From Hungatella sp. UBA3048 (lineage in GTDB: Bacteria > Bacillota > Clostridia > Lachnospirales > Lachnospiraceae), in the NCBI GenBank assembly GCA_002367105.1, contig DFCS01000044.1:124253-188252 (forward strand): a stretch of 64,000 bases of DNA. The letters are read 5' to 3'. The position numbers and the translations under genes are program-made. The notes beneath the pieces are model-generated. The model had not been told where the DNA came from. It made no database searches and worked only from the letters and a program-made list of their open reading frames with translations. Positions within the stretch are counted from its first letter, which is position 1; every line of letters starts with the position of its first letter. Shown here piece by piece: positions 1 to 64,000 of the stretch.

Positions 1-8444: not shown

Positions 8445-9158
8445 ATGAGTTTGATTTCTTTACAAGACGATTTAAAGAGTAATTCCTACCCGGGAAGAGG
8501 TATTATCATGGGAAAAACGCCGGATGGAACAAAGGCGGTTGCCGCTTATTTTATTATGGGAAGAAGCGATAACAGCCGCAACCGCGTATTCGTAGAGGAA
8601 GGGGAAGGGATCCGTACCCAGGCCTATGATCCCTCAAAGGTCACAGACCCCAGTCTTATTATTTATGCTCCGGTGAGGGTTATGGGGAATAAGACCATCG
8701 TGACAAACGGAGATCAGACCGATACCATTTATGAGGGAATGGATATACAACTGACGTTTGAACAGTCCTTACGGTGCCGGGAATTTGAACCGGATAGTCC
8801 TAATTATACCCCCCGTATTTCTGGGATCATGCATATAGAAGGCGGGCGCTTCAATTACGCCATGTCCATCATAAAGAGCAATCATGGGAATCCGGACTCC
8901 TGCAACCGTTATACCTTTGCTTATGATAATCCTGAGGCAGGTGAAGCCCATTTCATTCATACCTATATGCATGATGGAAGTCCTTTGCCAAGCTTTGAAG
9001 GGGAGCCAAAGCTTTCAGCGACCCTTGACGACTTGGATGAATTTACTGCCTTGATATGGGAAAACCTCCATGAAGAGAATAAAATTTCTCTCTTTGTAAG
9101 ATATATTGACATAGAATCCGGAGCTTATGAAACACGGATTGTAAATAAAAATCAATGA
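8445..9158 (+). CDS. purO: IMP cyclohydrolase, archaeal PurO-like
   Basis: ATG 8445 follows GAAAGGAG. The N-terminus ...NSYPGRGIIMGKTPDGTKAVAAYFIMGRSDNSRNRVF is typical of the PurO family. The gene is coupled to the downstream AICAR formyltransferase. Confidence 0.7.
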   Translation: MSLISLQDDLKSNSYPGRGIIMGKTPDGTKAVAAYFIMGRSDNSRNRVFVEEGEGIRTQAYDPSKVTDPSLIIYAPVRVMGNKTIVTNGDQTDTIYEGMDIQLTFEQSLRCREFEPDSPNYTPRISGIMHIEGGRFNYAMSIIKSNHGNPDSCNRYTFAYDNPEAGEAHFIHTYMHDGSPLPSFEGEPKLSATLDDLDEFTALIWENLHEENKISLFVRYIDIESGAYETRIVNKNQ

Positions 9159-9172
9159 CAGGAGTACAAAAG

Positions 9173-10351
9173 ATGAATGAGCTGGAATTAAAATATGGAT
9201 GTAACCCGAATCAGAAGCCCTCAAGGATTTTTATGCCAGGTGGGAATGAACTCCCCATTAAGGTCTTAAGCGGCCGGCCGGGATATATCAATTTCCTGGA
9301 TGCGTTTCATGGCTGGCAGCTGGTAAGAGAATTAAAGGAAGCGACCGGCCTTCCTGCGGCGGCTTCTTTTAAACATGTTTCTCCGGCAGGTGCCGCAGTG
9401 GGACTGCCTCTTGACCGGATACTTGCAAAGATATACAGGGTGGAGGATATGGAAGGGCTTTCTCCCATGGCCTGTGCCTATGCAAGGGCAAGAGGTGCTG
9501 ACCGTATGTCTTCCTTCGGTGACTTCATTTCCCTGTCAGATACCTGTGATACGGATACCGCCAGAATTATCAAAAGGGAAGTATCGGACGGCGTCATTGC
9601 CCCGGGGTATGAACCGGAAGCCCTGGATATCTTAAGGTCAAAGAAAAACGGCAATTACAACATCATTCAAATTGACCCGGATTACCAGCCAGAGCCGCTT
9701 GAGAGAAAACAGGTTTTTGGGATTATGTTTGAGCAGGGAAGAAATGAAGAGAAGATTCAGGGAGACCTTTTAAAGAATGTGGTGACAAAGAACCAGGATA
9801 TTCCCGGGTCAGCTAAAATTGACCTAATCATTTCTCTTATTACTTTAAAATATACCCAGTCCAATTCTGTCTGTTTTGCAAAGGGCGGACAAGCGATTGG
9901 GATCGGGGCTGGTCAGCAGTCCCGCATCCACTGCACAAGACTGGCAGGAAATAAGGCGGATAACTGGTTTCTTCGCCAGGCGCCTCAGGTCCTGGAGCTG
10001 CCGTTCTTGGAGGGGATCAGCCGGGCGGACCTGGACAATGCCGTTGATGTCTACATTGGAGAAGATTATATGGATGTCATTGCTGACGGCAGATGGGAAA
10101 ATATTTTCAGGGTAAAGCCAGCCGTCTTTACATGTGAAGAAAAGAAGGCCTGGCTTAGCCATCTGACTGAGGTTTCCCTGGGATCTGATGCATTCTTCCC
10201 ATTTGGCGATAACATTGACCGCGCATACAGAAGCGGTGTAAAGTACGTGGCCCAGCCTGGGGGATCGGTCCGTGATGACCAGGTAATTGAAACCTGTGAC
10301 CAATATGGGATGGCCATGGCTTTTACAGGGCTTCGTCTGTTCCATCATTAA
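9173..10351 (+). CDS. purH: AICAR formyltransferase (PurH formyltransferase domain only, no MGS/IMPCH domain)
   Basis: MNELELKYGCNPNQ...SFKHVSPAGAA...QPGGSVRDD... are characteristic AICARFT blocks. The start is taken at ATG 9173. Confidence 0.85.
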   Translation: MNELELKYGCNPNQKPSRIFMPGGNELPIKVLSGRPGYINFLDAFHGWQLVRELKEATGLPAAASFKHVSPAGAAVGLPLDRILAKIYRVEDMEGLSPMACAYARARGADRMSSFGDFISLSDTCDTDTARIIKREVSDGVIAPGYEPEALDILRSKKNGNYNIIQIDPDYQPEPLERKQVFGIMFEQGRNEEKIQGDLLKNVVTKNQDIPGSAKIDLIISLITLKYTQSNSVCFAKGGQAIGIGAGQQSRIHCTRLAGNKADNWFLRQAPQVLELPFLEGISRADLDNAVDVYIGEDYMDVIADGRWENIFRVKPAVFTCEEKKAWLSHLTEVSLGSDAFFPFGDNIDRAYRSGVKYVAQPGGSVRDDQVIETCDQYGMAMAFTGLRLFHH

Positions 10352-10451
10352 ATGGGAAAGGAAAATAAGTACCAGCCTATATTTTTTGTAAAAGCACTAT
10401 AAAGAGAAGGCCGGCATAAAATGAGAGTAAGTAAGTTTAAGGTGGCTTTCT

Positions 10452-10733
10452 TTGAAAACTTTTCCCAAACCTTTAACTGCGCGAGAAGAACGAGAGTGTC
10501 TGGAACGATACCAGGAAGGGGATCAGGAGGCGAGAGCCACACTCATCGAGCGAAATATGCGTCTGGTGGCACATGTGGCAAAAAAATATCAGAATACAGA
10601 TTATGATATGGAAGATCTTCTTTCCGTAGGTACCATAGGACTAATAAAAGCCGTCAATACCTTTCACCCGGACAGAGGCTCCAGACTAGCCACTTATGCG
10701 GCCAAGTGTGTGGAGAATGGTATCCTATCATAA
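10452..10733 (+). CDS. sigK: sigK 5' segment (sporulation sigma-K regions 1.2-2), interrupted after ...AKCVEN
   Basis: TTG 10452 lies 6 nt after AAGGTGG. FPKPLTAREERECLERY...IERNMRLVAHVAKKY...DLLSVGTIGLIKAVNTF...LATYAAKCVEN matches SigK and SigE-group sigma factors. After codon AAT (10716-10718) the frame runs into element DNA and stops at 10731-10733. Confidence 0.9.
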   Translation: MKTFPKPLTAREERECLERYQEGDQEARATLIERNMRLVAHVAKKYQNTDYDMEDLLSVGTIGLIKAVNTFHPDRGSRLATYAAKCVENGILS

Positions 10734-10756
10734 CGGCTCCAAACGGAGGAAAGCAA

Positions 10757-10801
10757 GAAACCGGTGTAAGCCTGCGGCAGCAGAGTGTACACCGGTTTCT
10801 G
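10757..10801 (-). terminator. Hairpin downstream of the small minus-strand ORF at the left end of the element
   Basis: A 13-bp stem AGAAACCGGTGTA / TACACCGGTTTCT closes a 19-nt loop. Confidence 0.45.
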
Positions 10802-10805
10802 ACGG

Positions 10806-10982
10806 TTATATGTTAAATTCTAAGATCATATCATACATTTCTTTTCCCGTGTTGCTTAAGTGGACAGAAGCCTTCTGCAATTCCGAAACAATTTCTTCAA
10901 TATTATTCCTGCATGTTTCAGGAATAATATTACCTTTCCGCCAATAATCCTCCGGTAAAGAATATTTAAATTTGTCCAACAT
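10806..10982 (-). CDS. Hypothetical small protein of 58 aa inside the element
   Basis: The internal ATG of track ORF 10806-11135 gives MLDKFKYSLPEDYWRKGNIIPETCRNNIEEIVSELQKASVHLSNTGKEMYDMILEFNI. It is divergent from the hydrogenase operon. There is no clear Shine-Dalgarno sequence, so support is weak. Confidence 0.3.
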   Translation of the reverse strand: MLDKFKYSLPEDYWRKGNIIPETCRNNIEEIVSELQKASVHLSNTGKEMYDMILEFNI

Positions 10983-11022
10983 ATATATTGATAAATAACA
11001 AATTTGAGAAGGGGGCAAGGGT

Positions 11023-11484
11023 ATGGTGAAGTTAATTGCTGTCGGCAATCGTTTTATGAAGGATGACGCCATAGCAATTAAAGCTGCCGAAATCTTGGAA
11101 GACCGGCTGATCCGCCAGGAGATCCATGTGATCATTGGTGAAACCGATTTTCAAAACTGCTTTTATTTACTGGATAAGGATGACTTTGTTTTCATCCTTG
11201 ATGCACTTTCTTCTGGAGCAGAGCCGGGAAGCGTTCATCTGACCAGACTTGAAGATGTGATGTCACAACCTTCCTTATTCTCCATGCAGCATGATTTGAG
11301 CATGGTGGAACTCATGAAGCTATATGGCAGTCAATTTAAGGGGTACCTGATGGGTATAGAAATCTGTGAAATCGGCTTTGGCCAGGAATTAAGCACTGTT
11401 TTAAGGGATAAATTGCCACAGATCTGCAGGGTAATTGAATGCGCAATTAATAAAATCATATCGGAGGAAATCACGAATGCATGA
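11023..11484 (+). CDS. Hydrogenase maturation endopeptidase (HyaD/HybD family)
   Basis: The product MVKLIAVGNRFMKDDAIAIKAAE...FILDAL...HDLS... shows the GNxxxxDD and (D)A...H pattern of the Ni-dependent C-terminal protease. The RBS is GGGGGCAAGGG. Confidence 0.8.
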   Translation: MVKLIAVGNRFMKDDAIAIKAAEILEDRLIRQEIHVIIGETDFQNCFYLLDKDDFVFILDALSSGAEPGSVHLTRLEDVMSQPSLFSMQHDLSMVELMKLYGSQFKGYLMGIEICEIGFGQELSTVLRDKLPQICRVIECAINKIISEEITNA

Positions 11485-11734
11485 TACGTTCCTAAATCAA
11501 AATATATATGAAGCGATAGTTGAAATATGCGGGGAGAATTTTATTGATAAGATTTTTTACTTGACCATCACGGTACATACAAACAGCCATATAAGTGAAG
11601 ACAGCCTCCGTGACTATTTTACAGAAAGAAATAATACGCTTATTGGAGACTGGACAAACATACAGGTTCTTAAACGGGAAATAGAGCCGCTTACTGCGGT
11701 TATAGACGAAATTGAAGGTGAGATATCACAATGA
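11477..11734 (+). CDS. Small HypA-like protein without a zinc-finger (tentative)
   Basis: ATG 11477 follows GGAGGAAAT. The 85-aa product starts with MHD, comparable to the MHE Ni-binding N-terminus of HypA. It has no CxxC...CxxC motif. Confidence 0.35.
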   Translation: MHDTFLNQNIYEAIVEICGENFIDKIFYLTITVHTNSHISEDSLRDYFTERNNTLIGDWTNIQVLKREIEPLTAVIDEIEGEISQ

Positions 11735-11799
11735 GAAAGGCCTGACTGCTGTCCGGCAAATGTATCAATCATTCAGTATTTTTTATGGGAGGTTTTTTC

Positions 11800-12270
11800 A
11801 TGGAATTAAATATGTTTTTGAATTACATCGGGAACTGCGTCAAGCACATAAATGAGGATATAGAGAGACTTCATTCCAACCAGTACAACAATAACGTTGT
11901 GTTGGATCATTTGAGCAGCGAAGTGATCATGCTGGAAAGTCATATCAAATATTTTAGTCAGTCAAATCAAGTGGATATGGAAGAAACACAATATCCGTAT
12001 CAGGCCATCCATGCAAATCAAACCGAGGAGGAAGTTCCAAGATACTTTACCCTGGAAGAGTTATCCAGATATGATGGAAAGAACGGAGCCCCTGCTTATG
12101 TAGCGGTAAACGGAGTGGTGTATGACGTGACAAATAATTCCGTCTGGAAGGGAGACAGCCATTTTGGTCTTAATCCTGGAAAAGATTTATCAGTTAATTT
12201 TGCAACATGCCATCCGGGAGCAATGGTCCTGACCAGATTACCGATCATCGGCTATTTGGCTACAGAGTAA
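11800..12270 (+). CDS. Cytochrome b5-like heme/steroid-binding domain protein
   Basis: ATG 11800 follows GGGAGG. The C-terminal block YFTLEELSRYDGKNGAPAYVAVNGVVYDVTNNSVWKGDSHFGLNPGKD is a typical cyt-b5/MAPR-like domain. Confidence 0.65.
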   Translation: MELNMFLNYIGNCVKHINEDIERLHSNQYNNNVVLDHLSSEVIMLESHIKYFSQSNQVDMEETQYPYQAIHANQTEEEVPRYFTLEELSRYDGKNGAPAYVAVNGVVYDVTNNSVWKGDSHFGLNPGKDLSVNFATCHPGAMVLTRLPIIGYLATE

Positions 12271-12272
12271 AG

Positions 12273-13181
12273 TTGGTGAAATATTTGGATTGCGGAAGCT
12301 TTGAATGTCCTTATCAGGAAAGCAGGCTAAAAACAACGGAAAGCCTTGTGAACAGGGTAAGGGATGAAATCGCTGGAGAGACGCGGCAAAAGCGGAATCT
12401 TGTCTGGCTTGAATTAAATGGCTGCACTGGTAATACCATTTCCCTTTTAGACGGACAAAATCCGGATTTTAAGTATCTGCTCACTCAAATGTCCAATATT
12501 ATATACAGCAACAGCCTGATGAATTCTTATGGAAACAAGGCTATGGATCAGCTGTTTGACGTCATAGGCAGTGATTATATCCTAGCTGTGGAAGGTGCAG
12601 TATCTTTAAAGGATAACGGTTCTTATAACGTCATCGGCCGGCACAACGGCAGGGAAATTACCGGGTATGAGGCGGTTAAAAGACTGGGAGAACAGGCTGC
12701 CCATGTGATTGCCGTGGGAGCCTGCGCTTCGCACGGAGGCGTGTCGGCGGCAAGGCCTAATCCATCCCAGTGTGTGGGAGTACAGGAGGTTTTGCAGAGA
12801 AAAGTGATTAAATTAACAGGCTGTCCATGTCATCCGGACTGGTTTATGGGCACTCTGGCCTATCTGCTATTATATGGGGAGCCCCCTCTTGATAGCAGGG
12901 ACCGTCCCTTGATGTTTTACAGCATTACCATTCACGACAGATGTCCAAGGAGATCTTATTTTGACAGCGGCATCTTTGCAACGAAGCTCGGACAGGAAAC
13001 CTGTATGTTCATGATGGGCTGTAAAGGCCCGATTACCCAGATCGACTGCCCCATTCGCCAATGGAACGGGCATGTCAACTGGCCTATAGGGGATGATTCG
13101 CCCTGCATCGGATGTGCTCAGTTTGGATTTCCTGATGCAATGGAGCCTTTTATCACCTATGACACCATGAGAGGGGAGTAA
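12273..13181 (+). CDS. [NiFe]-hydrogenase small subunit (no Tat signal visible)
   Basis: The motifs are LELNGCTGN, VGACASHGG, TGCPCHPDW, and the distal and medial cluster ligands IHDRCP...CMFMMGCKGP...CP...SPCIGC. The start is uncertain (TTG 12273 or GTG 12276, just after the upstream stop). No RRxFxK motif is present. Confidence 0.85.
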   Translation: MVKYLDCGSFECPYQESRLKTTESLVNRVRDEIAGETRQKRNLVWLELNGCTGNTISLLDGQNPDFKYLLTQMSNIIYSNSLMNSYGNKAMDQLFDVIGSDYILAVEGAVSLKDNGSYNVIGRHNGREITGYEAVKRLGEQAAHVIAVGACASHGGVSAARPNPSQCVGVQEVLQRKVIKLTGCPCHPDWFMGTLAYLLLYGEPPLDSRDRPLMFYSITIHDRCPRRSYFDSGIFATKLGQETCMFMMGCKGPITQIDCPIRQWNGHVNWPIGDDSPCIGCAQFGFPDAMEPFITYDTMRGE

Positions 13182-13183
13182 AT

Positions 13184-14560
13184 ATGGCGGAGAGAATAAC
13201 CATCAATCCTGTTACCCGAATCAGCGGTTTCATGGAAATTGATGCCGATATCGAAGAACAGTCAGTGGTGGATGCAAAAATGAGAGGTCTGATGTTCCGT
13301 GGATTTGAAAAAATGCTTCAGGGCAGAAGTCCTTTTGATGCTGTATATTTTACACAGCGCATCTGCGGTATCTGTTCAACCGCACATTCCATGGCTTCAG
13401 CTCTTGCCCTGGAAGAAGCATTGAACATTGTCCCCTCTGAACAGGGAAGGTATTTAAGGGACCTTCTTCATGCCTGCGAATTCCTGCAAAATCATCTAAG
13501 GCATTTTTACCAGTTTACCTTACCGGATTTTGTAAAGCTTCCTGAGGATTATCCACTGTTTAAGACAGATCACAATGATTACAGGCTGCCAAAGGACATA
13601 AACGATAAAATGGTGAACGATTACTTTGAATCCCTTCAGTTCAGCAGGGATGCGCATCAGATGCTGGCCATTCTTGGAGGTAAAGCTCCTCATAATCACG
13701 GAATATTCATTGGAGGTATCACATCACCGATAACAGCAGATAAGATCATTACCATAAAATCTATCCTATATGATATAGGACAATTTATTATTGAAAAAAT
13801 GGTTCCGGACGTATACACAATCGGAACCTTTTATCCGGAGTATTATCATTACGGAGGAGGCTATGGCAACTTACTGTCCTATGGGAGCTTTAACCATTAT
13901 AAAAATTTGGGGACGCTCTATGTGGATCCTCTTGTTTATTCCAATGGTCAGACATCTCCCTTTGATCCTGCCTTTATAACCCAGGAAGACGAATACGCCT
14001 GGTTCAACGAAAATGATGAACCGGACAGGAATAAACCCCAGGCATATTCCTGGATAAAAGCGCCGAGATACCATAATATCCCTTATGAGGTAGGGCCGTT
14101 GGCAAGACAGTGGCTCTCAGGGGAGTACAGAAATGGGATCTCTGCCATGGACCGGACCATTGCAAGAGTGCTGGAAACTAAGAAAATTGTGGAAATTATG
14201 CAAACCCTTATAGATAATCTGATCCCGGGAGTATCCATGCAGAGGGAATATGAGATTCCTGTGCAGGCATCGGGAAAAGGACTGGTGGATACGACACGGG
14301 GAGCGTTGGGCCATTGGCTGTATATTGACAACAGTAAGATAGCCTTTTACCAGATCATAACCCCGTCTGCATGGAATCTGTCAACACAGACAAATGGAAT
14401 GAAGGGAACCGGAGAACAGGCACTGATGGGGACACCCGTAAAAGTTGTAACAACGCCTGTGGAAATCGGAAGGATCATACGGTCTTTTGATCCCTGCGTG
14501 TCCTGTGCCACCCATGTCTTCTTAAGCGGGGAGTATATGAATACAATTCAGGTTGTGTGA
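13184..14560 (+). CDS. [NiFe]-hydrogenase large subunit
   Basis: The N-terminal Ni-Fe ligand motif is RICGICSTAHS and the C-terminal motif is DPCVSCATH. A 14-aa extension (VFLSGEYMNTIQVV) follows, consistent with endopeptidase processing. Confidence 0.9.
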   Translation: MAERITINPVTRISGFMEIDADIEEQSVVDAKMRGLMFRGFEKMLQGRSPFDAVYFTQRICGICSTAHSMASALALEEALNIVPSEQGRYLRDLLHACEFLQNHLRHFYQFTLPDFVKLPEDYPLFKTDHNDYRLPKDINDKMVNDYFESLQFSRDAHQMLAILGGKAPHNHGIFIGGITSPITADKIITIKSILYDIGQFIIEKMVPDVYTIGTFYPEYYHYGGGYGNLLSYGSFNHYKNLGTLYVDPLVYSNGQTSPFDPAFITQEDEYAWFNENDEPDRNKPQAYSWIKAPRYHNIPYEVGPLARQWLSGEYRNGISAMDRTIARVLETKKIVEIMQTLIDNLIPGVSMQREYEIPVQASGKGLVDTTRGALGHWLYIDNSKIAFYQIITPSAWNLSTQTNGMKGTGEQALMGTPVKVVTTPVEIGRIIRSFDPCVSCATHVFLSGEYMNTIQVV

Positions 14561-14709
14561 AGCTCTTCCACAAGAGCCTGTTTTTGGTCATTCGGGCAGG
14601 AAAGCTGCTGGATATATTGAAGGACAGCCTGACTATGCAGGAGTGCAGCTTTTTTTCTCAATTCTTTTCTGTCTTCTTCTGTTTTGGGCTGATATACTAT
14701 CATATTCAT
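14548..14709 (-). CDS. Hypothetical small protein of 53 aa next to the recombinase
   Basis: The product is MNMIVYQPKTEEDRKELRKKAALLHSQAVLQYIQQLSCPNDQKQALVEELHTT. A TATAAT box lies upstream on the minus strand. The gene is divergent from the recombinase and convergent with the hydrogenase large subunit. Confidence 0.35.
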   Translation of the reverse strand: MNMIVYQPKTEEDRKELRKKAALLHSQAVLQYIQQLSCPNDQKQALVEELHTT

Positions 14710-14815
14710 AACAAGGACCTGATATAGACTGTTATTATAATGTATGATGCCTCCCATGTCCTGTATGTTTGGATTAAGGGGCGGGCGCTATGCTTTAGTA
14801 AGGAGGAAGGTTTAG

Positions 14816-16501
14816 GTGGAAGCCGGGATAGAGCGGTTTGCGATTTATTCAAGAAAATCAAAATTTACCGGAAAAGGAGAGAGCATCGGAAATCAGATCG
14901 AGCTGTGCAGGCAATACATTTTTGCACATTATGGAGCGTGTTTCGCTGACAGCGCCTGTGTATACGAGGATGAGGGGTTTTCCGGAGGAAACCTTGAACG
15001 GCCTCAGTTTAAAGTCATGATGCAGGAAGCAAAAAAGAAGAAATTTACGGCAGTCGTATGCTACCGTCTTGACCGGATAAGCCGTAACATCGGTGATTTT
15101 GCAAATCTGATTGAAGAGCTTAATGAGCTCCATATTTCCTTTATCTCTATAAAAGAGCAATTTGACACATCCTCTCCCATGGGGCGGGCCATGATGTACA
15201 TAGCTTCTGTTTTCTCTCAGTTGGAGAGAGAGACAATCGCGGAACGCATCCGGGATAACATGCTGGAGCTCTCCAAAAGCGGAAGATGGCTGGGAGGAAA
15301 TACTCCTACGGGTTATACGTCAGAGAGTGTGTCCTCCGTGACCATAGACGGTAAGGTGAAAAAAGCATTTAAGCTTAAGATGATTCCGGATGAGGCAAAT
15401 CTGGTCAAGTTGATTTATGAGAAATTTTTAGAGACAGGATCACTGACTCAAACAGAAACCTATTTGCTCCAGAATGGCCATAGGACAAAATATGGCCGTT
15501 TATTCAGCCGTTTTGCGATAAAAGGAATATTGACCAATCCGGTTTACATGATAGCAGATCATGAAGCCTATGAGTATTTACGGAAAAAAAACGTGGATCT
15601 GTTTGCAGAAAGAGATGCCTTTGACGGAAACCATGGAGTGATAGCATATAACCGTACCCTTCAAAAGGCAGGAAAAACCCACGAGATGAAAGATATGGAA
15701 GAATGGATCGTGGCAGTTGGAAAGCATAAGGGAGTGATTTCCGGCTCCATGTGGGTCAAGGTTCAGCTGCAGCTGGATCAAAATAAATCAAAAAATTACC
15801 GGAAACCCCGCAGTAATGTAGCGTTGCTGTCCGGAATCCTCTTTTGCGGCGGCTGCGGCGGTTATATGCGGCCAAAGCTGTCCGGCCGGTACAATGACGA
15901 AGGGGAACAGATCTATTCTTATTTATGTACCATGAAGGAAAAAAGCCGTATGAAATGCTGCGGAATGAAGAATGTTAATGGAAATATGCTGGATCAGATG
16001 GTCCTGGAGGAAATCAAAAAGATATCTGTGGATTGGGGTGAATTTCAAAAGCAGCTTTGCCGGAACAAAAGGGCAGTGGAAGAAAGCAAAGAGGAAGCGG
16101 AATGGGATATATCCCGTTTAAAAGATGAACGGAAGAATATGGAAGAAGAAATAACCGGACTGGTGGCCTCCCTTGGAAAAGCCGGTGGGACCGGGGCGGA
16201 AGGATATATCATACAGCAGATCGAAGGGCTCCATAAAAGAAAAGGAGAAATGGAGCAGCGGTTATGGGAGCTTACCCTTGATGAAGGAAATAAGGAGCTT
16301 TCCGATACGGAATTACAGTTTATTAAGCAGACCCTGTCTTCCTTTCAACATGTGATCGGCCTCATGGATGTCCGGCAAAGACGGGCGGCGGTCCGCACTT
16401 TTGTGGATAAGGTCATATGGGATGGTGAGAATGTTCATCTGTACCTGTTAGGCTCGAAGGTGCCTGAGTTACCAGAGCCGCAAGGTGACCATAGCAAATG
16501 A
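14816..16501 (+). CDS. spoIVCA: Large serine recombinase (SpoIVCA-like)
   Basis: GTG 14816 follows AGGAGGAAGG. The N-terminal resolvase domain carries the catalytic motif AIYSRKS. The recombinase domain, a Cys cluster (CGGCGG...C...CC) and a coiled-coil follow. The stop TGA (16499-16501) spans the right junction. Confidence 0.9.
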   Translation: MEAGIERFAIYSRKSKFTGKGESIGNQIELCRQYIFAHYGACFADSACVYEDEGFSGGNLERPQFKVMMQEAKKKKFTAVVCYRLDRISRNIGDFANLIEELNELHISFISIKEQFDTSSPMGRAMMYIASVFSQLERETIAERIRDNMLELSKSGRWLGGNTPTGYTSESVSSVTIDGKVKKAFKLKMIPDEANLVKLIYEKFLETGSLTQTETYLLQNGHRTKYGRLFSRFAIKGILTNPVYMIADHEAYEYLRKKNVDLFAERDAFDGNHGVIAYNRTLQKAGKTHEMKDMEEWIVAVGKHKGVISGSMWVKVQLQLDQNKSKNYRKPRSNVALLSGILFCGGCGGYMRPKLSGRYNDEGEQIYSYLCTMKEKSRMKCCGMKNVNGNMLDQMVLEEIKKISVDWGEFQKQLCRNKRAVEESKEEAEWDISRLKDERKNMEEEITGLVASLGKAGGTGAEGYIIQQIEGLHKRKGEMEQRLWELTLDEGNKELSDTELQFIKQTLSSFQHVIGLMDVRQRRAAVRTFVDKVIWDGENVHLYLLGSKVPELPEPQGDHSK

Positions 16502-16865
16502 AATCCTAATGCTTCTTCGTGCGAACAAGAAATATTCAAAAGAGGTTTCTTTGTTTGAACCCATTGGCGTAGACAAGGATGGAGAGACTGTAAGTTTAGT
16601 AGATGTCATTGAAATGGAAAATAAGGAGACTCTGGAATCTATTATTTTAAAACAGGATATTAAGGAACTGTATGAGGCCTTTGACAGTTGTCTTAAGGAT
16701 AATGAAAAAACCATAATCGGAATGAGGTACGGTCTGCATGGAGGAAAAGAGTATACGCAGCGGGAGATCGCGGATGTCATGGGAATATCCAGATCCTACG
16801 TATCCAGGCTTGAAAAAAAAGCTTTGGAGCGGTTAAGAGACGAACTTAAAAAGAATTGTATTTAA
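16500..16865 (+). CDS. sigK: sigK 3' segment (regions 3-4)
   Basis: EILMLLRANKKYSKEVSLFEPIGVDKDGE...YTQREIADVMGISRSYVSRLEKKALERL contains the region 4.2 HTH. The segment is in frame with the 5' segment once 10720-16500 is removed. Track ORF 16485-16865 begins inside the recombinase 3' end. Confidence 0.9.
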   Translation, partial: EILMLLRANKKYSKEVSLFEPIGVDKDGETVSLVDVIEMENKETLESIILKQDIKELYEAFDSCLKDNEKTIIGMRYGLHGGKEYTQREIADVMGISRSYVSRLEKKALERLRDELKKNCI

Positions 16866-16910
16866 AAAGAAGCATTATTAAATCGTCCCATCTCTGATGG
16901 TTGAGTAAAA

Positions 16911-16951
16911 AGTCTGGGAGGCCCGATAAACAGGGCGTTCCGGACTTCTTT
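16911..16951 (+). terminator. Probable sigK terminator
   Basis: The imperfect 14-bp stem AGTCTGGGAGGCCC / GGGCGTTCCGGACT is followed by TCTTT. Confidence 0.5.
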
Positions 16952-17168
16952 GCTGTCATAAAACAATGCGTAAGCCGGTTAGGGTGTTCTTATAAAGACT
17001 TGCTGCAGATTGTAATGAATATGGTTGACAAAAAAACAAAATCATAATACTATGTAAAAAAGGATATTTCATACTAAACATATATGTATTCTTTAATATA
17101 AGAAATGCGTACAATGCGCAGGACAAATATCTGAGAAAATTTTTGCTTATATAAGGAGGAGGACAATT

Positions 17169-18851
17169 ATGAAAAAAGTAGTCTTTCAAAAACTGCATAA
17201 GGTAATTGGAGCTATGCTTGTTTTCGGCATGGTGGTATCTCTTGCGGCCTGTGCAAAGTCAAATTCCAATCCGGGAGCTGAGAATCCGGCTAAGGGAAAT
17301 ACGGCAGAGAATAATTCTGCAAAGGGTGAGAATACGGAGGATAAAATCCTTAATATTGGAATGACCGATTCGATCAGCAGCGTAAACCCACTGTTGATGG
17401 ATGCAACTGAGATCATGAAGACCTCCACGGCAATGGAATTCCTGCCTTTAGTAGAATTAAACAGCAATCTGGAGTTTGAGGGTAGGCTGGCTTCTTCTAT
17501 TACTACGGAAGACAATATACATTTTACAGTGAATATTGATCCCAATGCAAGCTGGTCCGACGGTCAGGCCGTAACTGCGGATGACGTCGTATACACCGTT
17601 CTTAAGCTCTCAAGCCCCGTCCGTGCCAATGCAAGCATGGCACTCTATGCCATTGAAGGTGTGGGCGACGACGGTTTTTCAGAGGCGGGAGCGACGGAGT
17701 TATCAGGTGTTAAGGCAATCGACAATAAAACCGTCGAATTCACGACCAAATATCAGATGGCCCTTACCACCTTCCAGAATACATATGGACGCTATATACT
17801 GACACTGCCCAAACATGTTCTTGAGAGCGTAGCGGATGAGGACCTGGCAGGTTATGACTGGTTCAATGCTCCGACGGTAGTTAACGGGCCCTACCGCATC
17901 ACAGCCGTTGATTTGCAGCATTATGTGTCCTATGAGGCAAATGATACATACTGGAAGGGTGTTCCAAAGATTAACAGGATCAATATCAAGATTGTACCTG
18001 CGGCACAATTGCTGACCGGGCTGCAATCAGGAGAGATTGATTTTGTGCAGCAGACCACCGGTAACATCCTGCAGGAGGATTATGCCAGCGTAGAAGCCCT
18101 TGCCAATGTGACGGTCAACTATGGTGCTCCTGTTATCAACCAGTCGATCTTCTTTAATACCACCACGGTAACGGATCCCCGCATCCGCCAGGCGATTCTT
18201 TATGGAATTGACCGCCCGTCCATAATAACAGGACTGCTAAACGGAAAAGGTGAAGTGGTTGACGGCTTCTTATCCAGTGCAGGACCATTCTATGACGAGA
18301 GCCTGACGCCCACTGTTTATGATCCGGAAAAAGCGAAAGAATTGGTCGCCCAGGCAGTCGCAGACGGTTGGGATGCTTCAAAGACATTAAACTTCTATGT
18401 AAACAGTGGAGATTCCACTTTCTGCCAGGCCGCAGATTATATTGCTGCGAAGCTGCAGGAAATCGGACTAAAGATCCAGGTGACGACCGTTGACTTATCC
18501 AGCTTAATGACTAAGGCGGGAAATAAGGATTTCGATTTGCTGGCAGTACAGTATACCTATGCACCGGTAGATCCTTATCCGGACGTTAACTGGTTATTAT
18601 CTGCGGACGGTTGGACCGGCTATGTGAATGATGCCGTAACACAGGCCCTGGCGGCGACCCAGGCTACCAGTGACGTTAATGAAATCAAGAAGGAATATCG
18701 AAAAATCGATACCGTTATGCAGCAGGAGGCCCCAATGATTTCTACCTATATCATAAGTGCAATGGGAGCTGTGAATAAAAGGGTGGAGAATGCGACGCCG
18801 GATGTATATGGCTCTTTTAATAATATCAACGAATGGGATGTGACACAATGA
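17169..18851 (+). CDS. ABC transporter substrate-binding lipoprotein, family 5 (peptide/nickel type)
   Basis: The lipobox is LAACAKS. The 560-aa product has Opp/Dpp/Nik-like architecture. The RBS is AAGGAGGAGG. Confidence 0.8.
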   Translation: MKKVVFQKLHKVIGAMLVFGMVVSLAACAKSNSNPGAENPAKGNTAENNSAKGENTEDKILNIGMTDSISSVNPLLMDATEIMKTSTAMEFLPLVELNSNLEFEGRLASSITTEDNIHFTVNIDPNASWSDGQAVTADDVVYTVLKLSSPVRANASMALYAIEGVGDDGFSEAGATELSGVKAIDNKTVEFTTKYQMALTTFQNTYGRYILTLPKHVLESVADEDLAGYDWFNAPTVVNGPYRITAVDLQHYVSYEANDTYWKGVPKINRINIKIVPAAQLLTGLQSGEIDFVQQTTGNILQEDYASVEALANVTVNYGAPVINQSIFFNTTTVTDPRIRQAILYGIDRPSIITGLLNGKGEVVDGFLSSAGPFYDESLTPTVYDPEKAKELVAQAVADGWDASKTLNFYVNSGDSTFCQAADYIAAKLQEIGLKIQVTTVDLSSLMTKAGNKDFDLLAVQYTYAPVDPYPDVNWLLSADGWTGYVNDAVTQALAATQATSDVNEIKKEYRKIDTVMQQEAPMISTYIISAMGAVNKRVENATPDVYGSFNNINEWDVTQ

Positions 18852-19849
18852 CACCGCTGCTGGAAGTAGATTCGCTGGAAATGGCGTTCTCCACCGGTGC
18901 CGGTGATATCAAATGCTTAGACAGGGTCAGCCTTCATGTAAATCAAGGTGAGATCCTGTGCATCGTTGGAGAATCCGGCTCCGGCAAGAGCGTTACCCTT
19001 CTGTCAGTCATGGGTCTGCTTGGAGAAAATGGTAAAATCACAGGAGGCAAGGTGGTCTTTGACGGGCAGGAACTGCTTAATCTGCCGGAAGAGGAATTGG
19101 ACCGTATCCGTGGCAGTAAGATGACCATGATCTTTCAGGACGCCATGGCCAGCTTAAATCCGTTATTCACCATTGGGAACCAGATCATGGAAGCCATGGG
19201 GATACATATGAACCTGGACCGGAAAACAGCGAAGGAACGGGCACTGCTCCTCCTTGATAAGGTGGGGCTTCCGGATCCTTCTTCTATTATGAGCAAATAT
19301 CCGCATACACTGTCAGGAGGTATGCGGCAGCGGGCAATGATCGCCATGGCGCTTGCCTGTAATCCGAAGCTTCTCATTGCGGATGAGCCAACCACTGCGC
19401 TGGATGTTACGATTCAGGCACAGATTATGGAGCTCTTAAGGAACTTACGTGAGGAGCTTCATATGTCAATTATTTTAATTACCCATGACATGGGACTTGT
19501 AGCTGAAATGGCGGACCGGGTTATGGTTATGTATGCCGGACAGATTGTGGAGGAGGCAGGTGTTCTTGATTTATTTAAAAAACCGGGGCACCCTTATACA
19601 CAGGCTCTTCTGAAATCCATTCCCAGTATCAGAGATAAAGAAGAGAGAGAACTGTTGACGATTGAGGGTGCTGTTCCGGAGTTTTACGGTGAGATAACCG
19701 GCTGCCGCTTTGCAAACCGCTGCCCGTATATGACCGATGGCTGTGATCTGGAGCAAAGTTTGGTTGAAATAGAAGATAGTCACGGGACAAGATGCTGGCG
19801 TGCGGAAGAAATCCGGGAGAGGATGACGCAGGCATCAGGAAGGAATTAA
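18848..19849 (+). CDS. Oligopeptide/dipeptide ABC ATP-binding protein (OppD/DppD-like)
   Basis: ATG 18848 overlaps the upstream stop (ATGA). Motifs are GESGSGKS, LSGGMRQR and LLIADEPTTALD, plus the C-terminal oligopeptide-ABC extension. Confidence 0.85.
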   Translation: MTPLLEVDSLEMAFSTGAGDIKCLDRVSLHVNQGEILCIVGESGSGKSVTLLSVMGLLGENGKITGGKVVFDGQELLNLPEEELDRIRGSKMTMIFQDAMASLNPLFTIGNQIMEAMGIHMNLDRKTAKERALLLLDKVGLPDPSSIMSKYPHTLSGGMRQRAMIAMALACNPKLLIADEPTTALDVTIQAQIMELLRNLREELHMSIILITHDMGLVAEMADRVMVMYAGQIVEEAGVLDLFKKPGHPYTQALLKSIPSIRDKEERELLTIEGAVPEFYGEITGCRFANRCPYMTDGCDLEQSLVEIEDSHGTRCWRAEEIRERMTQASGRN

Positions 19850-19852
19850 CAA

Positions 19853-20872
19853 ATGCAAAAGGAACGACAACCTCTGGCAGAGATAAAGGGATTGAAAAAA
19901 TATTATCCGGTTCGTGACGGAATTATTCCACATACAGTTGGATTTATCCATGCTGTGAACGGTGTGGACTTTGAACTATTTCCGGGAGAAACTCTGGGAC
20001 TGGTAGGTGAATCCGGCTGCGGCAAATCCACCATTGGGCGGCAGCTGGCCGCGTTAGAAACTCCCACAGAGGGCGGCATTGTCTATGAAGGATATCCGTT
20101 TACGGACCGGTCAGCGGCTGGAATGAGGCAAATCCGTACCCAGATACAGATGGTATTTCAAGATCCTTATACCTCCCTTAATCCGAAAAAACGTATTTTT
20201 GAAACTCTATCTTATCCAATGCTGTATCATGGAGTCACTACAAAACAGAATGTCCATAGGGAGGTTGACCGTCTGCTTGATATGGTGGGACTCCCGAAAA
20301 ATACGAAGGGGCGTTATCCTCATGAGTTCTCCGGCGGGCAACGGCAAAGGATTGGAATCGCAAGAGCGCTTTCTCTTAACCCCAGACTGGTCATCTGCGA
20401 TGAGCCGGTCAGCGCCCTTGATGTATCAATACAGGCTCAGATTTTAAATCTGCTACGTGATCTGCAAAAGGAACTAAAGCTTACCTATCTGTTTATTGGC
20501 CACGGTCTGGATGCGGTCAAATACATCAGTGACCGGATTGCCGTCATGTATCTGGGGAAGATTGTGGAGCTTGCGGATGCAAAGGAACTGTTTGAAAATC
20601 CGGTGCATCCTTATACGCAGGCATTATGCAGCGCAGCACCGATTCCCGATCCCGAGGCCAGAGGGAGAAAAAGAGTGATATTGCAGGGCGAACTGCCTTC
20701 CAATAAGGATCTTCCTTCCGGCTGCCATTTTCACAGCCGGTGCCCCTACGCCATAGAGGAATGCAAACGATCGGAGCCGTCGCTGATCCAGGTCCAGCCA
20801 GGAAGCGGGCATTTGGCGGCCTGTCCGGTGCTGATCCAGGGTAAAAGGCCAAAGGAGGATGCGGATGCTTAA
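19853..20872 (+). CDS. Oligopeptide/dipeptide ABC ATP-binding protein (OppF/DppF-like)
   Basis: Motifs are [17 protein letters not shown] and [12 protein letters not shown]. Confidence 0.85.
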
Positions 20873-21809
20873 ATATATTATCAAGCGTATTCTTATTGCT
20901 ATCCCGGTCCTGATTGGCATAACCGTAATTGATTTTCTGATCATGACTATGGTAGGAAGTCCATTGGAACTGCTCCAGGGCCCCAGAGTGTCCGATGCGG
21001 CCATCGAAACCAAAAGAATCGCTTTAGGCCTTAATAAGCCTGTCTATGTACAATACTGGATCTGGCTGACGAATCTTCTTCAGGGCAACATGGGATATTC
21101 CATGAAGAGTTTCCAGCCGGTAAGCCAAATGATTAAAACCTATATCGGGCCAACGTTACTGCTCATGTCCGTCTCGTTATTTGTCAGTATGCTGATTGCG
21201 GTACCGGCAGGAATCTATAGCGCGGTCCACAAGTATACACCGCAGGACTATACCGTAGTCACGCTTTCCTTCCTTGGAAGCAGCGTTCCCAGTTTTTTCC
21301 TGGCATTGGTGCTGATTTATTTTTTCACTGTCAGACTTGGCTGGCTGCCATCCAGCGGCATGTATACCCTGGGAGCGCAGAAACGTTCCATAGACGTCCT
21401 CAGGCATATGATCATGCCTGTGATTGTATTGGCAACTTCCATGGCGGGGACCAATATCCGCTATATCCGCAGCGCCATGCTTGAGATACTTCAGATGGAT
21501 TACCTGCGAACGGCAAGGGCAAAGGGAATTGGCCGCTTTCTGGTGATTAATAAGCATGCGCTTCGCAATGCGTTAATTCCGGTCATTACCGTATTCGGGA
21601 TGCATATACCGATCTTGTTTGGCGGAGCCATCATCATAGAACAGGTATTTTCCTGGCCAGGGCTCGGCATGATGACCATGAGTGCAATTATCAGCAGAGA
21701 TTATCCGGTCATTATGGGCGTCTGTCTGATGTCCGCCATTGTTGTTCTGGTGGCAAACCTGCTGACAGATATCATCTACGCACTGGTAGATCCGACGATT
21801 ACGTATTAA
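20865..21809 (+). CDS. ABC permease (OppB/DppB-like)
   Basis: ATG 20865 lies 6 nt after AAAGGAGG. The N-terminus [25 protein letters not shown] is typical, and an EAA-like loop is present (...YLRTARAKG...). Confidence 0.85.
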   Translation: MLKYIIKRILIAIPVLIGITVIDFLIMTMVGSPLELLQGPRVSDAAIETKRIALGLNKPVYVQYWIWLTNLLQGNMGYSMKSFQPVSQMIKTYIGPTLLLMSVSLFVSMLIAVPAGIYSAVHKYTPQDYTVVTLSFLGSSVPSFFLALVLIYFFTVRLGWLPSSGMYTLGAQKRSIDVLRHMIMPVIVLATSMAGTNIRYIRSAMLEILQMDYLRTARAKGIGRFLVINKHALRNALIPVITVFGMHIPILFGGAIIIEQVFSWPGLGMMTMSAIISRDYPVIMGVCLMSAIVVLVANLLTDIIYALVDPTITY

Positions 21810-21825
21810 AAGCAGGAGAAAATGA

Positions 21826-22698
21826 ATGAATAGAGATAAAACAATAAACAGTGAAGATAATGCATACCGCAATACGGTAATGAGGCGGTTCTTAAAACAT
21901 AAATTGGCTGTGGCCAGCACCGTATTCCTGGCTATCATCCTCCTATGTGCGCTGCTGGCGCCTATTCTTTCGCCTTATGACCCCAATAAGGTGGTCGGTG
22001 GATTCAGCGATCCGCCTTCCTTAAAGAACCTGCTTGGAACCGACCAGGTGGGAAGGGATGTATTAAGCAGAATGCTATACGCCGTCCGAATCTCATTGTT
22101 GGTAGGATTTGCCGCTACAGCTGTATCCACGGTGGTCGGTGTGGTTTTAGGCCTGGTATCCGGGTTTTTTGGAGGAATCCTTGATATGGTAATCATGCGG
22201 TTTACTGATATGGTCATGTCCTTTCCTTATATCCTGCTTGTATTAGTTTCTGCCGCGATCTTTCGCCCGGGCCTTTTAAATATTATTCTGATTCTCGGTT
22301 TTGTTGACTGGCCCGGAATTGCCCGGCTGGTCAGAGGGAATGTTTTATCCATCCGGGAAATGAATTTTATCCAGGGGGACCGCGTTGCTGGAATGCCAAA
22401 GCGCTATATCCTGTTTTCTGAAATACTTCCCAATACGGTCGCACCCATTCTGGTATATGCGACTTCTGTTATCGCCATATCGATGCTAGATGAAGCAGCC
22501 CTAAGCTTTCTTGGTATGGGTATTCAACCGCCTCAGTCCAGTCTTGGCAATATGTTAAATGGAGCCCAATCCATCTCCATCCTCACTTCCAAGCCATGGC
22601 TGTGGGTACCGCCGGGACTGATGATCATATTGCTGGTCGTCAGTATTAATTTCATCGGAGACGCTTTAAGAGATGCTTTCGATCCTTCGGGAAATTAG
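21826..22698 (+). CDS. ABC permease (OppC/DppC-like)
   Basis: The 290-aa product has blocks typical of the family: ...LLGTDQVGRDVLSR... and ...FIQGDRVAGMP... Confidence 0.85.
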   Translation: MNRDKTINSEDNAYRNTVMRRFLKHKLAVASTVFLAIILLCALLAPILSPYDPNKVVGGFSDPPSLKNLLGTDQVGRDVLSRMLYAVRISLLVGFAATAVSTVVGVVLGLVSGFFGGILDMVIMRFTDMVMSFPYILLVLVSAAIFRPGLLNIILILGFVDWPGIARLVRGNVLSIREMNFIQGDRVAGMPKRYILFSEILPNTVAPILVYATSVIAISMLDEAALSFLGMGIQPPQSSLGNMLNGAQSISILTSKPWLWVPPGLMIILLVVSINFIGDALRDAFDPSGN

Positions 22699-22811
22699 TG
22701 GAGAGGATTTAGGCTGAAAAATCAAGGAATTATATAAAATATAAAAAATGTATAAAATATTGTTGACTTTTTTGAAATAACTGGTATAGTTAAAGCGAGG
22801 ATATATTGAGT

Positions 22812-22839
22812 GGATTGTTACTGGAAAGCAGGCAAAACC
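22812..22839 (+). promoter_or_regulatory. RAT (ribonucleic antiterminator) site for a BglG/LicT-family protein
   Basis: GGATTGTTACTGGAAAGCAGGCAAAACC matches the LicT/SacY-type RAT consensus almost perfectly. Confidence 0.85.
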
Positions 22840-22895
22840 AATTTTAACTATGGAAAATGAAGTTTTTTTCGTGGTTAAAGTTGGTTTTTTATTTT
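22834..22895 (+). terminator. Terminator overlapping the 3' half of the RAT
   Basis: AAAACCAATTTTAAC (22834-22848) pairs with GTTAAAGTTGGTTTT (22874-22888) and is followed by TTATTTT. This is the classic mutually exclusive RAT/terminator layout. Confidence 0.75.
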
Positions 22896-22912
22896 ATAGG
22901 ATGGGACATTGT

Positions 22913-23740
22913 ATGAAAATTGACAAAATAATCAATAACAATATTGTCAGTGCGCTGGAGCCGGATGGAAAAGAAATTATAGTCATGGGCAGGGGAATCG
23001 GTTTCGGTATGAAGCCGGGGAAAGAGATTCCTGAGAGCGCAGTAGAAAAAGTATTCCGTCTGGACAGCCAGAACAATGTTGACAAATTTAAAGAATTGCT
23101 GGTTAACCTTCCCCTTGAACACATCCAGGTTTCTACGGAAATCATAAATTACGCGAAAAGCGTATTAAACAGAAGTCTTAATCAAAACATATACATAACG
23201 CTGACGGATCACATCAATTTTGCCATTCACCGGTTTAAGCAGAAAATGAAATTTTCAAACCCTCTGCTTAATGAGATAAAAACCTTTTACAAAGAGGAAT
23301 ACTTAATCGGTGAATACGCCATCGCATTAATTGAGCGGAGGATAGGAATATCCCTTCCTGTTGACGAAGCGGGATTCATTGCGTTTCACATCGTCAATGC
23401 GGAATTTAATACCGCTATGCGTGATACCATTGATATCACAAACCTGATCCAGAATACCGTAGGGATTGTGAAAGAATATTTTTCAATGGAACCTGATGAA
23501 ATGTCTTTAAATTATCAGCGGTTTGTTACCCATTTAAGGTTTCTGGCACAAAGAATCGTTACAAAGGAGCTGTTAAACAGCGGGAATGTTGAATTTAATC
23601 ATTTGATATCTGAGATGTACCCGGAGGAATACAGGTGCAGTTTAAAAATTAAGGATTATATCATGGAAACATACCATCACGATGTAACGGGAGAAGAGAC
23701 CGCATATCTGGCGGTTCACATCAAGAGAATGAGGCTTTAA
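22913..23740 (+). CDS. PRD-containing transcription antiterminator (BglG/LicT/GlcT family)
   Basis: MKIDKIINNNIVSALEPDGKEIIVMGRGIGF is the CAT RNA-binding domain, followed by two PRD regions. The track start at 22850 would run through the RAT and terminator, so ATG 22913 is preferred. Confidence 0.85.
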   Translation: MKIDKIINNNIVSALEPDGKEIIVMGRGIGFGMKPGKEIPESAVEKVFRLDSQNNVDKFKELLVNLPLEHIQVSTEIINYAKSVLNRSLNQNIYITLTDHINFAIHRFKQKMKFSNPLLNEIKTFYKEEYLIGEYAIALIERRIGISLPVDEAGFIAFHIVNAEFNTAMRDTIDITNLIQNTVGIVKEYFSMEPDEMSLNYQRFVTHLRFLAQRIVTKELLNSGNVEFNHLISEMYPEEYRCSLKIKDYIMETYHHDVTGEETAYLAVHIKRMRL

Positions 23741-23759
23741 GAGAAAGGAGAATCATGAT

Positions 23760-24254
23760 ATGTTTGATTCATTAAAAAAAATATTCGGTGGAGGGGGAGA
23801 AAAAGAAAGAGAAAAAATTCTGGCCCCTGTGGAAGGAACAGTAGTACCCTTAAGTGAAGTAAATGATCCCACATTCAGCCAGGAGATCCTTGGAAAAGGA
23901 GTCGCCATTATTCCGGCAAAAGGTAGAATTGTGGCTCCGGCCGACGGAATCCTGACAGTGGTGTTTGAGACAAAGCATGCTGTCAGCATTACGACTCCGC
24001 AAGGTGCTGAGATCATTGTCCATGTAGGACTTGATACGGTCAATTTAAAAGGGGAGCATTACACTGCTTATAAAAAGCAAGGAGACAAAGTGAAAGCTGG
24101 GGAGCTTCTTCTTGAATTTGACATGGCAGCCATAAAGGGAGCAGGATATGAGGTGATTACTCCGGTTATCGTGTGTAATACGCCGAATTATCCGGATATG
24201 GTATGCCATACAGGGATGCAGGTAAAGGAACTGGAACCAATCATCGAATTATAG
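23760..24254 (+). CDS. PTS EIIA component, glucose family
   Basis: The blocks ...VNDPTFSQEILGKGVAIIP... and ...HVGLDTVNLKGEHY... are present, including the phosphorylatable His region. Confidence 0.85.
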   Translation: MFDSLKKIFGGGGEKEREKILAPVEGTVVPLSEVNDPTFSQEILGKGVAIIPAKGRIVAPADGILTVVFETKHAVSITTPQGAEIIVHVGLDTVNLKGEHYTAYKKQGDKVKAGELLLEFDMAAIKGAGYEVITPVIVCNTPNYPDMVCHTGMQVKELEPIIEL

Positions 24255-24262
24255 GTATTAAA

Positions 24263-24517
24263 ATGAGGGAGTATTTGTATGAATTAAAAGATCCCCTGGG
24301 ACTTCATGCCAGGCCGGCTTCCATGATCTTTATGGAAGCGAGGAAATATTCGTGCAGCATAGAAGCCCAGTGGGAATCAGACAAAGCGGATTGTAAAAGC
24401 CTTTTGGCATTAATGGGGCTTAGAGCCAAAAGAGGAAGCATCATCCGGTTCCTGTTTGACGGAGAGGATGAGGAGGCGGCCATAACCGCGCTTTGCGCCG
24501 TTTTGGAAGAAATGTGA
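24263..24517 (+). CDS. HPr-family phosphocarrier protein
   Basis: The 84-aa product contains GLHARPAS (His-15 motif) and a ...KSLLALMGL... region (Ser-46 equivalent). The start is ATG 24263. Confidence 0.75.
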   Translation: MREYLYELKDPLGLHARPASMIFMEARKYSCSIEAQWESDKADCKSLLALMGLRAKRGSIIRFLFDGEDEEAAITALCAVLEEM

Positions 24518-24588
24518 TCTGAACCTGCTTGGCAGCAGGAAAGGATAAAAAATGTCCGGTAGGACAAAAAGAAAGGGGTTTCTTTATT

Positions 24589-26058
24589 ATGATGAAGTAT
24601 TTGCAAAAACTAGGTAAGTCATTGATGCTTCCTGTGGCATGTTTGCCTGCGGCAGGCATCCTGATGGGGATTGGCTACTGGATTGCCCCAAGCATAATTT
24701 CCGGGCAAGGGACTGCTACGGGGGTTTGGGCCGTTATTGCTGCTTTTTTAATTAAAGCTGGAGGTGCCATTATTGACAATCTGCCCATTCTCTTTGCCGT
24801 CGGTATAGGTATAGGTATGTCCGATGACCAAGATGGTACCTCTGCACTTGCGGCTCTTGTTTCTTGGCTGATGATCACGACTATTCTTTCAACAGGAACA
24901 GTTGCCTTGTTATTGAAAATTGACGCATCTCAAGTAAATCCAGCTTTTGGTAAGATTGCAAACCCGTGTATTGGTATTATATCAGGTCTTATCGGTGCAA
25001 ACTGCTATAATAAGTTTAAGAAAACTAAGCTTCCTGATGCGTTGGCGTTTTTCAGTGGTAAGCGCTCTGTTGCAATTGTTACAGCCTTGTCGTCTTTGGT
25101 GGTTAGTATTGTATTGTTCTTCGTATGGCCGGCTATTTATTCTGTAATAGTTGCATTTGGTGAAATTATTCTAAGTTTGGGACCCGTTGGAGCTGGTCTT
25201 TATGGATTCTTTAACCGTCTGCTCATCCCACTTGGTCTTCATCATGCACTGAATGCTGTGTTCTGGTTTGACCTTGCTGGAGTGAATGATATTGGTAAAT
25301 TCTGGGGTACAGCAGGAGGCGGAATACTAGGTCAGACAGGTCAATATATGTCGGGATTTTTCCCTGTCATGATGTTCGGCCTTCCGGCAGCGACTCTGGC
25401 TATGTACCATACTGCAAAGCCAGGAAAAAAGAAAACGGTGTATGGTTTATTTTTCTCAGCCGCATTATGTTCTTTCTTTACAGGCATTACAGAGCCTATT
25501 GAATTTGCTTTCATGTTCCTTGCTCCTGGACTTTACTTAATCCATGCAGCATTAACAGCCATTTCCATGACAATCATTGCTATTCTTCCTGTACGTGCAG
25601 GCTTTTTCTTCAGTGCAGGTTTTGTTGACTGGTTCTTGAGCTTCAAAGCACCATTTGCGGAGAACTCATGGCTGCTCATCCCAATCGGTATTGCTTATGG
25701 TGCTGTTTACTACATCATATTCCGTTTGGCAATCCCGTTGTTTAACTTTAAGACACCTGGACGGGAAGATGATGATGATGACATGAATGAAAGTACTGTG
25801 ACTCTTGCCAATAATGACTATACGGCTGTTGCTTCCATCATTCTGGAAGGACTTGGCGGTAAGGACAATATCACCAGTATTGATACCTGCATTACCAGAT
25901 TAAGACTGGAAATTGTTGACTACACTAAGGTAAATGAAAAGAAGATTAAATCTGCCGGTGTGGCAGGAGTCATCCGTCCTGGAAAGAACAGTGTTCAAGT
26001 CGTAGTTGGAACTCAGGTTCAGCACGTTGCAGATGAATTTAAAAAGCTTTGTAAATAA
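24589..26058 (+). CDS. PTS EIICB component, glucose/maltose/N-acetylglucosamine family
   Basis: MMKYLQKLGKSLMLPVACLPAAGILMGIGYW is a typical EIIC N-terminus. The C-terminal EIIB domain carries ITSIDTCITRLRL (active Cys). Confidence 0.85.
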   Translation: MMKYLQKLGKSLMLPVACLPAAGILMGIGYWIAPSIISGQGTATGVWAVIAAFLIKAGGAIIDNLPILFAVGIGIGMSDDQDGTSALAALVSWLMITTILSTGTVALLLKIDASQVNPAFGKIANPCIGIISGLIGANCYNKFKKTKLPDALAFFSGKRSVAIVTALSSLVVSIVLFFVWPAIYSVIVAFGEIILSLGPVGAGLYGFFNRLLIPLGLHHALNAVFWFDLAGVNDIGKFWGTAGGGILGQTGQYMSGFFPVMMFGLPAATLAMYHTAKPGKKKTVYGLFFSAALCSFFTGITEPIEFAFMFLAPGLYLIHAALTAISMTIIAILPVRAGFFFSAGFVDWFLSFKAPFAENSWLLIPIGIAYGAVYYIIFRLAIPLFNFKTPGREDDDDDMNESTVTLANNDYTAVASIILEGLGGKDNITSIDTCITRLRLEIVDYTKVNEKKIKSAGVAGVIRPGKNSVQVVVGTQVQHVADEFKKLCK

Positions 26059-26399
26059 TATTGGACTAAAAGGAGCTATCGCATGAACGATTTTTATCGC
26101 TGGTGCGAGGCTCTTTTTTTTCGTTTGTTTTTTTGAGCTATTCTTAAGACATTTCCCTGTCGCTTTATTTCTATGTCAAATCTAATCGCATTTCCCATCC
26201 GAACAAATTGCCGAGTAGACGGCCGTCATCTTCTCCTCAATACGATCCTGGCGTAATTGTTAAGCCACTGTTAACTGAAACAATACACCGTTTAAGTGAA
26301 ATATCTTGATTCATACTCTCTTTATCTTCCTTTTGCGCATTATTTAACAGAGCTTTTTTGCTCTATCATTTTATATCTCTCTTTATGTTTGATTGGAGG

Positions 26400-26430
26400 A
26401 AAAGTTACATTATTTGTCGTAAAAGTTACA
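26400..26430 (+). promoter_or_regulatory. Pair of 10-bp direct repeats, candidate LytTR (AgrA-like) binding site, with a -10 box downstream
   Basis: AAAAGTTACA occurs at 26400-26409 and again at 26421-26430, a centre-to-centre spacing of exactly 21 bp. TATAAT lies at 26459-26464, upstream of agrD. Confidence 0.6.
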
Positions 26431-26498
26431 ACATCTTCAAATTGATAAAAAGGGGGTATATAATAAAAATAAAATATACTTTAGGAGGTAATCCCATT

Positions 26499-26645
26499 AT
26501 GAAAAAAGTAAAGAATAATCCAAGAGTGGTCAGTATAATTAGCCATATGGCACTAGGTTTTTCTGTAATAGCAGCAAATACACTCTGCTGTGCTATTTAT
26601 CATCAACCAACAAAACCTGATTTGAAAAAATTGAGAAAGTTCTGA
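26499..26645 (+). CDS. agrD: AgrD-like autoinducing peptide precursor (48 aa)
   Basis: ATG 26499 follows TTAGGAGG. MKKVKNNPRVVSIISHMALGFSVIAANTLCCAIYHQPTKPDLKKLRKF has an amphipathic leader, a Cys-containing core, and a QP..P charged tail. The stop overlaps the agrB start (TGATG). Confidence 0.7.
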   Translation: MKKVKNNPRVVSIISHMALGFSVIAANTLCCAIYHQPTKPDLKKLRKF

Positions 26646-27223
26646 TGGAAAGGCTGGCAGAAAGATTAACTCATTATATTCTTTCTTATGAAGGGATGAA
26701 AGAGGAAGATTACAATATATATAAGTATGGAATACAAACAGGGTTAGAGATGTTTTTGTGTTTATTTATAAGCACAATACTAGCGATATACCTTAAATCG
26801 CTAGTAGAATTTTTAATATTTATAATTGTATTTTTTGCTTTAAGATCTTATGTTGGCGGGTTTCATTTAAAACACTTTACCTCATGCTGCTTTTGTTCTT
26901 GCAGTGTAATTTGTGCAGTATTGATTATTTCAAAAAAGTTTGAACCGTCTGTATATGTTTCAATGTTTGTGACGGTAGGTTGTATGTGGACAATCTATAG
27001 GTTAGCACCTATTACAACGAAGAAACTCATATTAGATGATAGTGAGATATCCTATTTTTCTTTTAAAAGAAAGCGAATCATGTTATGTATCATTGTTTTA
27101 GATATAATATTCGGAATCTTAGGTTTGGGTAGGTATGTATCATTGATTATGTATATTTTAGTCGTAATTTTAAACTCTATGATTATGGAATTGTTTAATG
27201 ATAAGAAATGTAGAAATACATAG
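26645..27223 (+). CDS. agrB: AgrB-family AIP-processing membrane peptidase
   Basis: The 192-aa polytopic product contains ...LRSYVGGFHLKHFTSC..., the conserved R-x-x-GG-H and Cys region of AgrB. Confidence 0.8.
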   Translation: MERLAERLTHYILSYEGMKEEDYNIYKYGIQTGLEMFLCLFISTILAIYLKSLVEFLIFIIVFFALRSYVGGFHLKHFTSCCFCSCSVICAVLIISKKFEPSVYVSMFVTVGCMWTIYRLAPITTKKLILDDSEISYFSFKRKRIMLCIIVLDIIFGILGLGRYVSLIMYILVVILNSMIMELFNDKKCRNT

Positions 27224-27421
27224 AGGGGTCCGTGTTCTATTAATTAAAATATGTTAATGATAGATGATTCCACATATCTGTTATTATATTTTTGTAGTGG
27301 GATAGAAGATGATAATACTCGCTATAAGAGATTATAACAGAAAGGAGTGTTGCCATTGCAGTATTTAAAAATAATTAGGCTATGGTAAAAAAAATAAAGA
27401 TGATTTAGAAAGGAGAAGAAT

Positions 27422-27607
27422 ATGGGAGATTATAGTGAATTTGATCTGGATTTAAAGAAGAAAACAACAAGAGCGGGTAATGGCGGTAATGGAGGTAATG
27501 GTGGAGAAGGAGGAGGAGGAACTTCTCAGGCTACAACAGTAACTATAACTATTGGTATGACTACATCAAAAAATTGCAGTGCCCCTACTTGTACATGCTT
27601 CTGTTAA
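27422..27607 (+). CDS. Class I lanthipeptide precursor (LanA)
   Basis: The RBS is GAAAGGAGAAG. The leader contains the FDLD box (F-N/D-L-D). The C-terminal region TSQATTVTITIGMTTSKNCSAPTCTCFC has 13 Ser/Thr and 4 Cys. The gene lies directly upstream of lanB. Confidence 0.8.
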   Translation: MGDYSEFDLDLKKKTTRAGNGGNGGNGGEGGGGTSQATTVTITIGMTTSKNCSAPTCTCFC

Positions 27608-27687
27608 GTTGTAGCTGTAAGCTCATTTTTGATAACCAAAGTGGTTAGATCTACACGTAAAAATTATAAATCTAGATAATGAGCTGC

Positions 27688-27724
27688 ATAGGGCGTACTT
27701 AAAACTATATTAAGTACGCCCTAT
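27688..27724 (+). terminator. Intercistronic hairpin between lanA and lanB (putative leaky terminator or processing site)
   Basis: A perfect 15-bp stem ATAGGGCGTACTTAA / TTAAGTACGCCCTAT is present, with only a weak T-tract after it. Confidence 0.5.
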
Positions 27725-27754
27725 TATAAGTATTGAGAATATGAGGGGGTAAAT

Positions 27755-30700
27755 ATGGATTATATAGCAAAAGATTTTATTATGATCAGGATACCATTGC
27801 TTTCTGAAGAGTTTTTAGATTTTGTACTTAAAGAGTCTGTTAATAACGAAAATAAATTCATGGAACTAGTCGAAAATAACGTATTTATGGAAGCAATACA
27901 AATCGCTTCACCAGATTTGTATCATATGATTGTAGAAAGTAAAAAAAACAATCAAAATACTATTATCAATAAAAAAATCATTAACTCCTTATGTAAATAT
28001 GCGGTCAGGGCCTCATCAAGAACTACACCATTTGGCCTTTTTTGTGGTTTTTGCATGGGGACTTTTGGTGATAACACATCTTTAATCTTAAGTGATCATA
28101 CTGATACATTAACAAAACGTGCTAGAGCCGATGCGGAATGGATTGATAATATTGTGGTAAAATTAGAAAAAAGTAAAAAATTTATGAGGAAAATAAATGT
28201 ATATAAAAATACAGTTTCATATAAAAAGGGTTATAGATTAATTAATCCATATCTTTGCAATGAAAACATTAAAAAAAATGACGCAATCGATATATCGTCG
28301 TCAATTCGCTATTCTGAGCAAGTAGAGCAAGTGCTTGAACTATGTAAATCAGGTATTGAATTCGGAGATTTAGAAACAGAAATGTGTAAATTATACAGTG
28401 GAACAGATCATACGGTAATAGAGACTTTTCTATGGGGGTTACTAGAAAATGGATTCATCATATCTGAATTAAGAATGCCAAAGGCAAATATAAATGCAAT
28501 AAAATATTTGAGCGAAATCATAAAAAGAACCAGTTTAGAAGAAGAATTATTAACTGATTTGTTGGAAATTCAAAAACTGATGGAAGCGTATTGCAGAACC
28601 TGCGTAGGGGATGGTATATACCTATTTGATAAGTTACAGGGAAAAATGAAAGGTGTAGTAGAAAACAGTAACTATCTGCAAGTTGACATGAAAATGCAAA
28701 TGAATAATGCTCAAATCAGTTTTAAGATTAAAAATGAATGTGAGAATATTGCAAATAAATTAGCTAAATTATCTGGATATATTGATGGGAATTATAATAT
28801 AAACGAATATAAAAAAGAATTCTTGGAAAAGTATAGTACGTATATTGAAGTTTCGCTCTTAGAATTACTTGATCCAGAACTTGGTCTTGGGGCGCCGGCA
28901 GGCTATATATATCCGGCTAGTAACAGGATATCAAATGTTAAGAATCTAAATAATTCTGCTAAGGCTGCAAATGATTTAAGACATTATTTAATAAATAAGA
29001 TAACATATTCTGCCTGTTCGACTACGAAAAATATCGAATTTACGGACAAGGATGTTGTGTTTGTAGACGAAGATATTGATTATATGGATCATATTTTGGA
29101 AAAATATAAAAGTAATGTTCTTCCAGATTCTTTTGAAATGAATTTTTTAATTTTTGCTTCTGATGAAAAAGAGATTGAAAAAGGAAATTATAAAATTGGT
29201 ATCGGGCCAAATGTTGGCTCAGATCGAGCTGGCAGAATATGGGGTAGGTTTGCAGACATGCTTAGTACCGATGAGAGGGTAAAATATGATGAGTTGTATT
29301 ACGGTTTAAGAGATTGCCTGGACGAAAATTATCAATTGATAGAGATTCAAGAAGAGCCATTATCAAGCCGGGTGGGTAATATCATTTTAAATTGTAATTG
29401 TTCCGAATACCAGACTACGATAGGGTGCAAAGGTAATGAAGAAAAACAGAATTTAGAATTAAGTGATATTGTTGTTGGTGTTGATACTAATACAAATGAT
29501 TTTTATTTAAAATCAAAATCTTTAAATAAAAAAGTGAAGTTTATTACTTTTAATATGCTTAATACACTAGTAGAAAGTAATTTGTGCAGATTTGTCAGAG
29601 AAATTTCTAGTAATAGAGATAGTTGTGTTTCGCGATTAGTAGATGGCTTGTTTTTAGAAGGATATACATATATTCCAAGAATGATATATAAAAATGTAAT
29701 ATTATCACCAAGAAGTTGGAGATTTACATTAGATTCCTCAGGGATCAATTATACTGATTTTATAAAAAAATTTAATGAGTGGCGAGTAAAATGGAAACTG
29801 CCGGATATTATTTATGAAAAACACTTTGATGATTTATTTTTAATAAACTTAAACGATTCATCACAAGTACATAATTTATATCTAGACTTAATTAAAAATA
29901 GTATTCTTGTGTTTGTTGATTATGGGATGAAAGAAATATTGGTAAAGGACTGCAATGGCAAAAAGTATTATTCAGAATTTGTTATACCATTCATTAAAGA
30001 AAGCAAAGGGGGAGGGCAGAATAATTCTTTAAATACTGCGAATGTATTGAAAACTACATCTGATTATACAAGAAATAAAGCTGTCTACACTTTCTATGAT
30101 AAGGAGCGAGTAGTGACACCTGGATTTAATGATTGGTGGTATTTGAAATTTTATTGTGACAATCAGAGTGCTGACTCTTATCTATGCGATAATATTTTAC
30201 CTTGGTGCGAAAATCATATTTCACAGGGGAATATGATCCAATTCTTTTTTATTCGTTATGCTGATCCTGAATTTCATATAAGATTAAGGATAAAATTATC
30301 TGGAAATCTTTATATGGACGTTATTGAGCCATGGATCAGAGATATGATAAATAAGACTGGAATTAGTAATATGAGCATTAATTCATATGAACGGGAATTA
30401 GAGCGTTATGGGGGAAGTTTATCATATAGTTTCGTAGAAGAGTATTTTTATTGGGACAGTCTATTTATCATGAAGATATTGAAGAATAAAATGAGTGATG
30501 AATATGACGAAGAATTAATTGTAATGAATAATATATGTATCTTGAGCTGTTTTGATTTAAAAATAGACGATCAAATAGAATTTTTTGAAAACAGTTATAC
30601 GGAATTAAACAGATTAAAAAAAGAATATAATCAGTATACAAAAAAATTCATTATTTTGATAGATCATATAAATGAACTTCTTTCATTAAAAAATGCTGTT

Positions 30701-30958
30701 TCAGAGGATGAAAAATTATTTAATGAGTTAAAAAGTGTGTTTGAGGTATGGAAAGAAAAACTAAAATTATATGTTGTTAATTTACATAAGTATGATAATG
30801 AAGGTAAATTAACAAATAATTTAGTAGATATTTTACGTAGTATATTACATATGCACTGCAATAGATTCCGGGGAGATACCACATGGGAAAGGAAAACTCT
30901 AGAATACACTTATAGAAGCTTATATGCGTATAGAAACTATAAGAAATACAATCCTTGA
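27755..30958 (+). CDS. lanB: Lanthipeptide dehydratase LanB (full length, glutamylation plus elimination domains)
   Basis: The 1067-aa product has the N-terminus ...FIMIRIPLLS...RASSRTTPFGLF. The C-terminal SpaB_C-like block is ...WWYLKFY...FFFIRYADPEFHIRLRI... Confidence 0.85.
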   Translation: MDYIAKDFIMIRIPLLSEEFLDFVLKESVNNENKFMELVENNVFMEAIQIASPDLYHMIVESKKNNQNTIINKKIINSLCKYAVRASSRTTPFGLFCGFCMGTFGDNTSLILSDHTDTLTKRARADAEWIDNIVVKLEKSKKFMRKINVYKNTVSYKKGYRLINPYLCNENIKKNDAIDISSSIRYSEQVEQVLELCKSGIEFGDLETEMCKLYSGTDHTVIETFLWGLLENGFIISELRMPKANINAIKYLSEIIKRTSLEEELLTDLLEIQKLMEAYCRTCVGDGIYLFDKLQGKMKGVVENSNYLQVDMKMQMNNAQISFKIKNECENIANKLAKLSGYIDGNYNINEYKKEFLEKYSTYIEVSLLELLDPELGLGAPAGYIYPASNRISNVKNLNNSAKAANDLRHYLINKITYSACSTTKNIEFTDKDVVFVDEDIDYMDHILEKYKSNVLPDSFEMNFLIFASDEKEIEKGNYKIGIGPNVGSDRAGRIWGRFADMLSTDERVKYDELYYGLRDCLDENYQLIEIQEEPLSSRVGNIILNCNCSEYQTTIGCKGNEEKQNLELSDIVVGVDTNTNDFYLKSKSLNKKVKFITFNMLNTLVESNLCRFVREISSNRDSCVSRLVDGLFLEGYTYIPRMIYKNVILSPRSWRFTLDSSGINYTDFIKKFNEWRVKWKLPDIIYEKHFDDLFLINLNDSSQVHNLYLDLIKNSILVFVDYGMKEILVKDCNGKKYYSEFVIPFIKESKGGGQNNSLNTANVLKTTSDYTRNKAVYTFYDKERVVTPGFNDWWYLKFYCDNQSADSYLCDNILPWCENHISQGNMIQFFFIRYADPEFHIRLRIKLSGNLYMDVIEPWIRDMINKTGISNMSINSYERELERYGGSLSYSFVEEYFYWDSLFIMKILKNKMSDEYDEELIVMNNICILSCFDLKIDDQIEFFENSYTELNRLKKEYNQYTKKFIILIDHINELLSLKNAVSEDEKLFNELKSVFEVWKEKLKLYVVNLHKYDNEGKLTNNLVDILRSILHMHCNRFRGDTTWERKTLEYTYRSLYAYRNYKKYNP

Positions 30959-30975
30959 GGTGAAAAATAATTATA

Positions 30976-32748
30976 ATGAAAAGTCGACAAAATAAGAGTA
31001 AAAAGATTTTAAGTTGTTTCATTAGGTGCAGTAGAATATTGTTTGGGACTACTCCTTATTACACTTGTAACATTATTATATGCATTGTATTGATTGCGAT
31101 CCAGCCTAGTGTTTCAGTAATGATTATGAGAAATATCATCAACAGTATTCAACAGAAGGATATACCTATACAGGAAATCCTTTTTCTGGCAGCAATATAT
31201 ATCTTTGTAGATATAACAAATGGATTGATCCTTAAATTAGTATCTTATCTATCTTTTGTTGTTGAGAAAAAATCATCAATAAATGTATCGACTGTCATAT
31301 TGGAAAAGACGAAAGAATTAGATCTTTCAGACTTTGAAAATATGAATACCTATGATTTGATTCAAAGAGCACAAAATGAGAGCAATGGTAAAATATTTGG
31401 ATACTTTATGAGTTTTTTATCGATCTTTCAAGCTTTAATTATAGTAATATCCAACTTTTTAATTGTAAAAAGTTGGAGTATTTTTATCGTGCTTTTTTTG
31501 GCAATAATAACCTTGATCAGAATGATATTTTTAATAAAGTTAGGTGGAGAAAAACATAGTATACTCCGTGAAAGAACGCATAAGGAAAGAGAAAGATGGT
31601 ATTATCAATTTTTATTAACAAATGATATTGCATTTAAAGAAATTAAAATATATGATTTGTATCAATATTTTATTGATAAGTTCAAAAACCTTAGTAATAT
31701 TTTCTATGATCAGGATAAAAATATATCTAAAAAACAATTTACTATTGACACATTATTTTCAGTTATAGATTCAGCACTATCAGGAGTTGTTTTTTGTTTA
31801 TTAATTATTAGTAGTAAAATAGGCCGGCTTATGATTGGTGATATTGTCGGATATATGAGTAGCATCTCTAATATTAAAAACAACATTGAGAATTTTTGTT
31901 TAAGTATTGCTAATATATGTGAAAGCACACTTTATGTATCACAATTATTTGAGTTGTTGGATATTAATTCCAGACGTTCTATTGAAAATGGTAAAGTTGA
32001 GATTGATCAAATTAAAAGAATAGAATTAATTAATGTAAACTTTAAATATAGTGGAAAAGATGAGTATGCATTGAAAAATATTAATTTATTATTCGAGAAA
32101 AATAAAATGGTTTTTTTAGTTGGAAAAAATGGTTCTGGAAAATCCACATTAGTAAAGTTAATATCAGGATATTATCAGAATTATGAAGGGGATATTTTAG
32201 TTAATGGAATTAACTTAAGGGAAATTAATTTAAAACAATATCAAGAAAAGTTGGGAATTTTACTTCAAGACTTTATGATGTATGAGCTGCCCTTGAGAAG
32301 TAATGTGGCTTTATCCAATTTACGTTACTACAATGATGATAAAGAAATTAATGGATTATTACATTCTGTAGGATTTACTAAATATGAAACATTGGATATG
32401 CAGTTGGGGTATTGGTTTGAAAATGGTCATCAATTATCTCGTGGTGAATGGCTGAAAATCGCTCTAGCGCGTGCTTTTATGAAGGATGCAGATATTTATA
32501 TTGCCGATGAACCAAACTCTTCCTTAGATGCCATATCTGAGTCAGAGATTATGCAATACTTTAGACATTTGATAAAAGGAAAAATATGTATTATTGTCAC
32601 TCATAAAATGAGTAACATAGTTACATCGGTAGGAAACATAATTGTCATGAATAATGGTCAGGTAATGCAAATGGGGACACATGATTATTTGATGAAAAAT
32701 TGTTCGATTTATTCAGAACTCTTTCATTGTGAGCCGAGCAATAATTAG
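30976..32748 (+). CDS. lanT: ABC exporter (LanT-like, fused TMD-NBD, no C39 peptidase domain)
   Basis: The 590-aa product has six predicted TM segments, then GKNGSGKST, LSRGEWLK (degenerate signature) and IYIADEPNSSLD. There is no N-terminal Cys-protease domain. Confidence 0.8.
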   Translation: MKSRQNKSKKILSCFIRCSRILFGTTPYYTCNIIICIVLIAIQPSVSVMIMRNIINSIQQKDIPIQEILFLAAIYIFVDITNGLILKLVSYLSFVVEKKSSINVSTVILEKTKELDLSDFENMNTYDLIQRAQNESNGKIFGYFMSFLSIFQALIIVISNFLIVKSWSIFIVLFLAIITLIRMIFLIKLGGEKHSILRERTHKERERWYYQFLLTNDIAFKEIKIYDLYQYFIDKFKNLSNIFYDQDKNISKKQFTIDTLFSVIDSALSGVVFCLLIISSKIGRLMIGDIVGYMSSISNIKNNIENFCLSIANICESTLYVSQLFELLDINSRRSIENGKVEIDQIKRIELINVNFKYSGKDEYALKNINLLFEKNKMVFLVGKNGSGKSTLVKLISGYYQNYEGDILVNGINLREINLKQYQEKLGILLQDFMMYELPLRSNVALSNLRYYNDDKEINGLLHSVGFTKYETLDMQLGYWFENGHQLSRGEWLKIALARAFMKDADIYIADEPNSSLDAISESEIMQYFRHLIKGKICIIVTHKMSNIVTSVGNIIVMNNGQVMQMGTHDYLMKNCSIYSELFHCEPSNN

Positions 32749-32770
32749 CAGATCACCACAAGGAGTATAT

Positions 32771-34096
32771 ATGAAAAAAAATGTGGAATTAGTAAATGAA
32801 TCAAACATCATAATGGATTTAAGTATTATAAATCAGATAAACAACATACTTAATGACTATTTATATAAAATAGAAGAATTACAATATAGCATAAAAATAG
32901 AAGACATTATCGGAGCTGCATATGTTTATGCAGAAATATATGAGTATGTGGTAAATAAAGACCAATGGAACAATATCATAAGGAGGCAGTTTATAAGGTT
33001 AAAAGAATGTATTGAGCAAGGAGAATTAATGAATGATATGGCGTTATTCGGTGGTTTATGTGAAGCTGGATTAGCTGTTTATCTTTATTCAAAAAAAACG
33101 GGGCATTACATAAATTTTTGGAAGGAAATACATGAAATAATTTTAGACGATACTGTTAAACTAGTTGAAGAATACCATCAAAAGATTAACGACTTGCAAA
33201 TAAGACACTATGACTGCATTACGGGTTTAAGTGGTATTTTAAATTATTTAATTCATACAGATGCAGAACGTGATGATAATAAAGCAATTATAGAAGATGT
33301 GTTGGGTTATTTACTTAAAATTACTGAAAGAAAACTGGTTAATGGAAAGATAGTCCCAGGTTGGCATATTAGACGAGAAAATCAAATACGGGAGGATGAA
33401 AAGGTAAGATTTAAAAATGGTAATTTTGATTTTGGAATATCACATGGAATCGCAGGTCCTTTAGCAGTGCTGTCAATGGCCTACCAAAAAGGATATTGTA
33501 TTGAAGGCCAGAAAGAAGCAATTTTATCTATATTAGAAGAATATGAAAGGCTCTCATCGCATTTTAAAGATAGTACCTTGTGGCAAGGACAATATTCATT
33601 TGAAAATTATTTACAGAGTCAACAAGACCCCATTATGAATTACAATAGAATGAGTTGGTGCTATGGTTCAATAGGAATATTAAGAGCGATAAAGTTAGCG
33701 GGATTTGCATTAGATTCCCAAGAGCTGATAGAATGGGAACAAAAAAATGTTTTTAAAATAGCGGGGATGCTATCAAAAGATTATCTTCTTGATTCACCAA
33801 TTATCTGCCATGGGTATGCAGGTTTAATGGCTTTGCTTACTATTGAATATAAGGAACATGCTAATTATATACTAAAAGAAAAAATAAATGAATTGGCCAA
33901 TATTATAGTGAAAAAATATAATTCCAATTTTATGTTTGGATTTGAGCATACAGAAATATACTATCATAATGGAAAATATTTGAAAAACGAAATGTATGGA
34001 AATGAGTTTTTGTATGGAGCATCAGGAATTATTTTATCTCTGATATCTTTAATAAAATTGGATACTTATTGGGAAATACATCTATTAGCAAAATAA
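32771..34096 (+). CDS. lanC: Lanthipeptide cyclase LanC
   Basis: ATG 32771 follows AAGGAG. The zinc and active-site motifs are GISHGIAGP, WCYGSIG and CHGYAG. Confidence 0.85.
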   Translation: MKKNVELVNESNIIMDLSIINQINNILNDYLYKIEELQYSIKIEDIIGAAYVYAEIYEYVVNKDQWNNIIRRQFIRLKECIEQGELMNDMALFGGLCEAGLAVYLYSKKTGHYINFWKEIHEIILDDTVKLVEEYHQKINDLQIRHYDCITGLSGILNYLIHTDAERDDNKAIIEDVLGYLLKITERKLVNGKIVPGWHIRRENQIREDEKVRFKNGNFDFGISHGIAGPLAVLSMAYQKGYCIEGQKEAILSILEEYERLSSHFKDSTLWQGQYSFENYLQSQQDPIMNYNRMSWCYGSIGILRAIKLAGFALDSQELIEWEQKNVFKIAGMLSKDYLLDSPIICHGYAGLMALLTIEYKEHANYILKEKINELANIIVKKYNSNFMFGFEHTEIYYHNGKYLKNEMYGNEFLYGASGIILSLISLIKLDTYWEIHLLAK

Positions 34097-34141
34097 TGGA
34101 ACAAAAATGAAATCACATTACTGAGAGGCAGGGATTTAATA

Positions 34142-35362
34142 ATGTGGAATGAACATGTCATATGTTTGAGCAAATGGAACCAACTGAAAAGTATGAAAGA
34201 ATTACAACCTGAGAATTGTGAAATATTTGAACCAGATATCTCATTTATAGTTATATGCAAAAATGAAGAAAGATGCATCGAGAGATGCATTCGGAGTATT
34301 CAAAACGAATATGCCAAGGATGATGAAATCATAGTCATTGATACTGGATCTACAGACAATTCAATAAATATTGTTAGCCAGATTGATGAATGTAGATTAA
34401 TTAAAAAGACATGGGAAAATGATTTTTCTATGATTAGAAATTTTGGAATCAATTTAGCTACTAAAACTTGGATATTTTTTATAGATGCAGATGAGATATT
34501 GATAAAAGGATCAATAAAAAATCTGAAAAAGTCTTTAATGATATTAGATTATAATTCTATAAGTAATGTTATTATTTCACCATTAATTGTCAATTCAAAT
34601 TTGCATGTAATTCGAGAAGTAAAGAGAATATTTAAAAAAAATGATGGAATATTTTATTATGGATGTATTCATGAAGAACCTAGAAAAAATATAGAAAAAT
34701 CAGGTGCAGATTTAATTCACTTATTCTTGGATAATGTTGCCCTTGAGCATGATGGATATAAAAGGGAAATTGTAAAATTAAAAGATAAGGCAAATAGAAA
34801 TACAGATTTATTGAAAAAAATGATTTGTGTTGAACCCCAAAATCCAAGATGGAAATATTTTTTATGCAGGGATGGAAGAAATAGTATCAATGAAATGGAA
34901 TACGAATATCTATTAAATGAAGTAATCCAATTGTCAAGTCAGGAACCGATATTTTTGCGATACCGAATAAGAGCCACAAGTGATTTGATAAGCTATTTTA
35001 TTGATTCTGATAGATTAAATGAAGCTGATATTCTCTTAAATAAATTAGAAAAGTTGGATAATGATTTAAGTGATATCGTTTATTTTAGGCACTTTATAAA
35101 ATATGTAAAATGTAAAAAAGAAATTATGCAAATATTTCAATCACTTGTTGAATGCAAAAAAAAATATACAGACATAGAATACGGGGGGATTCATTCAAGC
35201 TATTTTCATATAGATTATTTAATGGGGTTACTATTATTTGATTTAGGCGAGTACCAATATGCATTTCAGATTTATAATCATTTAGAAGCCAATGAATATA
35301 TAGATCTGAAAGAAATGTTCAAAAATTTATATAATCAAATGACGAATTTTCTTAATGAATAA
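34142..35362 (+). CDS. Family-2 glycosyltransferase with a C-terminal TPR-like helical domain (SunS-like architecture)
   Basis: The GT-A blocks are ISFIVICKNEE, VIDTGSTDNS, WENDFSMIRNFG, FFIDADE (DxD), HEEP and EPQNPRW. The C-terminal 170 aa or so are helical repeats. The gene lies 45 nt downstream of lanC on the same strand. Confidence 0.7.
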   Translation: MWNEHVICLSKWNQLKSMKELQPENCEIFEPDISFIVICKNEERCIERCIRSIQNEYAKDDEIIVIDTGSTDNSINIVSQIDECRLIKKTWENDFSMIRNFGINLATKTWIFFIDADEILIKGSIKNLKKSLMILDYNSISNVIISPLIVNSNLHVIREVKRIFKKNDGIFYYGCIHEEPRKNIEKSGADLIHLFLDNVALEHDGYKREIVKLKDKANRNTDLLKKMICVEPQNPRWKYFLCRDGRNSINEMEYEYLLNEVIQLSSQEPIFLRYRIRATSDLISYFIDSDRLNEADILLNKLEKLDNDLSDIVYFRHFIKYVKCKKEIMQIFQSLVECKKKYTDIEYGGIHSSYFHIDYLMGLLLFDLGEYQYAFQIYNHLEANEYIDLKEMFKNLYNQMTNFLNE

Positions 35363-35502
35363 ATTGTAGGTGGCTGTCACACGAAGTATTTTAAAGCAGT
35401 AGAAATCGAAAAATATAACTATTAATTCTGCTTAGAAGATAATCAGAGATGAATATTATTATCATGCCTATGGCTTGATAATATGAAGAGACGGGGAGGC
35501 GG

Positions 35503-35616
35503 ACAAAAAGTTGGACTCAAAAATGGCTTGATGTTGGCTCTTATGGCTACAAACGATCGATCTTTCCAGAGGAAATTGCTGGTCCATTAGGGCAATCAGT
35601 TGGTCCAACTTTTTGT
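35503..35616. repeat. Perfect 14-bp inverted repeat enclosing 86 bp (possible mobile-element remnant)
   Basis: ACAAAAAGTTGGAC (35503-35516) pairs with GTCCAACTTTTTGT (35603-35616). Local GC content is visibly higher than in the surrounding island. Confidence 0.6.
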
Positions 35617-35654
35617 TTGCACCCCTTATAGAGGCTGAATTAACCTCTTTTTCC

Positions 35655-45269: not shown

Positions 45270-45310
45270 GGGAGCAATTGGGGTTAAAACCTGCAATTGC
45301 TCCTTTTTTT
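45270..45310. terminator. Bidirectional terminator between convergent genes
   Basis: The stem GGAGCAATTG / CAATTGCTCC is followed by TTTTTTT. Confidence 0.7.
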
Positions 45311-46577
45311 AAGTTCTGTTTATGGGCTGGCGGGAAGAAAGGGGAAGGCTGACGGTAAAAATAGTTCCTGTTTCAAGACTGCTGGTCAGGTTAATCTTTC
45401 CCTTATGGTAGTCAACAATGGTCTTTGCAATGGAAAGGCCAAGTCCATAGCCTCCCTCCTTACGGACTCTTGATTCATCCGTCCGGTAAAACCGTTCAAA
45501 GACATGGATCTGCTCCTTTTCGGGAATAGGATCTCCCGTATTTTGAACGGTCAAGACGGCATAATGGGATGATTTCTTTAAGCTGACAGATACGGAGCCA
45601 TGTTTTCCTGCGTATTTGCAAGCGTTGTCCAGCAGGATGTTGATTACCTGCTTTAGCTGGACTTCAAAGCCTTCCAGGATAATGCCGGGATCAATTTTAT
45701 TTTCCAGGTTCACCTTATTTTCAAAGGCAACGGATTCAAAAAGCAGGACTCCGTTTAATACGATGTCACTGAAATCAAGAGGAGCCATTGCCGTCTGGGA
45801 GGCCTGGACGGCCCCAGTATCTGATCGGGCCAAAAAGAGCAGTTCTTCCACAAGCTGTTTCATGCGTTCAGCCTCTTCCTTTGTGTTGTTCAGCCATTTC
45901 TGCTGATCCATGATGGTGCATTCCTTATGGAGGGAAAGGATCTGTAAATTGGCCAGGATTACGGTAAGAGGTGTCTTTAGTTCATGGGAAGCATCGGCAA
46001 TGAACTGGCTTTGCATCCGCCATGCGGTTTCCACAGGCCTTAATGCCAGACGGGAAAGGAAAATACTCAGGATCAAAAAAAGAAAAACCGCCGCAAGAAA
46101 GACCAGCAGACAATTCATCAGAAGGGTTTTTAAATTATTCCGTTCATATCTTTGGTCTGCAAATGCTATTTTCGTACCCTCTATGGAGGTGATTTTAAGA
46201 TAACGAAGGGAATAATCCTTAAGTTCCCCCTGGGACGAGTCATTGGCTTTTGCAAGCTCCACAAGGGTGGAAGCCAGCTCCCTGGTAACCGTGAGATTGT
46301 TTTCCCTAATGTTTTCTATGGAGTTACGGTTGTTTAATTTAACCACGAAAACGGGGACAAGAGGCGGCAGATTCCTTTGAGGCCTGCGGGTGATTTCCAC
46401 CTTATCAGGCAAACGGTCCGGCAGGTTCCGGTCGGCAGCCTGGTAAAGAGCCATGACGGTCTGCCGTTCGATACGCTTATAATTGGCGTAGTAAAAGATG
46501 CCAAGAACTGCGGAAAGAATGCTTATCACAAAAATCATGTTAACCAAAACAAACCGTCTTCTTAATTTTTTAATCAT
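45309..46577 (-). CDS. Sensor histidine kinase (two TM segments, HAMP, HisKA, HATPase)
   Basis: The H-box is ADASHELKTPLT. The C-terminal region contains ...GGYGLGLSIAK... Confidence 0.85.
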   Translation of the reverse strand: MIKKLRRRFVLVNMIFVISILSAVLGIFYYANYKRIERQTVMALYQAADRNLPDRLPDKVEITRRPQRNLPPLVPVFVVKLNNRNSIENIRENNLTVTRELASTLVELAKANDSSQGELKDYSLRYLKITSIEGTKIAFADQRYERNNLKTLLMNCLLVFLAAVFLFLILSIFLSRLALRPVETAWRMQSQFIADASHELKTPLTVILANLQILSLHKECTIMDQQKWLNNTKEEAERMKQLVEELLFLARSDTGAVQASQTAMAPLDFSDIVLNGVLLFESVAFENKVNLENKIDPGIILEGFEVQLKQVINILLDNACKYAGKHGSVSVSLKKSSHYAVLTVQNTGDPIPEKEQIHVFERFYRTDESRVRKEGGYGLGLSIAKTIVDYHKGKINLTSSLETGTIFTVSLPLSSRQPINRT

Positions 46578-47248
46578 GTTGTTTCCTCCAAGCGGTATCC
46601 GACCTTGCGGAGGGTGCTGATTTCCACCCTTGAACCCACAAAATTCAGCTTTTTACGTAAAAAGGAAATATAAGCCTCAACATTGTTGTCCTCTGCATCA
46701 GAATCACTGCCCCATACCCTTGAGATGAGAGTTTCCTTTGAAACGATCCTGCCGGAATTGCTCATAAGAATCTTTAACACTTCAAATTCCTTATACCCAA
46801 GATGAATGGATTTGGTGCCGCAGCATAAATCATTGGCAGAGAGAGTAAGTGTCAAGTCCCCGAATTTCATTTCTTCTACGATCACTTCTCCCTGGCGGCG
46901 GGAAAGAGCCCGGATGCGGGCTAACAGCTCTTCCGGAATAAAGGGCTTTGTCATATAGTCATCAGCTCCCCGGTCAAGTCCGGTTACCTTATCCTGAATG
47001 TCATCCCGTGCGGTCAGCATGAGAACAGGAGTCTGGATGCGGGCCTCTCTAAGCTTTTTAACCACTTGAAAACCATTTTCCCCCGGCAGCATGACATCTA
47101 AAACAATGACGTCATATTCCCCGGAAAGACCGCAGGACAAACCGTCAGTTCCATTATACACAATATCAGCCTGGTAATGTTGTTCCTTCATAATCTGTCC
47201 CAAAGCATCGGCCAGTCTTACTTCGTCTTCTACAATCAATACCTTCAT
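46574..47248 (-). CDS. OmpR-family response regulator
   Basis: The receiver domain is MKVLIVEDE...VLDVMLPG... A winged-helix C-terminus follows (...VGYRLE). Confidence 0.9.
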   Translation of the reverse strand: MKVLIVEDEVRLADALGQIMKEQHYQADIVYNGTDGLSCGLSGEYDVIVLDVMLPGENGFQVVKKLREARIQTPVLMLTARDDIQDKVTGLDRGADDYMTKPFIPEELLARIRALSRRQGEVIVEEMKFGDLTLTLSANDLCCGTKSIHLGYKEFEVLKILMSNSGRIVSKETLISRVWGSDSDAEDNNVEAYISFLRKKLNFVGSRVEISTLRKVGYRLEETT

Positions 47249-47514
47249 GATTCGATTCTCCTATATTTATTATTATGAACCTGTTGACATCTATTATAAG
47301 CTGAGACTGCCGGTTAGGCAATCTTACATTTTATGCGGGCAATGAGACTTACGAATATGCTCGCATTTTCATTCGGCAAATACCGCGGCAATTTAGAAAT
47401 TTTTTCCTTAGTTGTGCTAATCATAATGGATTAAGCTTAAAATAAGCTGAAATAACATGGCCTGATTCTGCCAGAATATAAAGAATACAAGGAACTTTTC
47501 ACCAAAAACCCAAG

Positions 47515-47535
47515 TTTCAGCTTAATTTCAGCTTA
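47515..47535 (+). promoter_or_regulatory. Tandem 11-bp direct repeat, candidate OmpR-family operator
   Basis: TTTCAGCTTAA TTTCAGCTTA lies in the divergent region. A related tandem pair in inverted orientation lies at 47431-47454 (reverse complement TATTTCAGCTTATTTTAAGCTTAA). Confidence 0.45.
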
Positions 47536-47604
47536 CTGTCACAAAACAGACATAAGCGCCTGTTAAAATAAGCTTCAGATTTAAATGATGAGAGGAGAAA
47601 CCGG

Positions 47605-48693
47605 ATGAACGGACGTAAAATAGCGGCTTCCCTGGCTTTTGTAATGGCCGCGACGGCAGTCAGCCCTATGATAACAGAGGCATCGAGCAGTTTTGATTTA
47701 AGGAAAAAGGTAGTCGGAATTTCAGGAATCATGAACACCGGGAACTTAAATCTGTCGGTGACACGTGGAGAATTTGCCAGCATGCTGGTAAATGCCTCCT
47801 CCTATCGAAGCACGGCCGGCAAAACCAGCAACACTTCCGTATTTGCCGATGTGCCAAGAAACCATGAATATGCAGCCCAAATCCGGATTGCAGCGGAACA
47901 GGGGTGGATGAACGGATATCTGGGAGGAAATTTTAAACCGGACGATTCCATAACACTTCAGGAAGGGGTAAAGGGAGTTTTAGGACTTTTGGGTTATGCA
48001 AATTCTGATTTTACAGGTGACCAGACCGGTTCCAGGCTTTCCAAATATCATTTTCTGGAATTGGATGAAAATCTGAATAAAGATGCTTTGGAAGTCTTAA
48101 ATAAAGAAGATTGCATCAACCTGTTTTATAATCTGTTAAAAACAGATACGAAGTCCGGAACCATGTTTGGAAAAAGCTTAGGCTGCGAATTGACCAGTGA
48201 CGGGGAGATCGATCCGTTTTCCATGGTCGATAACAGCATCAAGGGACCGAAGATTGCAAAAAGCAGCAGCAGGCTCAAATCCATTCTGCCCTTTAAGCTT
48301 AGCGATGCCAATATTTATCTTGATGGAGAACCTGTTACTAATTCCAGTAATGCAATTGATGTTTCCCTGGAATGTGCAGACGGAGTTCTGGTATATTACC
48401 ATACCATCTCTAAAACCGTGTGGCTTTATACCATTGGAAACGAAAATGAAAACGGACGTTCTGCTGTATTTGGAGAAATCACCAACGTTGTCTATGATTC
48501 TGCGGATTTAATGACACCTGGAGCAATCATACTGGATGACGGCAACACCTACGAGCTTACCAGCACTGAAATGAAGTTTGCATTTTCTTCCTATGGGGAC
48601 CTTCGGGTAGGTGATACCGTGAATCTGGTCTATACTCTGTCTGTAGATCAGGAAGGAAATGAAACCCGGACTGTCATTGATTATATAGAATAG
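47605..48693 (+). CDS. Secreted protein with SLH-like (S-layer homology) repeats
   Basis: A signal peptide (...AATAVSPMITEA) is followed by SLH-like blocks: ...VTRGEFASMLVNA... and ...FADVPRNHEYAAQIRIAAEQGWMNGY... Confidence 0.6.
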   Translation: MNGRKIAASLAFVMAATAVSPMITEASSSFDLRKKVVGISGIMNTGNLNLSVTRGEFASMLVNASSYRSTAGKTSNTSVFADVPRNHEYAAQIRIAAEQGWMNGYLGGNFKPDDSITLQEGVKGVLGLLGYANSDFTGDQTGSRLSKYHFLELDENLNKDALEVLNKEDCINLFYNLLKTDTKSGTMFGKSLGCELTSDGEIDPFSMVDNSIKGPKIAKSSSRLKSILPFKLSDANIYLDGEPVTNSSNAIDVSLECADGVLVYYHTISKTVWLYTIGNENENGRSAVFGEITNVVYDSADLMTPGAIILDDGNTYELTSTEMKFAFSSYGDLRVGDTVNLVYTLSVDQEGNETRTVIDYIE

Positions 48694-48715
48694 AAGATTA
48701 ACAGGAGAAGCCGGA

Positions 48716-50515
48716 ATGAAAAAAGTCATTCAGAAATTATTTTCAAAAGAAAAAAGAAAAGGTGGGATAAAAGGAAAAAAGGTTTTGATCCTTCTTTTCA
48801 TAATCCTTGCGGTGCTGGCAGGAGTGGTGGCGGCGTCAAGCTTTAAAAAGTCAAAGGAAGCATCCGCCGAAGCAAAAAGCATAAGAACTGCAAAAGTTAC
48901 GAAGCAGGACATTGTTTCTGAGCTATCCTCCTCTGGAACCATTTCTCCTCAGAATACCTATGATATAACCTCTTTGGTGGAAGGAGAAGTCATTGCAGCA
49001 GATTTTGAAGAGGGAGACGAGGTAGAAAAGGGGCAGATCCTCTACCAGATCGATACGTCATCCATGGAATCGGAGATGACATCGGTGAATAATTCCCTGT
49101 CGAGAGCCCAGGAAAATTATCAGACTGCGCTGGATGATTATAATTCTGCTTTAGGTGATTACAGCGGAAATACCTATAAATCCACAGAGAGCGGGTACAT
49201 AAAATCGCTTTCCATTAAGGAAGGAGACAAAGTAGGAAACAATACGGAAATTGCCTCTATTTATGATGATAAAACCATGAAGATCAAGCTTCCGTTCCTT
49301 TCCGGGGAGGCAGCCCAGATCGCGGCCGGACAGGCGGCGGTTCTGACCCTTACAGATACGGGAGAGCAGATCCAGGGTTCAGTCACTTCTGTCAGCAATA
49401 TGGATGTAACCTTAACAGGAGGGCGTATCGTTCGTTATGTCACCATTGAAGTTACAAATCCAGGCGGTCTTACTACGGATACCCCGGCTACGGCAGCGAT
49501 AGGCAATTATGTGTGCAGTGCGGAAGCAACATTTGAGCCTAAGCTTGAATCGACCATGAAAGCGGACTTATCCTCCAACGTGGAGGTAGGAACCCTGCTG
49601 GTGCATGAAGGTGATTATGTGGCGAAGGGAACTCCTCTATTTACAATGGAAAGCAAGTCTGCGGATAAACTGCTTCGCACTTATAAAGATACGATGGAAA
49701 AGGCCCAGGAAACTCTGGAAGGAGCAAAAAGCAAACTGGAGAGCACCGAGAATACTTATGATAACTATACCATTACCGCGCCTATATCCGGAAAGGTCAT
49801 TACAAAAACCGTGAAGGCAGGAGATAAGATCACCAAAAGCTCCAGCGGAAGCACAACCCTGGCAGTCATATACGATATGTCCGGCTATACGTTCAAAATG
49901 TCTGTGGATGAATTGGATGTCAAGTCTGTGAAAGTAGGCCAGGAGGTGAATATTACTGCCGATGCCGTACCTGGTAAAACCTTTTCCGGTACAGTTACCA
50001 ATGTAAGCCTGGAAAGCTCTTCTTCCAACGGGGTTACCAATTATCCGGTTACTATCACCTTAAACGATGGTATGGATGAGCTTCTACCCGGCATGAACGT
50101 AGATGGAGTGATCATTCTGGATAAAGCGGCCGATGTCCTTGCCGTACCGGCCGATGCGCTTATGCGGGGAAATCAGGTCTATGTAAAGGATGATTCGGTG
50201 AAGGAGCCCCAGGGGAACATTCCGGCAGGCTTTCGGGCGGCAGAAGTTACCACAGGCCTGATCAATGATGATTATGTAGAAATTACCAGCGGATTGGAAG
50301 AGAATCAGGAGGTTTACGTTGCACAATCTACTGTAGGCACATCAATGAATGTTGTGTTGCCGGGCGGCATGGGCGGCATAAATGTAGGCCCAGGCGGCTC
50401 AGGCTCCGGTTCTGGCGTCAGGTACCGCAGTGAAGGCGGTGGCTCCGGCAGTGGATCTGGCAGTGGAAACCGCAGTGCAGGCAGCGGTTCCGGCAGCGGC
50501 GCCCGTCAGCAATAA
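48716..50515 (+). CDS. HlyD/MacA-family periplasmic adaptor with a Gly/Ser-rich C-terminal tail
   Basis: An N-terminal TM segment is followed by barrel-sandwich and coiled-coil regions (...GQILYQIDTS...), then the tail ...GGSGSGSGVRYRSEGGGSGSGSGSGNRSAGSGSGSG. Confidence 0.75.
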   Translation: MKKVIQKLFSKEKRKGGIKGKKVLILLFIILAVLAGVVAASSFKKSKEASAEAKSIRTAKVTKQDIVSELSSSGTISPQNTYDITSLVEGEVIAADFEEGDEVEKGQILYQIDTSSMESEMTSVNNSLSRAQENYQTALDDYNSALGDYSGNTYKSTESGYIKSLSIKEGDKVGNNTEIASIYDDKTMKIKLPFLSGEAAQIAAGQAAVLTLTDTGEQIQGSVTSVSNMDVTLTGGRIVRYVTIEVTNPGGLTTDTPATAAIGNYVCSAEATFEPKLESTMKADLSSNVEVGTLLVHEGDYVAKGTPLFTMESKSADKLLRTYKDTMEKAQETLEGAKSKLESTENTYDNYTITAPISGKVITKTVKAGDKITKSSSGSTTLAVIYDMSGYTFKMSVDELDVKSVKVGQEVNITADAVPGKTFSGTVTNVSLESSSSNGVTNYPVTITLNDGMDELLPGMNVDGVIILDKAADVLAVPADALMRGNQVYVKDDSVKEPQGNIPAGFRAAEVTTGLINDDYVEITSGLEENQEVYVAQSTVGTSMNVVLPGGMGGINVGPGGSGSGSGVRYRSEGGGSGSGSGSGNRSAGSGSGSGARQQ

Positions 50516-50538
50516 GGGCCGCAAGGAGGTTAAACAGC

Positions 50539-51246
50539 TTGAAAAATACCTTGATTGAATTAAAGGATATCTATAAAGTATACCAGATGGGAGAAGAGGA
50601 GGTCTGTGCAAACAACGGCGTGTCTTTGACCATTTGCCACGGGGAATTCGTGGCTATTGTAGGAAAGTCGGGAAGCGGAAAATCCACGCTTATGAATATT
50701 ATAGGCGCACTGGATGTCCCCACGTCAGGAGAATATCTTCTGGGCGGTGAGGATGTCGGCAGGATGTCGGATAACCAGCTGGCAGGGATACGGAATAAGA
50801 TGATTGGCTTTATCTTCCAGCAGTACAATCTGCTTCCCAGACTGAATCTTCTTGGAAATGTGGAACTGCCCCTGTTATATGCAGGGGTAGGAACCAATGA
50901 ACGGAACAAACGGGCCATGGCTTCTCTGGAACGGGTTGGCCTGGCGGAAAAGTGGAAAAATTTTCCCAACCAGCTTTCCGGAGGCCAGCAGCAGAGGGTT
51001 TCCATTGCAAGAGCGCTGGCAGGAGATCCCTCCCTGATTCTGGCCGATGAGCCTACGGGGGCTCTGGATTCAAAAACCAGCCGGGAAGTCCTTAATTTCT
51101 TAAAAAAGCTGAACGATGAAGGGAATACCATCGTGATGATCACCCATGACAGCGCCATTGCAAAGGAAGCCAGGAGGGTGATCCGGGTACACGATGGTAA
51201 GATTAATTTCGATGGAGACGTAAATGAATATTCTGCAATCCTTTAA
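50539..51246 (+). CDS. ABC transporter ATP-binding protein (MacB-type)
   Basis: TTG 50539 follows AAGGAGG. Motifs are [17 protein letters not shown] and [12 protein letters not shown]. Confidence 0.85.
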
Positions 51247-52408
51247 AATGGCTTTAAAGAGCATCTGGGGCAATAAGATGCGATCCTTTCTCACCATGCT
51301 TGGAATCATTATCGGCGTGGCATCGGTCATCATTCTGGTGAGTCTTGTAAACGGACAAATGTCCTATATGACGGAACAGTTTACCAGTATGGGTACCAAC
51401 CAGATCAATGTAAACGTAACCAATCTTTCATCCAGGTCCGTAACCGTGGATCAGATGTATCAGTTTTATGAAGACAATAAAAATCTTTTTTCTCAGATGA
51501 CGCCAAAGGTTTCCTTGTCCTCTACCTTAAAAAACGGTACGGAATCCCTGACCAATACTACGGTATCCGGTGTCAGCGAGGAATATCTGGAAATGAAGGA
51601 TCAGACCCTGGATTCAGGGAGGTTCCTCCAATATTCCGATGTCCTGTCCAGACAAAAGGTTTGTGTTGCAGGTTATTATGTGGCATGGGAATTATATGGA
51701 GGAGCAGAAAAAGCCATTGGCCAGACCATAAAAATAAACGGTTATGCCTACCGGATTATTGGTGTGGTATCCAGACAGGATGAAGATGAGCTTAAGGCCG
51801 GCGGTTCAGACGACGTTTTGTACCTTCCCTACAGCAGTGCCGCCAAGTTAAACAACACTGCAGACATAAACAGCTATGTCTTTGCCACCGCCGACATGGA
51901 CCATTCTACAGACGCCAAAGAGGCCATCAACACCTTTCTTTACGGAATTTTCAAAGATGAGGACTTATACCGGATTAATGCTATGAGTGAGCTTTTGAAC
52001 TCCCTAAATTCCATGATGTCCATGATGTCCATGATGCTTGGCGGAATCGCCGGGATCTCCCTTTTAGTTGCCGGAGTTGGAGTTATGAATATCATGCTGG
52101 TGTCCGTAACGGAACGTACCAGAGAAATCGGAATCAGGAAGGCGCTGGGGGCAAAAAAACGCAACATCATGCAGCAGTTTGTAATAGAGGCCGCAGTTAC
52201 CAGCTCTCTTGGCGGGGTTGTGGGTATTCTGGTGGGCTCCGTGGCAACTACCATCATCGGATCTGCCATGGGAATGAATGCCACTCCGACGCCCGGTGCC
52301 GTCATGGTTTCCTTCAGCGTATCCGTAGGGATCGGCCTTTTGTTTGGCTATATGCCTGCCAGAAGAGCAGCTGATTTAAACCCAATTGATGCTTTGCGAA
52401 GCGAGTAA
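51224..52408 (+). CDS. ABC permease, FtsX/MacB type
   Basis: The MacB_PCD N-terminus is ...[25 protein letters not shown]. The FtsX C-terminus contains ...[14 protein letters not shown]... Confidence 0.85.
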
Positions 52409-52467
52409 TAAATCGAACATTTTATTGCAAATATATCATATTGGTGATACTATTTGCATAGTTACCA

Positions 52468-52500
52468 AAGGAGTAGCTCATTTTTGGGCTGCTCCTTTTG
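52468..52500 (+). terminator. Probable terminator after the permease gene
   Basis: The stem AAGGAGTAGC / GCTGCTCCTT includes one G-U pair and is followed by TTTG. Confidence 0.5.
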
Positions 52501-52541
52501 CATAGAGTATATGCTTTGAATTATGAGAAAGGGAAGAATTT

Positions 52542-53534
52542 ATGAAAGTTGTTGATATGCATTGTGATACTATTTCAGAGCTTTTTTACCGGAAGGAAGA
52601 GGGAAAGGTCTTTTCCATCTTAAAAAACGACTGTCATATTGACTTGGAGCGGATGAAAAAAGGAGATTATTGTTTACAGAACTTTGCCTTGTATACGAAT
52701 CTCGCCAGGCAGGAGCATCCTTTTGAATATTGTATGAAACTTGTTGACCTCTTTTACACGGAGCTGGAACAATATGAGGATATCATTGGTATTGTAAAAG
52801 GCTACAGGGATATTGAAGAAAACCGGAAAAATGGGAAGATGTCTGCCATGCTTACCATAGAAGAAGGAGGCGTCTGCCAGGGAGAACTGGCATTCTTAAG
52901 AAATTTTTACCGTCTGGGAGTCCGGATGGCAACACTTACGTGGAACTATAAAAATGAGCTGGGGTACCCCAACCGGATCTGGGAGGAAAACGGAGATGCC
53001 TATTCCACGCCGGAGATGGAGCATGGACTTACGGAAAAGGGAATCGAATTTGTTCAGGAGATGGAGCGGCTGGGAATGGTCATCGATGTCTCTCATTTGT
53101 CAGATGCAGGGATAGAAGATACGTTCCGGTATACGGAAAAACCATTTGTGGCAAGCCATTCCAATGCAAGAACCATTGCCTCCAACCCAAGAAACTTAAC
53201 GGACGATATGATTAGAAGGCTTTCGGAGCGAGGCGGCGTGACCGGAATCAATTATTGCGCTGATTTTCTTCATGACTGGAAGAAGGGGGAAGGAGCCTTA
53301 AGCCGGGTGGAAGATATGGTTTTACATATGAAGCATATGAAAAAGGTGGGAGGCATCCAGTGTATTGGGCTTGGATCAGATTTTGACGGCATCGGGGGAA
53401 ATTTAGAAATGAAATCTCCGGAAGACTTACCCCTATTGGAAGTTTATATGAAAAAAGAGGGATTTTCGGAAAGCGAAATTGAGGCGGTTTTTTATGGAAA
53501 CGTCCTTCGTGTCTACAAAGAAATTTTACATTAA
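52542..53534 (+). CDS. Membrane dipeptidase family (peptidase M19)
   Basis: The family blocks are MKVVDMHCDT..., ...DVSHLSD..., ...ASHSNAR... and ...GLGSDFDG... Confidence 0.85.
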   Translation: MKVVDMHCDTISELFYRKEEGKVFSILKNDCHIDLERMKKGDYCLQNFALYTNLARQEHPFEYCMKLVDLFYTELEQYEDIIGIVKGYRDIEENRKNGKMSAMLTIEEGGVCQGELAFLRNFYRLGVRMATLTWNYKNELGYPNRIWEENGDAYSTPEMEHGLTEKGIEFVQEMERLGMVIDVSHLSDAGIEDTFRYTEKPFVASHSNARTIASNPRNLTDDMIRRLSERGGVTGINYCADFLHDWKKGEGALSRVEDMVLHMKHMKKVGGIQCIGLGSDFDGIGGNLEMKSPEDLPLLEVYMKKEGFSESEIEAVFYGNVLRVYKEILH

Positions 53535-53542
53535 GACAGGAA

Positions 53543-53603
53543 TTTACATAAATTTTACATTTATGTGCATGTTACTTTACATAGATTAGATATAGTATTT
53601 ACA
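53543..53603 (+). promoter_or_regulatory. Pho-box-like array (TTTACA hexamers phased at multiples of 11 bp)
   Basis: TTTACA occurs at 53543, 53554, 53576 and 53598, with spacings of 11, 22 and 22 bp. This matches the Gram-positive PhoP TT(A/T/C)ACA repeat pattern. The array lies upstream of a Na/Pi cotransporter and phoPR-like genes. Confidence 0.6.
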
Positions 53604-53635
53604 AATATGTATTATCATGAAAGACGGAGGATGCT

Positions 53636-55291
53636 ATGTCAATCGCAGATTTACAAATGCTATTTAAATTCATCGGGGGACTGGGAATGTTCCTTTATGG
53701 AATGGATGCTATGGCCGATGGGCTGCAAAAATCAGCAGGTCAAAAAATGCAGCAGCTTTTAGGAGTCCTTACCAGCAACCGGCTTATGGGTGTGCTGTTG
53801 GGAACTGGAATTACCGCCATCATTCAGAGCAGCTCGGCCACCACAGTCATGGTGGTAGGCTTTGTAAACGCTGGGATCATCAATCTGCAGCAGGCCGTTG
53901 GTATTATTATGGGTGCTAACATCGGAACAACCGTCACCAGCTGGATCGTATCCATGAGTGAATGGGGAGAGATGATGAAACCCGAGTTTTTTGCTCCGGC
54001 ACTGGTAGGAGTTGGCACTGTTTTAAGCCTTTTTACCGGAAGGGGGAAGAAAAAACAGGTTGGAGAAATTCTGGTAGGCTTCGGTGTGCTGTTTATAGGA
54101 CTTTCCTTCATGTCAGACTCCATTACGCCTTACCGGAACGCACCAATTTTCAGCCAGGCTTTTTCCGTTTTAGGAAAAAAACCTTTTCTTGGAATTCTGG
54201 CAGGCCTCGTTGTTACCGGTATCATTCAAAGCTCCTCGGCATCTGTAGGAATTTTGCAGACACTGGCTCTCAACGGTATCGTAAACTGGCAGTCAGCGAT
54301 ATTTATCACTTTGGGACAAAATATCGGTACCTGTGTTACCGCCCTGCTATCCAGCGTTGGAGCTAATAAAACCGCAAAGCGTGCCGCTGTCATTCATCTT
54401 CTTATTAATATGGTGGGTGCTGTCATTTTCGGAAGCGTCATGTTTGTCGTGTTTAAACGGAATCCGGTTTTCGCAGCATCACGGATCAGCAGTGTGGGAA
54501 TATCCATCTTCCATACGATATTTAATGTGAGCAATACCATTATTTTATTCCCATTTGCCGGGCTTTTGGTAAAGGCTTCCGGTTTGCTTGTACGGGAAGA
54601 TCAGAATGAATCAACTGTAGATTCTGATACCCAGATGAACCGTCGTCTGGATGAAAGAATTTTAGAAACCCCTTCCTTTGCCATCGAGAATGTGAACCAT
54701 GAAGTTGTGAGTATGGGATATGCTGCCATGGAAAACTTAGATCTTGCGGCGGTGGCTCTTCTTGGCAACAACAAGGCAGAGGCAAAGCTGGTGGAAAAAA
54801 TGGAACAGAAAATCAATGATTATGAAAAGATACTCACAGATTATTTAATAAAACTTAATAACCAGTCCTTAAACGAGGAGCAGCATCTTCTGGTTAAAAA
54901 CTTATTTTATACGATCAGCGACTTTGAGCGGGTCAGCGATCACTGTGAGAACCTATCCGAGCTGGCAATAGAAAAAGCCAACCGGAACATAATTTTTTCA
55001 AATGGTGCAGAAAATGAAATCAAGGAAATGCTTAAGGAGGTTCGTTCCTCTCTGGAGCATGCCATAAAAGCCAGGGAGACTGGAGAAATGTCAGAGGTCC
55101 GCGCAGTGATCCGAAGCGAAGAACGTGTGGACAGCTTGGAAGAGGAATTAAGGGAACGTCATATCGAACGTTTATCCGCTCAGACATGCAAACCGGAAAA
55201 TGGAATTATCTATTTGGATGCACTGAGCAATCTGGAACGTATTTCAGACCATGCCCATAATATCGCCGGTTACGTGAGGGATGAAATGTAA
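53636..55291 (+). CDS. Na/Pi cotransporter family protein with C-terminal PhoU-like repeats
   Basis: The block ...GGLGMFLYGMDAMADGLQ...IQSSSATTVMVVGFVNAG... occurs twice as a repeat. The C-terminus contains ...ERVSDHCENL... and ...ERISDHAHNI... Confidence 0.85.
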   Translation: MSIADLQMLFKFIGGLGMFLYGMDAMADGLQKSAGQKMQQLLGVLTSNRLMGVLLGTGITAIIQSSSATTVMVVGFVNAGIINLQQAVGIIMGANIGTTVTSWIVSMSEWGEMMKPEFFAPALVGVGTVLSLFTGRGKKKQVGEILVGFGVLFIGLSFMSDSITPYRNAPIFSQAFSVLGKKPFLGILAGLVVTGIIQSSSASVGILQTLALNGIVNWQSAIFITLGQNIGTCVTALLSSVGANKTAKRAAVIHLLINMVGAVIFGSVMFVVFKRNPVFAASRISSVGISIFHTIFNVSNTIILFPFAGLLVKASGLLVREDQNESTVDSDTQMNRRLDERILETPSFAIENVNHEVVSMGYAAMENLDLAAVALLGNNKAEAKLVEKMEQKINDYEKILTDYLIKLNNQSLNEEQHLLVKNLFYTISDFERVSDHCENLSELAIEKANRNIIFSNGAENEIKEMLKEVRSSLEHAIKARETGEMSEVRAVIRSEERVDSLEEELRERHIERLSAQTCKPENGIIYLDALSNLERISDHAHNIAGYVRDEM

Positions 55292-55378
55292 CGGAAAGCG
55301 TGGGCGGTAAATAAGAACGCCCTGCGGGCATACCTCTATGCCCAAAAAGCTTGGGCAGGAAAAAGGAAAGGAGAATGT

Positions 55379-56068
55379 ATGGAACGTATTTATGTAATTG
55401 AAGACGATGACAACATCAGGGACTTAATTAAAATTGCCCTGGAAGGTTTTGGCTATGAAGTATCCGCTTTTGAGATGGCGGAAGATGCCTTAAGGCATAT
55501 TGAATCAGATAAACCGGCACTGGCTGTGTTTGATCTGATGCTTCCAGGTATGGACGGTCTGACAGCCATTCGCAGAATTCGGAAAAATGAGTCTTTAAAA
55601 GATATTCCCATTCTTATTCTTACCGCGAAAGACAGGGAGTTTGATAAGGTTGCTGGACTTGATGGCGGAGCCGACGACTACATGACAAAGCCATTTGGAG
55701 TCATGGAACTGGCAGCCAGAATCCGAAGTCTTTTGCGGCGGAGTACCAGGGGAGAGGCAAACGCAAACGAACTGAATCAATATTGCTTAAGTTTAAATAA
55801 AAAAACAAGAGAGGTCTATTGTGACGGCGTTAAGGTTGAACTGACGTTAAAAGAGTTCGAGCTTTTGCAGTATTTAATGGAGAACCATAATAAGGTCGTT
55901 ACCAGAGATGAGCTTTTAAACCACATCTGGGGGTATGATTACGATGGAGAGACCAGGACCCTGGACATGCATATCCGTACGCTCCGGCAAAAGCTGGGAG
56001 AAAACGGCGGTTCCTGCATCAAGACAATCCGCGGCGTAGGCTATCGTTTTATTAAGACGGAAGAGTAG
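55379..56068 (+). CDS. phoP: OmpR-family response regulator (PhoP/PhoB-like)
   Basis: The receiver domain (...VFDLMLPGMDG...) is followed by a winged helix (...RGVGYRF). The Pho assignment rests on context with the Pho boxes and the Pi transporter. Confidence 0.7.
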   Translation: MERIYVIEDDDNIRDLIKIALEGFGYEVSAFEMAEDALRHIESDKPALAVFDLMLPGMDGLTAIRRIRKNESLKDIPILILTAKDREFDKVAGLDGGADDYMTKPFGVMELAARIRSLLRRSTRGEANANELNQYCLSLNKKTREVYCDGVKVELTLKEFELLQYLMENHNKVVTRDELLNHIWGYDYDGETRTLDMHIRTLRQKLGENGGSCIKTIRGVGYRFIKTEE

Positions 56069-56110
56069 GACATGCAATCGTCTGGCTGTATCCGCAGAAT
56101 GAGGGAATCT

Positions 56111-57511
56111 ATGAGAAGCGTTATCTTTAAGAAATTTATCCAGATCATTCTGGTAGTGCTGATACTCAGCAGTTCTGTTTTTTATATTGCTTCCAGCAGC
56201 GCACTGCTTAAAAATTCCAGGAAAGACATGACATACACTCTAAGAGCTATGGATGAGATCCTGGATTATTCCAGTGATCTTGCCGGTGAAATAGGTGATT
56301 TAAAGCAGGCACTCAGTGAGAATGAGAGCCGTTTTACAATTATACGCATGGATGGGAGTATTGTGGCCGATACTGGGAATGTACCGGCCGCTTCCCTGGA
56401 TAATCATTTGGACAGGGAAGAAGTGAAGGAAGCTCTTGCGGAGGGGACCGGCACAGCCAGACGCTATTCCAAGACCCTTAAGGAAAATATGCTTTATGTG
56501 GCGATCCGCTCCTCACGGGCGGATTATATCATTCGTATGGCAATTCCCTATTCCGGCATGAAAGAATACTTAATGCTTCTATTGCCATCGATCTGGCTCA
56601 GCTTTCTGATGGCCATTATGTATTCCGCATTTTCAGCGGACAGCTTTTCAAAATCCATTACAAAGCCGTTAAAGGAAATTTCTCAGGAGATGTTAAAAGT
56701 AAACGGGGATTATACGGACCTTTCTTTTGAAAAATACCAGTATCCGGAGATTAATATTATTGCGGAAACGACAACGGAAATGTCTAGGAACGTAAAAGAA
56801 TATTTAAACCAGATTGAGCTTGAAAAGCAAATCCGCCAGGAATTTTTCAGTAATGCTTCCCATGAGTTAAAAACCCCGATTACATCGGTTCAGGGCTATG
56901 CGGAACTTTTAGAAAGCGGGATCATTCAGGATGAAGAACAAAAGATGGACTTCATAAGACGCATCAAAAAGGAAGCAATTAATATGAATCATCTCATCAA
57001 TGACATCCTTATGATCTCCCGGCTTGAGGCAAAGGAAGCAGAGGTATTAAAAAATGATGTGCGCCTGTCCATTCTTGTAGGCGATATCGTGGAATCTTTA
57101 AAACCACTGGCTGCATCCCATGAAGTCACTGTCCATGTGGATTGCAAACCACTTTGTATTTACGCCAATGGACAGCAAATGAAGGAACTTTTTGGAAACC
57201 TCATAAGCAACGCGGTAAAATACAATAAGCCTGGCGGCGAAGTTTGGGTCACGGTGACAGAAGAGGACCGTAATGTAATAATCCGTGTGAAGGATAATGG
57301 AATGGGTATTCCAAAAGAATCCTTAAGCCGTATATTTGAACGCTTTTACCGGGTGGACAAAGGACGGAGCAAGAAACAGGGCGGAACAGGCCTTGGTTTA
57401 TCCATTGTAAAACACATTGTAAATTTCTATCATGGAACCATTACCGTTCGGTCAGAGCTTGATATGGGAACGGAATTTATGGTAAAGATTCCAATTCAAG
57501 AGAAAATATGA
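56111..57511 (+). CDS. phoR: Sensor histidine kinase (PhoR-like)
   Basis: The H-box is SNASHELKTPITSVQGYAELL. The C-terminal region contains ...GGTGLGLSIVKH... The start is taken at ATG 56111 after GAGGGAA. ATG 56072 and 56099 are alternatives. Confidence 0.7.
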   Translation: MRSVIFKKFIQIILVVLILSSSVFYIASSSALLKNSRKDMTYTLRAMDEILDYSSDLAGEIGDLKQALSENESRFTIIRMDGSIVADTGNVPAASLDNHLDREEVKEALAEGTGTARRYSKTLKENMLYVAIRSSRADYIIRMAIPYSGMKEYLMLLLPSIWLSFLMAIMYSAFSADSFSKSITKPLKEISQEMLKVNGDYTDLSFEKYQYPEINIIAETTTEMSRNVKEYLNQIELEKQIRQEFFSNASHELKTPITSVQGYAELLESGIIQDEEQKMDFIRRIKKEAINMNHLINDILMISRLEAKEAEVLKNDVRLSILVGDIVESLKPLAASHEVTVHVDCKPLCIYANGQQMKELFGNLISNAVKYNKPGGEVWVTVTEEDRNVIIRVKDNGMGIPKESLSRIFERFYRVDKGRSKKQGGTGLGLSIVKHIVNFYHGTITVRSELDMGTEFMVKIPIQEKI

Positions 57512-57548
57512 TAATATTGATTCAGCAAATGATAGGAGGTGTGCAGAT

Positions 57549-58436
57549 ATGGGAAGTTTTATTTTAACCTGCTGTTCCACGGTAGATATGAAGAAGGAAT
57601 TTTTTGAGCAGCGCCAGATTCCCTATGTGTGTTTTCATTATACAATGGATGGCGTTACCTATCCGGATGACTTAGGGCAGAGCATTCCCTTTCCTGAGTT
57701 TTATGACCGGATCGCCAAAGGTGCAACCCCAGTGACTTCCCAGGTCAATGTGGAAGAATATTGTGATTTTTTTGAACCATTTTTAAAGGAAGGCAAAGAT
57801 ATATTGCACCTTACTCTTTCCTCCGGTATTTCAGGAACCTACAATTCTGCATGCGTGGCCAGGGAAGAAATGAGTTCCAGATATCCGGACAGAAAGATCG
57901 TCATTGTGGACTCCCTGGGGGCTTCTGCCGGTTATGGACTTCTGACCGATTCAGTGGCAGACTTAAGGGATAAAGGGGTTTCCCTGGAAGAGGCGGCAGA
58001 GTGGACGGAGAATCATAAATTATTCGTGCATCACTGGTTTTTCTCCACGGATTTGACCAGTTTTAAGCGGGGAGGCAGGATTTCAGCCACATCTGCAATG
58101 CTTGGCACAGTGCTTAACATCTGCCCTCTCATGAGCATTGACGACACGGGGCATTTGATTCCCAGGCAGAAGATCCGTACCAAGAAAAAGGCCATCCAGG
58201 AGATCATAAACACAATGGAAGCCCATGCAAAGGGCGGGAGAGATTACAGCGGCAAATGCTTCCTTTCCTATTCCGCCTGTGAAAATGATGCCAGGGAAGT
58301 TGCGGCCCTGGTGGAGGAACGCTTCCAAAAGCTTTCCGGAAAGGTGCTGTTAAACAGCATTGGCGCAGTCATCGGCTCCCATACCGGACCTGGTACTGTG
58401 GCATTATTTTTCTGGGGTGATAAAAGAACTGATTAA
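57549..58436 (+). CDS. DegV-family fatty-acid-binding protein
   Basis: The 295-aa product contains typical DegV blocks: ...TSQVNVEEY..., ...LSSGISGTYNSA... and ...IGSHTGPG... Confidence 0.85.
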   Translation: MGSFILTCCSTVDMKKEFFEQRQIPYVCFHYTMDGVTYPDDLGQSIPFPEFYDRIAKGATPVTSQVNVEEYCDFFEPFLKEGKDILHLTLSSGISGTYNSACVAREEMSSRYPDRKIVIVDSLGASAGYGLLTDSVADLRDKGVSLEEAAEWTENHKLFVHHWFFSTDLTSFKRGGRISATSAMLGTVLNICPLMSIDDTGHLIPRQKIRTKKKAIQEIINTMEAHAKGGRDYSGKCFLSYSACENDAREVAALVEERFQKLSGKVLLNSIGAVIGSHTGPGTVALFFWGDKRTD

Positions 58437-58440
58437 TTCC

Positions 58441-58493
58441 AATCCCGGAGAGCATTTTCATAATCATGAGGATGCTCTCCGGGATTTTCTTTT
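58441..58493 (+). terminator. degV terminator
   Basis: A perfect 15-bp stem AATCCCGGAGAGCAT / ATGCTCTCCGGGATT is followed by TTCTTTT. Confidence 0.8.
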
Positions 58494-58551
58494 ACATAAA
58501 TGCCAAAGTGTGATAAGATAAATGCTGAATGCAGGAAAAAGGAGAGCTCTT

Positions 58552-59067
58552 ATGAAAGTAAAAAATTCAGCACATGTGGCAGCGTTGTACGGTATGCTGA
58601 TTGCACTGGCGTTTGTTCTCAGCTTTGTAGAAACCCTGATTCCCATTTCCCTCGGAATACCGGGTGTAAAGCTGGGTCTTGCCAATCTGGTCACGGTTGT
58701 AGGGCTCTATACGGTTGGAACAGGCGGAACGGTTGTCATTTCACTTTTGCGGATCGTTCTCACCGGATTTACCTTTGGAAACTTGTTTGCCATGCTCTAC
58801 AGCCTGGGGGGCTGGAGCTTAAGTCTGCTTTTAATGGTTATTTGCAGGAGAAAAAACTGGATCGGCCAGGCGGGAATCAGTATTCTGGGAGGCGTGGGGC
58901 ATAACATCGGACAGGTTTGCGTGGCTGCCCTTGTGGTCAAGCAGGCCGGAGTATTCTTTTATCTTCCCTTACTTTTGATATCCGGTACAGCCGCCGGACT
59001 TATCATAGGGATCCTGGGCGGCATCATTATAAGCCGGATCAGTAATTTTATTAAAAAAATGCAATAA
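58552..59067 (+). CDS. Gx-transporter / heptaprenyl-diphosphate-synthase-component-I-like membrane protein
   Basis: ATG 58552 follows AAAAGGAGAG. The 171-aa polytopic product contains ...LIPISLGIPGVKLGLANLVT...RIVLTGFTFGN...GGVGHNIGQ... The family call is from memory of the pattern and is tentative. Confidence 0.5.
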   Translation: MKVKNSAHVAALYGMLIALAFVLSFVETLIPISLGIPGVKLGLANLVTVVGLYTVGTGGTVVISLLRIVLTGFTFGNLFAMLYSLGGWSLSLLLMVICRRKNWIGQAGISILGGVGHNIGQVCVAALVVKQAGVFFYLPLLLISGTAAGLIIGILGGIIISRISNFIKKMQ

Positions 59068-59172
59068 AAACAAAATATAGGATATTGTTTTGCCGCTTTT
59101 GGAAATGTATAATGGGATAGGTATATTAGGATAGGTATAATAGGATAAAAAGAAACCAGGAGGAACATCACA

Positions 59173-60690
59173 ATGATTTACGAGGCAATTAAGAAACTGG
59201 TACAATATGGACGGAACACAGGCTTGATCGGGGAAGCGGACCGGTTTTATGCCCTTAACCAAATCCTTGATGTAATGATGATGGACGAGTATGAGGAGAC
59301 AGAAGGAATACCGGAAGATATTGATCTGGAAGCTGTTTTGCACGAATTACTTGATTATGCATGCCAGGCCGGAATCATAGAAGAAGACAGTGTTACATAC
59401 CGGGATTTGTTTGATACAAAACTGATGAATTGTCTGATGCCAAGACCTAGCGAAATAGAAAAAACGTTCTGGGAGCTGTATCGGGGCCAGTCACCTGAGG
59501 CTGCAACCGGATATTATTATAAACTGAGCCAGGATTCCGATTATATCAGGCGGTACCGGATAAAGAAGGATATGCGGTGGGTGACCTCCACTAAGTACGG
59601 AGACTTGGATATTACGGTGAACTTATCAAAGCCTGAGAAGGATCCAAAGGCGATTGCCGCAGCAAAGCTTGCTAAACAAGGCGGTTATCCCAAATGCCAG
59701 CTTTGTATGGAAAATGAGGGCTATGCCGGAAGGACCAATCATCCGGCCAGAAATAACCACAGGATCATCCGTCTTGAAATCAATAACAGTGAGTGGGGCT
59801 TTCAGTATTCCCCCTATGTTTATTATAACGAGCACTGTATCGTTTTCAACGGTAAGCATATCCCCATGAAGATAGAGAGAGATACCTTTGTAAAATTGTT
59901 TGATTTTGTCAAGCAGTTTCCTCACTACTTCCTTGGTTCCAATGCAGATCTGCCTATTGTAGGAGGATCCATCCTGTCTCACGACCATTTTCAGGGAGGG
60001 AATTATGATTTTGCAATGGCAAAGGCCCCCATGGAGAGTTGTTTCCAGCTGGAAGGCTTTGAGGGAGTGGAAGCCGGAATCGTGAAATGGCCGATGTCCG
60101 TACTGCGTACCAGAAGCAAAAACCCGGAAGACTTAATCACCCTCGGTACAAAGATTCTTGATGCCTGGAGGGCTTATACGGACGAGGAAGCCTTTATTTT
60201 TGCAGAAACGGACGGAGAGCCTCACAACACCATTACTCCTATTGCCAGAATGAGGGATGGCGTATACGAACTTGATCTGGTCTTAAGAAATAATATCACC
60301 ACAGAAGAATTCCCTCTTGGAGTTTACCACCCTCACCAGGAGCTTCATCATATCAAGAAAGAAAATATCGGCTTAATTGAAGTCATGGGATTGGCAGTCC
60401 TGCCTTCCAGGTTAAAGGAAGAGTTGAACCTGTTAGCTCAGTGCATTGTGGAAGGGAAAAGCATAAGAGATGTAGAAACCATTGAGAAGCACGCAGATTG
60501 GGCGGAGGCTTTCCTTGGAAGATATGAAGAAGTGACAAATGAAAATGTGGATGAAATTCTAAAGAAGGAAGTTGGCCTGGTATTTGAACGGGTTTTGGAG
60601 GATTCGGGCGTATACAAATGCGATGAGCAGGGACGGAATGGGTTTGGGCGTTTCCTTGCCAGTGTCGGATTTACTCCCTGTTCACAATAG
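59173..60690 (+). CDS. galT: UDP-glucose--hexose-1-phosphate uridylyltransferase, type 2 (about 500 aa)
   Basis: The blocks are ...CQLCMENEGY...NHPAR...SPYVYYNEHCIVF...GGSILSHDHFQGG... The RBS is AGGAGGAA. Confidence 0.85.
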   Translation: MIYEAIKKLVQYGRNTGLIGEADRFYALNQILDVMMMDEYEETEGIPEDIDLEAVLHELLDYACQAGIIEEDSVTYRDLFDTKLMNCLMPRPSEIEKTFWELYRGQSPEAATGYYYKLSQDSDYIRRYRIKKDMRWVTSTKYGDLDITVNLSKPEKDPKAIAAAKLAKQGGYPKCQLCMENEGYAGRTNHPARNNHRIIRLEINNSEWGFQYSPYVYYNEHCIVFNGKHIPMKIERDTFVKLFDFVKQFPHYFLGSNADLPIVGGSILSHDHFQGGNYDFAMAKAPMESCFQLEGFEGVEAGIVKWPMSVLRTRSKNPEDLITLGTKILDAWRAYTDEEAFIFAETDGEPHNTITPIARMRDGVYELDLVLRNNITTEEFPLGVYHPHQELHHIKKENIGLIEVMGLAVLPSRLKEELNLLAQCIVEGKSIRDVETIEKHADWAEAFLGRYEEVTNENVDEILKKEVGLVFERVLEDSGVYKCDEQGRNGFGRFLASVGFTPCSQ

Positions 60691-60837
60691 AAAGACTGTG
60701 AGAATATCAGATGGAATTGTGTTTGTAATTACCGCCCCTTTGAGGTATAGTCGAGTGGGAGTGAAAGGAAACTATGAATTCACTCAAAAACGTACAGAAC
60801 CGGCTTAAAGGAGCCGGAGGGAGATAGACAAACAGTC

Positions 60838-61701
60838 ATGAAGCAGATAGAAAACAAAACACTGAGAACGCTTGCAGAGTATGGACTGATCACGTTCAGC
60901 ATCTGGATTATGGTAGTGGGGATTTATTTCTTCAAATTCCCCAATAATTTTGCATTCGGAGGTGTCACAGGGTTTGCGACGGTTATCAGTGCATTAACCC
61001 ATTGGTCGGCCAGTGAGTTCACAAACATTGTGAACGCAGTTTTACTGGTGGCTGGCTTTCTCTTCCTGGGACGGAACTTTGGGATTAAGACGGTTTACGC
61101 CACTCTCATGATGACCGTATTTCTTTACTTTTTGGAACGGCTGTATCCTATAACAAGGCCCCTTACCAGGGAACCGCTTTTGGAATTGATCTTTGCGATT
61201 CTGTTGCCAAGCGTAGGCTCTGCGCTCCTTTTTAACACCGGAGCTTCCAGCGGGGGAACGGATATTATCGCCATGATACTGAAACGGTACACCAGCCTTA
61301 ATATTGGAACCGTGCTTTTGCTGGTGGATGTGACAGGAGTCATTCTGGCCTACTTTGTATTTGGGCCGGAGACAGGGTTATTCTCTTCCCTGGGTTTATT
61401 AGCCAAATCCCTTGTGATAGGGGATGTCATCGAAAACATTAATCTGTGCAAGTGTTTCAGCATCATTTGTGATGACCCGGGGCCCATCTGCGATTATATT
61501 ATTCATGGACTTAACCGGAGTGCCACGGTTTATGAGGCACAGGGCGCGTTCAGTCATCATAAAAAAACAGTCATTCTGACGACTATGAAACGATCACAGG
61601 CACTGAAGCTGAAAAATTACATTCATACAGTGGAGCCAACAGCGTTTATACTGATATCTAATTCCAGCGAGATAATAGGAAAAGGATTTCTTGCCAATTA
61701 A
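60838..61701 (+). CDS. YitT-family membrane protein (DUF2179 C-terminal domain)
   Basis: The blocks are ...FKFPNNFAFGGVTG...GASSGGTDIIAMIL... followed by a C-terminal soluble domain. Confidence 0.8.
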   Translation: MKQIENKTLRTLAEYGLITFSIWIMVVGIYFFKFPNNFAFGGVTGFATVISALTHWSASEFTNIVNAVLLVAGFLFLGRNFGIKTVYATLMMTVFLYFLERLYPITRPLTREPLLELIFAILLPSVGSALLFNTGASSGGTDIIAMILKRYTSLNIGTVLLLVDVTGVILAYFVFGPETGLFSSLGLLAKSLVIGDVIENINLCKCFSIICDDPGPICDYIIHGLNRSATVYEAQGAFSHHKKTVILTTMKRSQALKLKNYIHTVEPTAFILISNSSEIIGKGFLAN

Positions 61702-61736
61702 AAAAAACCGGAGAACATAGATTCTCCGGTTTTTTT
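61701..61736. terminator. Terminator after the yitT-like gene
   Basis: The sequence AAAAAAACCGGAGAA catag A TTCTCCGGTTTTTTT has the stem flanked by A and T runs. Confidence 0.85.
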
Positions 61737-61913
61737 GATGAATGGAGCAGGAAAAGTGGGATCAGGTTTCGTCATTTTTTACAAAAATGTACTTTAGCAC
61801 ATTAAAAACGCATAAAATTAAAGCAATAAAATTGACGGCTAATCTTTTTTGTAGTATGATACGAATTAAGTTCCAAAAAGGACGAAATTTTGGAAGGAAG
61901 AGGAGAGAAGATT

Positions 61914-62951
61914 ATGAAGAAATCAGCAAATGTTTTATCATTGGTTCTTGCCGGCGCCATGATGTTGTCCTTAACAGCATGCGGCAGCAAAGCACCAGAC
62001 ACGGGGACCTCAGCTCCGGAAACCACGACTGCAGCAGAAAAAACAAGTGATGCAGCAGAATCCACGGGAGAAAAGACAGCAGATGGAAAGCAGTATAAAA
62101 TCGGGGTTCTCCAGCTTGTACAGCATGCAGCCTTAGATGCATCCAATAAAGGCTTTATCCAGGCGCTGGATGATGCAGGTCTAAACTATACCGTTGACCA
62201 GCAGAACGCCTCCGGTGATCAGTCTACGTGCCAGACCATTGCCAGCAAGCTGGTTAATGACAACGACGATTTGATCCTTGCCATTGCAACACCGGCGGCT
62301 CAGGCTGTGGCAGGTGCCACAAGCGATATCCCGATTCTGTTGACAGCGGTCACGGATCCGGCATCTTCCGATCTGGTTGAGAGCAACGATAACCCAGGAG
62401 GAAACGTAAGCGGCACCTCTGATTTAACTCCGGTGAAAGAGCAGATAGCTCTCTTAAAAAAGATTCTCCCTGATACAAAAACTGTGGGAATTCTTTTCTG
62501 CTCCGCAGAATCCAATTCTGAAATCCAGGCTAAGATGGCAAAAGATGCAATTGAAGCGGAAGGCATGACAGCGGTGGAGTATACTGTATCCAATTCCAAC
62601 GAGATCCAGACAGTTGTTACCTCCATGGTAGGCAAAGTAAATGCAATCTATACTCCTACCGATAATACCATTGCTGCAGGTATGGCAACCGTGAGCATGG
62701 TAGCGAATGAAAACGGCATTCCGGTAATCTGCGGAGAAGAAGGTATGGTAAATGCCGGCGGTCTTGCTACATATGGCATTGATTATTATGAACTGGGTTA
62801 CTTAACCGGACAGCAGGCAGTAAAGATCCTGACAGAGGGTGCGGATATCTCCAAGATGCCGATTGAATACCTTCCTTTGGATAAGTGTAAGCTGACTGTC
62901 AATGAGGAAACAGCAAAGACCCTGGGAATTGATATTTCAAACCTTAAATAG
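61914..62951 (+). CDS. ABC transporter substrate-binding lipoprotein (ABC_sub_bind / BMP-like family)
   Basis: ATG 61914 is the preferred start. The lipobox is LSLTACGS. The blocks ...YKIGVLQLVQHAALD... and ...AIATPAAQA... are typical of this family. Confidence 0.75.
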   Translation: MKKSANVLSLVLAGAMMLSLTACGSKAPDTGTSAPETTTAAEKTSDAAESTGEKTADGKQYKIGVLQLVQHAALDASNKGFIQALDDAGLNYTVDQQNASGDQSTCQTIASKLVNDNDDLILAIATPAAQAVAGATSDIPILLTAVTDPASSDLVESNDNPGGNVSGTSDLTPVKEQIALLKKILPDTKTVGILFCSAESNSEIQAKMAKDAIEAEGMTAVEYTVSNSNEIQTVVTSMVGKVNAIYTPTDNTIAAGMATVSMVANENGIPVICGEEGMVNAGGLATYGIDYYELGYLTGQQAVKILTEGADISKMPIEYLPLDKCKLTVNEETAKTLGIDISNLK

Positions 62952-62972
62952 CGGTTTTAAAAAGTAATGAGC

Positions 62973-63058
62973 GGCTGGCGGGACTTATTTGAATGGCCCG
63001 CCTGCCAGCCATAGATGCTTTACATAAAGGATGGGCTTTCATTCTTTATGTAAGGCAT
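62973..63058 (+). other. Two intercistronic hairpins between the binding-protein and permease genes
   Basis: The first pairs GGCTGGCGGG...CCCGCCTGCCAGCC. The second pairs ATGCTTTACATAAAG...CTTTATGTAAGGCAT. Neither has a clear U-tract. They may be an attenuator or mRNA-stabilising elements. Confidence 0.4.
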
Positions 63059-63127
63059 TTATGTCTATGAAAGCTCTTTGGGCATTGCAGGAAATATGAA
63101 ACGAGAAAATACGCGGAGGAAAGATTG

Positions 63128-64000
63128 ATGAGTGGTTTGTTGGTATCCCTTCAGGATGCAGTTGTTCAGGGGGTTTTATGGGGGATTATGGTTTTAGGAG
63201 TTTACATTACCTACAAACTATTGGACATTGCCGATTTGACGGTAGATGGAAGCTTTGCGATGGGCGGCTGTGTGTGCGCCGTTATGATACTTAATTTTCA
63301 CGTTGATCCCTGGATTGCCTTAGGGATTGCAGCAGCGGCCGGGATGGCAGCCGGGGCAGTGACCGGGTTGTTACATACGATCTTTGAGATACCGGCGATT
63401 CTGGCAGGAATCCTGACTCAGATCGGTCTTTGGTCCATAAATCTCCGGATTATGGGCGGAAAGAGTAATGTGCCGCTTTTAAAGACTGATACAATTATGT
63501 CTAAATTTATAGCGGTTACCGGGTTAAGCAAGCAGGCAGCCGCAATGATCATCGGAATCGGCCTGGCAATCGTAATGATTTCCTTTCTTTACTGGTTCTT
63601 TGGAACAGAAATCGGCAGTGCCATGCGTGCTACAGGTAATAATCAGGCAATGATACGCGCTCAGGGTGTCAATACAAACTTGACAAAGCTTTTGGCCCTC
63701 ACCATCAGCAACGGACTTGTAGGACTTTCCGGAGGGCTGGTCTGTCAAAGCCAGAAATATGCGGATATCGGTATGGGTACCGGTGCGATTGTCATTGGCC
63801 TTGCCGCGATTGTTATCGGTGATGTGCTGATGGGGAAACTTCGTTCCTTTGCAAGTAAGCTTATTTCTGCAGTCGTGGGGTCCGTTATATATTTTGTGAT
63901 CCGAGCTGTGGTTTTAAGAATGGGTATGGATGCCAATGATATGAAGCTTTTGTCGGCTGCGATCGTTGCAGTGGCACTTTGCGTTCCGGTCATGGTGAAT
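63128..64000 (+). CDS. ABC transporter permease (branched-chain/BPD_transp_2-like), 3' end outside window
   Basis: This gene is absent from the ORF track because there is no stop within the window. ATG 63128 follows GGAGGAAAG. I translated it by hand for 291 codons to the window edge (MSGLLVSLQDAVVQGVLWGIMVLGVYITYKLLDIADLTVDGSFAMGG...). It is polytopic. Confidence 0.75.
   Translation, partial: MSGLLVSLQDAVVQGVLWGIMVLGVYITYKLLDIADLTVDGSFAMGGCVCAVMILNFHVDPWIALGIAAAAGMAAGAVTGLLHTIFEIPAILAGILTQIGLWSINLRIMGGKSNVPLLKTDTIMSKFIAVTGLSKQAAAMIIGIGLAIVMISFLYWFFGTEIGSAMRATGNNQAMIRAQGVNTNLTKLLALTISNGLVGLSGGLVCQSQKYADIGMGTGAIVIGLAAIVIGDVLMGKLRSFASKLISAVVGSVIYFVIRAVVLRMGMDANDMKLLSAAIVAVALCVPVMVN

Follow-up and report, generated by a model that had tools for sequence, protein, structure and literature searches.

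Introduction

The skin element of Bacillus subtilis is a 48-kb, prophage-like element that interrupts sigK, encodes at its edge the large serine recombinase (SpoIVCA) that excises it, and has its crossover in the core AATGA, which is flanked by imperfect inverted repeats (PMC10745906). Its spoIVCA gene adjoins the 5' fragment of sigK in the opposite orientation, the gene for the directionality factor Skr overlaps the start of spoIVCA, and B. subtilis SigK has a pro-sequence. The skin element of C. difficile is also prophage-like and is 14.6 kb long; its recombinase (CD1231) is co-oriented with sigK, directionality depends on a separate small factor, CD1234, and SigK is made without a pro-sequence, with excision a main control. 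In every case that has been tested experimentally in the literature cited here, the skin element is excised during sporulation.

Compact skin elements of 2.6-6.6 kb have already been published. The survey of Galperin et al., 2022 includes those of Sulfobacillus (2.6 kb), Alkaliphilus (3.5 kb), Pelotomaculum (4.2 kb) and R. cellulolyticum (6.6 kb), which share no cargo with one another; the recombinase gene usually lies directly upstream of the sigK 3' fragment, and interrupted sigK genes are usually annotated as pseudogenes. None of the 15 hosts in that survey belongs to the Lachnospiraceae, and the word hydrogenase is absent from the paper and its supplements.

In gerE of B. cereus ATCC 10987, the gin element was described as a non-prophage, gene-intervening element whose removal in sporulation rebuilds a sporulation gene. 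In Anabaena, the fdxN (XisF) and hupL elements undergo programmed excision in a terminally differentiated cell, and the hupL case involves a [NiFe] hydrogenase gene.

Here, we analyse a 64-kb stretch of DNA (hereafter the window) in which an earlier note had recognised a sigK gene split by an element with the architecture of skin. The intervening 5,781 bp are very probably a skin-type (sigK-intervening) element of a Lacrimispora species, inserted within the ...VEN|EILM... codons. The architectural claim held, with one qualification: as in B. subtilis, sigK is interrupted, a large serine recombinase is encoded at the element's edge and the core is AATG(A), whereas the layout differs from that of B. 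subtilis, the recombinase gene being co-oriented with sigK and directly upstream of its 3' fragment, the more frequent arrangement in the survey of Galperin et al., 2022. In further contrast to B. subtilis, the Lacrimispora element has no conserved equivalent of the Skr ORF, its SigK lacks a pro-sequence, and it is 5.8 kb long without phage genes. To judge from the fragment lengths and the B. subtilis SigK sequence, the B. subtilis insertion probably lies at the homologous ENE codons. With C. difficile the locus shares a SigK without a pro-sequence and a co-oriented recombinase; the C. difficile element, however, is inserted further 3' in sigK, and no homologue of CD1234 was identified in the Lacrimispora element.

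The earlier note had also called the element much smaller than these two and different in cargo, and it was right (5.8 kb, a hydrogenase operon and no phage genes), although compactness is not new. Like the compact elements surveyed by Galperin et al., 2022, the Lacrimispora element is small and not obviously phage-derived, but unlike them its family keeps one recombination unit while the cargo turns over. What is new is the Lachnospiraceae host, the hydrogenase cargo and the sigma-E-like promoter on the hydrogenase operon. The gin element resembles it in the respects given above and differs in its target, gerE rather than sigK. The likeness to Anabaena is one of analogy and not of membership: hupL is what the Anabaena element interrupts, but the hydrogenase of the present element is its cargo, and both the phylum and the developmental programme are different.

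Results

Removal of the element restores sigK in frame

10388..10422, plus strand: putative sigK promoter, GTAAAAGCAC-N17-CATAAAAT
10452..10719, plus strand: sigK 5' fragment, 89 codons + 1 nt, Pfam Sigma70_r2
16501..16865, plus strand: sigK 3' fragment, 2 nt + 120 codons + stop, regions 3 and 4

Two open reading frames had been proposed to be collinear halves of one sigma-K gene, and their placement was correct to the base. The 5' ORF (10452-10733, plus strand) reads ...LATYAAKCVEN and, in the integrated state, extends to 10733 by GILS and a stop codon; the 3' ORF (16485-16865, plus strand) reads MTIAN|EILMLLRANKK.... The DNA is GTGGAGAATG|GTATCC at the left junction and ATAGCAAATG|AAATCC at the right, so that sigK is broken at 10719/16501 and the insert spans 10720-16500 (5,781 bp). 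Removal of this interval in silico rejoins the frame exactly, as had been claimed, and gives 633 nt, or 210 codons in frame, reading ...AKCVENEILMLLR.... The fused 210-aa SigK scores 293 bits against the NCBIfam SigK model NF004471 (cutoff 252). Given that the alignment is one unbroken stretch (fused SigK residues 3-208, model positions 27-231), the halves abut with zero gap and zero overlap, which is the outcome that the earlier note had expected of a comparison with intact SigK. A split and rejoining of this exactness is far beyond chance.

The 5' fragment has a TTG start, an AGGTGG ribosome-binding site and no pro-sequence; the positions absent from the fused SigK, the first 24 to 26 of two SigK models, are those of the pro-sequence region. 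Upstream lies a pattern match to a promoter of the mother-cell sigma-K/sigma-E type (-35 AC, -10 CATAnnnT; consensus from PMC3789822), which is kept nearly base for base in 16 loci, with split and intact sigK alike, and which probably drives sigK as a mother-cell-type promoter.

Comparison with related genomes, also proposed in the earlier note, did recover the uninterrupted gene: close relatives such as Hungatella hathewayi carry the continuous sequence GTGGAAAATGAAATCCTC, and the intact sigK of Hungatella and many other Lachnospiraceae corresponds to the empty site. Since the uninterrupted sigK of close relatives likewise lacks a pro-sequence, the element is not indispensable for timing in this clade. 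No second sigK lies within the 64-kb window, and the matches listed for the Lacrimispora sp. HJ-01 complete genome include no intact copy.

Purifying selection on both halves of sigK is very strong, with dN/dS values of 0.010 (N half) and 0.019 (C half), and the 5' fragment is 98-100% identical in amino acid sequence within the element family. When the related split loci were excised in silico, all those tested (11/11) gave a 210-aa SigK, and the junction was identical each time. Taken together, the low dN/dS and the restored frame indicate that the interrupted sigK is in use.

Attachment sites and excision products

10697..10739, no strand: attL, core AATG at 10716-10719, element-side arm GTATCCTATCATAACGGCTC at 10720-10739
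16475..16525, no strand: attR, core AATG at 16497-16500, element-side arm GAGCCGCAAGGTGACCATAGCA at 16475-16496

The AATG core by which the earlier note had bounded the element is indeed common to attL, attR, attB and attP, and AATG(A) also equals the core reported for B. subtilis skin. The element-side arm of attR sits within the 3' end of the recombinase gene. As an imperfect inverted repeat, attP is centred on a non-palindromic 2-bp crossover, which it has in common with attB: in every element (11/11) the AA of AATG marks the dyad centre, with 12-16 of 24 positions paired and a summed score of 154, against 109 at the next best centre.

An exact scan of public data for the predicted attP junction returned one metagenome contig, POVV01001975.1 (L081). 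Along its length this contig shares 94.6% identity with the window element, and its closing junction reads GAGCCGCAAGGTGACTATAGCAAATG|GTATCCTATCATAACGGCTCC; it measures 5,756 bp and its ends overlap by 23 bp, which implies a circle of about 5,733 bp, close to the 5,737-bp element integrated in the complete chromosome NZ_CP173277.1 (L057). Two copies of the element are joined via the same kind of attP junction in L065. The attB product is found in a metagenome-assembled genome (L045), which has the predicted fused sigK junction exactly and is 99% identical over SigK residues 72-210; its contig begins 55 nt before the point of divergence. A further contig (L087) consists of the element flanked on either side by exactly 55 nt of sigK, ends that are explained by a k=55 assembly graph in which fused and integrated forms were both present. 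No viral contig matched the attP pattern. Both products expected of excision, attB and a circular attP, were therefore found in silico, not in the window strain itself but in related strains and samples, and fused and circular excision products exist in nature. The metagenomic attB and attP forms could derive from vegetative excision or mixed strains and not from mother cells.

The recombinase and its control region

14548..14709, minus strand: 53-aa ORF, divergent from the recombinase gene
14710..14815, no strand: divergent control region, conserved blocks TTATTATAATGTATGAT and GTCCnGTATGTTTG in the alignment
14816..16501, plus strand: large serine recombinase, 561 aa, Pfam Resolvase, Recombinase and Zn_ribbon_recom

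The large serine recombinase that had been placed at the right end is there: a protein of 561 aa whose gene ends at the right junction, its TGA stop (16499-16501) straddling the crossover site. It has the domain order of the class, namely a resolvase domain with a serine nucleophile (motif YSRKS, predicted catalytic Ser15), a recombinase domain and a zinc ribbon (PF00239, PF07508 and PF13408, all above cutoffs); it falls in PHROG 95, integrase (E = 7.6e-107), and matches TP901-1 and SprA in the PDB. Against the XisF model NF041201 its score is sub-threshold (113 bits, cutoff 375). The 64-kb window holds no second copy.

The 53-aa ORF is open in 14/14 family members with a median dN/dS of 0.17, and AlphaFold2 gives it a two-helix fold (pLDDT 91.8). 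It matched no Pfam family in a Pfam search and no PDB entry in a PDB profile search, and Foldseek with the AlphaFold2 model returned non-specific helical matches only; PHROGs and Pfam searches with the 53-aa, 85/99-aa and 109-aa ORFs likewise gave nothing significant. At most, the 53-aa ORF is a weak and speculative candidate for a recombination directionality factor. A Skr-like ORF overlapping the recombinase start was also sought, and its frames are not conserved across the family. The best promoter-like site of the control region lies on the minus strand (14762..14734, AGGACA-17-TATAAT, 10/12) and would suit sigma-A no less than sigma-E or sigma-K. The 53-aa ORF family occurs in mobile elements: four distant homologues have as neighbours Rep, relaxase or primase genes, or an AAA_14/DUF4143 ATPase, and none of the four has a serine recombinase within 5-10 kb.

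A family of elements at one site in sigK

The same element occupies the same sigK site in at least 13 assemblies (the window, L057, L058, L061, L064, L066, L067, L069, L072, L075, L079, L082 and L087), in sizes from 2.6 to >10 kb and with varying cargo, which in other members is an AraC regulator with an alpha-galactosidase, or a chemoreceptor. L. xylanisolvens is a carrier directly, L. saccharolytica, L. indolis and L. celerecrescens are carriers by the names on closely related proteins, and the element is also found in gut and other metagenomes. Pfam and PHROGs searches found no transfer, replication or phage genes in the element. The divergence of the recombinase tracks that of the flanks (Spearman 0.85, p = 0.004, n = 9), which speaks for a long residence with vertical inheritance and against repeated transfer.

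The cargo is a [NiFe]-hydrogenase operon

10960..10988, plus strand: putative sigma-E-like promoter of the hydrogenase operon, GAATATT-N13-CATATATAT
11023..11484, plus strand: hydrogenase maturation endopeptidase, HycI/HybD type, 153 aa, Pfam HycI
11477..11734, plus strand: conserved 85-aa ORF, starts MHDTF, longest ORF from 11435
11785..12270, plus strand: cytochrome b5-like haem/steroid-binding domain protein, 161 aa, Pfam Cyt-b5
12273..13181, plus strand: [NiFe]-hydrogenase small subunit, Pfam Oxidored_q6 and NiFe_hyd_SSU_C, TIGR00391 above cutoff
13184..14560, plus strand: [NiFe]-hydrogenase large subunit, 458 aa, Pfam NiFeSe_Hases, 329 bits

The operon runs in the order protease, 85-aa protein, cytochrome b5-like protein, small subunit, large subunit. 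The maturation endopeptidase scores 81 bits against TIGR00072, above cutoff. The large subunit has the motifs RICGICSTAH and DPCVSCATH and a C-terminal tail for protease cleavage, and its closest solved structures are Desulfovibrio [NiFeSe] enzymes. For the small subunit, the longest ORF runs from 12207 and the likely start is TTG 12273 or GTG 12276. Of the features of a group 1 (periplasmic uptake) [NiFe] hydrogenase, the motifs, the small subunit and the protease are present, and the twin-arginine export signal is not, no RRxF motif being found in the N-terminus of the small subunit. Since the curated equivalog scores also fall below their cutoffs, we call the enzyme only a cytoplasmic relative of group 1 and not a member. 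None of hypF, hypC, hypD and hypE lies within the 64-kb window.

The cytochrome b5-like gene is always directly upstream of the small-subunit gene, including in operons outside sigK, and the protein is retained even in minimal elements. The 85-aa ORF matched no family in Pfam, NCBIfam-type models or PHROGs; a gene of 85-86 aa is found at the equivalent position in Anaerotignum, Petroclostridium and L. saccharolytica-type loci. A minus-strand ORF at 10806-11135 is probably no gene, as it matches no family and its partial tblastn matches fall where the protease gene overlaps it.

Upstream of the protease gene, the sigma-E-like motif comprises the best-conserved non-coding bases in all hydrogenase-bearing family members. 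Only the relaxed form of the motif matches, with three occurrences in 64 kb against 0.71 expected; the strict pattern CATAYANT has no match. The spacer has TGTCCAA, of which the reverse complement GGACAA resembles a SpoIIID box. The motif was not found upstream of the Anaerotignum operon, and the upstream regions of the Petroclostridium and Pseudobacteroides operons are ambiguous for it. Conservation of the motif within the family suggests that a sigma-E-type promoter may drive the hydrogenase operon.

Discussion

The excision products, together with the AATG(A) core in common with B. subtilis skin, lead us to regard the locus as a skin-type element, and we propose the following model. With the element integrated, only a 93-aa N-terminal SigK stub could be made. 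The element's own recombinase (14816-16501) would recombine attL with attR at the AA of the AATG core, releasing a circle that bears attP and leaving an in-frame 210-aa sigK. As SigK has no pro-sequence, transcription from its promoter and excision would control its activity, as in C. difficile. Excision presumably takes place during sporulation and only in the mother cell, for which vertical co-divergence with the host and purifying selection on both sigK halves give indirect support, and it probably needs a directionality factor. The element has probably been inherited vertically within the genus and serves as a cargo platform, here for a cytoplasmic [NiFe]-hydrogenase operon.

The alternative that survives best, improbable as we judge it to be, is an ordinary integrative island that targets sigK, is excised sporadically or under stress, and acts as a population on/off switch for sporulation or is a plain burden. 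Such an island would suit the metabolic cargo, including the AraC regulator with alpha-galactosidase, or the chemoreceptor, of other members, the occurrence of the 53-aa ORF family in mobile elements, the equal fit to sigma-A of the best promoter-like site of that ORF, and metagenomic attB and attP forms that carry no cell-type information. However, the recombinase tracks the divergence of the host flanks across about 10 species, transfer, replication and phage genes are lacking, extreme purifying selection acts on the sigK halves in every carrier, and the skin elements tested experimentally in the cited literature all excise during sporulation. That sigK is instead a dead gene in a lineage without sporulation, with the insertion a fixed disruption, is very improbable and effectively already refuted: although the gene is physically interrupted and such genes are usually annotated as pseudogenes, both halves have a dN/dS of 0.01-0.02, excision restores the frame exactly in 11/11 genomes, conservation extends to the att sites and a full-length recombinase, and circular and fused forms exist. 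An assembly artefact joining unrelated DNA inside sigK is scarcely credible, for nothing specific speaks for it beyond L065, where an assembler can be seen to thread the element twice, and the same structure recurs in independent assemblies, including the complete chromosome L057, with divergent sequences and identical junction logic.

Returning to the skin-type element, a more ambitious version of the model is possible but, taken as a whole, unlikely. The element might be a domesticated mother-cell expression cassette, in which the conserved sigma-E/SpoIIID-like promoter would have the hydrogenase and its cytochrome b5-like partner made in the mother cell, before excision or from the circle; excision would then link late sporulation to H2/redox metabolism, and the 53-aa ORF would represent a new family of directionality factors. 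The hydrogenase cargo and its sigma-E-like promoter do raise a testable link between sporulation and H2 metabolism, and C. difficile offers a precedent in a sigma-E-dependent iron hydrogenase (PMC3789822).

The locus extends developmentally excised sigK elements to the Lachnospiraceae. The family forms a natural series, with one recombination unit and differing cargo in 2.6 to >10 kb, that is suited to dissecting the minimal needs of a skin element, and its short, well-defined attB and attP could be useful as a compact serine-integrase system. For annotation, sigK "pseudogenes" that flank a hydrogenase operon in these genomes should be read as functional split genes.

One further feature lies at the left end of the element.

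10756..10800, plus strand: strong hairpin just inside the left end, from RNA folding

The surrounding region (10720-10830) has a minimum free energy of -37.1 kcal/mol and a z-score of -4.2, and an Rfam scan of 9000-18000 returned no RNA family. A possible role for the hairpin is to terminate transcripts that read through from the sigK promoter, or to insulate against them; it is also present in L057, L081 and L082.

A skin-type element within sigK

The window carries sigK in two parts, separated by 5,781 bp of DNA (10720-16500) whose G+C content, 43.9%, is the same as that of its flanks. The sigK strand of this insert carries six genes. The features of the locus are as follows.

10452-10733, plus strand: sigK 5' ORF, ending ...LATYAAKCVEN, then four foreign codons and a stop
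11023-11484, plus strand: HycI-type hydrogenase maturation protease
11477-11734 (85-aa form, starting MHDTF), plus strand: 85-99 aa ORF, no family match
11785-12270, plus strand: protein with a cytochrome b5-like domain
to 13181, plus strand: [NiFe]-hydrogenase small subunit
13184-14560, plus strand: [NiFe]-hydrogenase large subunit
14709-14548, minus strand: 53-aa ORF, between the large subunit and recombinase genes
14816-16501, plus strand: large serine recombinase, 561 aa, with Resolvase, Recombinase and Zn-ribbon domains
16485-16865, plus strand: sigK 3' ORF, beginning MTIAN, then EILMLLRANKK...

The junctions read GTGGAGAATG|GTATCC on the left and ATAGCAAATG|AAATCC on the right. An earlier note had proposed, from the sequence, that the two ORFs are contiguous parts of one sigma-K, that removal of the insert at an AATG core rejoins the frame, and that a large serine recombinase lies at the right end; each of these points is borne out. 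Deletion of 10720-16500 in silico restores the frame exactly, giving 633 nt, or 210 codons, and the fused protein scores 293 bits against the NCBIfam SigK model NF004471 (cutoff 252). Since that match is one unbroken stretch, with residues 3-208 on model positions 27-231, the two halves abut with neither gap nor overlap. Excision at the AATG core gave a 210-aa SigK with an identical ...VENEILM... junction at 11 of 11 loci. A decaying sigK pseudogene is ruled out by this restoration of the frame throughout and by dN/dS values of 0.010 in the N half (10452-10719) and 0.019 in the C half (16501-16865).

Given that the match to TIGR02846 begins at model position 25, that the start codon is TTG at 10452 with an AGGTGG ribosome-binding site ahead of it, and that an in-frame stop lies closely upstream, this SigK has no pro-sequence. 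Close relatives with intact sigK likewise have none, so the clade can do without the element.

Carriers and cargo

With the fused SigK as query and one genome per species, the comparison with uninterrupted relatives suggested earlier could be made: sigK is intact in many Lachnospiraceae, among them Hungatella hathewayi (89% identity). In Lacrimispora and allied assemblies the C-terminal half alone matched at the locus; the N half lies 2.6 to >10 kb upstream, with relatives of the window's recombinase and 53-aa ORF between the halves. The element measures 5,737 bp in the complete genome of Lacrimispora sp. HJ-01 (L057, NZ_CP173277.1), 7.5-8.1 kb in the related loci L058, L061, L064, L066 and L067, and 2.6-2.85 kb in L069, L072, L075 and L079. 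Minimal elements are reduced to the recombinase, the 53-aa ORF and the cytochrome b5-like gene; L068 has hypF, hypD and hypE in addition, an AraC regulator and an alpha-galactosidase-like enzyme are encoded in L064, L065 and L066, and a chemoreceptor in L058. These cargo variants form a useful natural series. This hydrogenase element also sits in sigK on a contig whose large-subunit protein is named L. saccharolytica by NCBI. Divergence of the recombinase rises with that of the purH-like gene in the flank (Spearman 0.85, p = 0.004, n = 9), and a long vertical residence of the element in the genus would fit this pattern.

Two side observations concern these loci. A five-gene oligopeptide ABC transporter operon (17169-22698), between sigK and PRD antiterminator/PTS genes in the window, does not occur there in the L. 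saccharolytica-type locus (L082, 12882 onward). In addition, four Lachnospiraceae-type sigK contigs (L004, L043, L067 and L070), of which L067 has a full skin-hydrogenase element, are filed under the MAG labels Bacteroides thetaiotaomicron, Paludibacteraceae, Paenibacillaceae and Desulfovibrionaceae, probably through binning errors.

Excision products and recombination sites

The circle junction, attP, was predicted from the aligned junctions as the left part of attR followed by the right part of attL (attR and attL being the right and left junctions of the integrated element), and public collections were searched for exact matches to this pattern. The single match was a metagenome contig, POVV01001975.1 (L081), of 5,756 bp, whose 23-bp terminal direct overlap implies a circle of ~5,733 bp. 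The contig, circularly permuted, shares 94.6% identity with the window element from end to end; it is closed by GAGCCGCAAGGTGACTATAGCAAATG|GTATCCTATCATAACGGCTCC, and sigK flanks are absent. At L065 (1-10018) two copies of an element stand in tandem with a period of 5,070 bp and an attP-type junction between them, each unit consisting of an AraC regulator, an alpha-galactosidase-like gene, a cytochrome b5-like gene, a small ORF (55 aa) and a recombinase; over the 4,948 bp compared, the copies differ solely at the first base beyond the core. Either the insertion is truly tandem, or an assembler went round the circular form twice. The MAG contig L045 has exactly the predicted fused junction, matches the window at 99% identity in SigK residues 72-210, and starts 55 nt ahead of the base where fused and integrated sequences part. 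L087 is a 7,700-nt contig made up of an element and exactly 55 nt of sigK per side. We infer that both geometries arise when a sample holding fused as well as integrated forms is assembled by a de Bruijn assembler at k=55. In related strains and samples, excision is attested by the circular attP contig L081, with which L065, L045 and L087 agree.

The best dyad axis of attP is the AA opening the shared AATG in 11 of 11 elements, with 12-16 of 24 flanking positions complementary and a summed score of 154 (next best centre, 109), as expected of a serine integrase cutting at a central dinucleotide. The left arm of attP falls within the 3' end of the recombinase gene, whose TGA stop (16499-16501) spans the junction and takes its last base from sigK. 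In the excised circle TGA becomes TGG and the ORF lengthens from 561 to 593 aa, over 10720-10815 and through the left-end hairpin; this extension is probably incidental, since family members with A after AATG retain the stop.

Comparison with known skin elements

In both anatomy and recombination products the insert is a skin element. The skin-type architecture proposed in the earlier note stands, whereas the compactness stressed there is already published: Galperin et al., 2022 described 15 skin elements of 2.6-48 kb, with a recombinase at the edge, mostly directly upstream of the 3' fragment, and cargo not shared among elements. Lachnospiraceae are absent from those 15 hosts and hydrogenase is unmentioned, and a full-text literature search found no skin element linked with Lacrimispora or hydrogenase. 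Its metabolic cargo is unusual. B. subtilis skin is reported to have the core AATGA (PMC10745906), and fragment lengths tabulated by Galperin et al., 2022 fit an insertion at the same ENE codons in B. subtilis; in C. difficile, C. tetani and phage phiS63 the insertion site lies further 3' in sigK. Among phage proteins, the recombinase is closest to clostridial phage integrases (39-46% identity).

The hydrogenase operon

The large subunit has the motifs RICGICSTAH and DPCVSCATH, no twin-arginine signal was found in the small subunit sequence, and the nearest solved structures are Desulfovibrio [NiFeSe] enzymes. Homologous operons also occur in ordinary chromosomal settings without recombinase or sigK. 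In Anaerotignum and Petroclostridium the full operon comprises the protease, the 85-aa ORF, hypFCDE, the cytochrome b5-like gene and the small and large subunits; Pseudobacteroides has a shorter one, with protease, cytochrome b5-like gene and two subunits only. As the cytochrome b5-like gene recurs in three of three chromosomal operons and the 85-aa gene in two, both are members of the operon, which the element has captured. The 85-aa gene adjoins the protease gene in most such operons seen, and is missing in Pseudobacteroides. The MHDTF start of its product is similar to the nickel-binding MHE start of HypA; the protein lacks the zinc-site cysteines and matched no HypA model.

In Pseudobacteroides cellulosolvens (L097, 1-15600) the homologous operon sits among spore genes, namely a gerA-type germinant receptor operon, a CotJC-type Mn-catalase gene and further GerAC fragments. 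This neighbourhood hints at a wider spore association of the hydrogenase family.

Putative promoters

Upstream of sigK, split and intact genomes alike keep GTAAAAGCAC-N17-CATAAAAT nearly unchanged. This putative promoter fits the mother-cell type (-35 AC, -10 CATA) known from C. difficile and B. subtilis (PMC3789822). A strong hairpin follows the truncated sigK ORF. In all hydrogenase-bearing elements, non-coding conservation is highest upstream of the protease gene, at GAATATT-N13-CATATATAT. This putative promoter has a -35 ATA of sigma-E type, and its spacer holds a GGACAA-like SpoIIID motif on the other strand; a relaxed sigma-E-like motif has 3 occurrences in the window, where 0.7 would be expected. 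Judged by sequence, the hydrogenase operon may be read from a sigma-E-type promoter. A mother-cell hydrogenase has a precedent, since an iron hydrogenase of C. difficile is sigma-E-dependent and SpoIIID-repressed (PMC3789822). Two conserved blocks lie between the 53-aa ORF and the recombinase gene, together with the best predicted sigma-70-like site of the whole region, on the minus strand.

The 53-aa ORF

In B. subtilis the directionality factor is Skr, a 64-aa ORF overlapping the start of spoIVCA (PMC6957869); no Skr-like ORF overlapping the recombinase start is conserved across the element family. The 53-aa ORF is a real gene: its frame is open in all 14 family members, the median dN/dS is 0.17, and besides the recombinase it is the sole gene outside the hydrogenase operon in every member. 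An exhaustive HMMER search returned 159 related clusters (50% identity) of small proteins, an uncharacterised family of 50-70 aa with the consensus MNxIVHYP...L.CP.EQK (L088-L095) and no Pfam family. Distant homologues occur in mobile elements, with Rep, relaxase or primase genes as neighbours, or immediately upstream of the gene for an AAA_14/DUF4143 ATPase, and in four such contexts no serine recombinase was found within 5-10 kb. Its structure model is a confident two-helix fold, for which structure comparison gave no specific match. A role as directionality factor is possible but unsupported.

A lanthipeptide-like cluster elsewhere in the window

Positions 26645-37728 resemble a class I lanthipeptide cluster, with the following genes.

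26645-27223: AgrB-like protein
27755-30958: LanB dehydratase
30976-32748: ABC transporter
32729-34096: LanC cyclase
34142-35362: GT2 glycosyltransferase
35655-36965: GHKL sensor kinase, on the opposite strand to the rest

An Agr-type peptide-processing gene is an unusual partner for lanthipeptide enzymes.

Follow-up and report, generated by a model that had tools for sequence, protein, structure and literature searches.

Does the element that interrupts sigK in this DNA leave the chromosome, and what becomes of the hydrogenase genes that it carries? A sequence-only reading of the window (the whole 64-kb stretch of DNA analyzed) had placed a [NiFe]-hydrogenase operon inside the element, and the placement held, both boundaries lying outside the operon. 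We consider it probable that the locus is a compact, non-prophage, domesticated skin-type sigK element of Lacrimispora with hydrogenase cargo, operating as follows. The element's own large serine recombinase would join attL and attR at their common AATG-containing core and release the element as an attP-bearing circle, leaving an in-frame, pro-sequence-less sigK of 210 aa. Excision in the mother cell would probably be licensed by a small element-encoded directionality factor, for which a 53-aa ORF is the candidate by analogy. The cargo operon would be functional and encode a cytoplasmic, Tat-less [NiFe]-hydrogenase, whose activity and direction we infer.

Boundaries of the element and structure of sigK

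The element spanned 5,781 bp and split sigK at an AATG core common to both ends (Table 1). Its boundaries were checked in three ways, namely against the empty site in relatives, against attP junctions in other assemblies and by the conservation of the att sites. The element-side half-sites were conserved among 19 attL and 17 attR sequences; GTATCCTATCATAACGGCTC lay directly 3' of the core at attL and GAGCCGCAAGGTGACCATAGCA directly 5' of it at attR, with the outer GAGCCG of the latter matched in inverted orientation by CGGCTC at the left. When the uninterrupted sigK of L080, a close relative with an empty site, was compared using blastn, the breakpoints fell at window positions 10726 and 16497. 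The TGA stop codon of the recombinase gene straddled the crossover core, and its product matched the PHROG 95 integrase (E = 8e-107). Transfer, replication and phage genes were not found in the element.

Table 1. Features of the element and of the split sigK gene in the window
Feature	Position	Strand	Evidence or remark
sigK 5' fragment (spoIVCB equivalent)	10452..10719	+	residues 1-89 and first base of codon 90
attL crossover core AATG	10716..10719	+	alignment of 19 attL and 17 attR
Methyl-accepting chemotaxis protein gene remnant	10827..10991	-	tblastn of L003 protein
Promoter-like two-block motif GAATATT-N13-CATATATA, sigma-E type (putative)	10960..10987	+	36 nt upstream of protease start
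Hydrogenase maturation endopeptidase, 153 aa	11023..11484	+	Pfam HycI, E = 7e-7; TIGR00072
HypA-N-domain-like protein, 85 aa	11477..11734	+	weak Pfam HypA similarity
Cytochrome b5-like heme/steroid-binding domain protein, 161 aa	11785..12270	+	PF00173, E = 1.8e-7
[NiFe] small subunit	12207..13181	+	PF14720, E = 3e-31; PF01058; TIGR00391
[NiFe] large subunit, 458 aa	13184..14560	+	PF00374, E = 6e-98
Conserved 53-aa ORF (MNMIVYQPKTEEDRKELRKK...)	14548..14709	-	divergent from recombinase gene
Terminator-like hairpin and T-run directly 3' of large-subunit stop	14562..14587	+	consensus scan
Promoter-like block upstream of 53-aa ORF, CAAACATACnGGACAnG....CATACnAnTATA	14734..14771	-	at least 80% conserved columns, 24 loci
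Large serine recombinase, 561 aa	14816..16501	+	Pfam Resolvase, Recombinase, Zn_ribbon_recom
attR crossover core AATG	16497..16500	+	alignment of 19 attL and 17 attR
sigK 3' fragment (spoIIIC equivalent), stop codon included	16501..16865	+	TIGR02846, Sigma70_r4

The 5' fragment of sigK matched NCBIfam TIGR02846 at positions 24-114 (E = 9e-42) as well as Pfam Sigma70_r2, and the 3' fragment matched positions 109-226 (E = 2e-41) as well as Sigma70_r4. Joining of the halves in silico yielded a 633-nt ORF, in frame, which aligned without gaps with sigK of L080 (92.3% identity). The 5' fragment started with TTG, preceded by an AAGGTGG ribosome-binding site, and lacked a pro-sequence, a stop codon being located immediately 5' of the start. 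The intact sigK genes of Hungatella and L080 likewise lack a pro-sequence, indicating that the element is dispensable for sporulation control in this clade. Two relatives (L080 and L081) possessed intact sigK with the purH-sigK synteny of the window. Further, the flanking genes of L080 (purH, 89%; FtsX, 91%) were closer to those of the window than were those of the element-bearing L003-L026, which implies a secondary loss by precise excision.

The hydrogenase operon

The five co-oriented genes proposed from the sequence agreed in coordinates and in Pfam and NCBIfam matches with our annotation. The maturation protease scored 81 bits against TIGR00072 (cut-off, 47). The product of the second gene, which had been called HypA-like, was weakly similar to positions 1-51 of Pfam HypA (E = 0.034), and weak matches were obtained for 12 of 15 members of its family (best E = 0.0019). 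With its invariant MHD N-terminus it resembled the N-terminal (nickel-binding) domain of HypA, and it contained none of the zinc-binding cysteines of HypA; the call therefore holds for the N-terminal domain and for nothing beyond it. The cytochrome b5-like protein is a candidate redox partner of the hydrogenase.

The small subunit scored 224 bits against TIGR00391 (cut-off, 180) and had no twin-arginine signal. Its ORF comprises 324 aa from the ATG at 12207; the likely start is the TTG at 12273, from which the product has 302 aa, the length found in relatives. All the subunit motifs quoted in the sequence-only reading were present. When mapped to D. gigas 1frv_A, the distal ligands (His and three Cys), the three medial Cys and three proximal Cys were retained; the second proximal Cys was replaced by Asn ("CTGN") in 74 of 74 family sequences, a genuine family-wide replacement, and an extra Cys in GCPCHP was found in 74 of 76. 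Among solved relatives, the [NiFeSe] enzyme of D. vulgaris was the best match of the large subunit (E = 4e-95). C61, C64, C438, C441 and H444, which include the four metal-binding Cys, did not vary within the family, and H444 was followed by a C-terminal tail of 14 aa. The canonical RIEGH glutamate was missing, also a family-wide trait. On its sequence, the enzyme belongs to a Tat-less clostridial "group 1a"-like [NiFe]-hydrogenase family with cytochrome b5 as partner, in a sub-branch in which large subunits are 64-96% identical among Lachnospirales and other Clostridia.

The motif GAATATT-N13-CATATATA upstream of the operon was present at 25 of 25 element loci, with fixed spacing and a variable spacer sequence, and was not found at the nearest non-element loci. 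Its background frequency was 0.003 per 120 nt, with five matches on both strands of the window. The motif reads as a sigma-E type promoter, which hints at expression of the operon in the mother cell.

Conservation of the arrangement

Of the 26 closest species-level loci, 23, from Lacrimispora and close relatives, combined the hydrogenase with the recombinase and/or sigK fragments, both sigK halves being visible in 15 of the 23. Judged by these loci, the arrangement is conserved genus-wide. All element genes were under purifying selection, with dN/dS mostly about 0.05-0.3: large subunit, 0.055-0.096; small subunit, 0.05-0.08; maturation protease, 0.12-0.29; 85-aa protein, 0.11-0.14; 53-aa ORF, 0.12-0.41; recombinase, 0.075-0.11. 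The sigK halves showed values of 0-0.03. The subunits, with essential ligands kept and dN/dS of 0.05-0.10, are thus not pseudogenes. The dS of element genes was similar to that of the flanking purH, which indicates vertical inheritance.

Such cargo had been considered unusual for skin elements, and a survey of 15 of them indeed lists no Lachnospiraceae and no hydrogenase. In the literature searched, the combination of sigK, an intervening element and a hydrogenase was not found described. The hydrogenase operon represents nearly all the cargo of a sigK-splitting element, in a genus-wide arrangement for which we found no description.

Excision of the element

The predicted attP junction was found at the exact core in three independent public assemblies (L014, L084 and L086). 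L084 is a circularly permuted metagenome contig of 5,756 bp that shares 94.6% identity with the element and has a terminal repeat of 23 bp. L086 (5,692 bp), which belongs to an L. sphenoides MAG, is likewise element-sized and circularly permuted (SSU-LSU-53-aa ORF-recombinase-attP-protease-HypA-like-cytochrome b5). In L014, attP is the internal junction of a tandem head-to-tail duplicate flanked by both sigK halves. Because two attP contigs are element-sized and circularly permuted, we concluded that excision is real and that the element excises itself precisely.

The contigs might instead be assembly artefacts or true tandem duplications, in which case excision would not be evidenced. The L014 arrangement fits this, as does the ability of De Bruijn assemblers to close loops on repeats. 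However, three independent samples and assemblers gave the identical junction at the predicted core, and an attP k-mer path is impossible without spanning reads because the common core is just 4-12 bp. Further, one of the two permuted contigs has a terminal overlap, and a tandem array would itself need recombinase-mediated attP x att recombination. We regard the artefact reading as quite unlikely; tandem duplications or sporulation-unrelated excision could nevertheless be sources of attP junctions in assemblies.

The earlier proposal of excision in the mother cell is thus borne out by the attP-bearing contigs as regards excision itself, and its timing in sporulation and restriction to the mother cell would follow from the analogy with C. 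difficile (PMC5025042) and B. subtilis. The hydrogenase genes would then be removed from the mother-cell chromosome, as had been suggested, but not lost to the cell, since the operon lies wholly inside the element, promoter and terminator included, and is intact on the excised circle.

Possible developmental control

In the C. difficile paradigm, a large serine recombinase acts with a 72-aa directionality factor that depends on sigma-E and SpoIIID, and sigma-K has no pro-sequence (PMC5025042). By analogy, the 53-aa ORF is a putative recombination directionality factor. It had tblastn matches in 23 element loci (49-99% identity) and none at any non-element hydrogenase locus, and it was called as a gene on the L086 contig. 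Its pI (~6.7) was uninformative, and similarity to any known family was not detectable. The block CAAACATACnGGACAnG....CATACnAnTATA can be read equally as sigma-E/K type (GGACA box) or as sigma-A (AGGACA-17-TATAAT).

The sigma-A reading would suit an ordinary integrative or mobilizable element that uses sigK as attB and excises and reintegrates at any growth stage, without developmental control. Mobile elements typically encode large serine integrases, and the recombinase matches PHROG 95; the attP forms come from bulk metagenomes that offer no link to sporulation, and lineages with an empty site exist. In contrast, element dS tracks that of purH across 23 species in which the element occupies the same site between the same flanks, which argues for long vertical inheritance rather than horizontal spread, and the element is devoid of transfer, replication and phage genes. 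Further, all characterized elements of this kind are excised in the mother cell (PMC5025042, PMC4191935). Mobility without developmental control is therefore unlikely in our view.

Maturation of the hydrogenase

The absence of hyp genes from the element, noted earlier, extends for hypCDEF to the entire 64-kb window. It is, however, a derived state, because in the related elements L005 and L008 the genes hypF-hypC-hypD-hypE stand between those for the HypA-like protein and cytochrome b5; hypFCDE occupies the corresponding position in Anaerotignum and other non-element clusters. In our reading, the ancestral element carried a complete hyd-hypFCDE cluster, from which hypFCDE was deleted in the window lineage, and the element also lost its chemotaxis-receptor gene by deletion. 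The latter is full length in L002 and L003, and residues 472-524 of the L003 protein matched window positions 10991-10827 (tblastn, E = 7e-6). Maturation must then rely on genes presumably located elsewhere in the genome.

These losses, which indicate reductive evolution of the element, would also be expected if the cargo were a decaying or non-catalytic remnant whose enzyme this lineage is no longer able to mature. Among the 120 best relatives of the element-borne HypD, none was named as Lacrimispora, and both the non-canonical proximal-cluster ligands and the missing RIEGH glutamate point the same way. However, these odd motifs are common to the entire family, members with neighboring hypFCDE included, and the active-site Cys of the large subunit are all invariant. 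All five ORFs are intact in more than 20 species, and comparison of the window with the hyp-less L001 and L003 gave dN/dS values of 0.08 (each subunit) and 0.12-0.13 (protease). It is normal for clostridial hyp genes to be unlinked, as in C. autoethanogenum (PMC9431212), which also counts against decay. We consider a decayed cargo very unlikely and favor a functional operon.

Comparison with known systems

Among the closest known parallels is skinCd of Clostridioides difficile (CD1231 recombinase, CD1234 directionality factor), which also splits a pro-sequence-less sigK, has a large serine recombinase at its edge and a small accessory ORF inside, possesses att sites with a short conserved core in imperfect inverted repeats and forms an attP circle (PMC5025042). 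In contrast to the 5.8-kb element of the window, with its genus-wide hydrogenase operon and a 53-aa ORF without detectable similarity to known proteins, skinCd is 14.6 kb, has 18-19 genes and no energy-metabolism operon, and is inserted at another position. The skin of Bacillus subtilis similarly splits sigK, is excised by a serine recombinase (SpoIVCA) whose gene lies at its edge and is kept in the germ line via the forespore. However, this skin is a prophage remnant of 48 kb and 67 ORFs, sigma-E and SpoIIID control its recombinase gene, and the sigma-K of B. subtilis has a pro-sequence as well as extra checkpoints.

The gin element of B. cereus, located in gerE, and the skin elements of 2.6-6.6 kb listed by Galperin et al. 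(2022) are likewise compact, with a recombinase, few genes and no phage genes, the recombinase mostly lying immediately upstream of the 3' gene fragment. None of those listed is in Lachnospiraceae and none is reported with a hydrogenase, whereas the five cargo genes of the window element form a coherent metabolic operon that is under purifying selection. The pSOL1 hydrogenase cluster contains the same five-gene kit (small subunit; protease; large subunit, 49% identity; cytochrome b5-domain protein, 48%; 86-aa MHD protein, 34%), and in this and related clostridial clusters the small subunit lacks a twin-arginine signal (PMC9431212). These clusters differ in gene order and are chromosomal or plasmid-borne without a recombinase or sigK context.

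Finally, the hupL (XisC) and fdxN (XisF) elements of Anabaena/Nostoc share programmed excision in a terminally differentiated cell, tied in heterocysts to an uptake [NiFe]-hydrogenase. XisF is also a large serine recombinase, and the NCBIfam XisF model matched the window recombinase below its cut-off (E = 1e-32). The logic is inverted, however: in Anabaena/Nostoc the hydrogenase gene hupL is interrupted and becomes restored, whereas here the hydrogenase operon is the excised cargo and the sigma-factor gene is restored.

Boundaries of the element and restoration of sigK

The large subunit, recombinase and PurH of the window matched exactly proteins recorded as Lacrimispora sp. in the protein database, and the clusters of these proteins also include L. 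celerecrescens and L. sphenoides. Public annotations call these genes only "recombinase family protein" and "nickel-dependent hydrogenase", and the split sigK was missed. Two non-adjacent sigK fragments in the window together make up a full-length sigma-K. The joined ORF is 633 nt long (210 aa), reads GAG AAT GAA ATC (…CVEN-EILM…) at the junction and encodes a protein 97% identical to the intact SigK P0241. P0241 is encoded at an empty site (L080) in the same ABC-IMP cyclohydrolase-purH-sigK synteny, and a second locus (L081) is a further example. When the sigK gene excised in silico was aligned with that of L080, the alignment was gapless with 92.3% identity, and the blastn breakpoints were at window positions 10726 and 16497. 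A pseudogenised sigK or an asporogenous host was considered and rejected, as dN/dS of both halves did not exceed 0.03.

A generic repeat finder did not detect the att sites because their core is too short, and the sites were defined by comparative alignment. At attL, the left end, ...GTGTGGAGAATG is joined to GTATCCTATCATAACGGCTC; at attR, the right end, GAGCCGCAAGGTGACCATAGCAAATG is joined to AAATCCTAATGC.... The core common to both ends is AATG, giving an element length of 5,781 bp, and alignment of attL with attR showed that in some species the shared core grows to 12 bp, AATGAAATCCTA. The half-sites, including the inverted GAGCCG/CGGCTC outer motifs, are kept in 19 attL and 17 attR sequences of related genomes.

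The attP junction predicted for a circle, in which the right end is joined to the left end, was searched as a degenerate 34-mer. Exactly one metagenome contig (L084) matched, and among the 84 collected loci only this contig and L014, a MAG contig, carried the junction. L084 is 5,756 bp long, circularly permuted and 94.6% identical to the element of the window, and its 23-bp terminal overlap implies a circle of approximately 5.73 kb. In an L. sphenoides MAG, the 5,692-bp contig L086 has the gene order small subunit, large subunit, 53-aa ORF, recombinase, attP, protease, HypA-like protein and cytochrome b5, and bears a 630-aa "recombinase" from the same protein cluster as the recombinase of the window. 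The internal junction of L014 joins GAGCCGCTTTGTGACTCTAGCAAATG to ATATACTATCATAACGGC. At positions 5507-21135 of L014, a 7,815-bp version of the element is present twice, head to tail, between the sigK halves, with 99.99% identity between the copies; this duplicate is either a real tandem integration or was created when the assembler inserted the excised circle into the chromosome. Thus, attP forms, excised or tandem, exist in nature. Judging from the empty sites and the attP assemblies, which are indirect evidence, precise excision at the short att cores restores the sigK frame and gives an attP circle.

The hydrogenase operon lies unambiguously inside the excised segment, because the empty sites, the attP junctions and the conservation of the att half-sites agree on the boundaries. 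The sequence-only reading, which had taken the operon as cargo of a sigK-interrupting element, was borne out in this respect. With its split sigK, edge-located large serine recombinase and precise junctions, the element has the structure by which skin-type elements are defined.

Features of the element and its surroundings (window coordinates; dN/dS is pairwise Nei-Gojobori, window element versus five related elements)
Feature	Position	Strand	Profile matches and remarks	dN/dS
sigK 5' part	ORF 10452-10733		TIGR02846 positions 24-114	0-0.03 (sigK halves)
attL core	10716-10719		AATG	
Chemotaxis-receptor remnant	10827-10991	minus		
Two-block motif	10960-10987		36 nt upstream of protease start codon	
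Five hydrogenase ORFs	11023-14560		co-oriented	
Maturation endopeptidase			Pfam HycI; NCBIfam TIGR00072 above cut-off	0.12-0.29
HypA-like protein, 85 aa				0.11-0.14
Cytochrome b5-like domain protein			PF00173 E=1.8e-7	0.08-0.13
[NiFe] small subunit			PF14720, PF01058; TIGR00391 224 bits versus cut-off 180	0.05-0.08
Asn replacement/extra Cys, small subunit	12423-12434 and 12822-12830		residues 73-76 and 206-208	
[NiFe] large subunit			PF00374 E=6e-98	0.055-0.096
TRI(S/N)GFMEI, large subunit	13214-13240		residues 11-19	
53-aa ORF	14548-14709	minus	divergent from recombinase gene	
Hairpin	14562-14587		end of operon	
Large serine recombinase, 561 aa	14816-16501		abuts sigK 3' part; Resolvase, Recombinase, Zn_ribbon_recom; PHROG 95 integrase E=8e-107	0.075-0.11
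attR core	16497-16500		AATG	
sigK 3' part	ORF ending 16865		TIGR02846 positions 109-226	0-0.03 (sigK halves)
Opp/Nik-type ABC transporter operon	17169-22698		directly downstream of sigK 3' part	
Low-GC island	26300-37730		28-31% GC versus ~44%; class I lanthipeptide cluster	
AgrB	26645-27223		in low-GC island	
LanB dehydratase	27755-30958		in low-GC island	

Distribution and evolution of the element

The sequence-only reading had suggested surveying related sigK loci for the same cargo. One genome per species was scanned with a large-subunit profile, yielding 79 loci, and these were then compared by tblastn with all genes of the window. Among the 26 closest loci, 23 had the recombinase and/or sigK fragments beside the hydrogenase (large-subunit identity 75-96%), so that the same cargo was indeed found at related loci. 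The carriers are Lacrimispora species, "Hungatella" MAGs, C. boliviensis and Clostridium sp. Marseille-P2415. Both sigK halves are visible in 15 of these 23 loci, and the remaining loci are cut by contig ends. In more distant Clostridia (Anaerotignum, C. aminobutyricum, Pseudobacteroides and Petroclostridium), tblastn found the same hydrogenase cluster and no sigK or recombinase nearby.

From the low dN/dS ratios of the element genes (Table), we infer that every one of them is functional. The dS of these genes was near that of the flanking purH, indicating that the element co-diverged with the chromosome. Recent horizontal acquisition of the element was rejected on the basis of this match.

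The cargo differs among relatives. In two elements (L005 and L008), the HypA-like and cytochrome b5 genes are separated by hypF-hypC-hypD-hypE. The hyp genes have the same position in the clusters outside elements, so that the hyp-bearing element represents the ancestral state. The left end in many species carries an AraC regulator and an alpha-galactosidase. A chemotaxis-receptor gene is present in L002 and L003, of which the window keeps only a remnant. The 5.8-kb element of the window is therefore a reduced derivative. Further, the flanks of the empty-site locus L080 are closer to the window (purH 89%, FtsX 91%) than those of the element-bearing loci L003-L026, indicating that the intact sigK of L080 arose by secondary loss through precise germ-line excision.

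In the empty-site relatives, sigK is directly followed by a BglG/PTS operon (L080) or a HicAB pair (L081), which indicates that the ABC transporter operon of the window is an insertion beside the hydrogenase element. Its binding protein shows sub-threshold similarity to NikA, and the operon could encode a nickel importer. Farther downstream, the lanthipeptide island also encodes an ABC exporter, a LanC cyclase, a family-2 glycosyltransferase and a divergent GHKL kinase with a LytTR regulator.

The [NiFe]-hydrogenase

The positions of the five co-oriented ORFs described in the sequence-only reading were confirmed, and four of them were identified by Pfam or NCBIfam profiles. The large subunit possesses the L1 and L2 motifs RICGICSTAH and DPCVSCATH, in which C61, C64, C438, C441 and the cleavage-site residue H444 are invariant. 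A 14-aa tail follows H444, and the gene for a cognate TIGR00072 protease lies in the operon. When the small subunit was mapped on that of D. gigas (1frv_A), the distal cluster showed His and three Cys, and the medial cluster three Cys with Pro in the fourth position (3Fe-4S type). Of the canonical proximal Cys, just three are retained; Asn (GCTGN) stands in place of the second one in 74 of 74 family sequences, and 74 of 76 have an additional Cys (GCPCHP). This suggests that the proximal cluster is rewired across the whole clostridial family. The RIEGH motif, which includes a proton-relay glutamate, is near-universal in large subunits. TRI(S/N)GFMEI replaces it in all 80 large subunits, with an invariant Glu four residues farther on. 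Loss of essential ligands would have marked the subunits as pseudogenes; the metal-binding Cys are invariant and the odd proximal ligands are family-wide. Judging from this conservation, the unusual motifs of both subunits are traits of the family and not decay.

The best solved relatives of the large subunit are the group 1a [NiFeSe] enzymes of D. vulgaris and D. baculatum (E=4e-95), followed by standard enzymes of groups 1b-d (~1e-67), and NF033181 scored 444 bits on it, below the 600-bit cut-off. The enzyme is probably a [NiFe]-hydrogenase of group 1, closest to group 1a. The N-terminal 72 residues of the small subunit contain no RRxFxK twin-arginine signal, which would mark a periplasmic location. 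Clostridial group 1a enzymes have likewise been reported without Tat signals, in some species with a cytochrome b5 neighbour, and the large subunit of the C. acetobutylicum plasmid pSOL1 has served for other clostridia as the HydDB "group 1a" reference (PMC9431212). The cluster on pSOL1 has the same set of genes as the window, with a large subunit (49% identical), a cytochrome b5 protein (48%), an 86-aa MHD protein (34%), a small subunit and a protease.

The HypA-like protein and maturation genes

HypA is a nickel metallochaperone with an N-terminal MHE nickel-binding motif and a zinc-binding CxxC...CxxC domain. The 85-aa protein, which had been called HypA-like, gave no match at standard thresholds. 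Members of its family start with an invariant Met-His-Asp, and 12 of 15 gave weak matches to Pfam HypA, confined to positions 1-51, with E=0.0019 as the best value. The resemblance thus held for the N-terminal domain and for no other part of HypA: the motif is MHD and not MHE, the zinc-binding cysteines are absent from the protein and its relatives, and the length is only 85 aa. On these alignments, the protein is HypA-N-domain-like and not a member of the HypA family. A family profile produced only chance-level matches against PDB sequences, and a single-sequence AlphaFold2 model was all-helical and poor (pLDDT 67, pTM 0.34).

The absence of hyp genes from the element, noted earlier from the sequence, was upheld, as tblastn with HypF, HypC, HypD and HypE of L005 found no match in the element or elsewhere in the 64-kb window. 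When databases were searched with the element-borne HypD, no Lacrimispora-named protein appeared among the best 120 relatives, all at least 52% identical. In contrast, the large-subunit search gave many Lacrimispora-named matches. Thus, the hyp set of most Lacrimispora genomes may be a distant one, or may be lacking altogether. In clostridia, hyp genes often lie apart from the hydrogenase genes (PMC9431212).

The putative operon promoter and a possible role in sporulation

Upstream of the protease gene we found the two-block motif GAATATT-N13-CATATATA. The motif occurs in all 25 element loci with fixed spacing and unrelated spacer sequences, and was absent from the nearest non-element loci, the region upstream of the pSOL1 cluster and distant family members, indicating that it is specific to the element-borne clade. 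Its expected background frequency amounts to 0.003 in 120 nt; counting both strands, the 64-kb window contains only five matches. A sigma-70-like promoter was not detected in front of the protease gene. In the alpha-galactosidase-bearing elements (L009-L026), the -35-like GAATATT block lies ~60 nt upstream of the protease gene (in L015 near 7830-7880), in the terminator-hairpin loop of the upstream gene, AAAAGACATGGGA…TCCCATGTCTTTTT. An Rfam scan of window positions 10000-17500 detected no RNA family.

The sigma-E consensus of Helmann and Moran is reportedly ZHATAxx-14-CATACAHT. Sigma-E promoters of C. difficile have an "ATA" -35 and a CATA-type -10 element (PMC3789822). The motif of the operon fits both descriptions and is a putative sigma-E-type promoter. 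Expression of the homologue in C. acetobutylicum persists through stationary or sporulation phase (PMC2530871) and is lacking in vegetative chemostats (PMC4669385), and the sigma-E regulon of C. difficile includes an [FeFe]-hydrogenase. Because of this expression pattern and this regulon member, expression of the hydrogenase in the mother cell is plausible but unproven. A tentative proposal, which we consider rather doubtful at present, is that the hydrogenase is no passive cargo but a sporulation enzyme of the mother cell. If true, an H2-metabolising module of the terminal cell would be physically coupled to the sigma-K DNA switch, and the pair, inherited vertically, would form a domesticated developmental cassette. 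The operon, from its putative promoter through a terminator-like hairpin, is wholly inside the element, so that excision moves it, still transcribable, to the circle without destroying it.

The recombinase, the 53-aa ORF and the proposed control of excision

The TGA stop codon of the recombinase gene straddles the crossover core (16497-16501), and its final A is supplied by sigK when the element is integrated. On the circle, the ORF of this clade runs through attP, giving a product predicted at 593 aa in the window and annotated at 630 aa in L086 (2616-4508); the stop codon is preserved in species whose left end starts with AAATCC.

Conserved copies of the 53-aa ORF (49-99% identity) were found in 23 element loci and in none of the non-element hydrogenase loci compared. 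This ORF is under purifying selection and was called independently as a gene on L086; searches of Pfam and PHROGs gave nothing meaningful and related it to no known family. The block CAAACATACnGGACAnG…CATACnAnTATA, located upstream of the ORF, shows at least 80% conservation in 24 loci. This block can be read as a mother-cell-type promoter, with an ATA/AC-containing -35, the -10 element CATACATT and a GGACA box, which we take to resemble the SpoIIID consensus. It may equally be read as a sigma-A promoter, AGGACA-17-TATAAT. Excision may be confined to the sporulating mother cell, as is characteristic of skin-type elements; the promoter-like motifs bear on this ambiguously.

The SigK of the window lacks about the first 23 positions of the TIGR02846 model, and a stop codon lies immediately before its start. 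The pro-sequence is absent (10452-10460), as it is from the intact 210-216-aa SigK of Hungatella and L080, and likewise in C. difficile; the activity of such a SigK cannot be gated by SpoIVFB-type processing. In C. difficile, whose sigma-K has no pro-sequence, a constitutive recombinase requires the 72-aa, sigma-E/SpoIIID-dependent CD1234 for excision (PMC5025042). By analogy, the recombinase and a small directionality factor, required for recombination of attL with attR, would drive excision, with the 53-aa ORF as the candidate factor. Because the SigK of the window also starts without a pro-sequence, the C. difficile mechanism is the best-supported model for this element, the role of the 53-aa ORF being a presumed one.

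Comparison with known elements

Skin-type elements are usually viewed as prophage relics, whose only host-relevant act is their removal. Prophage-derived content is usual for them, though not strictly defining. The element of the window differs from the usual skin elements in that no phage genes were found in it and a hydrogenase operon is its cargo; it is a skin-type element reduced to a recombination module and a coherent energy-metabolism operon. The element has stayed at one site while an entire genus radiated, and purifying selection has acted on its cargo; such elements can therefore be stable carriers of adaptive host-type genes. Cargo has also been gained and lost between relatives, namely hypFCDE, the alpha-galactosidase with its regulator and the chemotaxis receptor. 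With its length of 5.8 kb, its defined att sites (attL, attR, attP and attB) and the 53-aa ORF as candidate factor, the element offers a small, tractable system for the directionality of large serine recombinases. It also prompts the idea, open to testing, that the Tat-less [NiFe]-hydrogenases of clostridia, still poorly understood, are active in sporulating cells.

The earlier impression that a hydrogenase is unusual cargo agrees with the literature: the accessible part of the survey by Galperin et al. covers 15 skin elements of 2.6-48 kb and mentions there no Lachnospiraceae and no hydrogenase, and a full-text literature search found no report tying sigK elements to hydrogenases or Lacrimispora. 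The mechanism is familiar; what is new is the conserved metabolic cargo, its genus-wide vertical inheritance and a possible sporulation-specific hydrogenase. The nearest conceptual parallel is the element of Anabaena, where the interrupted gene is that of the hydrogenase, hupL, which is restored in heterocysts (cited in PMC4191935). The relationship is inverted, in that the hydrogenase is the target of the element in Anabaena, whereas it is the cargo in the window.

Follow-up and report, generated by a model that had tools for sequence, protein, structure and literature searches.

The 64-kb stretch of DNA analysed here (the window; all positions are counted from its first base) carries a low-GC island with a lan operon in the order lanA, hairpin, lanB, lanT, lanC and glycosyltransferase (GT) gene, bracketed by a complete agr module with agrD-agrB on one side and agrC-agrA on the other (Table 1). 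The housekeeping proteins encoded in the flanks cluster at identities of at least 90 % with those of Lacrimispora spp., and we regard the island as a horizontally acquired element in a Lacrimispora-like chromosome.

Table 1. Features of the island, with positions in the window and the evidence for each
Feature	Position	Strand	Evidence and remarks
Low-GC island with the whole system	26400..38000	.	about 29 % GC vs 44-45 % in the flanks
LytTR/AgrA-type direct repeat AAAAGTTACA x2, 21-bp period	26400..26430	+	just 5' of predicted agrD -35/-10 (26436-26464)
agrD, autoinducing-peptide precursor, 48 aa	26499..26645	+	TIGR04223 29 bits vs cutoff 19; gene called in L002
agrB	26645..27223	+	PF04647, E 5e-30
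Conserved non-coding blocks 5' of lanA, ATGTTAATGATAGATGATT...TATCTGTTATTATAT and ACAGAAAGGRGTGTTGCCATTGCAG	27251..27361	+	alignment
lanA, 61-aa precursor	27422..27607	+	exact translation, RBS, pN/pS, alignment of precursors
FDLD leader box, residues 7-10	27440..27451	+	F-D-L invariant across six distinct precursors compared
Variable Gly/Asn-rich spacer, residues 19-33	27476..27520	+	includes 9-bp x3 repeat; alignments
Putative core T34-C61, about 28 residues, N-terminus inferred	27521..27604	+	conservation begins here; MadA spacing
T56-C57-T58-C59 motif, proposed S-glycosylation acceptor Cys57	27587..27598	+	analogy to thermoglycocin
Hairpin of 15 bp in the lanA-lanB gap (attenuator/stabiliser)	27688..27724	+	MFE -23.6 kcal/mol, z -4.4
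lanB, dehydratase, glutamylation and elimination domains	27755..30958	+	PF04738 2e-125, PF14028 2e-42
lanT, ABC exporter without C39 peptidase domain	30976..32748	+	profile matches
lanC, cyclase	32729..34096	+	PF05147; gene callers' start 32771
Peptide O/S-glycosyltransferase, SunS/ThuS/ThgS family	34142..35362	+	TIGR04195 1.5e-51
agrC-like histidine kinase	35655..36965	-	PF14501
agrA-like LytTR response regulator	36958..37728	-	PF00072, PF04397

Judging from their co-location, the lan operon may be regulated by the agr system. An AgrA-type direct repeat was not found upstream of lanA, and a promoter scan returned no sigma-70 site on the plus strand directly 5' of the gene. The non-coding blocks preceding lanA are kept in the related loci L004, L005 and L014, the first two of which have no adjacent agr genes. 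Neither the lanA-lanB hairpin nor the conserved sequence 5' of lanA matches an Rfam family, and the gap between the GT gene and agrC contains no plausible small gene. As the ORF at 27422-27607 follows agrB it was also considered as agrD, a possibility that was rejected when the true agrD was found upstream of agrB.

The modification enzymes LanB, LanC and GT look intact at the sequence level. LanC matches MadC (8BYK, 2e-37) and NisC (3e-24) with its SHG, WCYG and CHG motifs aligned, the residues of which we take, from the NisC literature, to be zinc ligands and catalytic His. The alignments of LanB are likewise full-length, spanning residues 8-1063 with MadB (9G04, 4e-119) and 35-1064 with NisB (3e-55), and Arg residues are present at the positions of MadB R161 and R182, which bind the aspartates of the FDLD motif (PMC12241602). 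In the hairpin separating lanA from lanB, compensatory changes occur at three pairs, as is expected where, in lantibiotic operons, the transcript of lanA is more abundant than that of the enzymes. A two-domain LanB, a stand-alone LanC, an FDLD leader and a core with ring-spaced Ser/Thr and Cys are the class I traits found at this locus, and the sequence-only reading of the peptide as a precursor of this class, equipped with an FDLD box, is borne out by a full-length LanB followed by LanT and LanC directly downstream. A LanP protease was not detected in the 64-kb window, either as a Peptidase_S8 match among the Pfam-scanned ORFs or as a subtilase motif in ORFs of at least 150 aa. Neither LanI nor LanFEG was found in the window, in which MacB-type ABC systems occur elsewhere as core-genome genes. 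A second precursor gene was found neither in the window nor in related loci.

The precursor gene and its variable leader

Translation of lanA yields exactly MGDYSEFDLDLKKKTTRAGNGGNGGNGGEGGGGTSQATTVTITIGMTTSKNCSAPTCTCFC*, the 61-aa peptide that had been reported before, and all four Cys residues indeed fall within the last 10 residues in a C-x4-C-x-C-x-C pattern. The gene is preceded by a ribosome binding site (AAGGAG, 27410-27415) six bases 5' of the ATG, its last 25 codons exhibit pN/pS ratios of 0.05-0.32 in every pairwise comparison, and its position directly 5' of lanB is kept in all related clusters residing on contigs of sufficient length. Based on this conserved placement, the constraint on the core and the ribosome binding site, lanA is a real lantibiotic-type precursor gene. 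No Pfam or NCBIfam model matches the peptide. In a word-indexed search of 5.8 billion proteins LanA matched itself only, with the same outcome for the precursor from locus L010, and an exhaustive phmmer search of 1.84 billion representatives returned one real relative (the L014 peptide) along with one spurious low-complexity match. Scans with back-translated core patterns led to only two loci, L013 in a genome and L014 in a metagenome, and scanning genome contigs with LanB peptide patterns gave no match. The resulting family comprises five distinct sequences from metagenome contigs and two MAGs, all with a conserved core.

The leader carries a 9-bp repeat, GGTAATGGN x3, that is located at 27476-27502 (TRF: 2.9 copies, 94 % matches, score 45), such that its presence was correctly noted in the sequence-only reading at coordinates (~27477-27503) that were off by one base. 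About nine short tandem arrays with a TRF score of at least 40 exist in the window and the repeat alone is not statistically unusual. The variation in copy number that had been predicted for it was indeed encountered: exactly one repeat unit, i.e. 9 bp, is deleted in L008 and in run X4, a separate 6-bp deletion affects the repeat region in runs X13 and X14, and the spacer version in L004/L013 is 12 bp shorter. Each of these length changes is in frame. The 9-bp repeat region is therefore a real indel hot spot, and the variation in spacer length between strains is best ascribed to slippage of short repeats. Precursor lengths of 61, 58, 57 and 52 residues were read directly and one of about 59 was inferred; the core is common to all of them. 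The Gly/Asn tract is entirely missing from L005 and L014, which have a canonical spacing between FDLD box and core. It is thus no defining trait of the precursor family; rather, some 10 residues have been inserted, in particular lineages only, into an FDLD leader that is canonical in all other respects. Owing to this insertion, the distance from the FDLD box to the core amounts to about 27 residues in the window copy compared to about 17 in L005, L014 and L010. The FDLD box is essential for the binding of MadB and MadC (PMC12241602, PMC9889658). As the same core is combined with precursors of 52 to 61 residues, we infer that the spacer is dispensable for modification. The leader series, with a flexible spacer of 0 to 15 residues (Gly/Asn tracts of 15, 12, 11 and 0 residues in the window peptide, L008, L004 and L005, respectively), represents a natural test of how much distance between recognition and modification sites is tolerated by LanB and LanC.

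The end of the leader is atypical, as pointed out in the sequence-only reading: EGGGG follows the repeat, there is no Pro at position -2 or other nisin-type cleavage context, and LanP was not found. A Pro residue is absent from the whole region around the leader/core boundary in LanA. When the F(-17) spacing of MadA is applied to the short relatives, cleavage is predicted exactly at the onset of core conservation. Cleavage of the double-Gly type by a C39 peptidase after EGGGG was considered and rejected, since LanT is devoid of a peptidase domain and GG does not occur in those relatives that lack the tract. With no recognizable cleavage motif marking the boundary, the Gly/Asn-rich tract could be assigned to the mature peptide instead of the leader. 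We consider this very unlikely, because the length of the tract differs among close relatives, it is missing from L005 and L014 that share the same core, it does not offer any modifiable residue and conservation begins only past it.

A contig of 157 nt from cDNA run X18 is 100 % identical to positions 27537-27693; it is a single contig of low depth, no other lan-operon sequence occurs in the run, and it provides a weak hint that lanA is expressed. Runs X13 and X14 are labelled as RNA-Seq and were rejected as evidence for expression, given that their contigs of 55-67 kb cover the whole stretch evenly. This minimal evidence for expression, the failure to find LanP or immunity genes and the visibly decayed state of the related L009 cluster would fit a silent or decaying remnant, the lanA ORF of which is not expressed. 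Such a state is very improbable for the locus studied here: every gene in its copy of the cluster is full length, purifying selection acts on the core, none of the length changes disrupts the reading frame, the hairpin has undergone compensatory changes and the cDNA contig maps to lanA.

Glycosyltransferase, predicted rings and candidate sugar sites

The protein encoded by the last gene of the operon aligns end-to-end with ThuS (7MSK, 2e-42) and SunS (7MSN, 3e-32), including the peptide-binding C-terminal domain and with the DAD motif kept, and shares 44 % identity over 379 aa (E 9e-105) with the thermoglycocin enzyme ThgS, an O/S-GlcNAc transferase that has been characterised (PMC12457901). 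Its score of 175 bits for the NCBIfam SunS family stays below the curated equivalog cutoff of 350 bits though the match is full-length. The gene is separated from lanC by 46 bp on the same strand. Each of the seven other lan clusters examined (L003, L004, L005/6, L008, L010/11, L018 and the decayed L009) likewise ends with a GT gene, which follows lanC either directly or with an FMN-reductase gene in between, and GT identities are 46-99 %. Relatives of the enzyme with at least 54 % identity, plus one with 46 %, reside in LanB/LanC clusters, and a further four with 44-47 % identity are found in glycocin clusters together with a C39-ABC transporter and thioredoxins (L012, L015-L017). In a neighbour-joining tree, the GTs from lan clusters form one clade and ThgS is among the nearest glycocin-type relatives. 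The arrangement of lanA with dehydratase, cyclase and glycocin-type GT genes is suggestive of a natural sugar-bearing class I lanthipeptide. One could argue that enzymes of the GT2 family are common in cell-envelope pathways and that, in view of the score under the NCBIfam cutoff, an ordinary class I lanthipeptide is formed next to a GT that is inactive or acts on another substrate. This appears improbable considering the terminal position of the gene in the seven other clusters, the single clade, the full-length alignment to ThuS, SunS and ThgS with the peptide-binding domain included, the finding that every one of its nearest relatives outside lan clusters is a glycocin GT and the location of the gene inside the low-GC island.

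The unmodified precursor has a calculated mass of 6067.706 Da, of which the core T34-C61 as a separate peptide would have 2870.263 Da. The core contains 12 Ser/Thr and 4 Cys residues, and each Cys has a canonical Ser/Thr partner at i-3 or i-4 (S49/C52, S53/C57, T56/C59 and T58/C61). From this residue spacing, interlocked C-terminal rings are a reasonable inference. All in all, the ORF probably encodes the LanA of a class I lanthipeptide that receives a sugar as well. LanB and LanC would dock at the FDLD box, LanB would dehydrate Ser and Thr residues of the core via glutamyl-tRNA and LanC would close the C-terminal (methyl)lanthionine rings S49-C52, T56-C59 and T58-C61, the last two being intertwined like rings D/E in nisin; a fourth ring, S53-C57, would form only if Cys57 carries no sugar. 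The GT would attach a sugar, most likely GlcNAc, preferably to the first of the two Cys in T-C-T-C, Cys57. This Cys would then come to lie within a small thioether ring, comparable to the S-GlcNAc-bearing Cys44 in the disulfide loop of thermoglycocin. The peptide would be exported by LanT and its leader would be removed by a protease encoded outside of the island.

The choice of Cys57 follows from analogy. ThgA ends with ...TCGTC*TCH, in which Cys44 carries S-GlcNAc and Cys41 and Cys46 form a disulfide (PMC12457901 and supplement), and the glycocins adjoining the nearest glycocin-type GTs have C-termini reading CGTCTC[HR] or CTCH. LanA from the window terminates with PTCTCFC, members of the L010 subfamily with STCSCHC, and both have the pattern S-x-N-C...S-x-x-T-C-[ST]-C-x-C in common. 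The earlier suggestion of glycosylation is thus strongly supported by the ThgS/SunS-family GT closing the operon, with the modification that the best lead to the sugar site appears to be the C-terminal T-C-T-C (Cys57) and not the Thr-rich N-terminal stretch. The likeness is confined to four residues, in peptides rich in Cys and Thr, and could be coincidental. Furthermore, S-glycosylation of Cys57 would have to outcompete LanC, because this Cys, like the other three, has a canonical Ser/Thr partner.

Following the same pathway, the GT may also O-glycosylate Ser/Thr residues, e.g. in the Thr-rich ATTVTITIGMTTS, or S-glycosylate the C-terminal Cys61, and these options are equally compatible with our data as is Cys57. 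In the O-linked case, four thioether rings would result (S49-C52, S53-C57, T56-C59 and T58-C61), with the last three chained. Not only does each Cys have a suitably spaced Ser/Thr in a pattern common to the L010 subfamily, but Ser/Thr residues also outnumber the Cys residues of the core by 12 to 4. ThgS, ThuS and the glycocin F enzyme form O-linkages, too, and the S-GlcNAc of glycocin F sits on its C-terminal Cys (PMC12457901, PMC10373908). We nevertheless judge these sites less likely, as the GT would face competition from LanB for Ser and Thr, there is no loop motif in the core of the D-S-G type, which is the site of O-GlcNAc in glycocin F and thermoglycocin, and Cys is preferred over Ser by ThgS and ThuS (PMC12457901). 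Only tentatively do we propose that Lacrimispora-like bacteria and those represented by the metagenome contigs make a natural 'glyco-lanthipeptide', in which a glycocin-type S-GlcNAc transferase and its T-C-T-C acceptor have been grafted onto a class I scaffold and an S-glycosyl-Cys resides inside a methyllanthionine ring.

If true, this product would constitute a new hybrid subclass of RiPPs, the first S-glycosylated member of class I and one whose leader naturally varies by 10 residues in the distance from recognition box to core. A natural pathway in which LanB/LanC act together with a glycocin S/O-GlcNAc transferase would equip the most-used class of lanthipeptides with a new tailoring reaction, provide enzymes that are co-adapted to one substrate and useful in engineering stable S-glycopeptides, and illustrate a hybridisation of RiPP classes in which an enzyme is exchanged along with a short acceptor motif.

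Comparison with known lanthipeptides and glycocins

Maddinglicin (MadA/MadB/MadC) from Clostridium maddingley is the system to which LanB and LanC are closest among solved structures (MadB 9G04, MadC 8BYK). In the leaders of MadA (DDFDLDVKVKA) and LanA (SEFDLDLKKK), basic residues come after an identical FDLD box, LanB retains the arginines with which MadB binds the leader, and both peptides have Cys at the very C-terminus, where intertwined rings are predicted. The maddinglicin papers PMC12241602 and PMC9889658, one of which was word-searched, do not appear to mention a GT like the one present here. In contrast to maddinglicin and geobacillin I, both of class I, the core of LanA lacks the nisin-like N-terminal lipid II-binding rings (xTSxSLCTPGC) and has a Thr-rich, Cys-free N-terminal half; in addition, LanP and LanFEG were not found in our system, and the leader contains the variable Gly/Asn spacer.

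With nisin, the locus shares the LanB/LanT/LanC logic, the F-x-L-D leader box and the hairpin after lanA. In nisin, the segment T-A-T-C-H-C forms the intertwined rings D/E. The LanA sequence T56-C57-T58-C59-F60-C61 resembles this segment, with an extra Cys at the position of nisin Ala24. The motif for nisin rings A/B, x-[ST]-x-[ST]-L-C-T-P-G-C, is absent from the LanA core, and ring C, the hinge, the Pro-Arg cleavage site, NisP, NisI and NisFEG are likewise missing. Nisin is regulated by NisRK, whereas agr may take this role here.

Thermoglycocin and orniglycocin (ThgA/ThgS, OrgA/OrgS) are of the glycocin F type with three disulfides (PMC12457901). Thermoglycocin G-T-C*-T-C-H, with S-GlcNAc on C*, matches P-T-C-T-C-F-C in LanA. 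Glycocins adopt a helix-loop-helix structure with nested disulfides and two C-x6-C pairs, none of which applies to LanA, and their clusters encode a C39-ABC transporter, precursors with a double-Gly-type leader and thioredoxin-like proteins without any LanB or LanC, while the island does not encode a C39 domain or thioredoxins. The ring enclosing the acceptor Cys is closed by a disulfide in thermoglycocin and would be closed by a thioether here. The enzymes for sublancin (SunS, 7MSN) and thurandacin (ThuS, 7MSK) belong to the same GT family with a GT-A fold and a helical C-terminal domain; they are more distant from our GT than ThgS and differ in substrates and cluster architecture.

A glycosylated class I lanthipeptide of the architecture proposed here was not found described in the open-access literature, nor do open-access reviews list any glycosylated example from class I, the known ones being NAI-112 from class III and cacaoidin from class V. 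For nisin, sugars have to date been attached only by chemical 'click' modification, aimed at better solubility and an altered spectrum (PMC12455637). NAI-112 and cacaoidin resemble the proposed product in being sugar-bearing lanthionine RiPPs and differ from it in that they stem from actinomycetes, belong to other classes (LanKC and lanthidin, respectively) and carry their sugars in N-Trp or O-Tyr linkages.

Precursor gene and variable spacer

The translation of lanA matches exactly the 61-residue peptide of the sequence-only reading, whose description of peptide and repeat was right, with positions to within one base. The ATG is preceded by an AAGGAG ribosome-binding site at a distance of six bases, the 9-bp repeat GGTAATGGN is present in three copies at 27476-27502 and followed by GGAGAA(GGA)4, encoding GEGGGG (G28 to G33), and all four cysteines reside within the last ten residues. 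About nine short tandem arrays in the window have TRF scores of at least 40 and, because arrays of similar quality are thus not rare, the repeat is statistically unremarkable. What makes it significant is the comparison with its relatives.

A peptide search of 5.8 billion proteins returned no match except the lanA peptide itself, and a search of 1.84 billion representatives gave one true relative. Homologues of the glycosyltransferase (GT) form a graded identity series, and inspection of their contigs revealed GT directly downstream of lanC and a small ORF upstream of lanB in each cluster with 99, 91, 79 and 76 % GT identity. Loci L013 and L014 were found through back-translated pattern scans. 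When the distinct precursors (see table) are aligned, conservation extends from approximately T34/A37 through the C-terminus, with pN/pS of 0.05-0.32 over the last 25 core codons in all pairs, while the length of the Gly/Asn tract differs between family members, two of which lack it. Variation in repeat copy number had been predicted and is confirmed: the DNA of L008 contains exactly one 9-bp unit fewer than the window, the same deletion is found in public sequencing run X4, and runs X13/X14 (contigs roughly 90-95 % identical) feature another deletion of 6 bp. All length changes in the tract keep the frame. Applying the F(-17) spacing of MadA, the maddinglicin precursor from Clostridium maddingley, to the short peptides (F7) places the leader/core boundary after residue 23, just where conservation starts. 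The window peptide thus carries a canonical FDLD leader with an inserted flexible spacer of about 10 residues, and a separate leader type is rejected.

Features of the window and of related loci
Locus	Feature	Position	Remarks
Window	serine recombinase	14816-16501	Resolvase, Recombinase, Zn-ribbon domains
Window	PTS genes incl. NagE-like EIICB	22850-26058	EIICB: TIGR01998, above cutoff
Window	agrD promoter	26400-26464	
Window	agrD	26499-26645	upstream of lan operon; TIGR04223, above cutoff
Window	agrB		upstream of lan operon
Window	conserved blocks	27251-27361	non-coding
Window	lanA	27422-27607(+)	MGDYSEFDLDLKKKTTRAGNGGNGGNGGEGGGGTSQATTVTITIGMTTSKNCSAPTCTCFC
Window	hairpin	27688-27724	15 bp, between lanA and lanB
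Window	lanB	27755-30958	PF04738 + PF14028
Window	lanT	30976-32748	ABC exporter without C39 peptidase domain
Window	lanC	32729/32771-34096	PF05147
Window	GT	34142-35362	406 aa; 46 bp gap after lanC
Window	AgrC-type kinase, LytTR regulator		downstream of lan operon, opposite strand
Window	405-aa ORF	38694-39911	
L008	precursor		as window, but two NGG units
L004/L013	precursor		...KAGKGGNGEGGGGTTQATTVTITIGMTTSNNCSAPTCTCFC
L005/6	precursor		MGKNNGFDLDLKRTKAVESDNRETASVATTITITTGFTTSDNCSAPTCTCFC
L014	precursor		MENYNGFDLDLKRTNATESNNRETASHATTITFTIGMTTSDNCSAPTCTCFC
L010	precursor		MGNYSDFDLNIKTTKNKNEVSPASTSNLCWAASSAVVSSVATGCTGQCVSTNCGTASGCSNSTCSCHC
L010	FMN-reductase/flavodoxin-like gene	9198-9932	between lanC and GT
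L018	same	7211-7948	same
L009	same	7702-8457	same
L011	same	2146-2880	same
L009	decayed cluster	6675-7677	
L012	precursor	9152-9352(-)	glycocin F/thermoglycocin-like, uncharacterised
L016	precursor	1397-1591(-)	same
L017	precursor	2643-2918(+)	same

Operon, genomic island and expression

The operon starts with lanA and continues with the hairpin, lanB, lanT, lanC and GT. The latter matches the NCBIfam model for SunS-family peptide S-glycosyltransferases with an E value of 1.5e-51, at a score below the equivalog cutoff. As the GC content of the block at about 26400-38000 is 29 % compared to 44-45 % in both flanks, and flanking housekeeping proteins cluster with Lacrimispora spp. at identities of 90 % or more, the lan/agr block is an island that a Lacrimispora-like (Lachnospiraceae) chromosome has acquired by horizontal transfer. 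The window outside the island is ordinary core genome, in which neither a subtilisin-type protease nor LanI or LanFEG was found.

The gene for a NagE-like GlcNAc-specific PTS EIICB directly adjoins the island on the left and itself follows genes encoding a PRD antiterminator, EIIA and HPr. L004, the relative with 79 % GT identity, has the same left junction (region 1106-4248) and a cluster without lanT and agr. The vicinity of a GlcNAc transporter and a GT resembling the GlcNAc transferase ThgS may be coincidence. A large serine recombinase is encoded in normal-GC DNA about 10 kb left of the island, with no evident link to its mobility. Just beyond the island lies a 405-aa ORF without Pfam match at E values up to 1; in L004, an ORF of 386 aa in similar position has a FliB_C match.

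The stable, conserved hairpin (-23.6 kcal/mol, z -4.4), in which three pairs have changed in a compensatory manner among five loci, fits the usual lanA-lanB attenuator or stabiliser. A LytTR/AgrA-type direct repeat (AAAAGTTACA twice, 21-bp period) in the agrD promoter, directly followed by a predicted TTCAAA-17-TATAAT (-35/-10), suggests that the agr module of the island is autoinduced. Upstream of lanA, such a repeat is absent. Two non-coding blocks (…CCATTGCAG…) are kept there even in the distant L010 subfamily, as evident from an alignment of L004, L005, L008, L010 and L014; they contain no conserved small ORF and have no Rfam match, and may constitute an operator, promoter or 5'-UTR element. 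The blocks also occur in relatives without adjacent agr genes and the LytTR box is lacking, so that agr control of the lan operon is a possibility suggested by co-location.

One of the public runs, the cDNA library X18, yields a 157-nt contig 100 % identical to 27537-27693, which begins halfway through the lanA core and stops at the hairpin foot, a few contigs on neighbouring housekeeping genes and none on lanB, lanT, lanC or GT. This is weak evidence, which agrees with an abundant, hairpin-terminated lanA transcript. In run X19, whose designation as DNA is a guess, PTS genes (23453-26076) are covered at a depth of about 22, lanA (27424-27585) at 5, and lanB, lanT, lanC and GT not at all. Such coverage is closer to what RNA would give than to that of DNA and, if X19 is RNA, provides a second hint of lanA transcription. 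The sequence is present in terrestrial, solid-waste, wetland, biofilm, bovine-gut, biogas and soil metagenomes.

Glycosyltransferase relatives and predicted sugar site

GTs with 54 % (L010/L011) and 46 % identity (L018) are encoded in clusters consisting of lanB, lanT, lanC, an FMN-reductase-type gene and GT. The L010 precursor has the leader and the C-terminal S-x-x-T-C-[ST]-C-[FH]-C pattern in common with LanA and differs in the middle part. Flavin-dependent reductases of the LanJ(B) type convert Dha/Dhb to D-amino acids, and therefore the Ser-rich cores of this subfamily might carry D-Ala besides rings and sugar. In the decayed cluster of L009, LanB is reduced to a fragment of 150 aa and LanC to a remnant of 221 aa, yet the FMN-reductase and GT genes are intact; the contig also contains a phage-type integrase gene a few kb upstream. 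In neighbour-joining trees all lan-associated GTs fall into one clade beside the glycocin-type enzymes.

Four GT relatives at 44-47 % identity (L012, L015, L016, L017) reside in classical glycocin clusters together with a C39-ABC transporter and two thioredoxin-like proteins. Glycocin F-like precursors ending in ...TCGTCTCR, ...GCGTCTCH and ...CKWICTCH are encoded in L012, L016 and L017, respectively; none turned up in the L015 cluster. With seven or more cysteines and a C-T-C-[HR] C-terminus, these precursors widen the recently described 'three-disulfide glycocin' group.

ThgS, the thermoglycocin O/S-GlcNAc transferase, clusters with the nearest glycocin-type relatives and shares 44 % identity and 66 % similarity with the window GT over 379 residues (E 9e-105). 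Thermoglycocin was characterized by Martini et al. (2025). Its precursor ThgA (C-terminus ...GGGGTCGTCTCH, from the supplement) contains a Cys41-Cys46 disulfide loop, whose middle Cys44 receives S-GlcNAc from ThgS; the enzyme also attaches O-GlcNAc to a loop Ser, with a preference for Cys (PMC12457901). The LanA family ends in P-T-C-T-C-F-C (S-T-C-S-C-H-C in L010), such that T-C-[TS]-C-[HF] is common to LanA and the mapped thermoglycocin acceptor. By analogy, this motif is a lead, albeit not proof, to the sugar site of LanA. GlcNAc (or another hexose) would be S-linked to Cys57, around which T56-C59 and T58-C61 would form intertwined methyllanthionine rings like nisin D/E, with S49-C52 as a further ring. 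Alternatively, four rings could be combined with O-glycosylation, or the terminal Cys could be S-glycosylated as in glycocin F. Including the favored S-linkage at Cys57, the rings, sugar, sugar site, cleavage site and activity of the LanA product are predictions.

Comparison with known systems

LanB matches the dehydratase MadB (PDB 9G04, E 4e-119) and NisB (3e-55) along its entire length, and LanC aligns with the cyclase MadC (8BYK, 2e-37), also from C. maddingley, and with NisC, keeping the SHG, WCYG and CHG motifs. In the cryo-EM structure of MadB, the RRE binds leader segment LDDFDLDVKVKA (-20 to -9), with R161 and R182 touching the aspartates (PMC12241602); leader binding is lost upon exchange of FDLD for AAAA (PMC12241602; PMC9889658). 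By alignment, the counterparts in the window LanB are R161 and R185. For the GT, the alignments with ThuS (7MSK, 2e-42) and SunS (7MSN) span the whole protein, and its DAD metal-binding motif is preserved. With LanB, LanC, FDLD leader and Ser/Thr-Cys spacing all agreeing with class I, the system is predicted to work like a class I lanthipeptide pathway. Glycocins, in contrast, feature a nested-disulfide fold, a C39 transporter and thioredoxins; the window system lacks all three, and its assignment as a glycocin is rejected. Nor is the peptide nisin-like in its target-binding part, because the A/B ring motif is absent from the core.

Among glycosylated lanthipeptides, the open-access literature yielded just NAI-112 (class III, N-Trp) and cacaoidin (class V, O-Tyr), and a large lanthipeptide genome survey from 2020 mentions glycosyltransferases for class IV clusters only. 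In this literature, we found no class I cluster described that contains a SunS/ThgS-type GT, though a bioinformatic mention elsewhere is possible. The lanA finding is real and of greater interest than the peptide by itself suggested.
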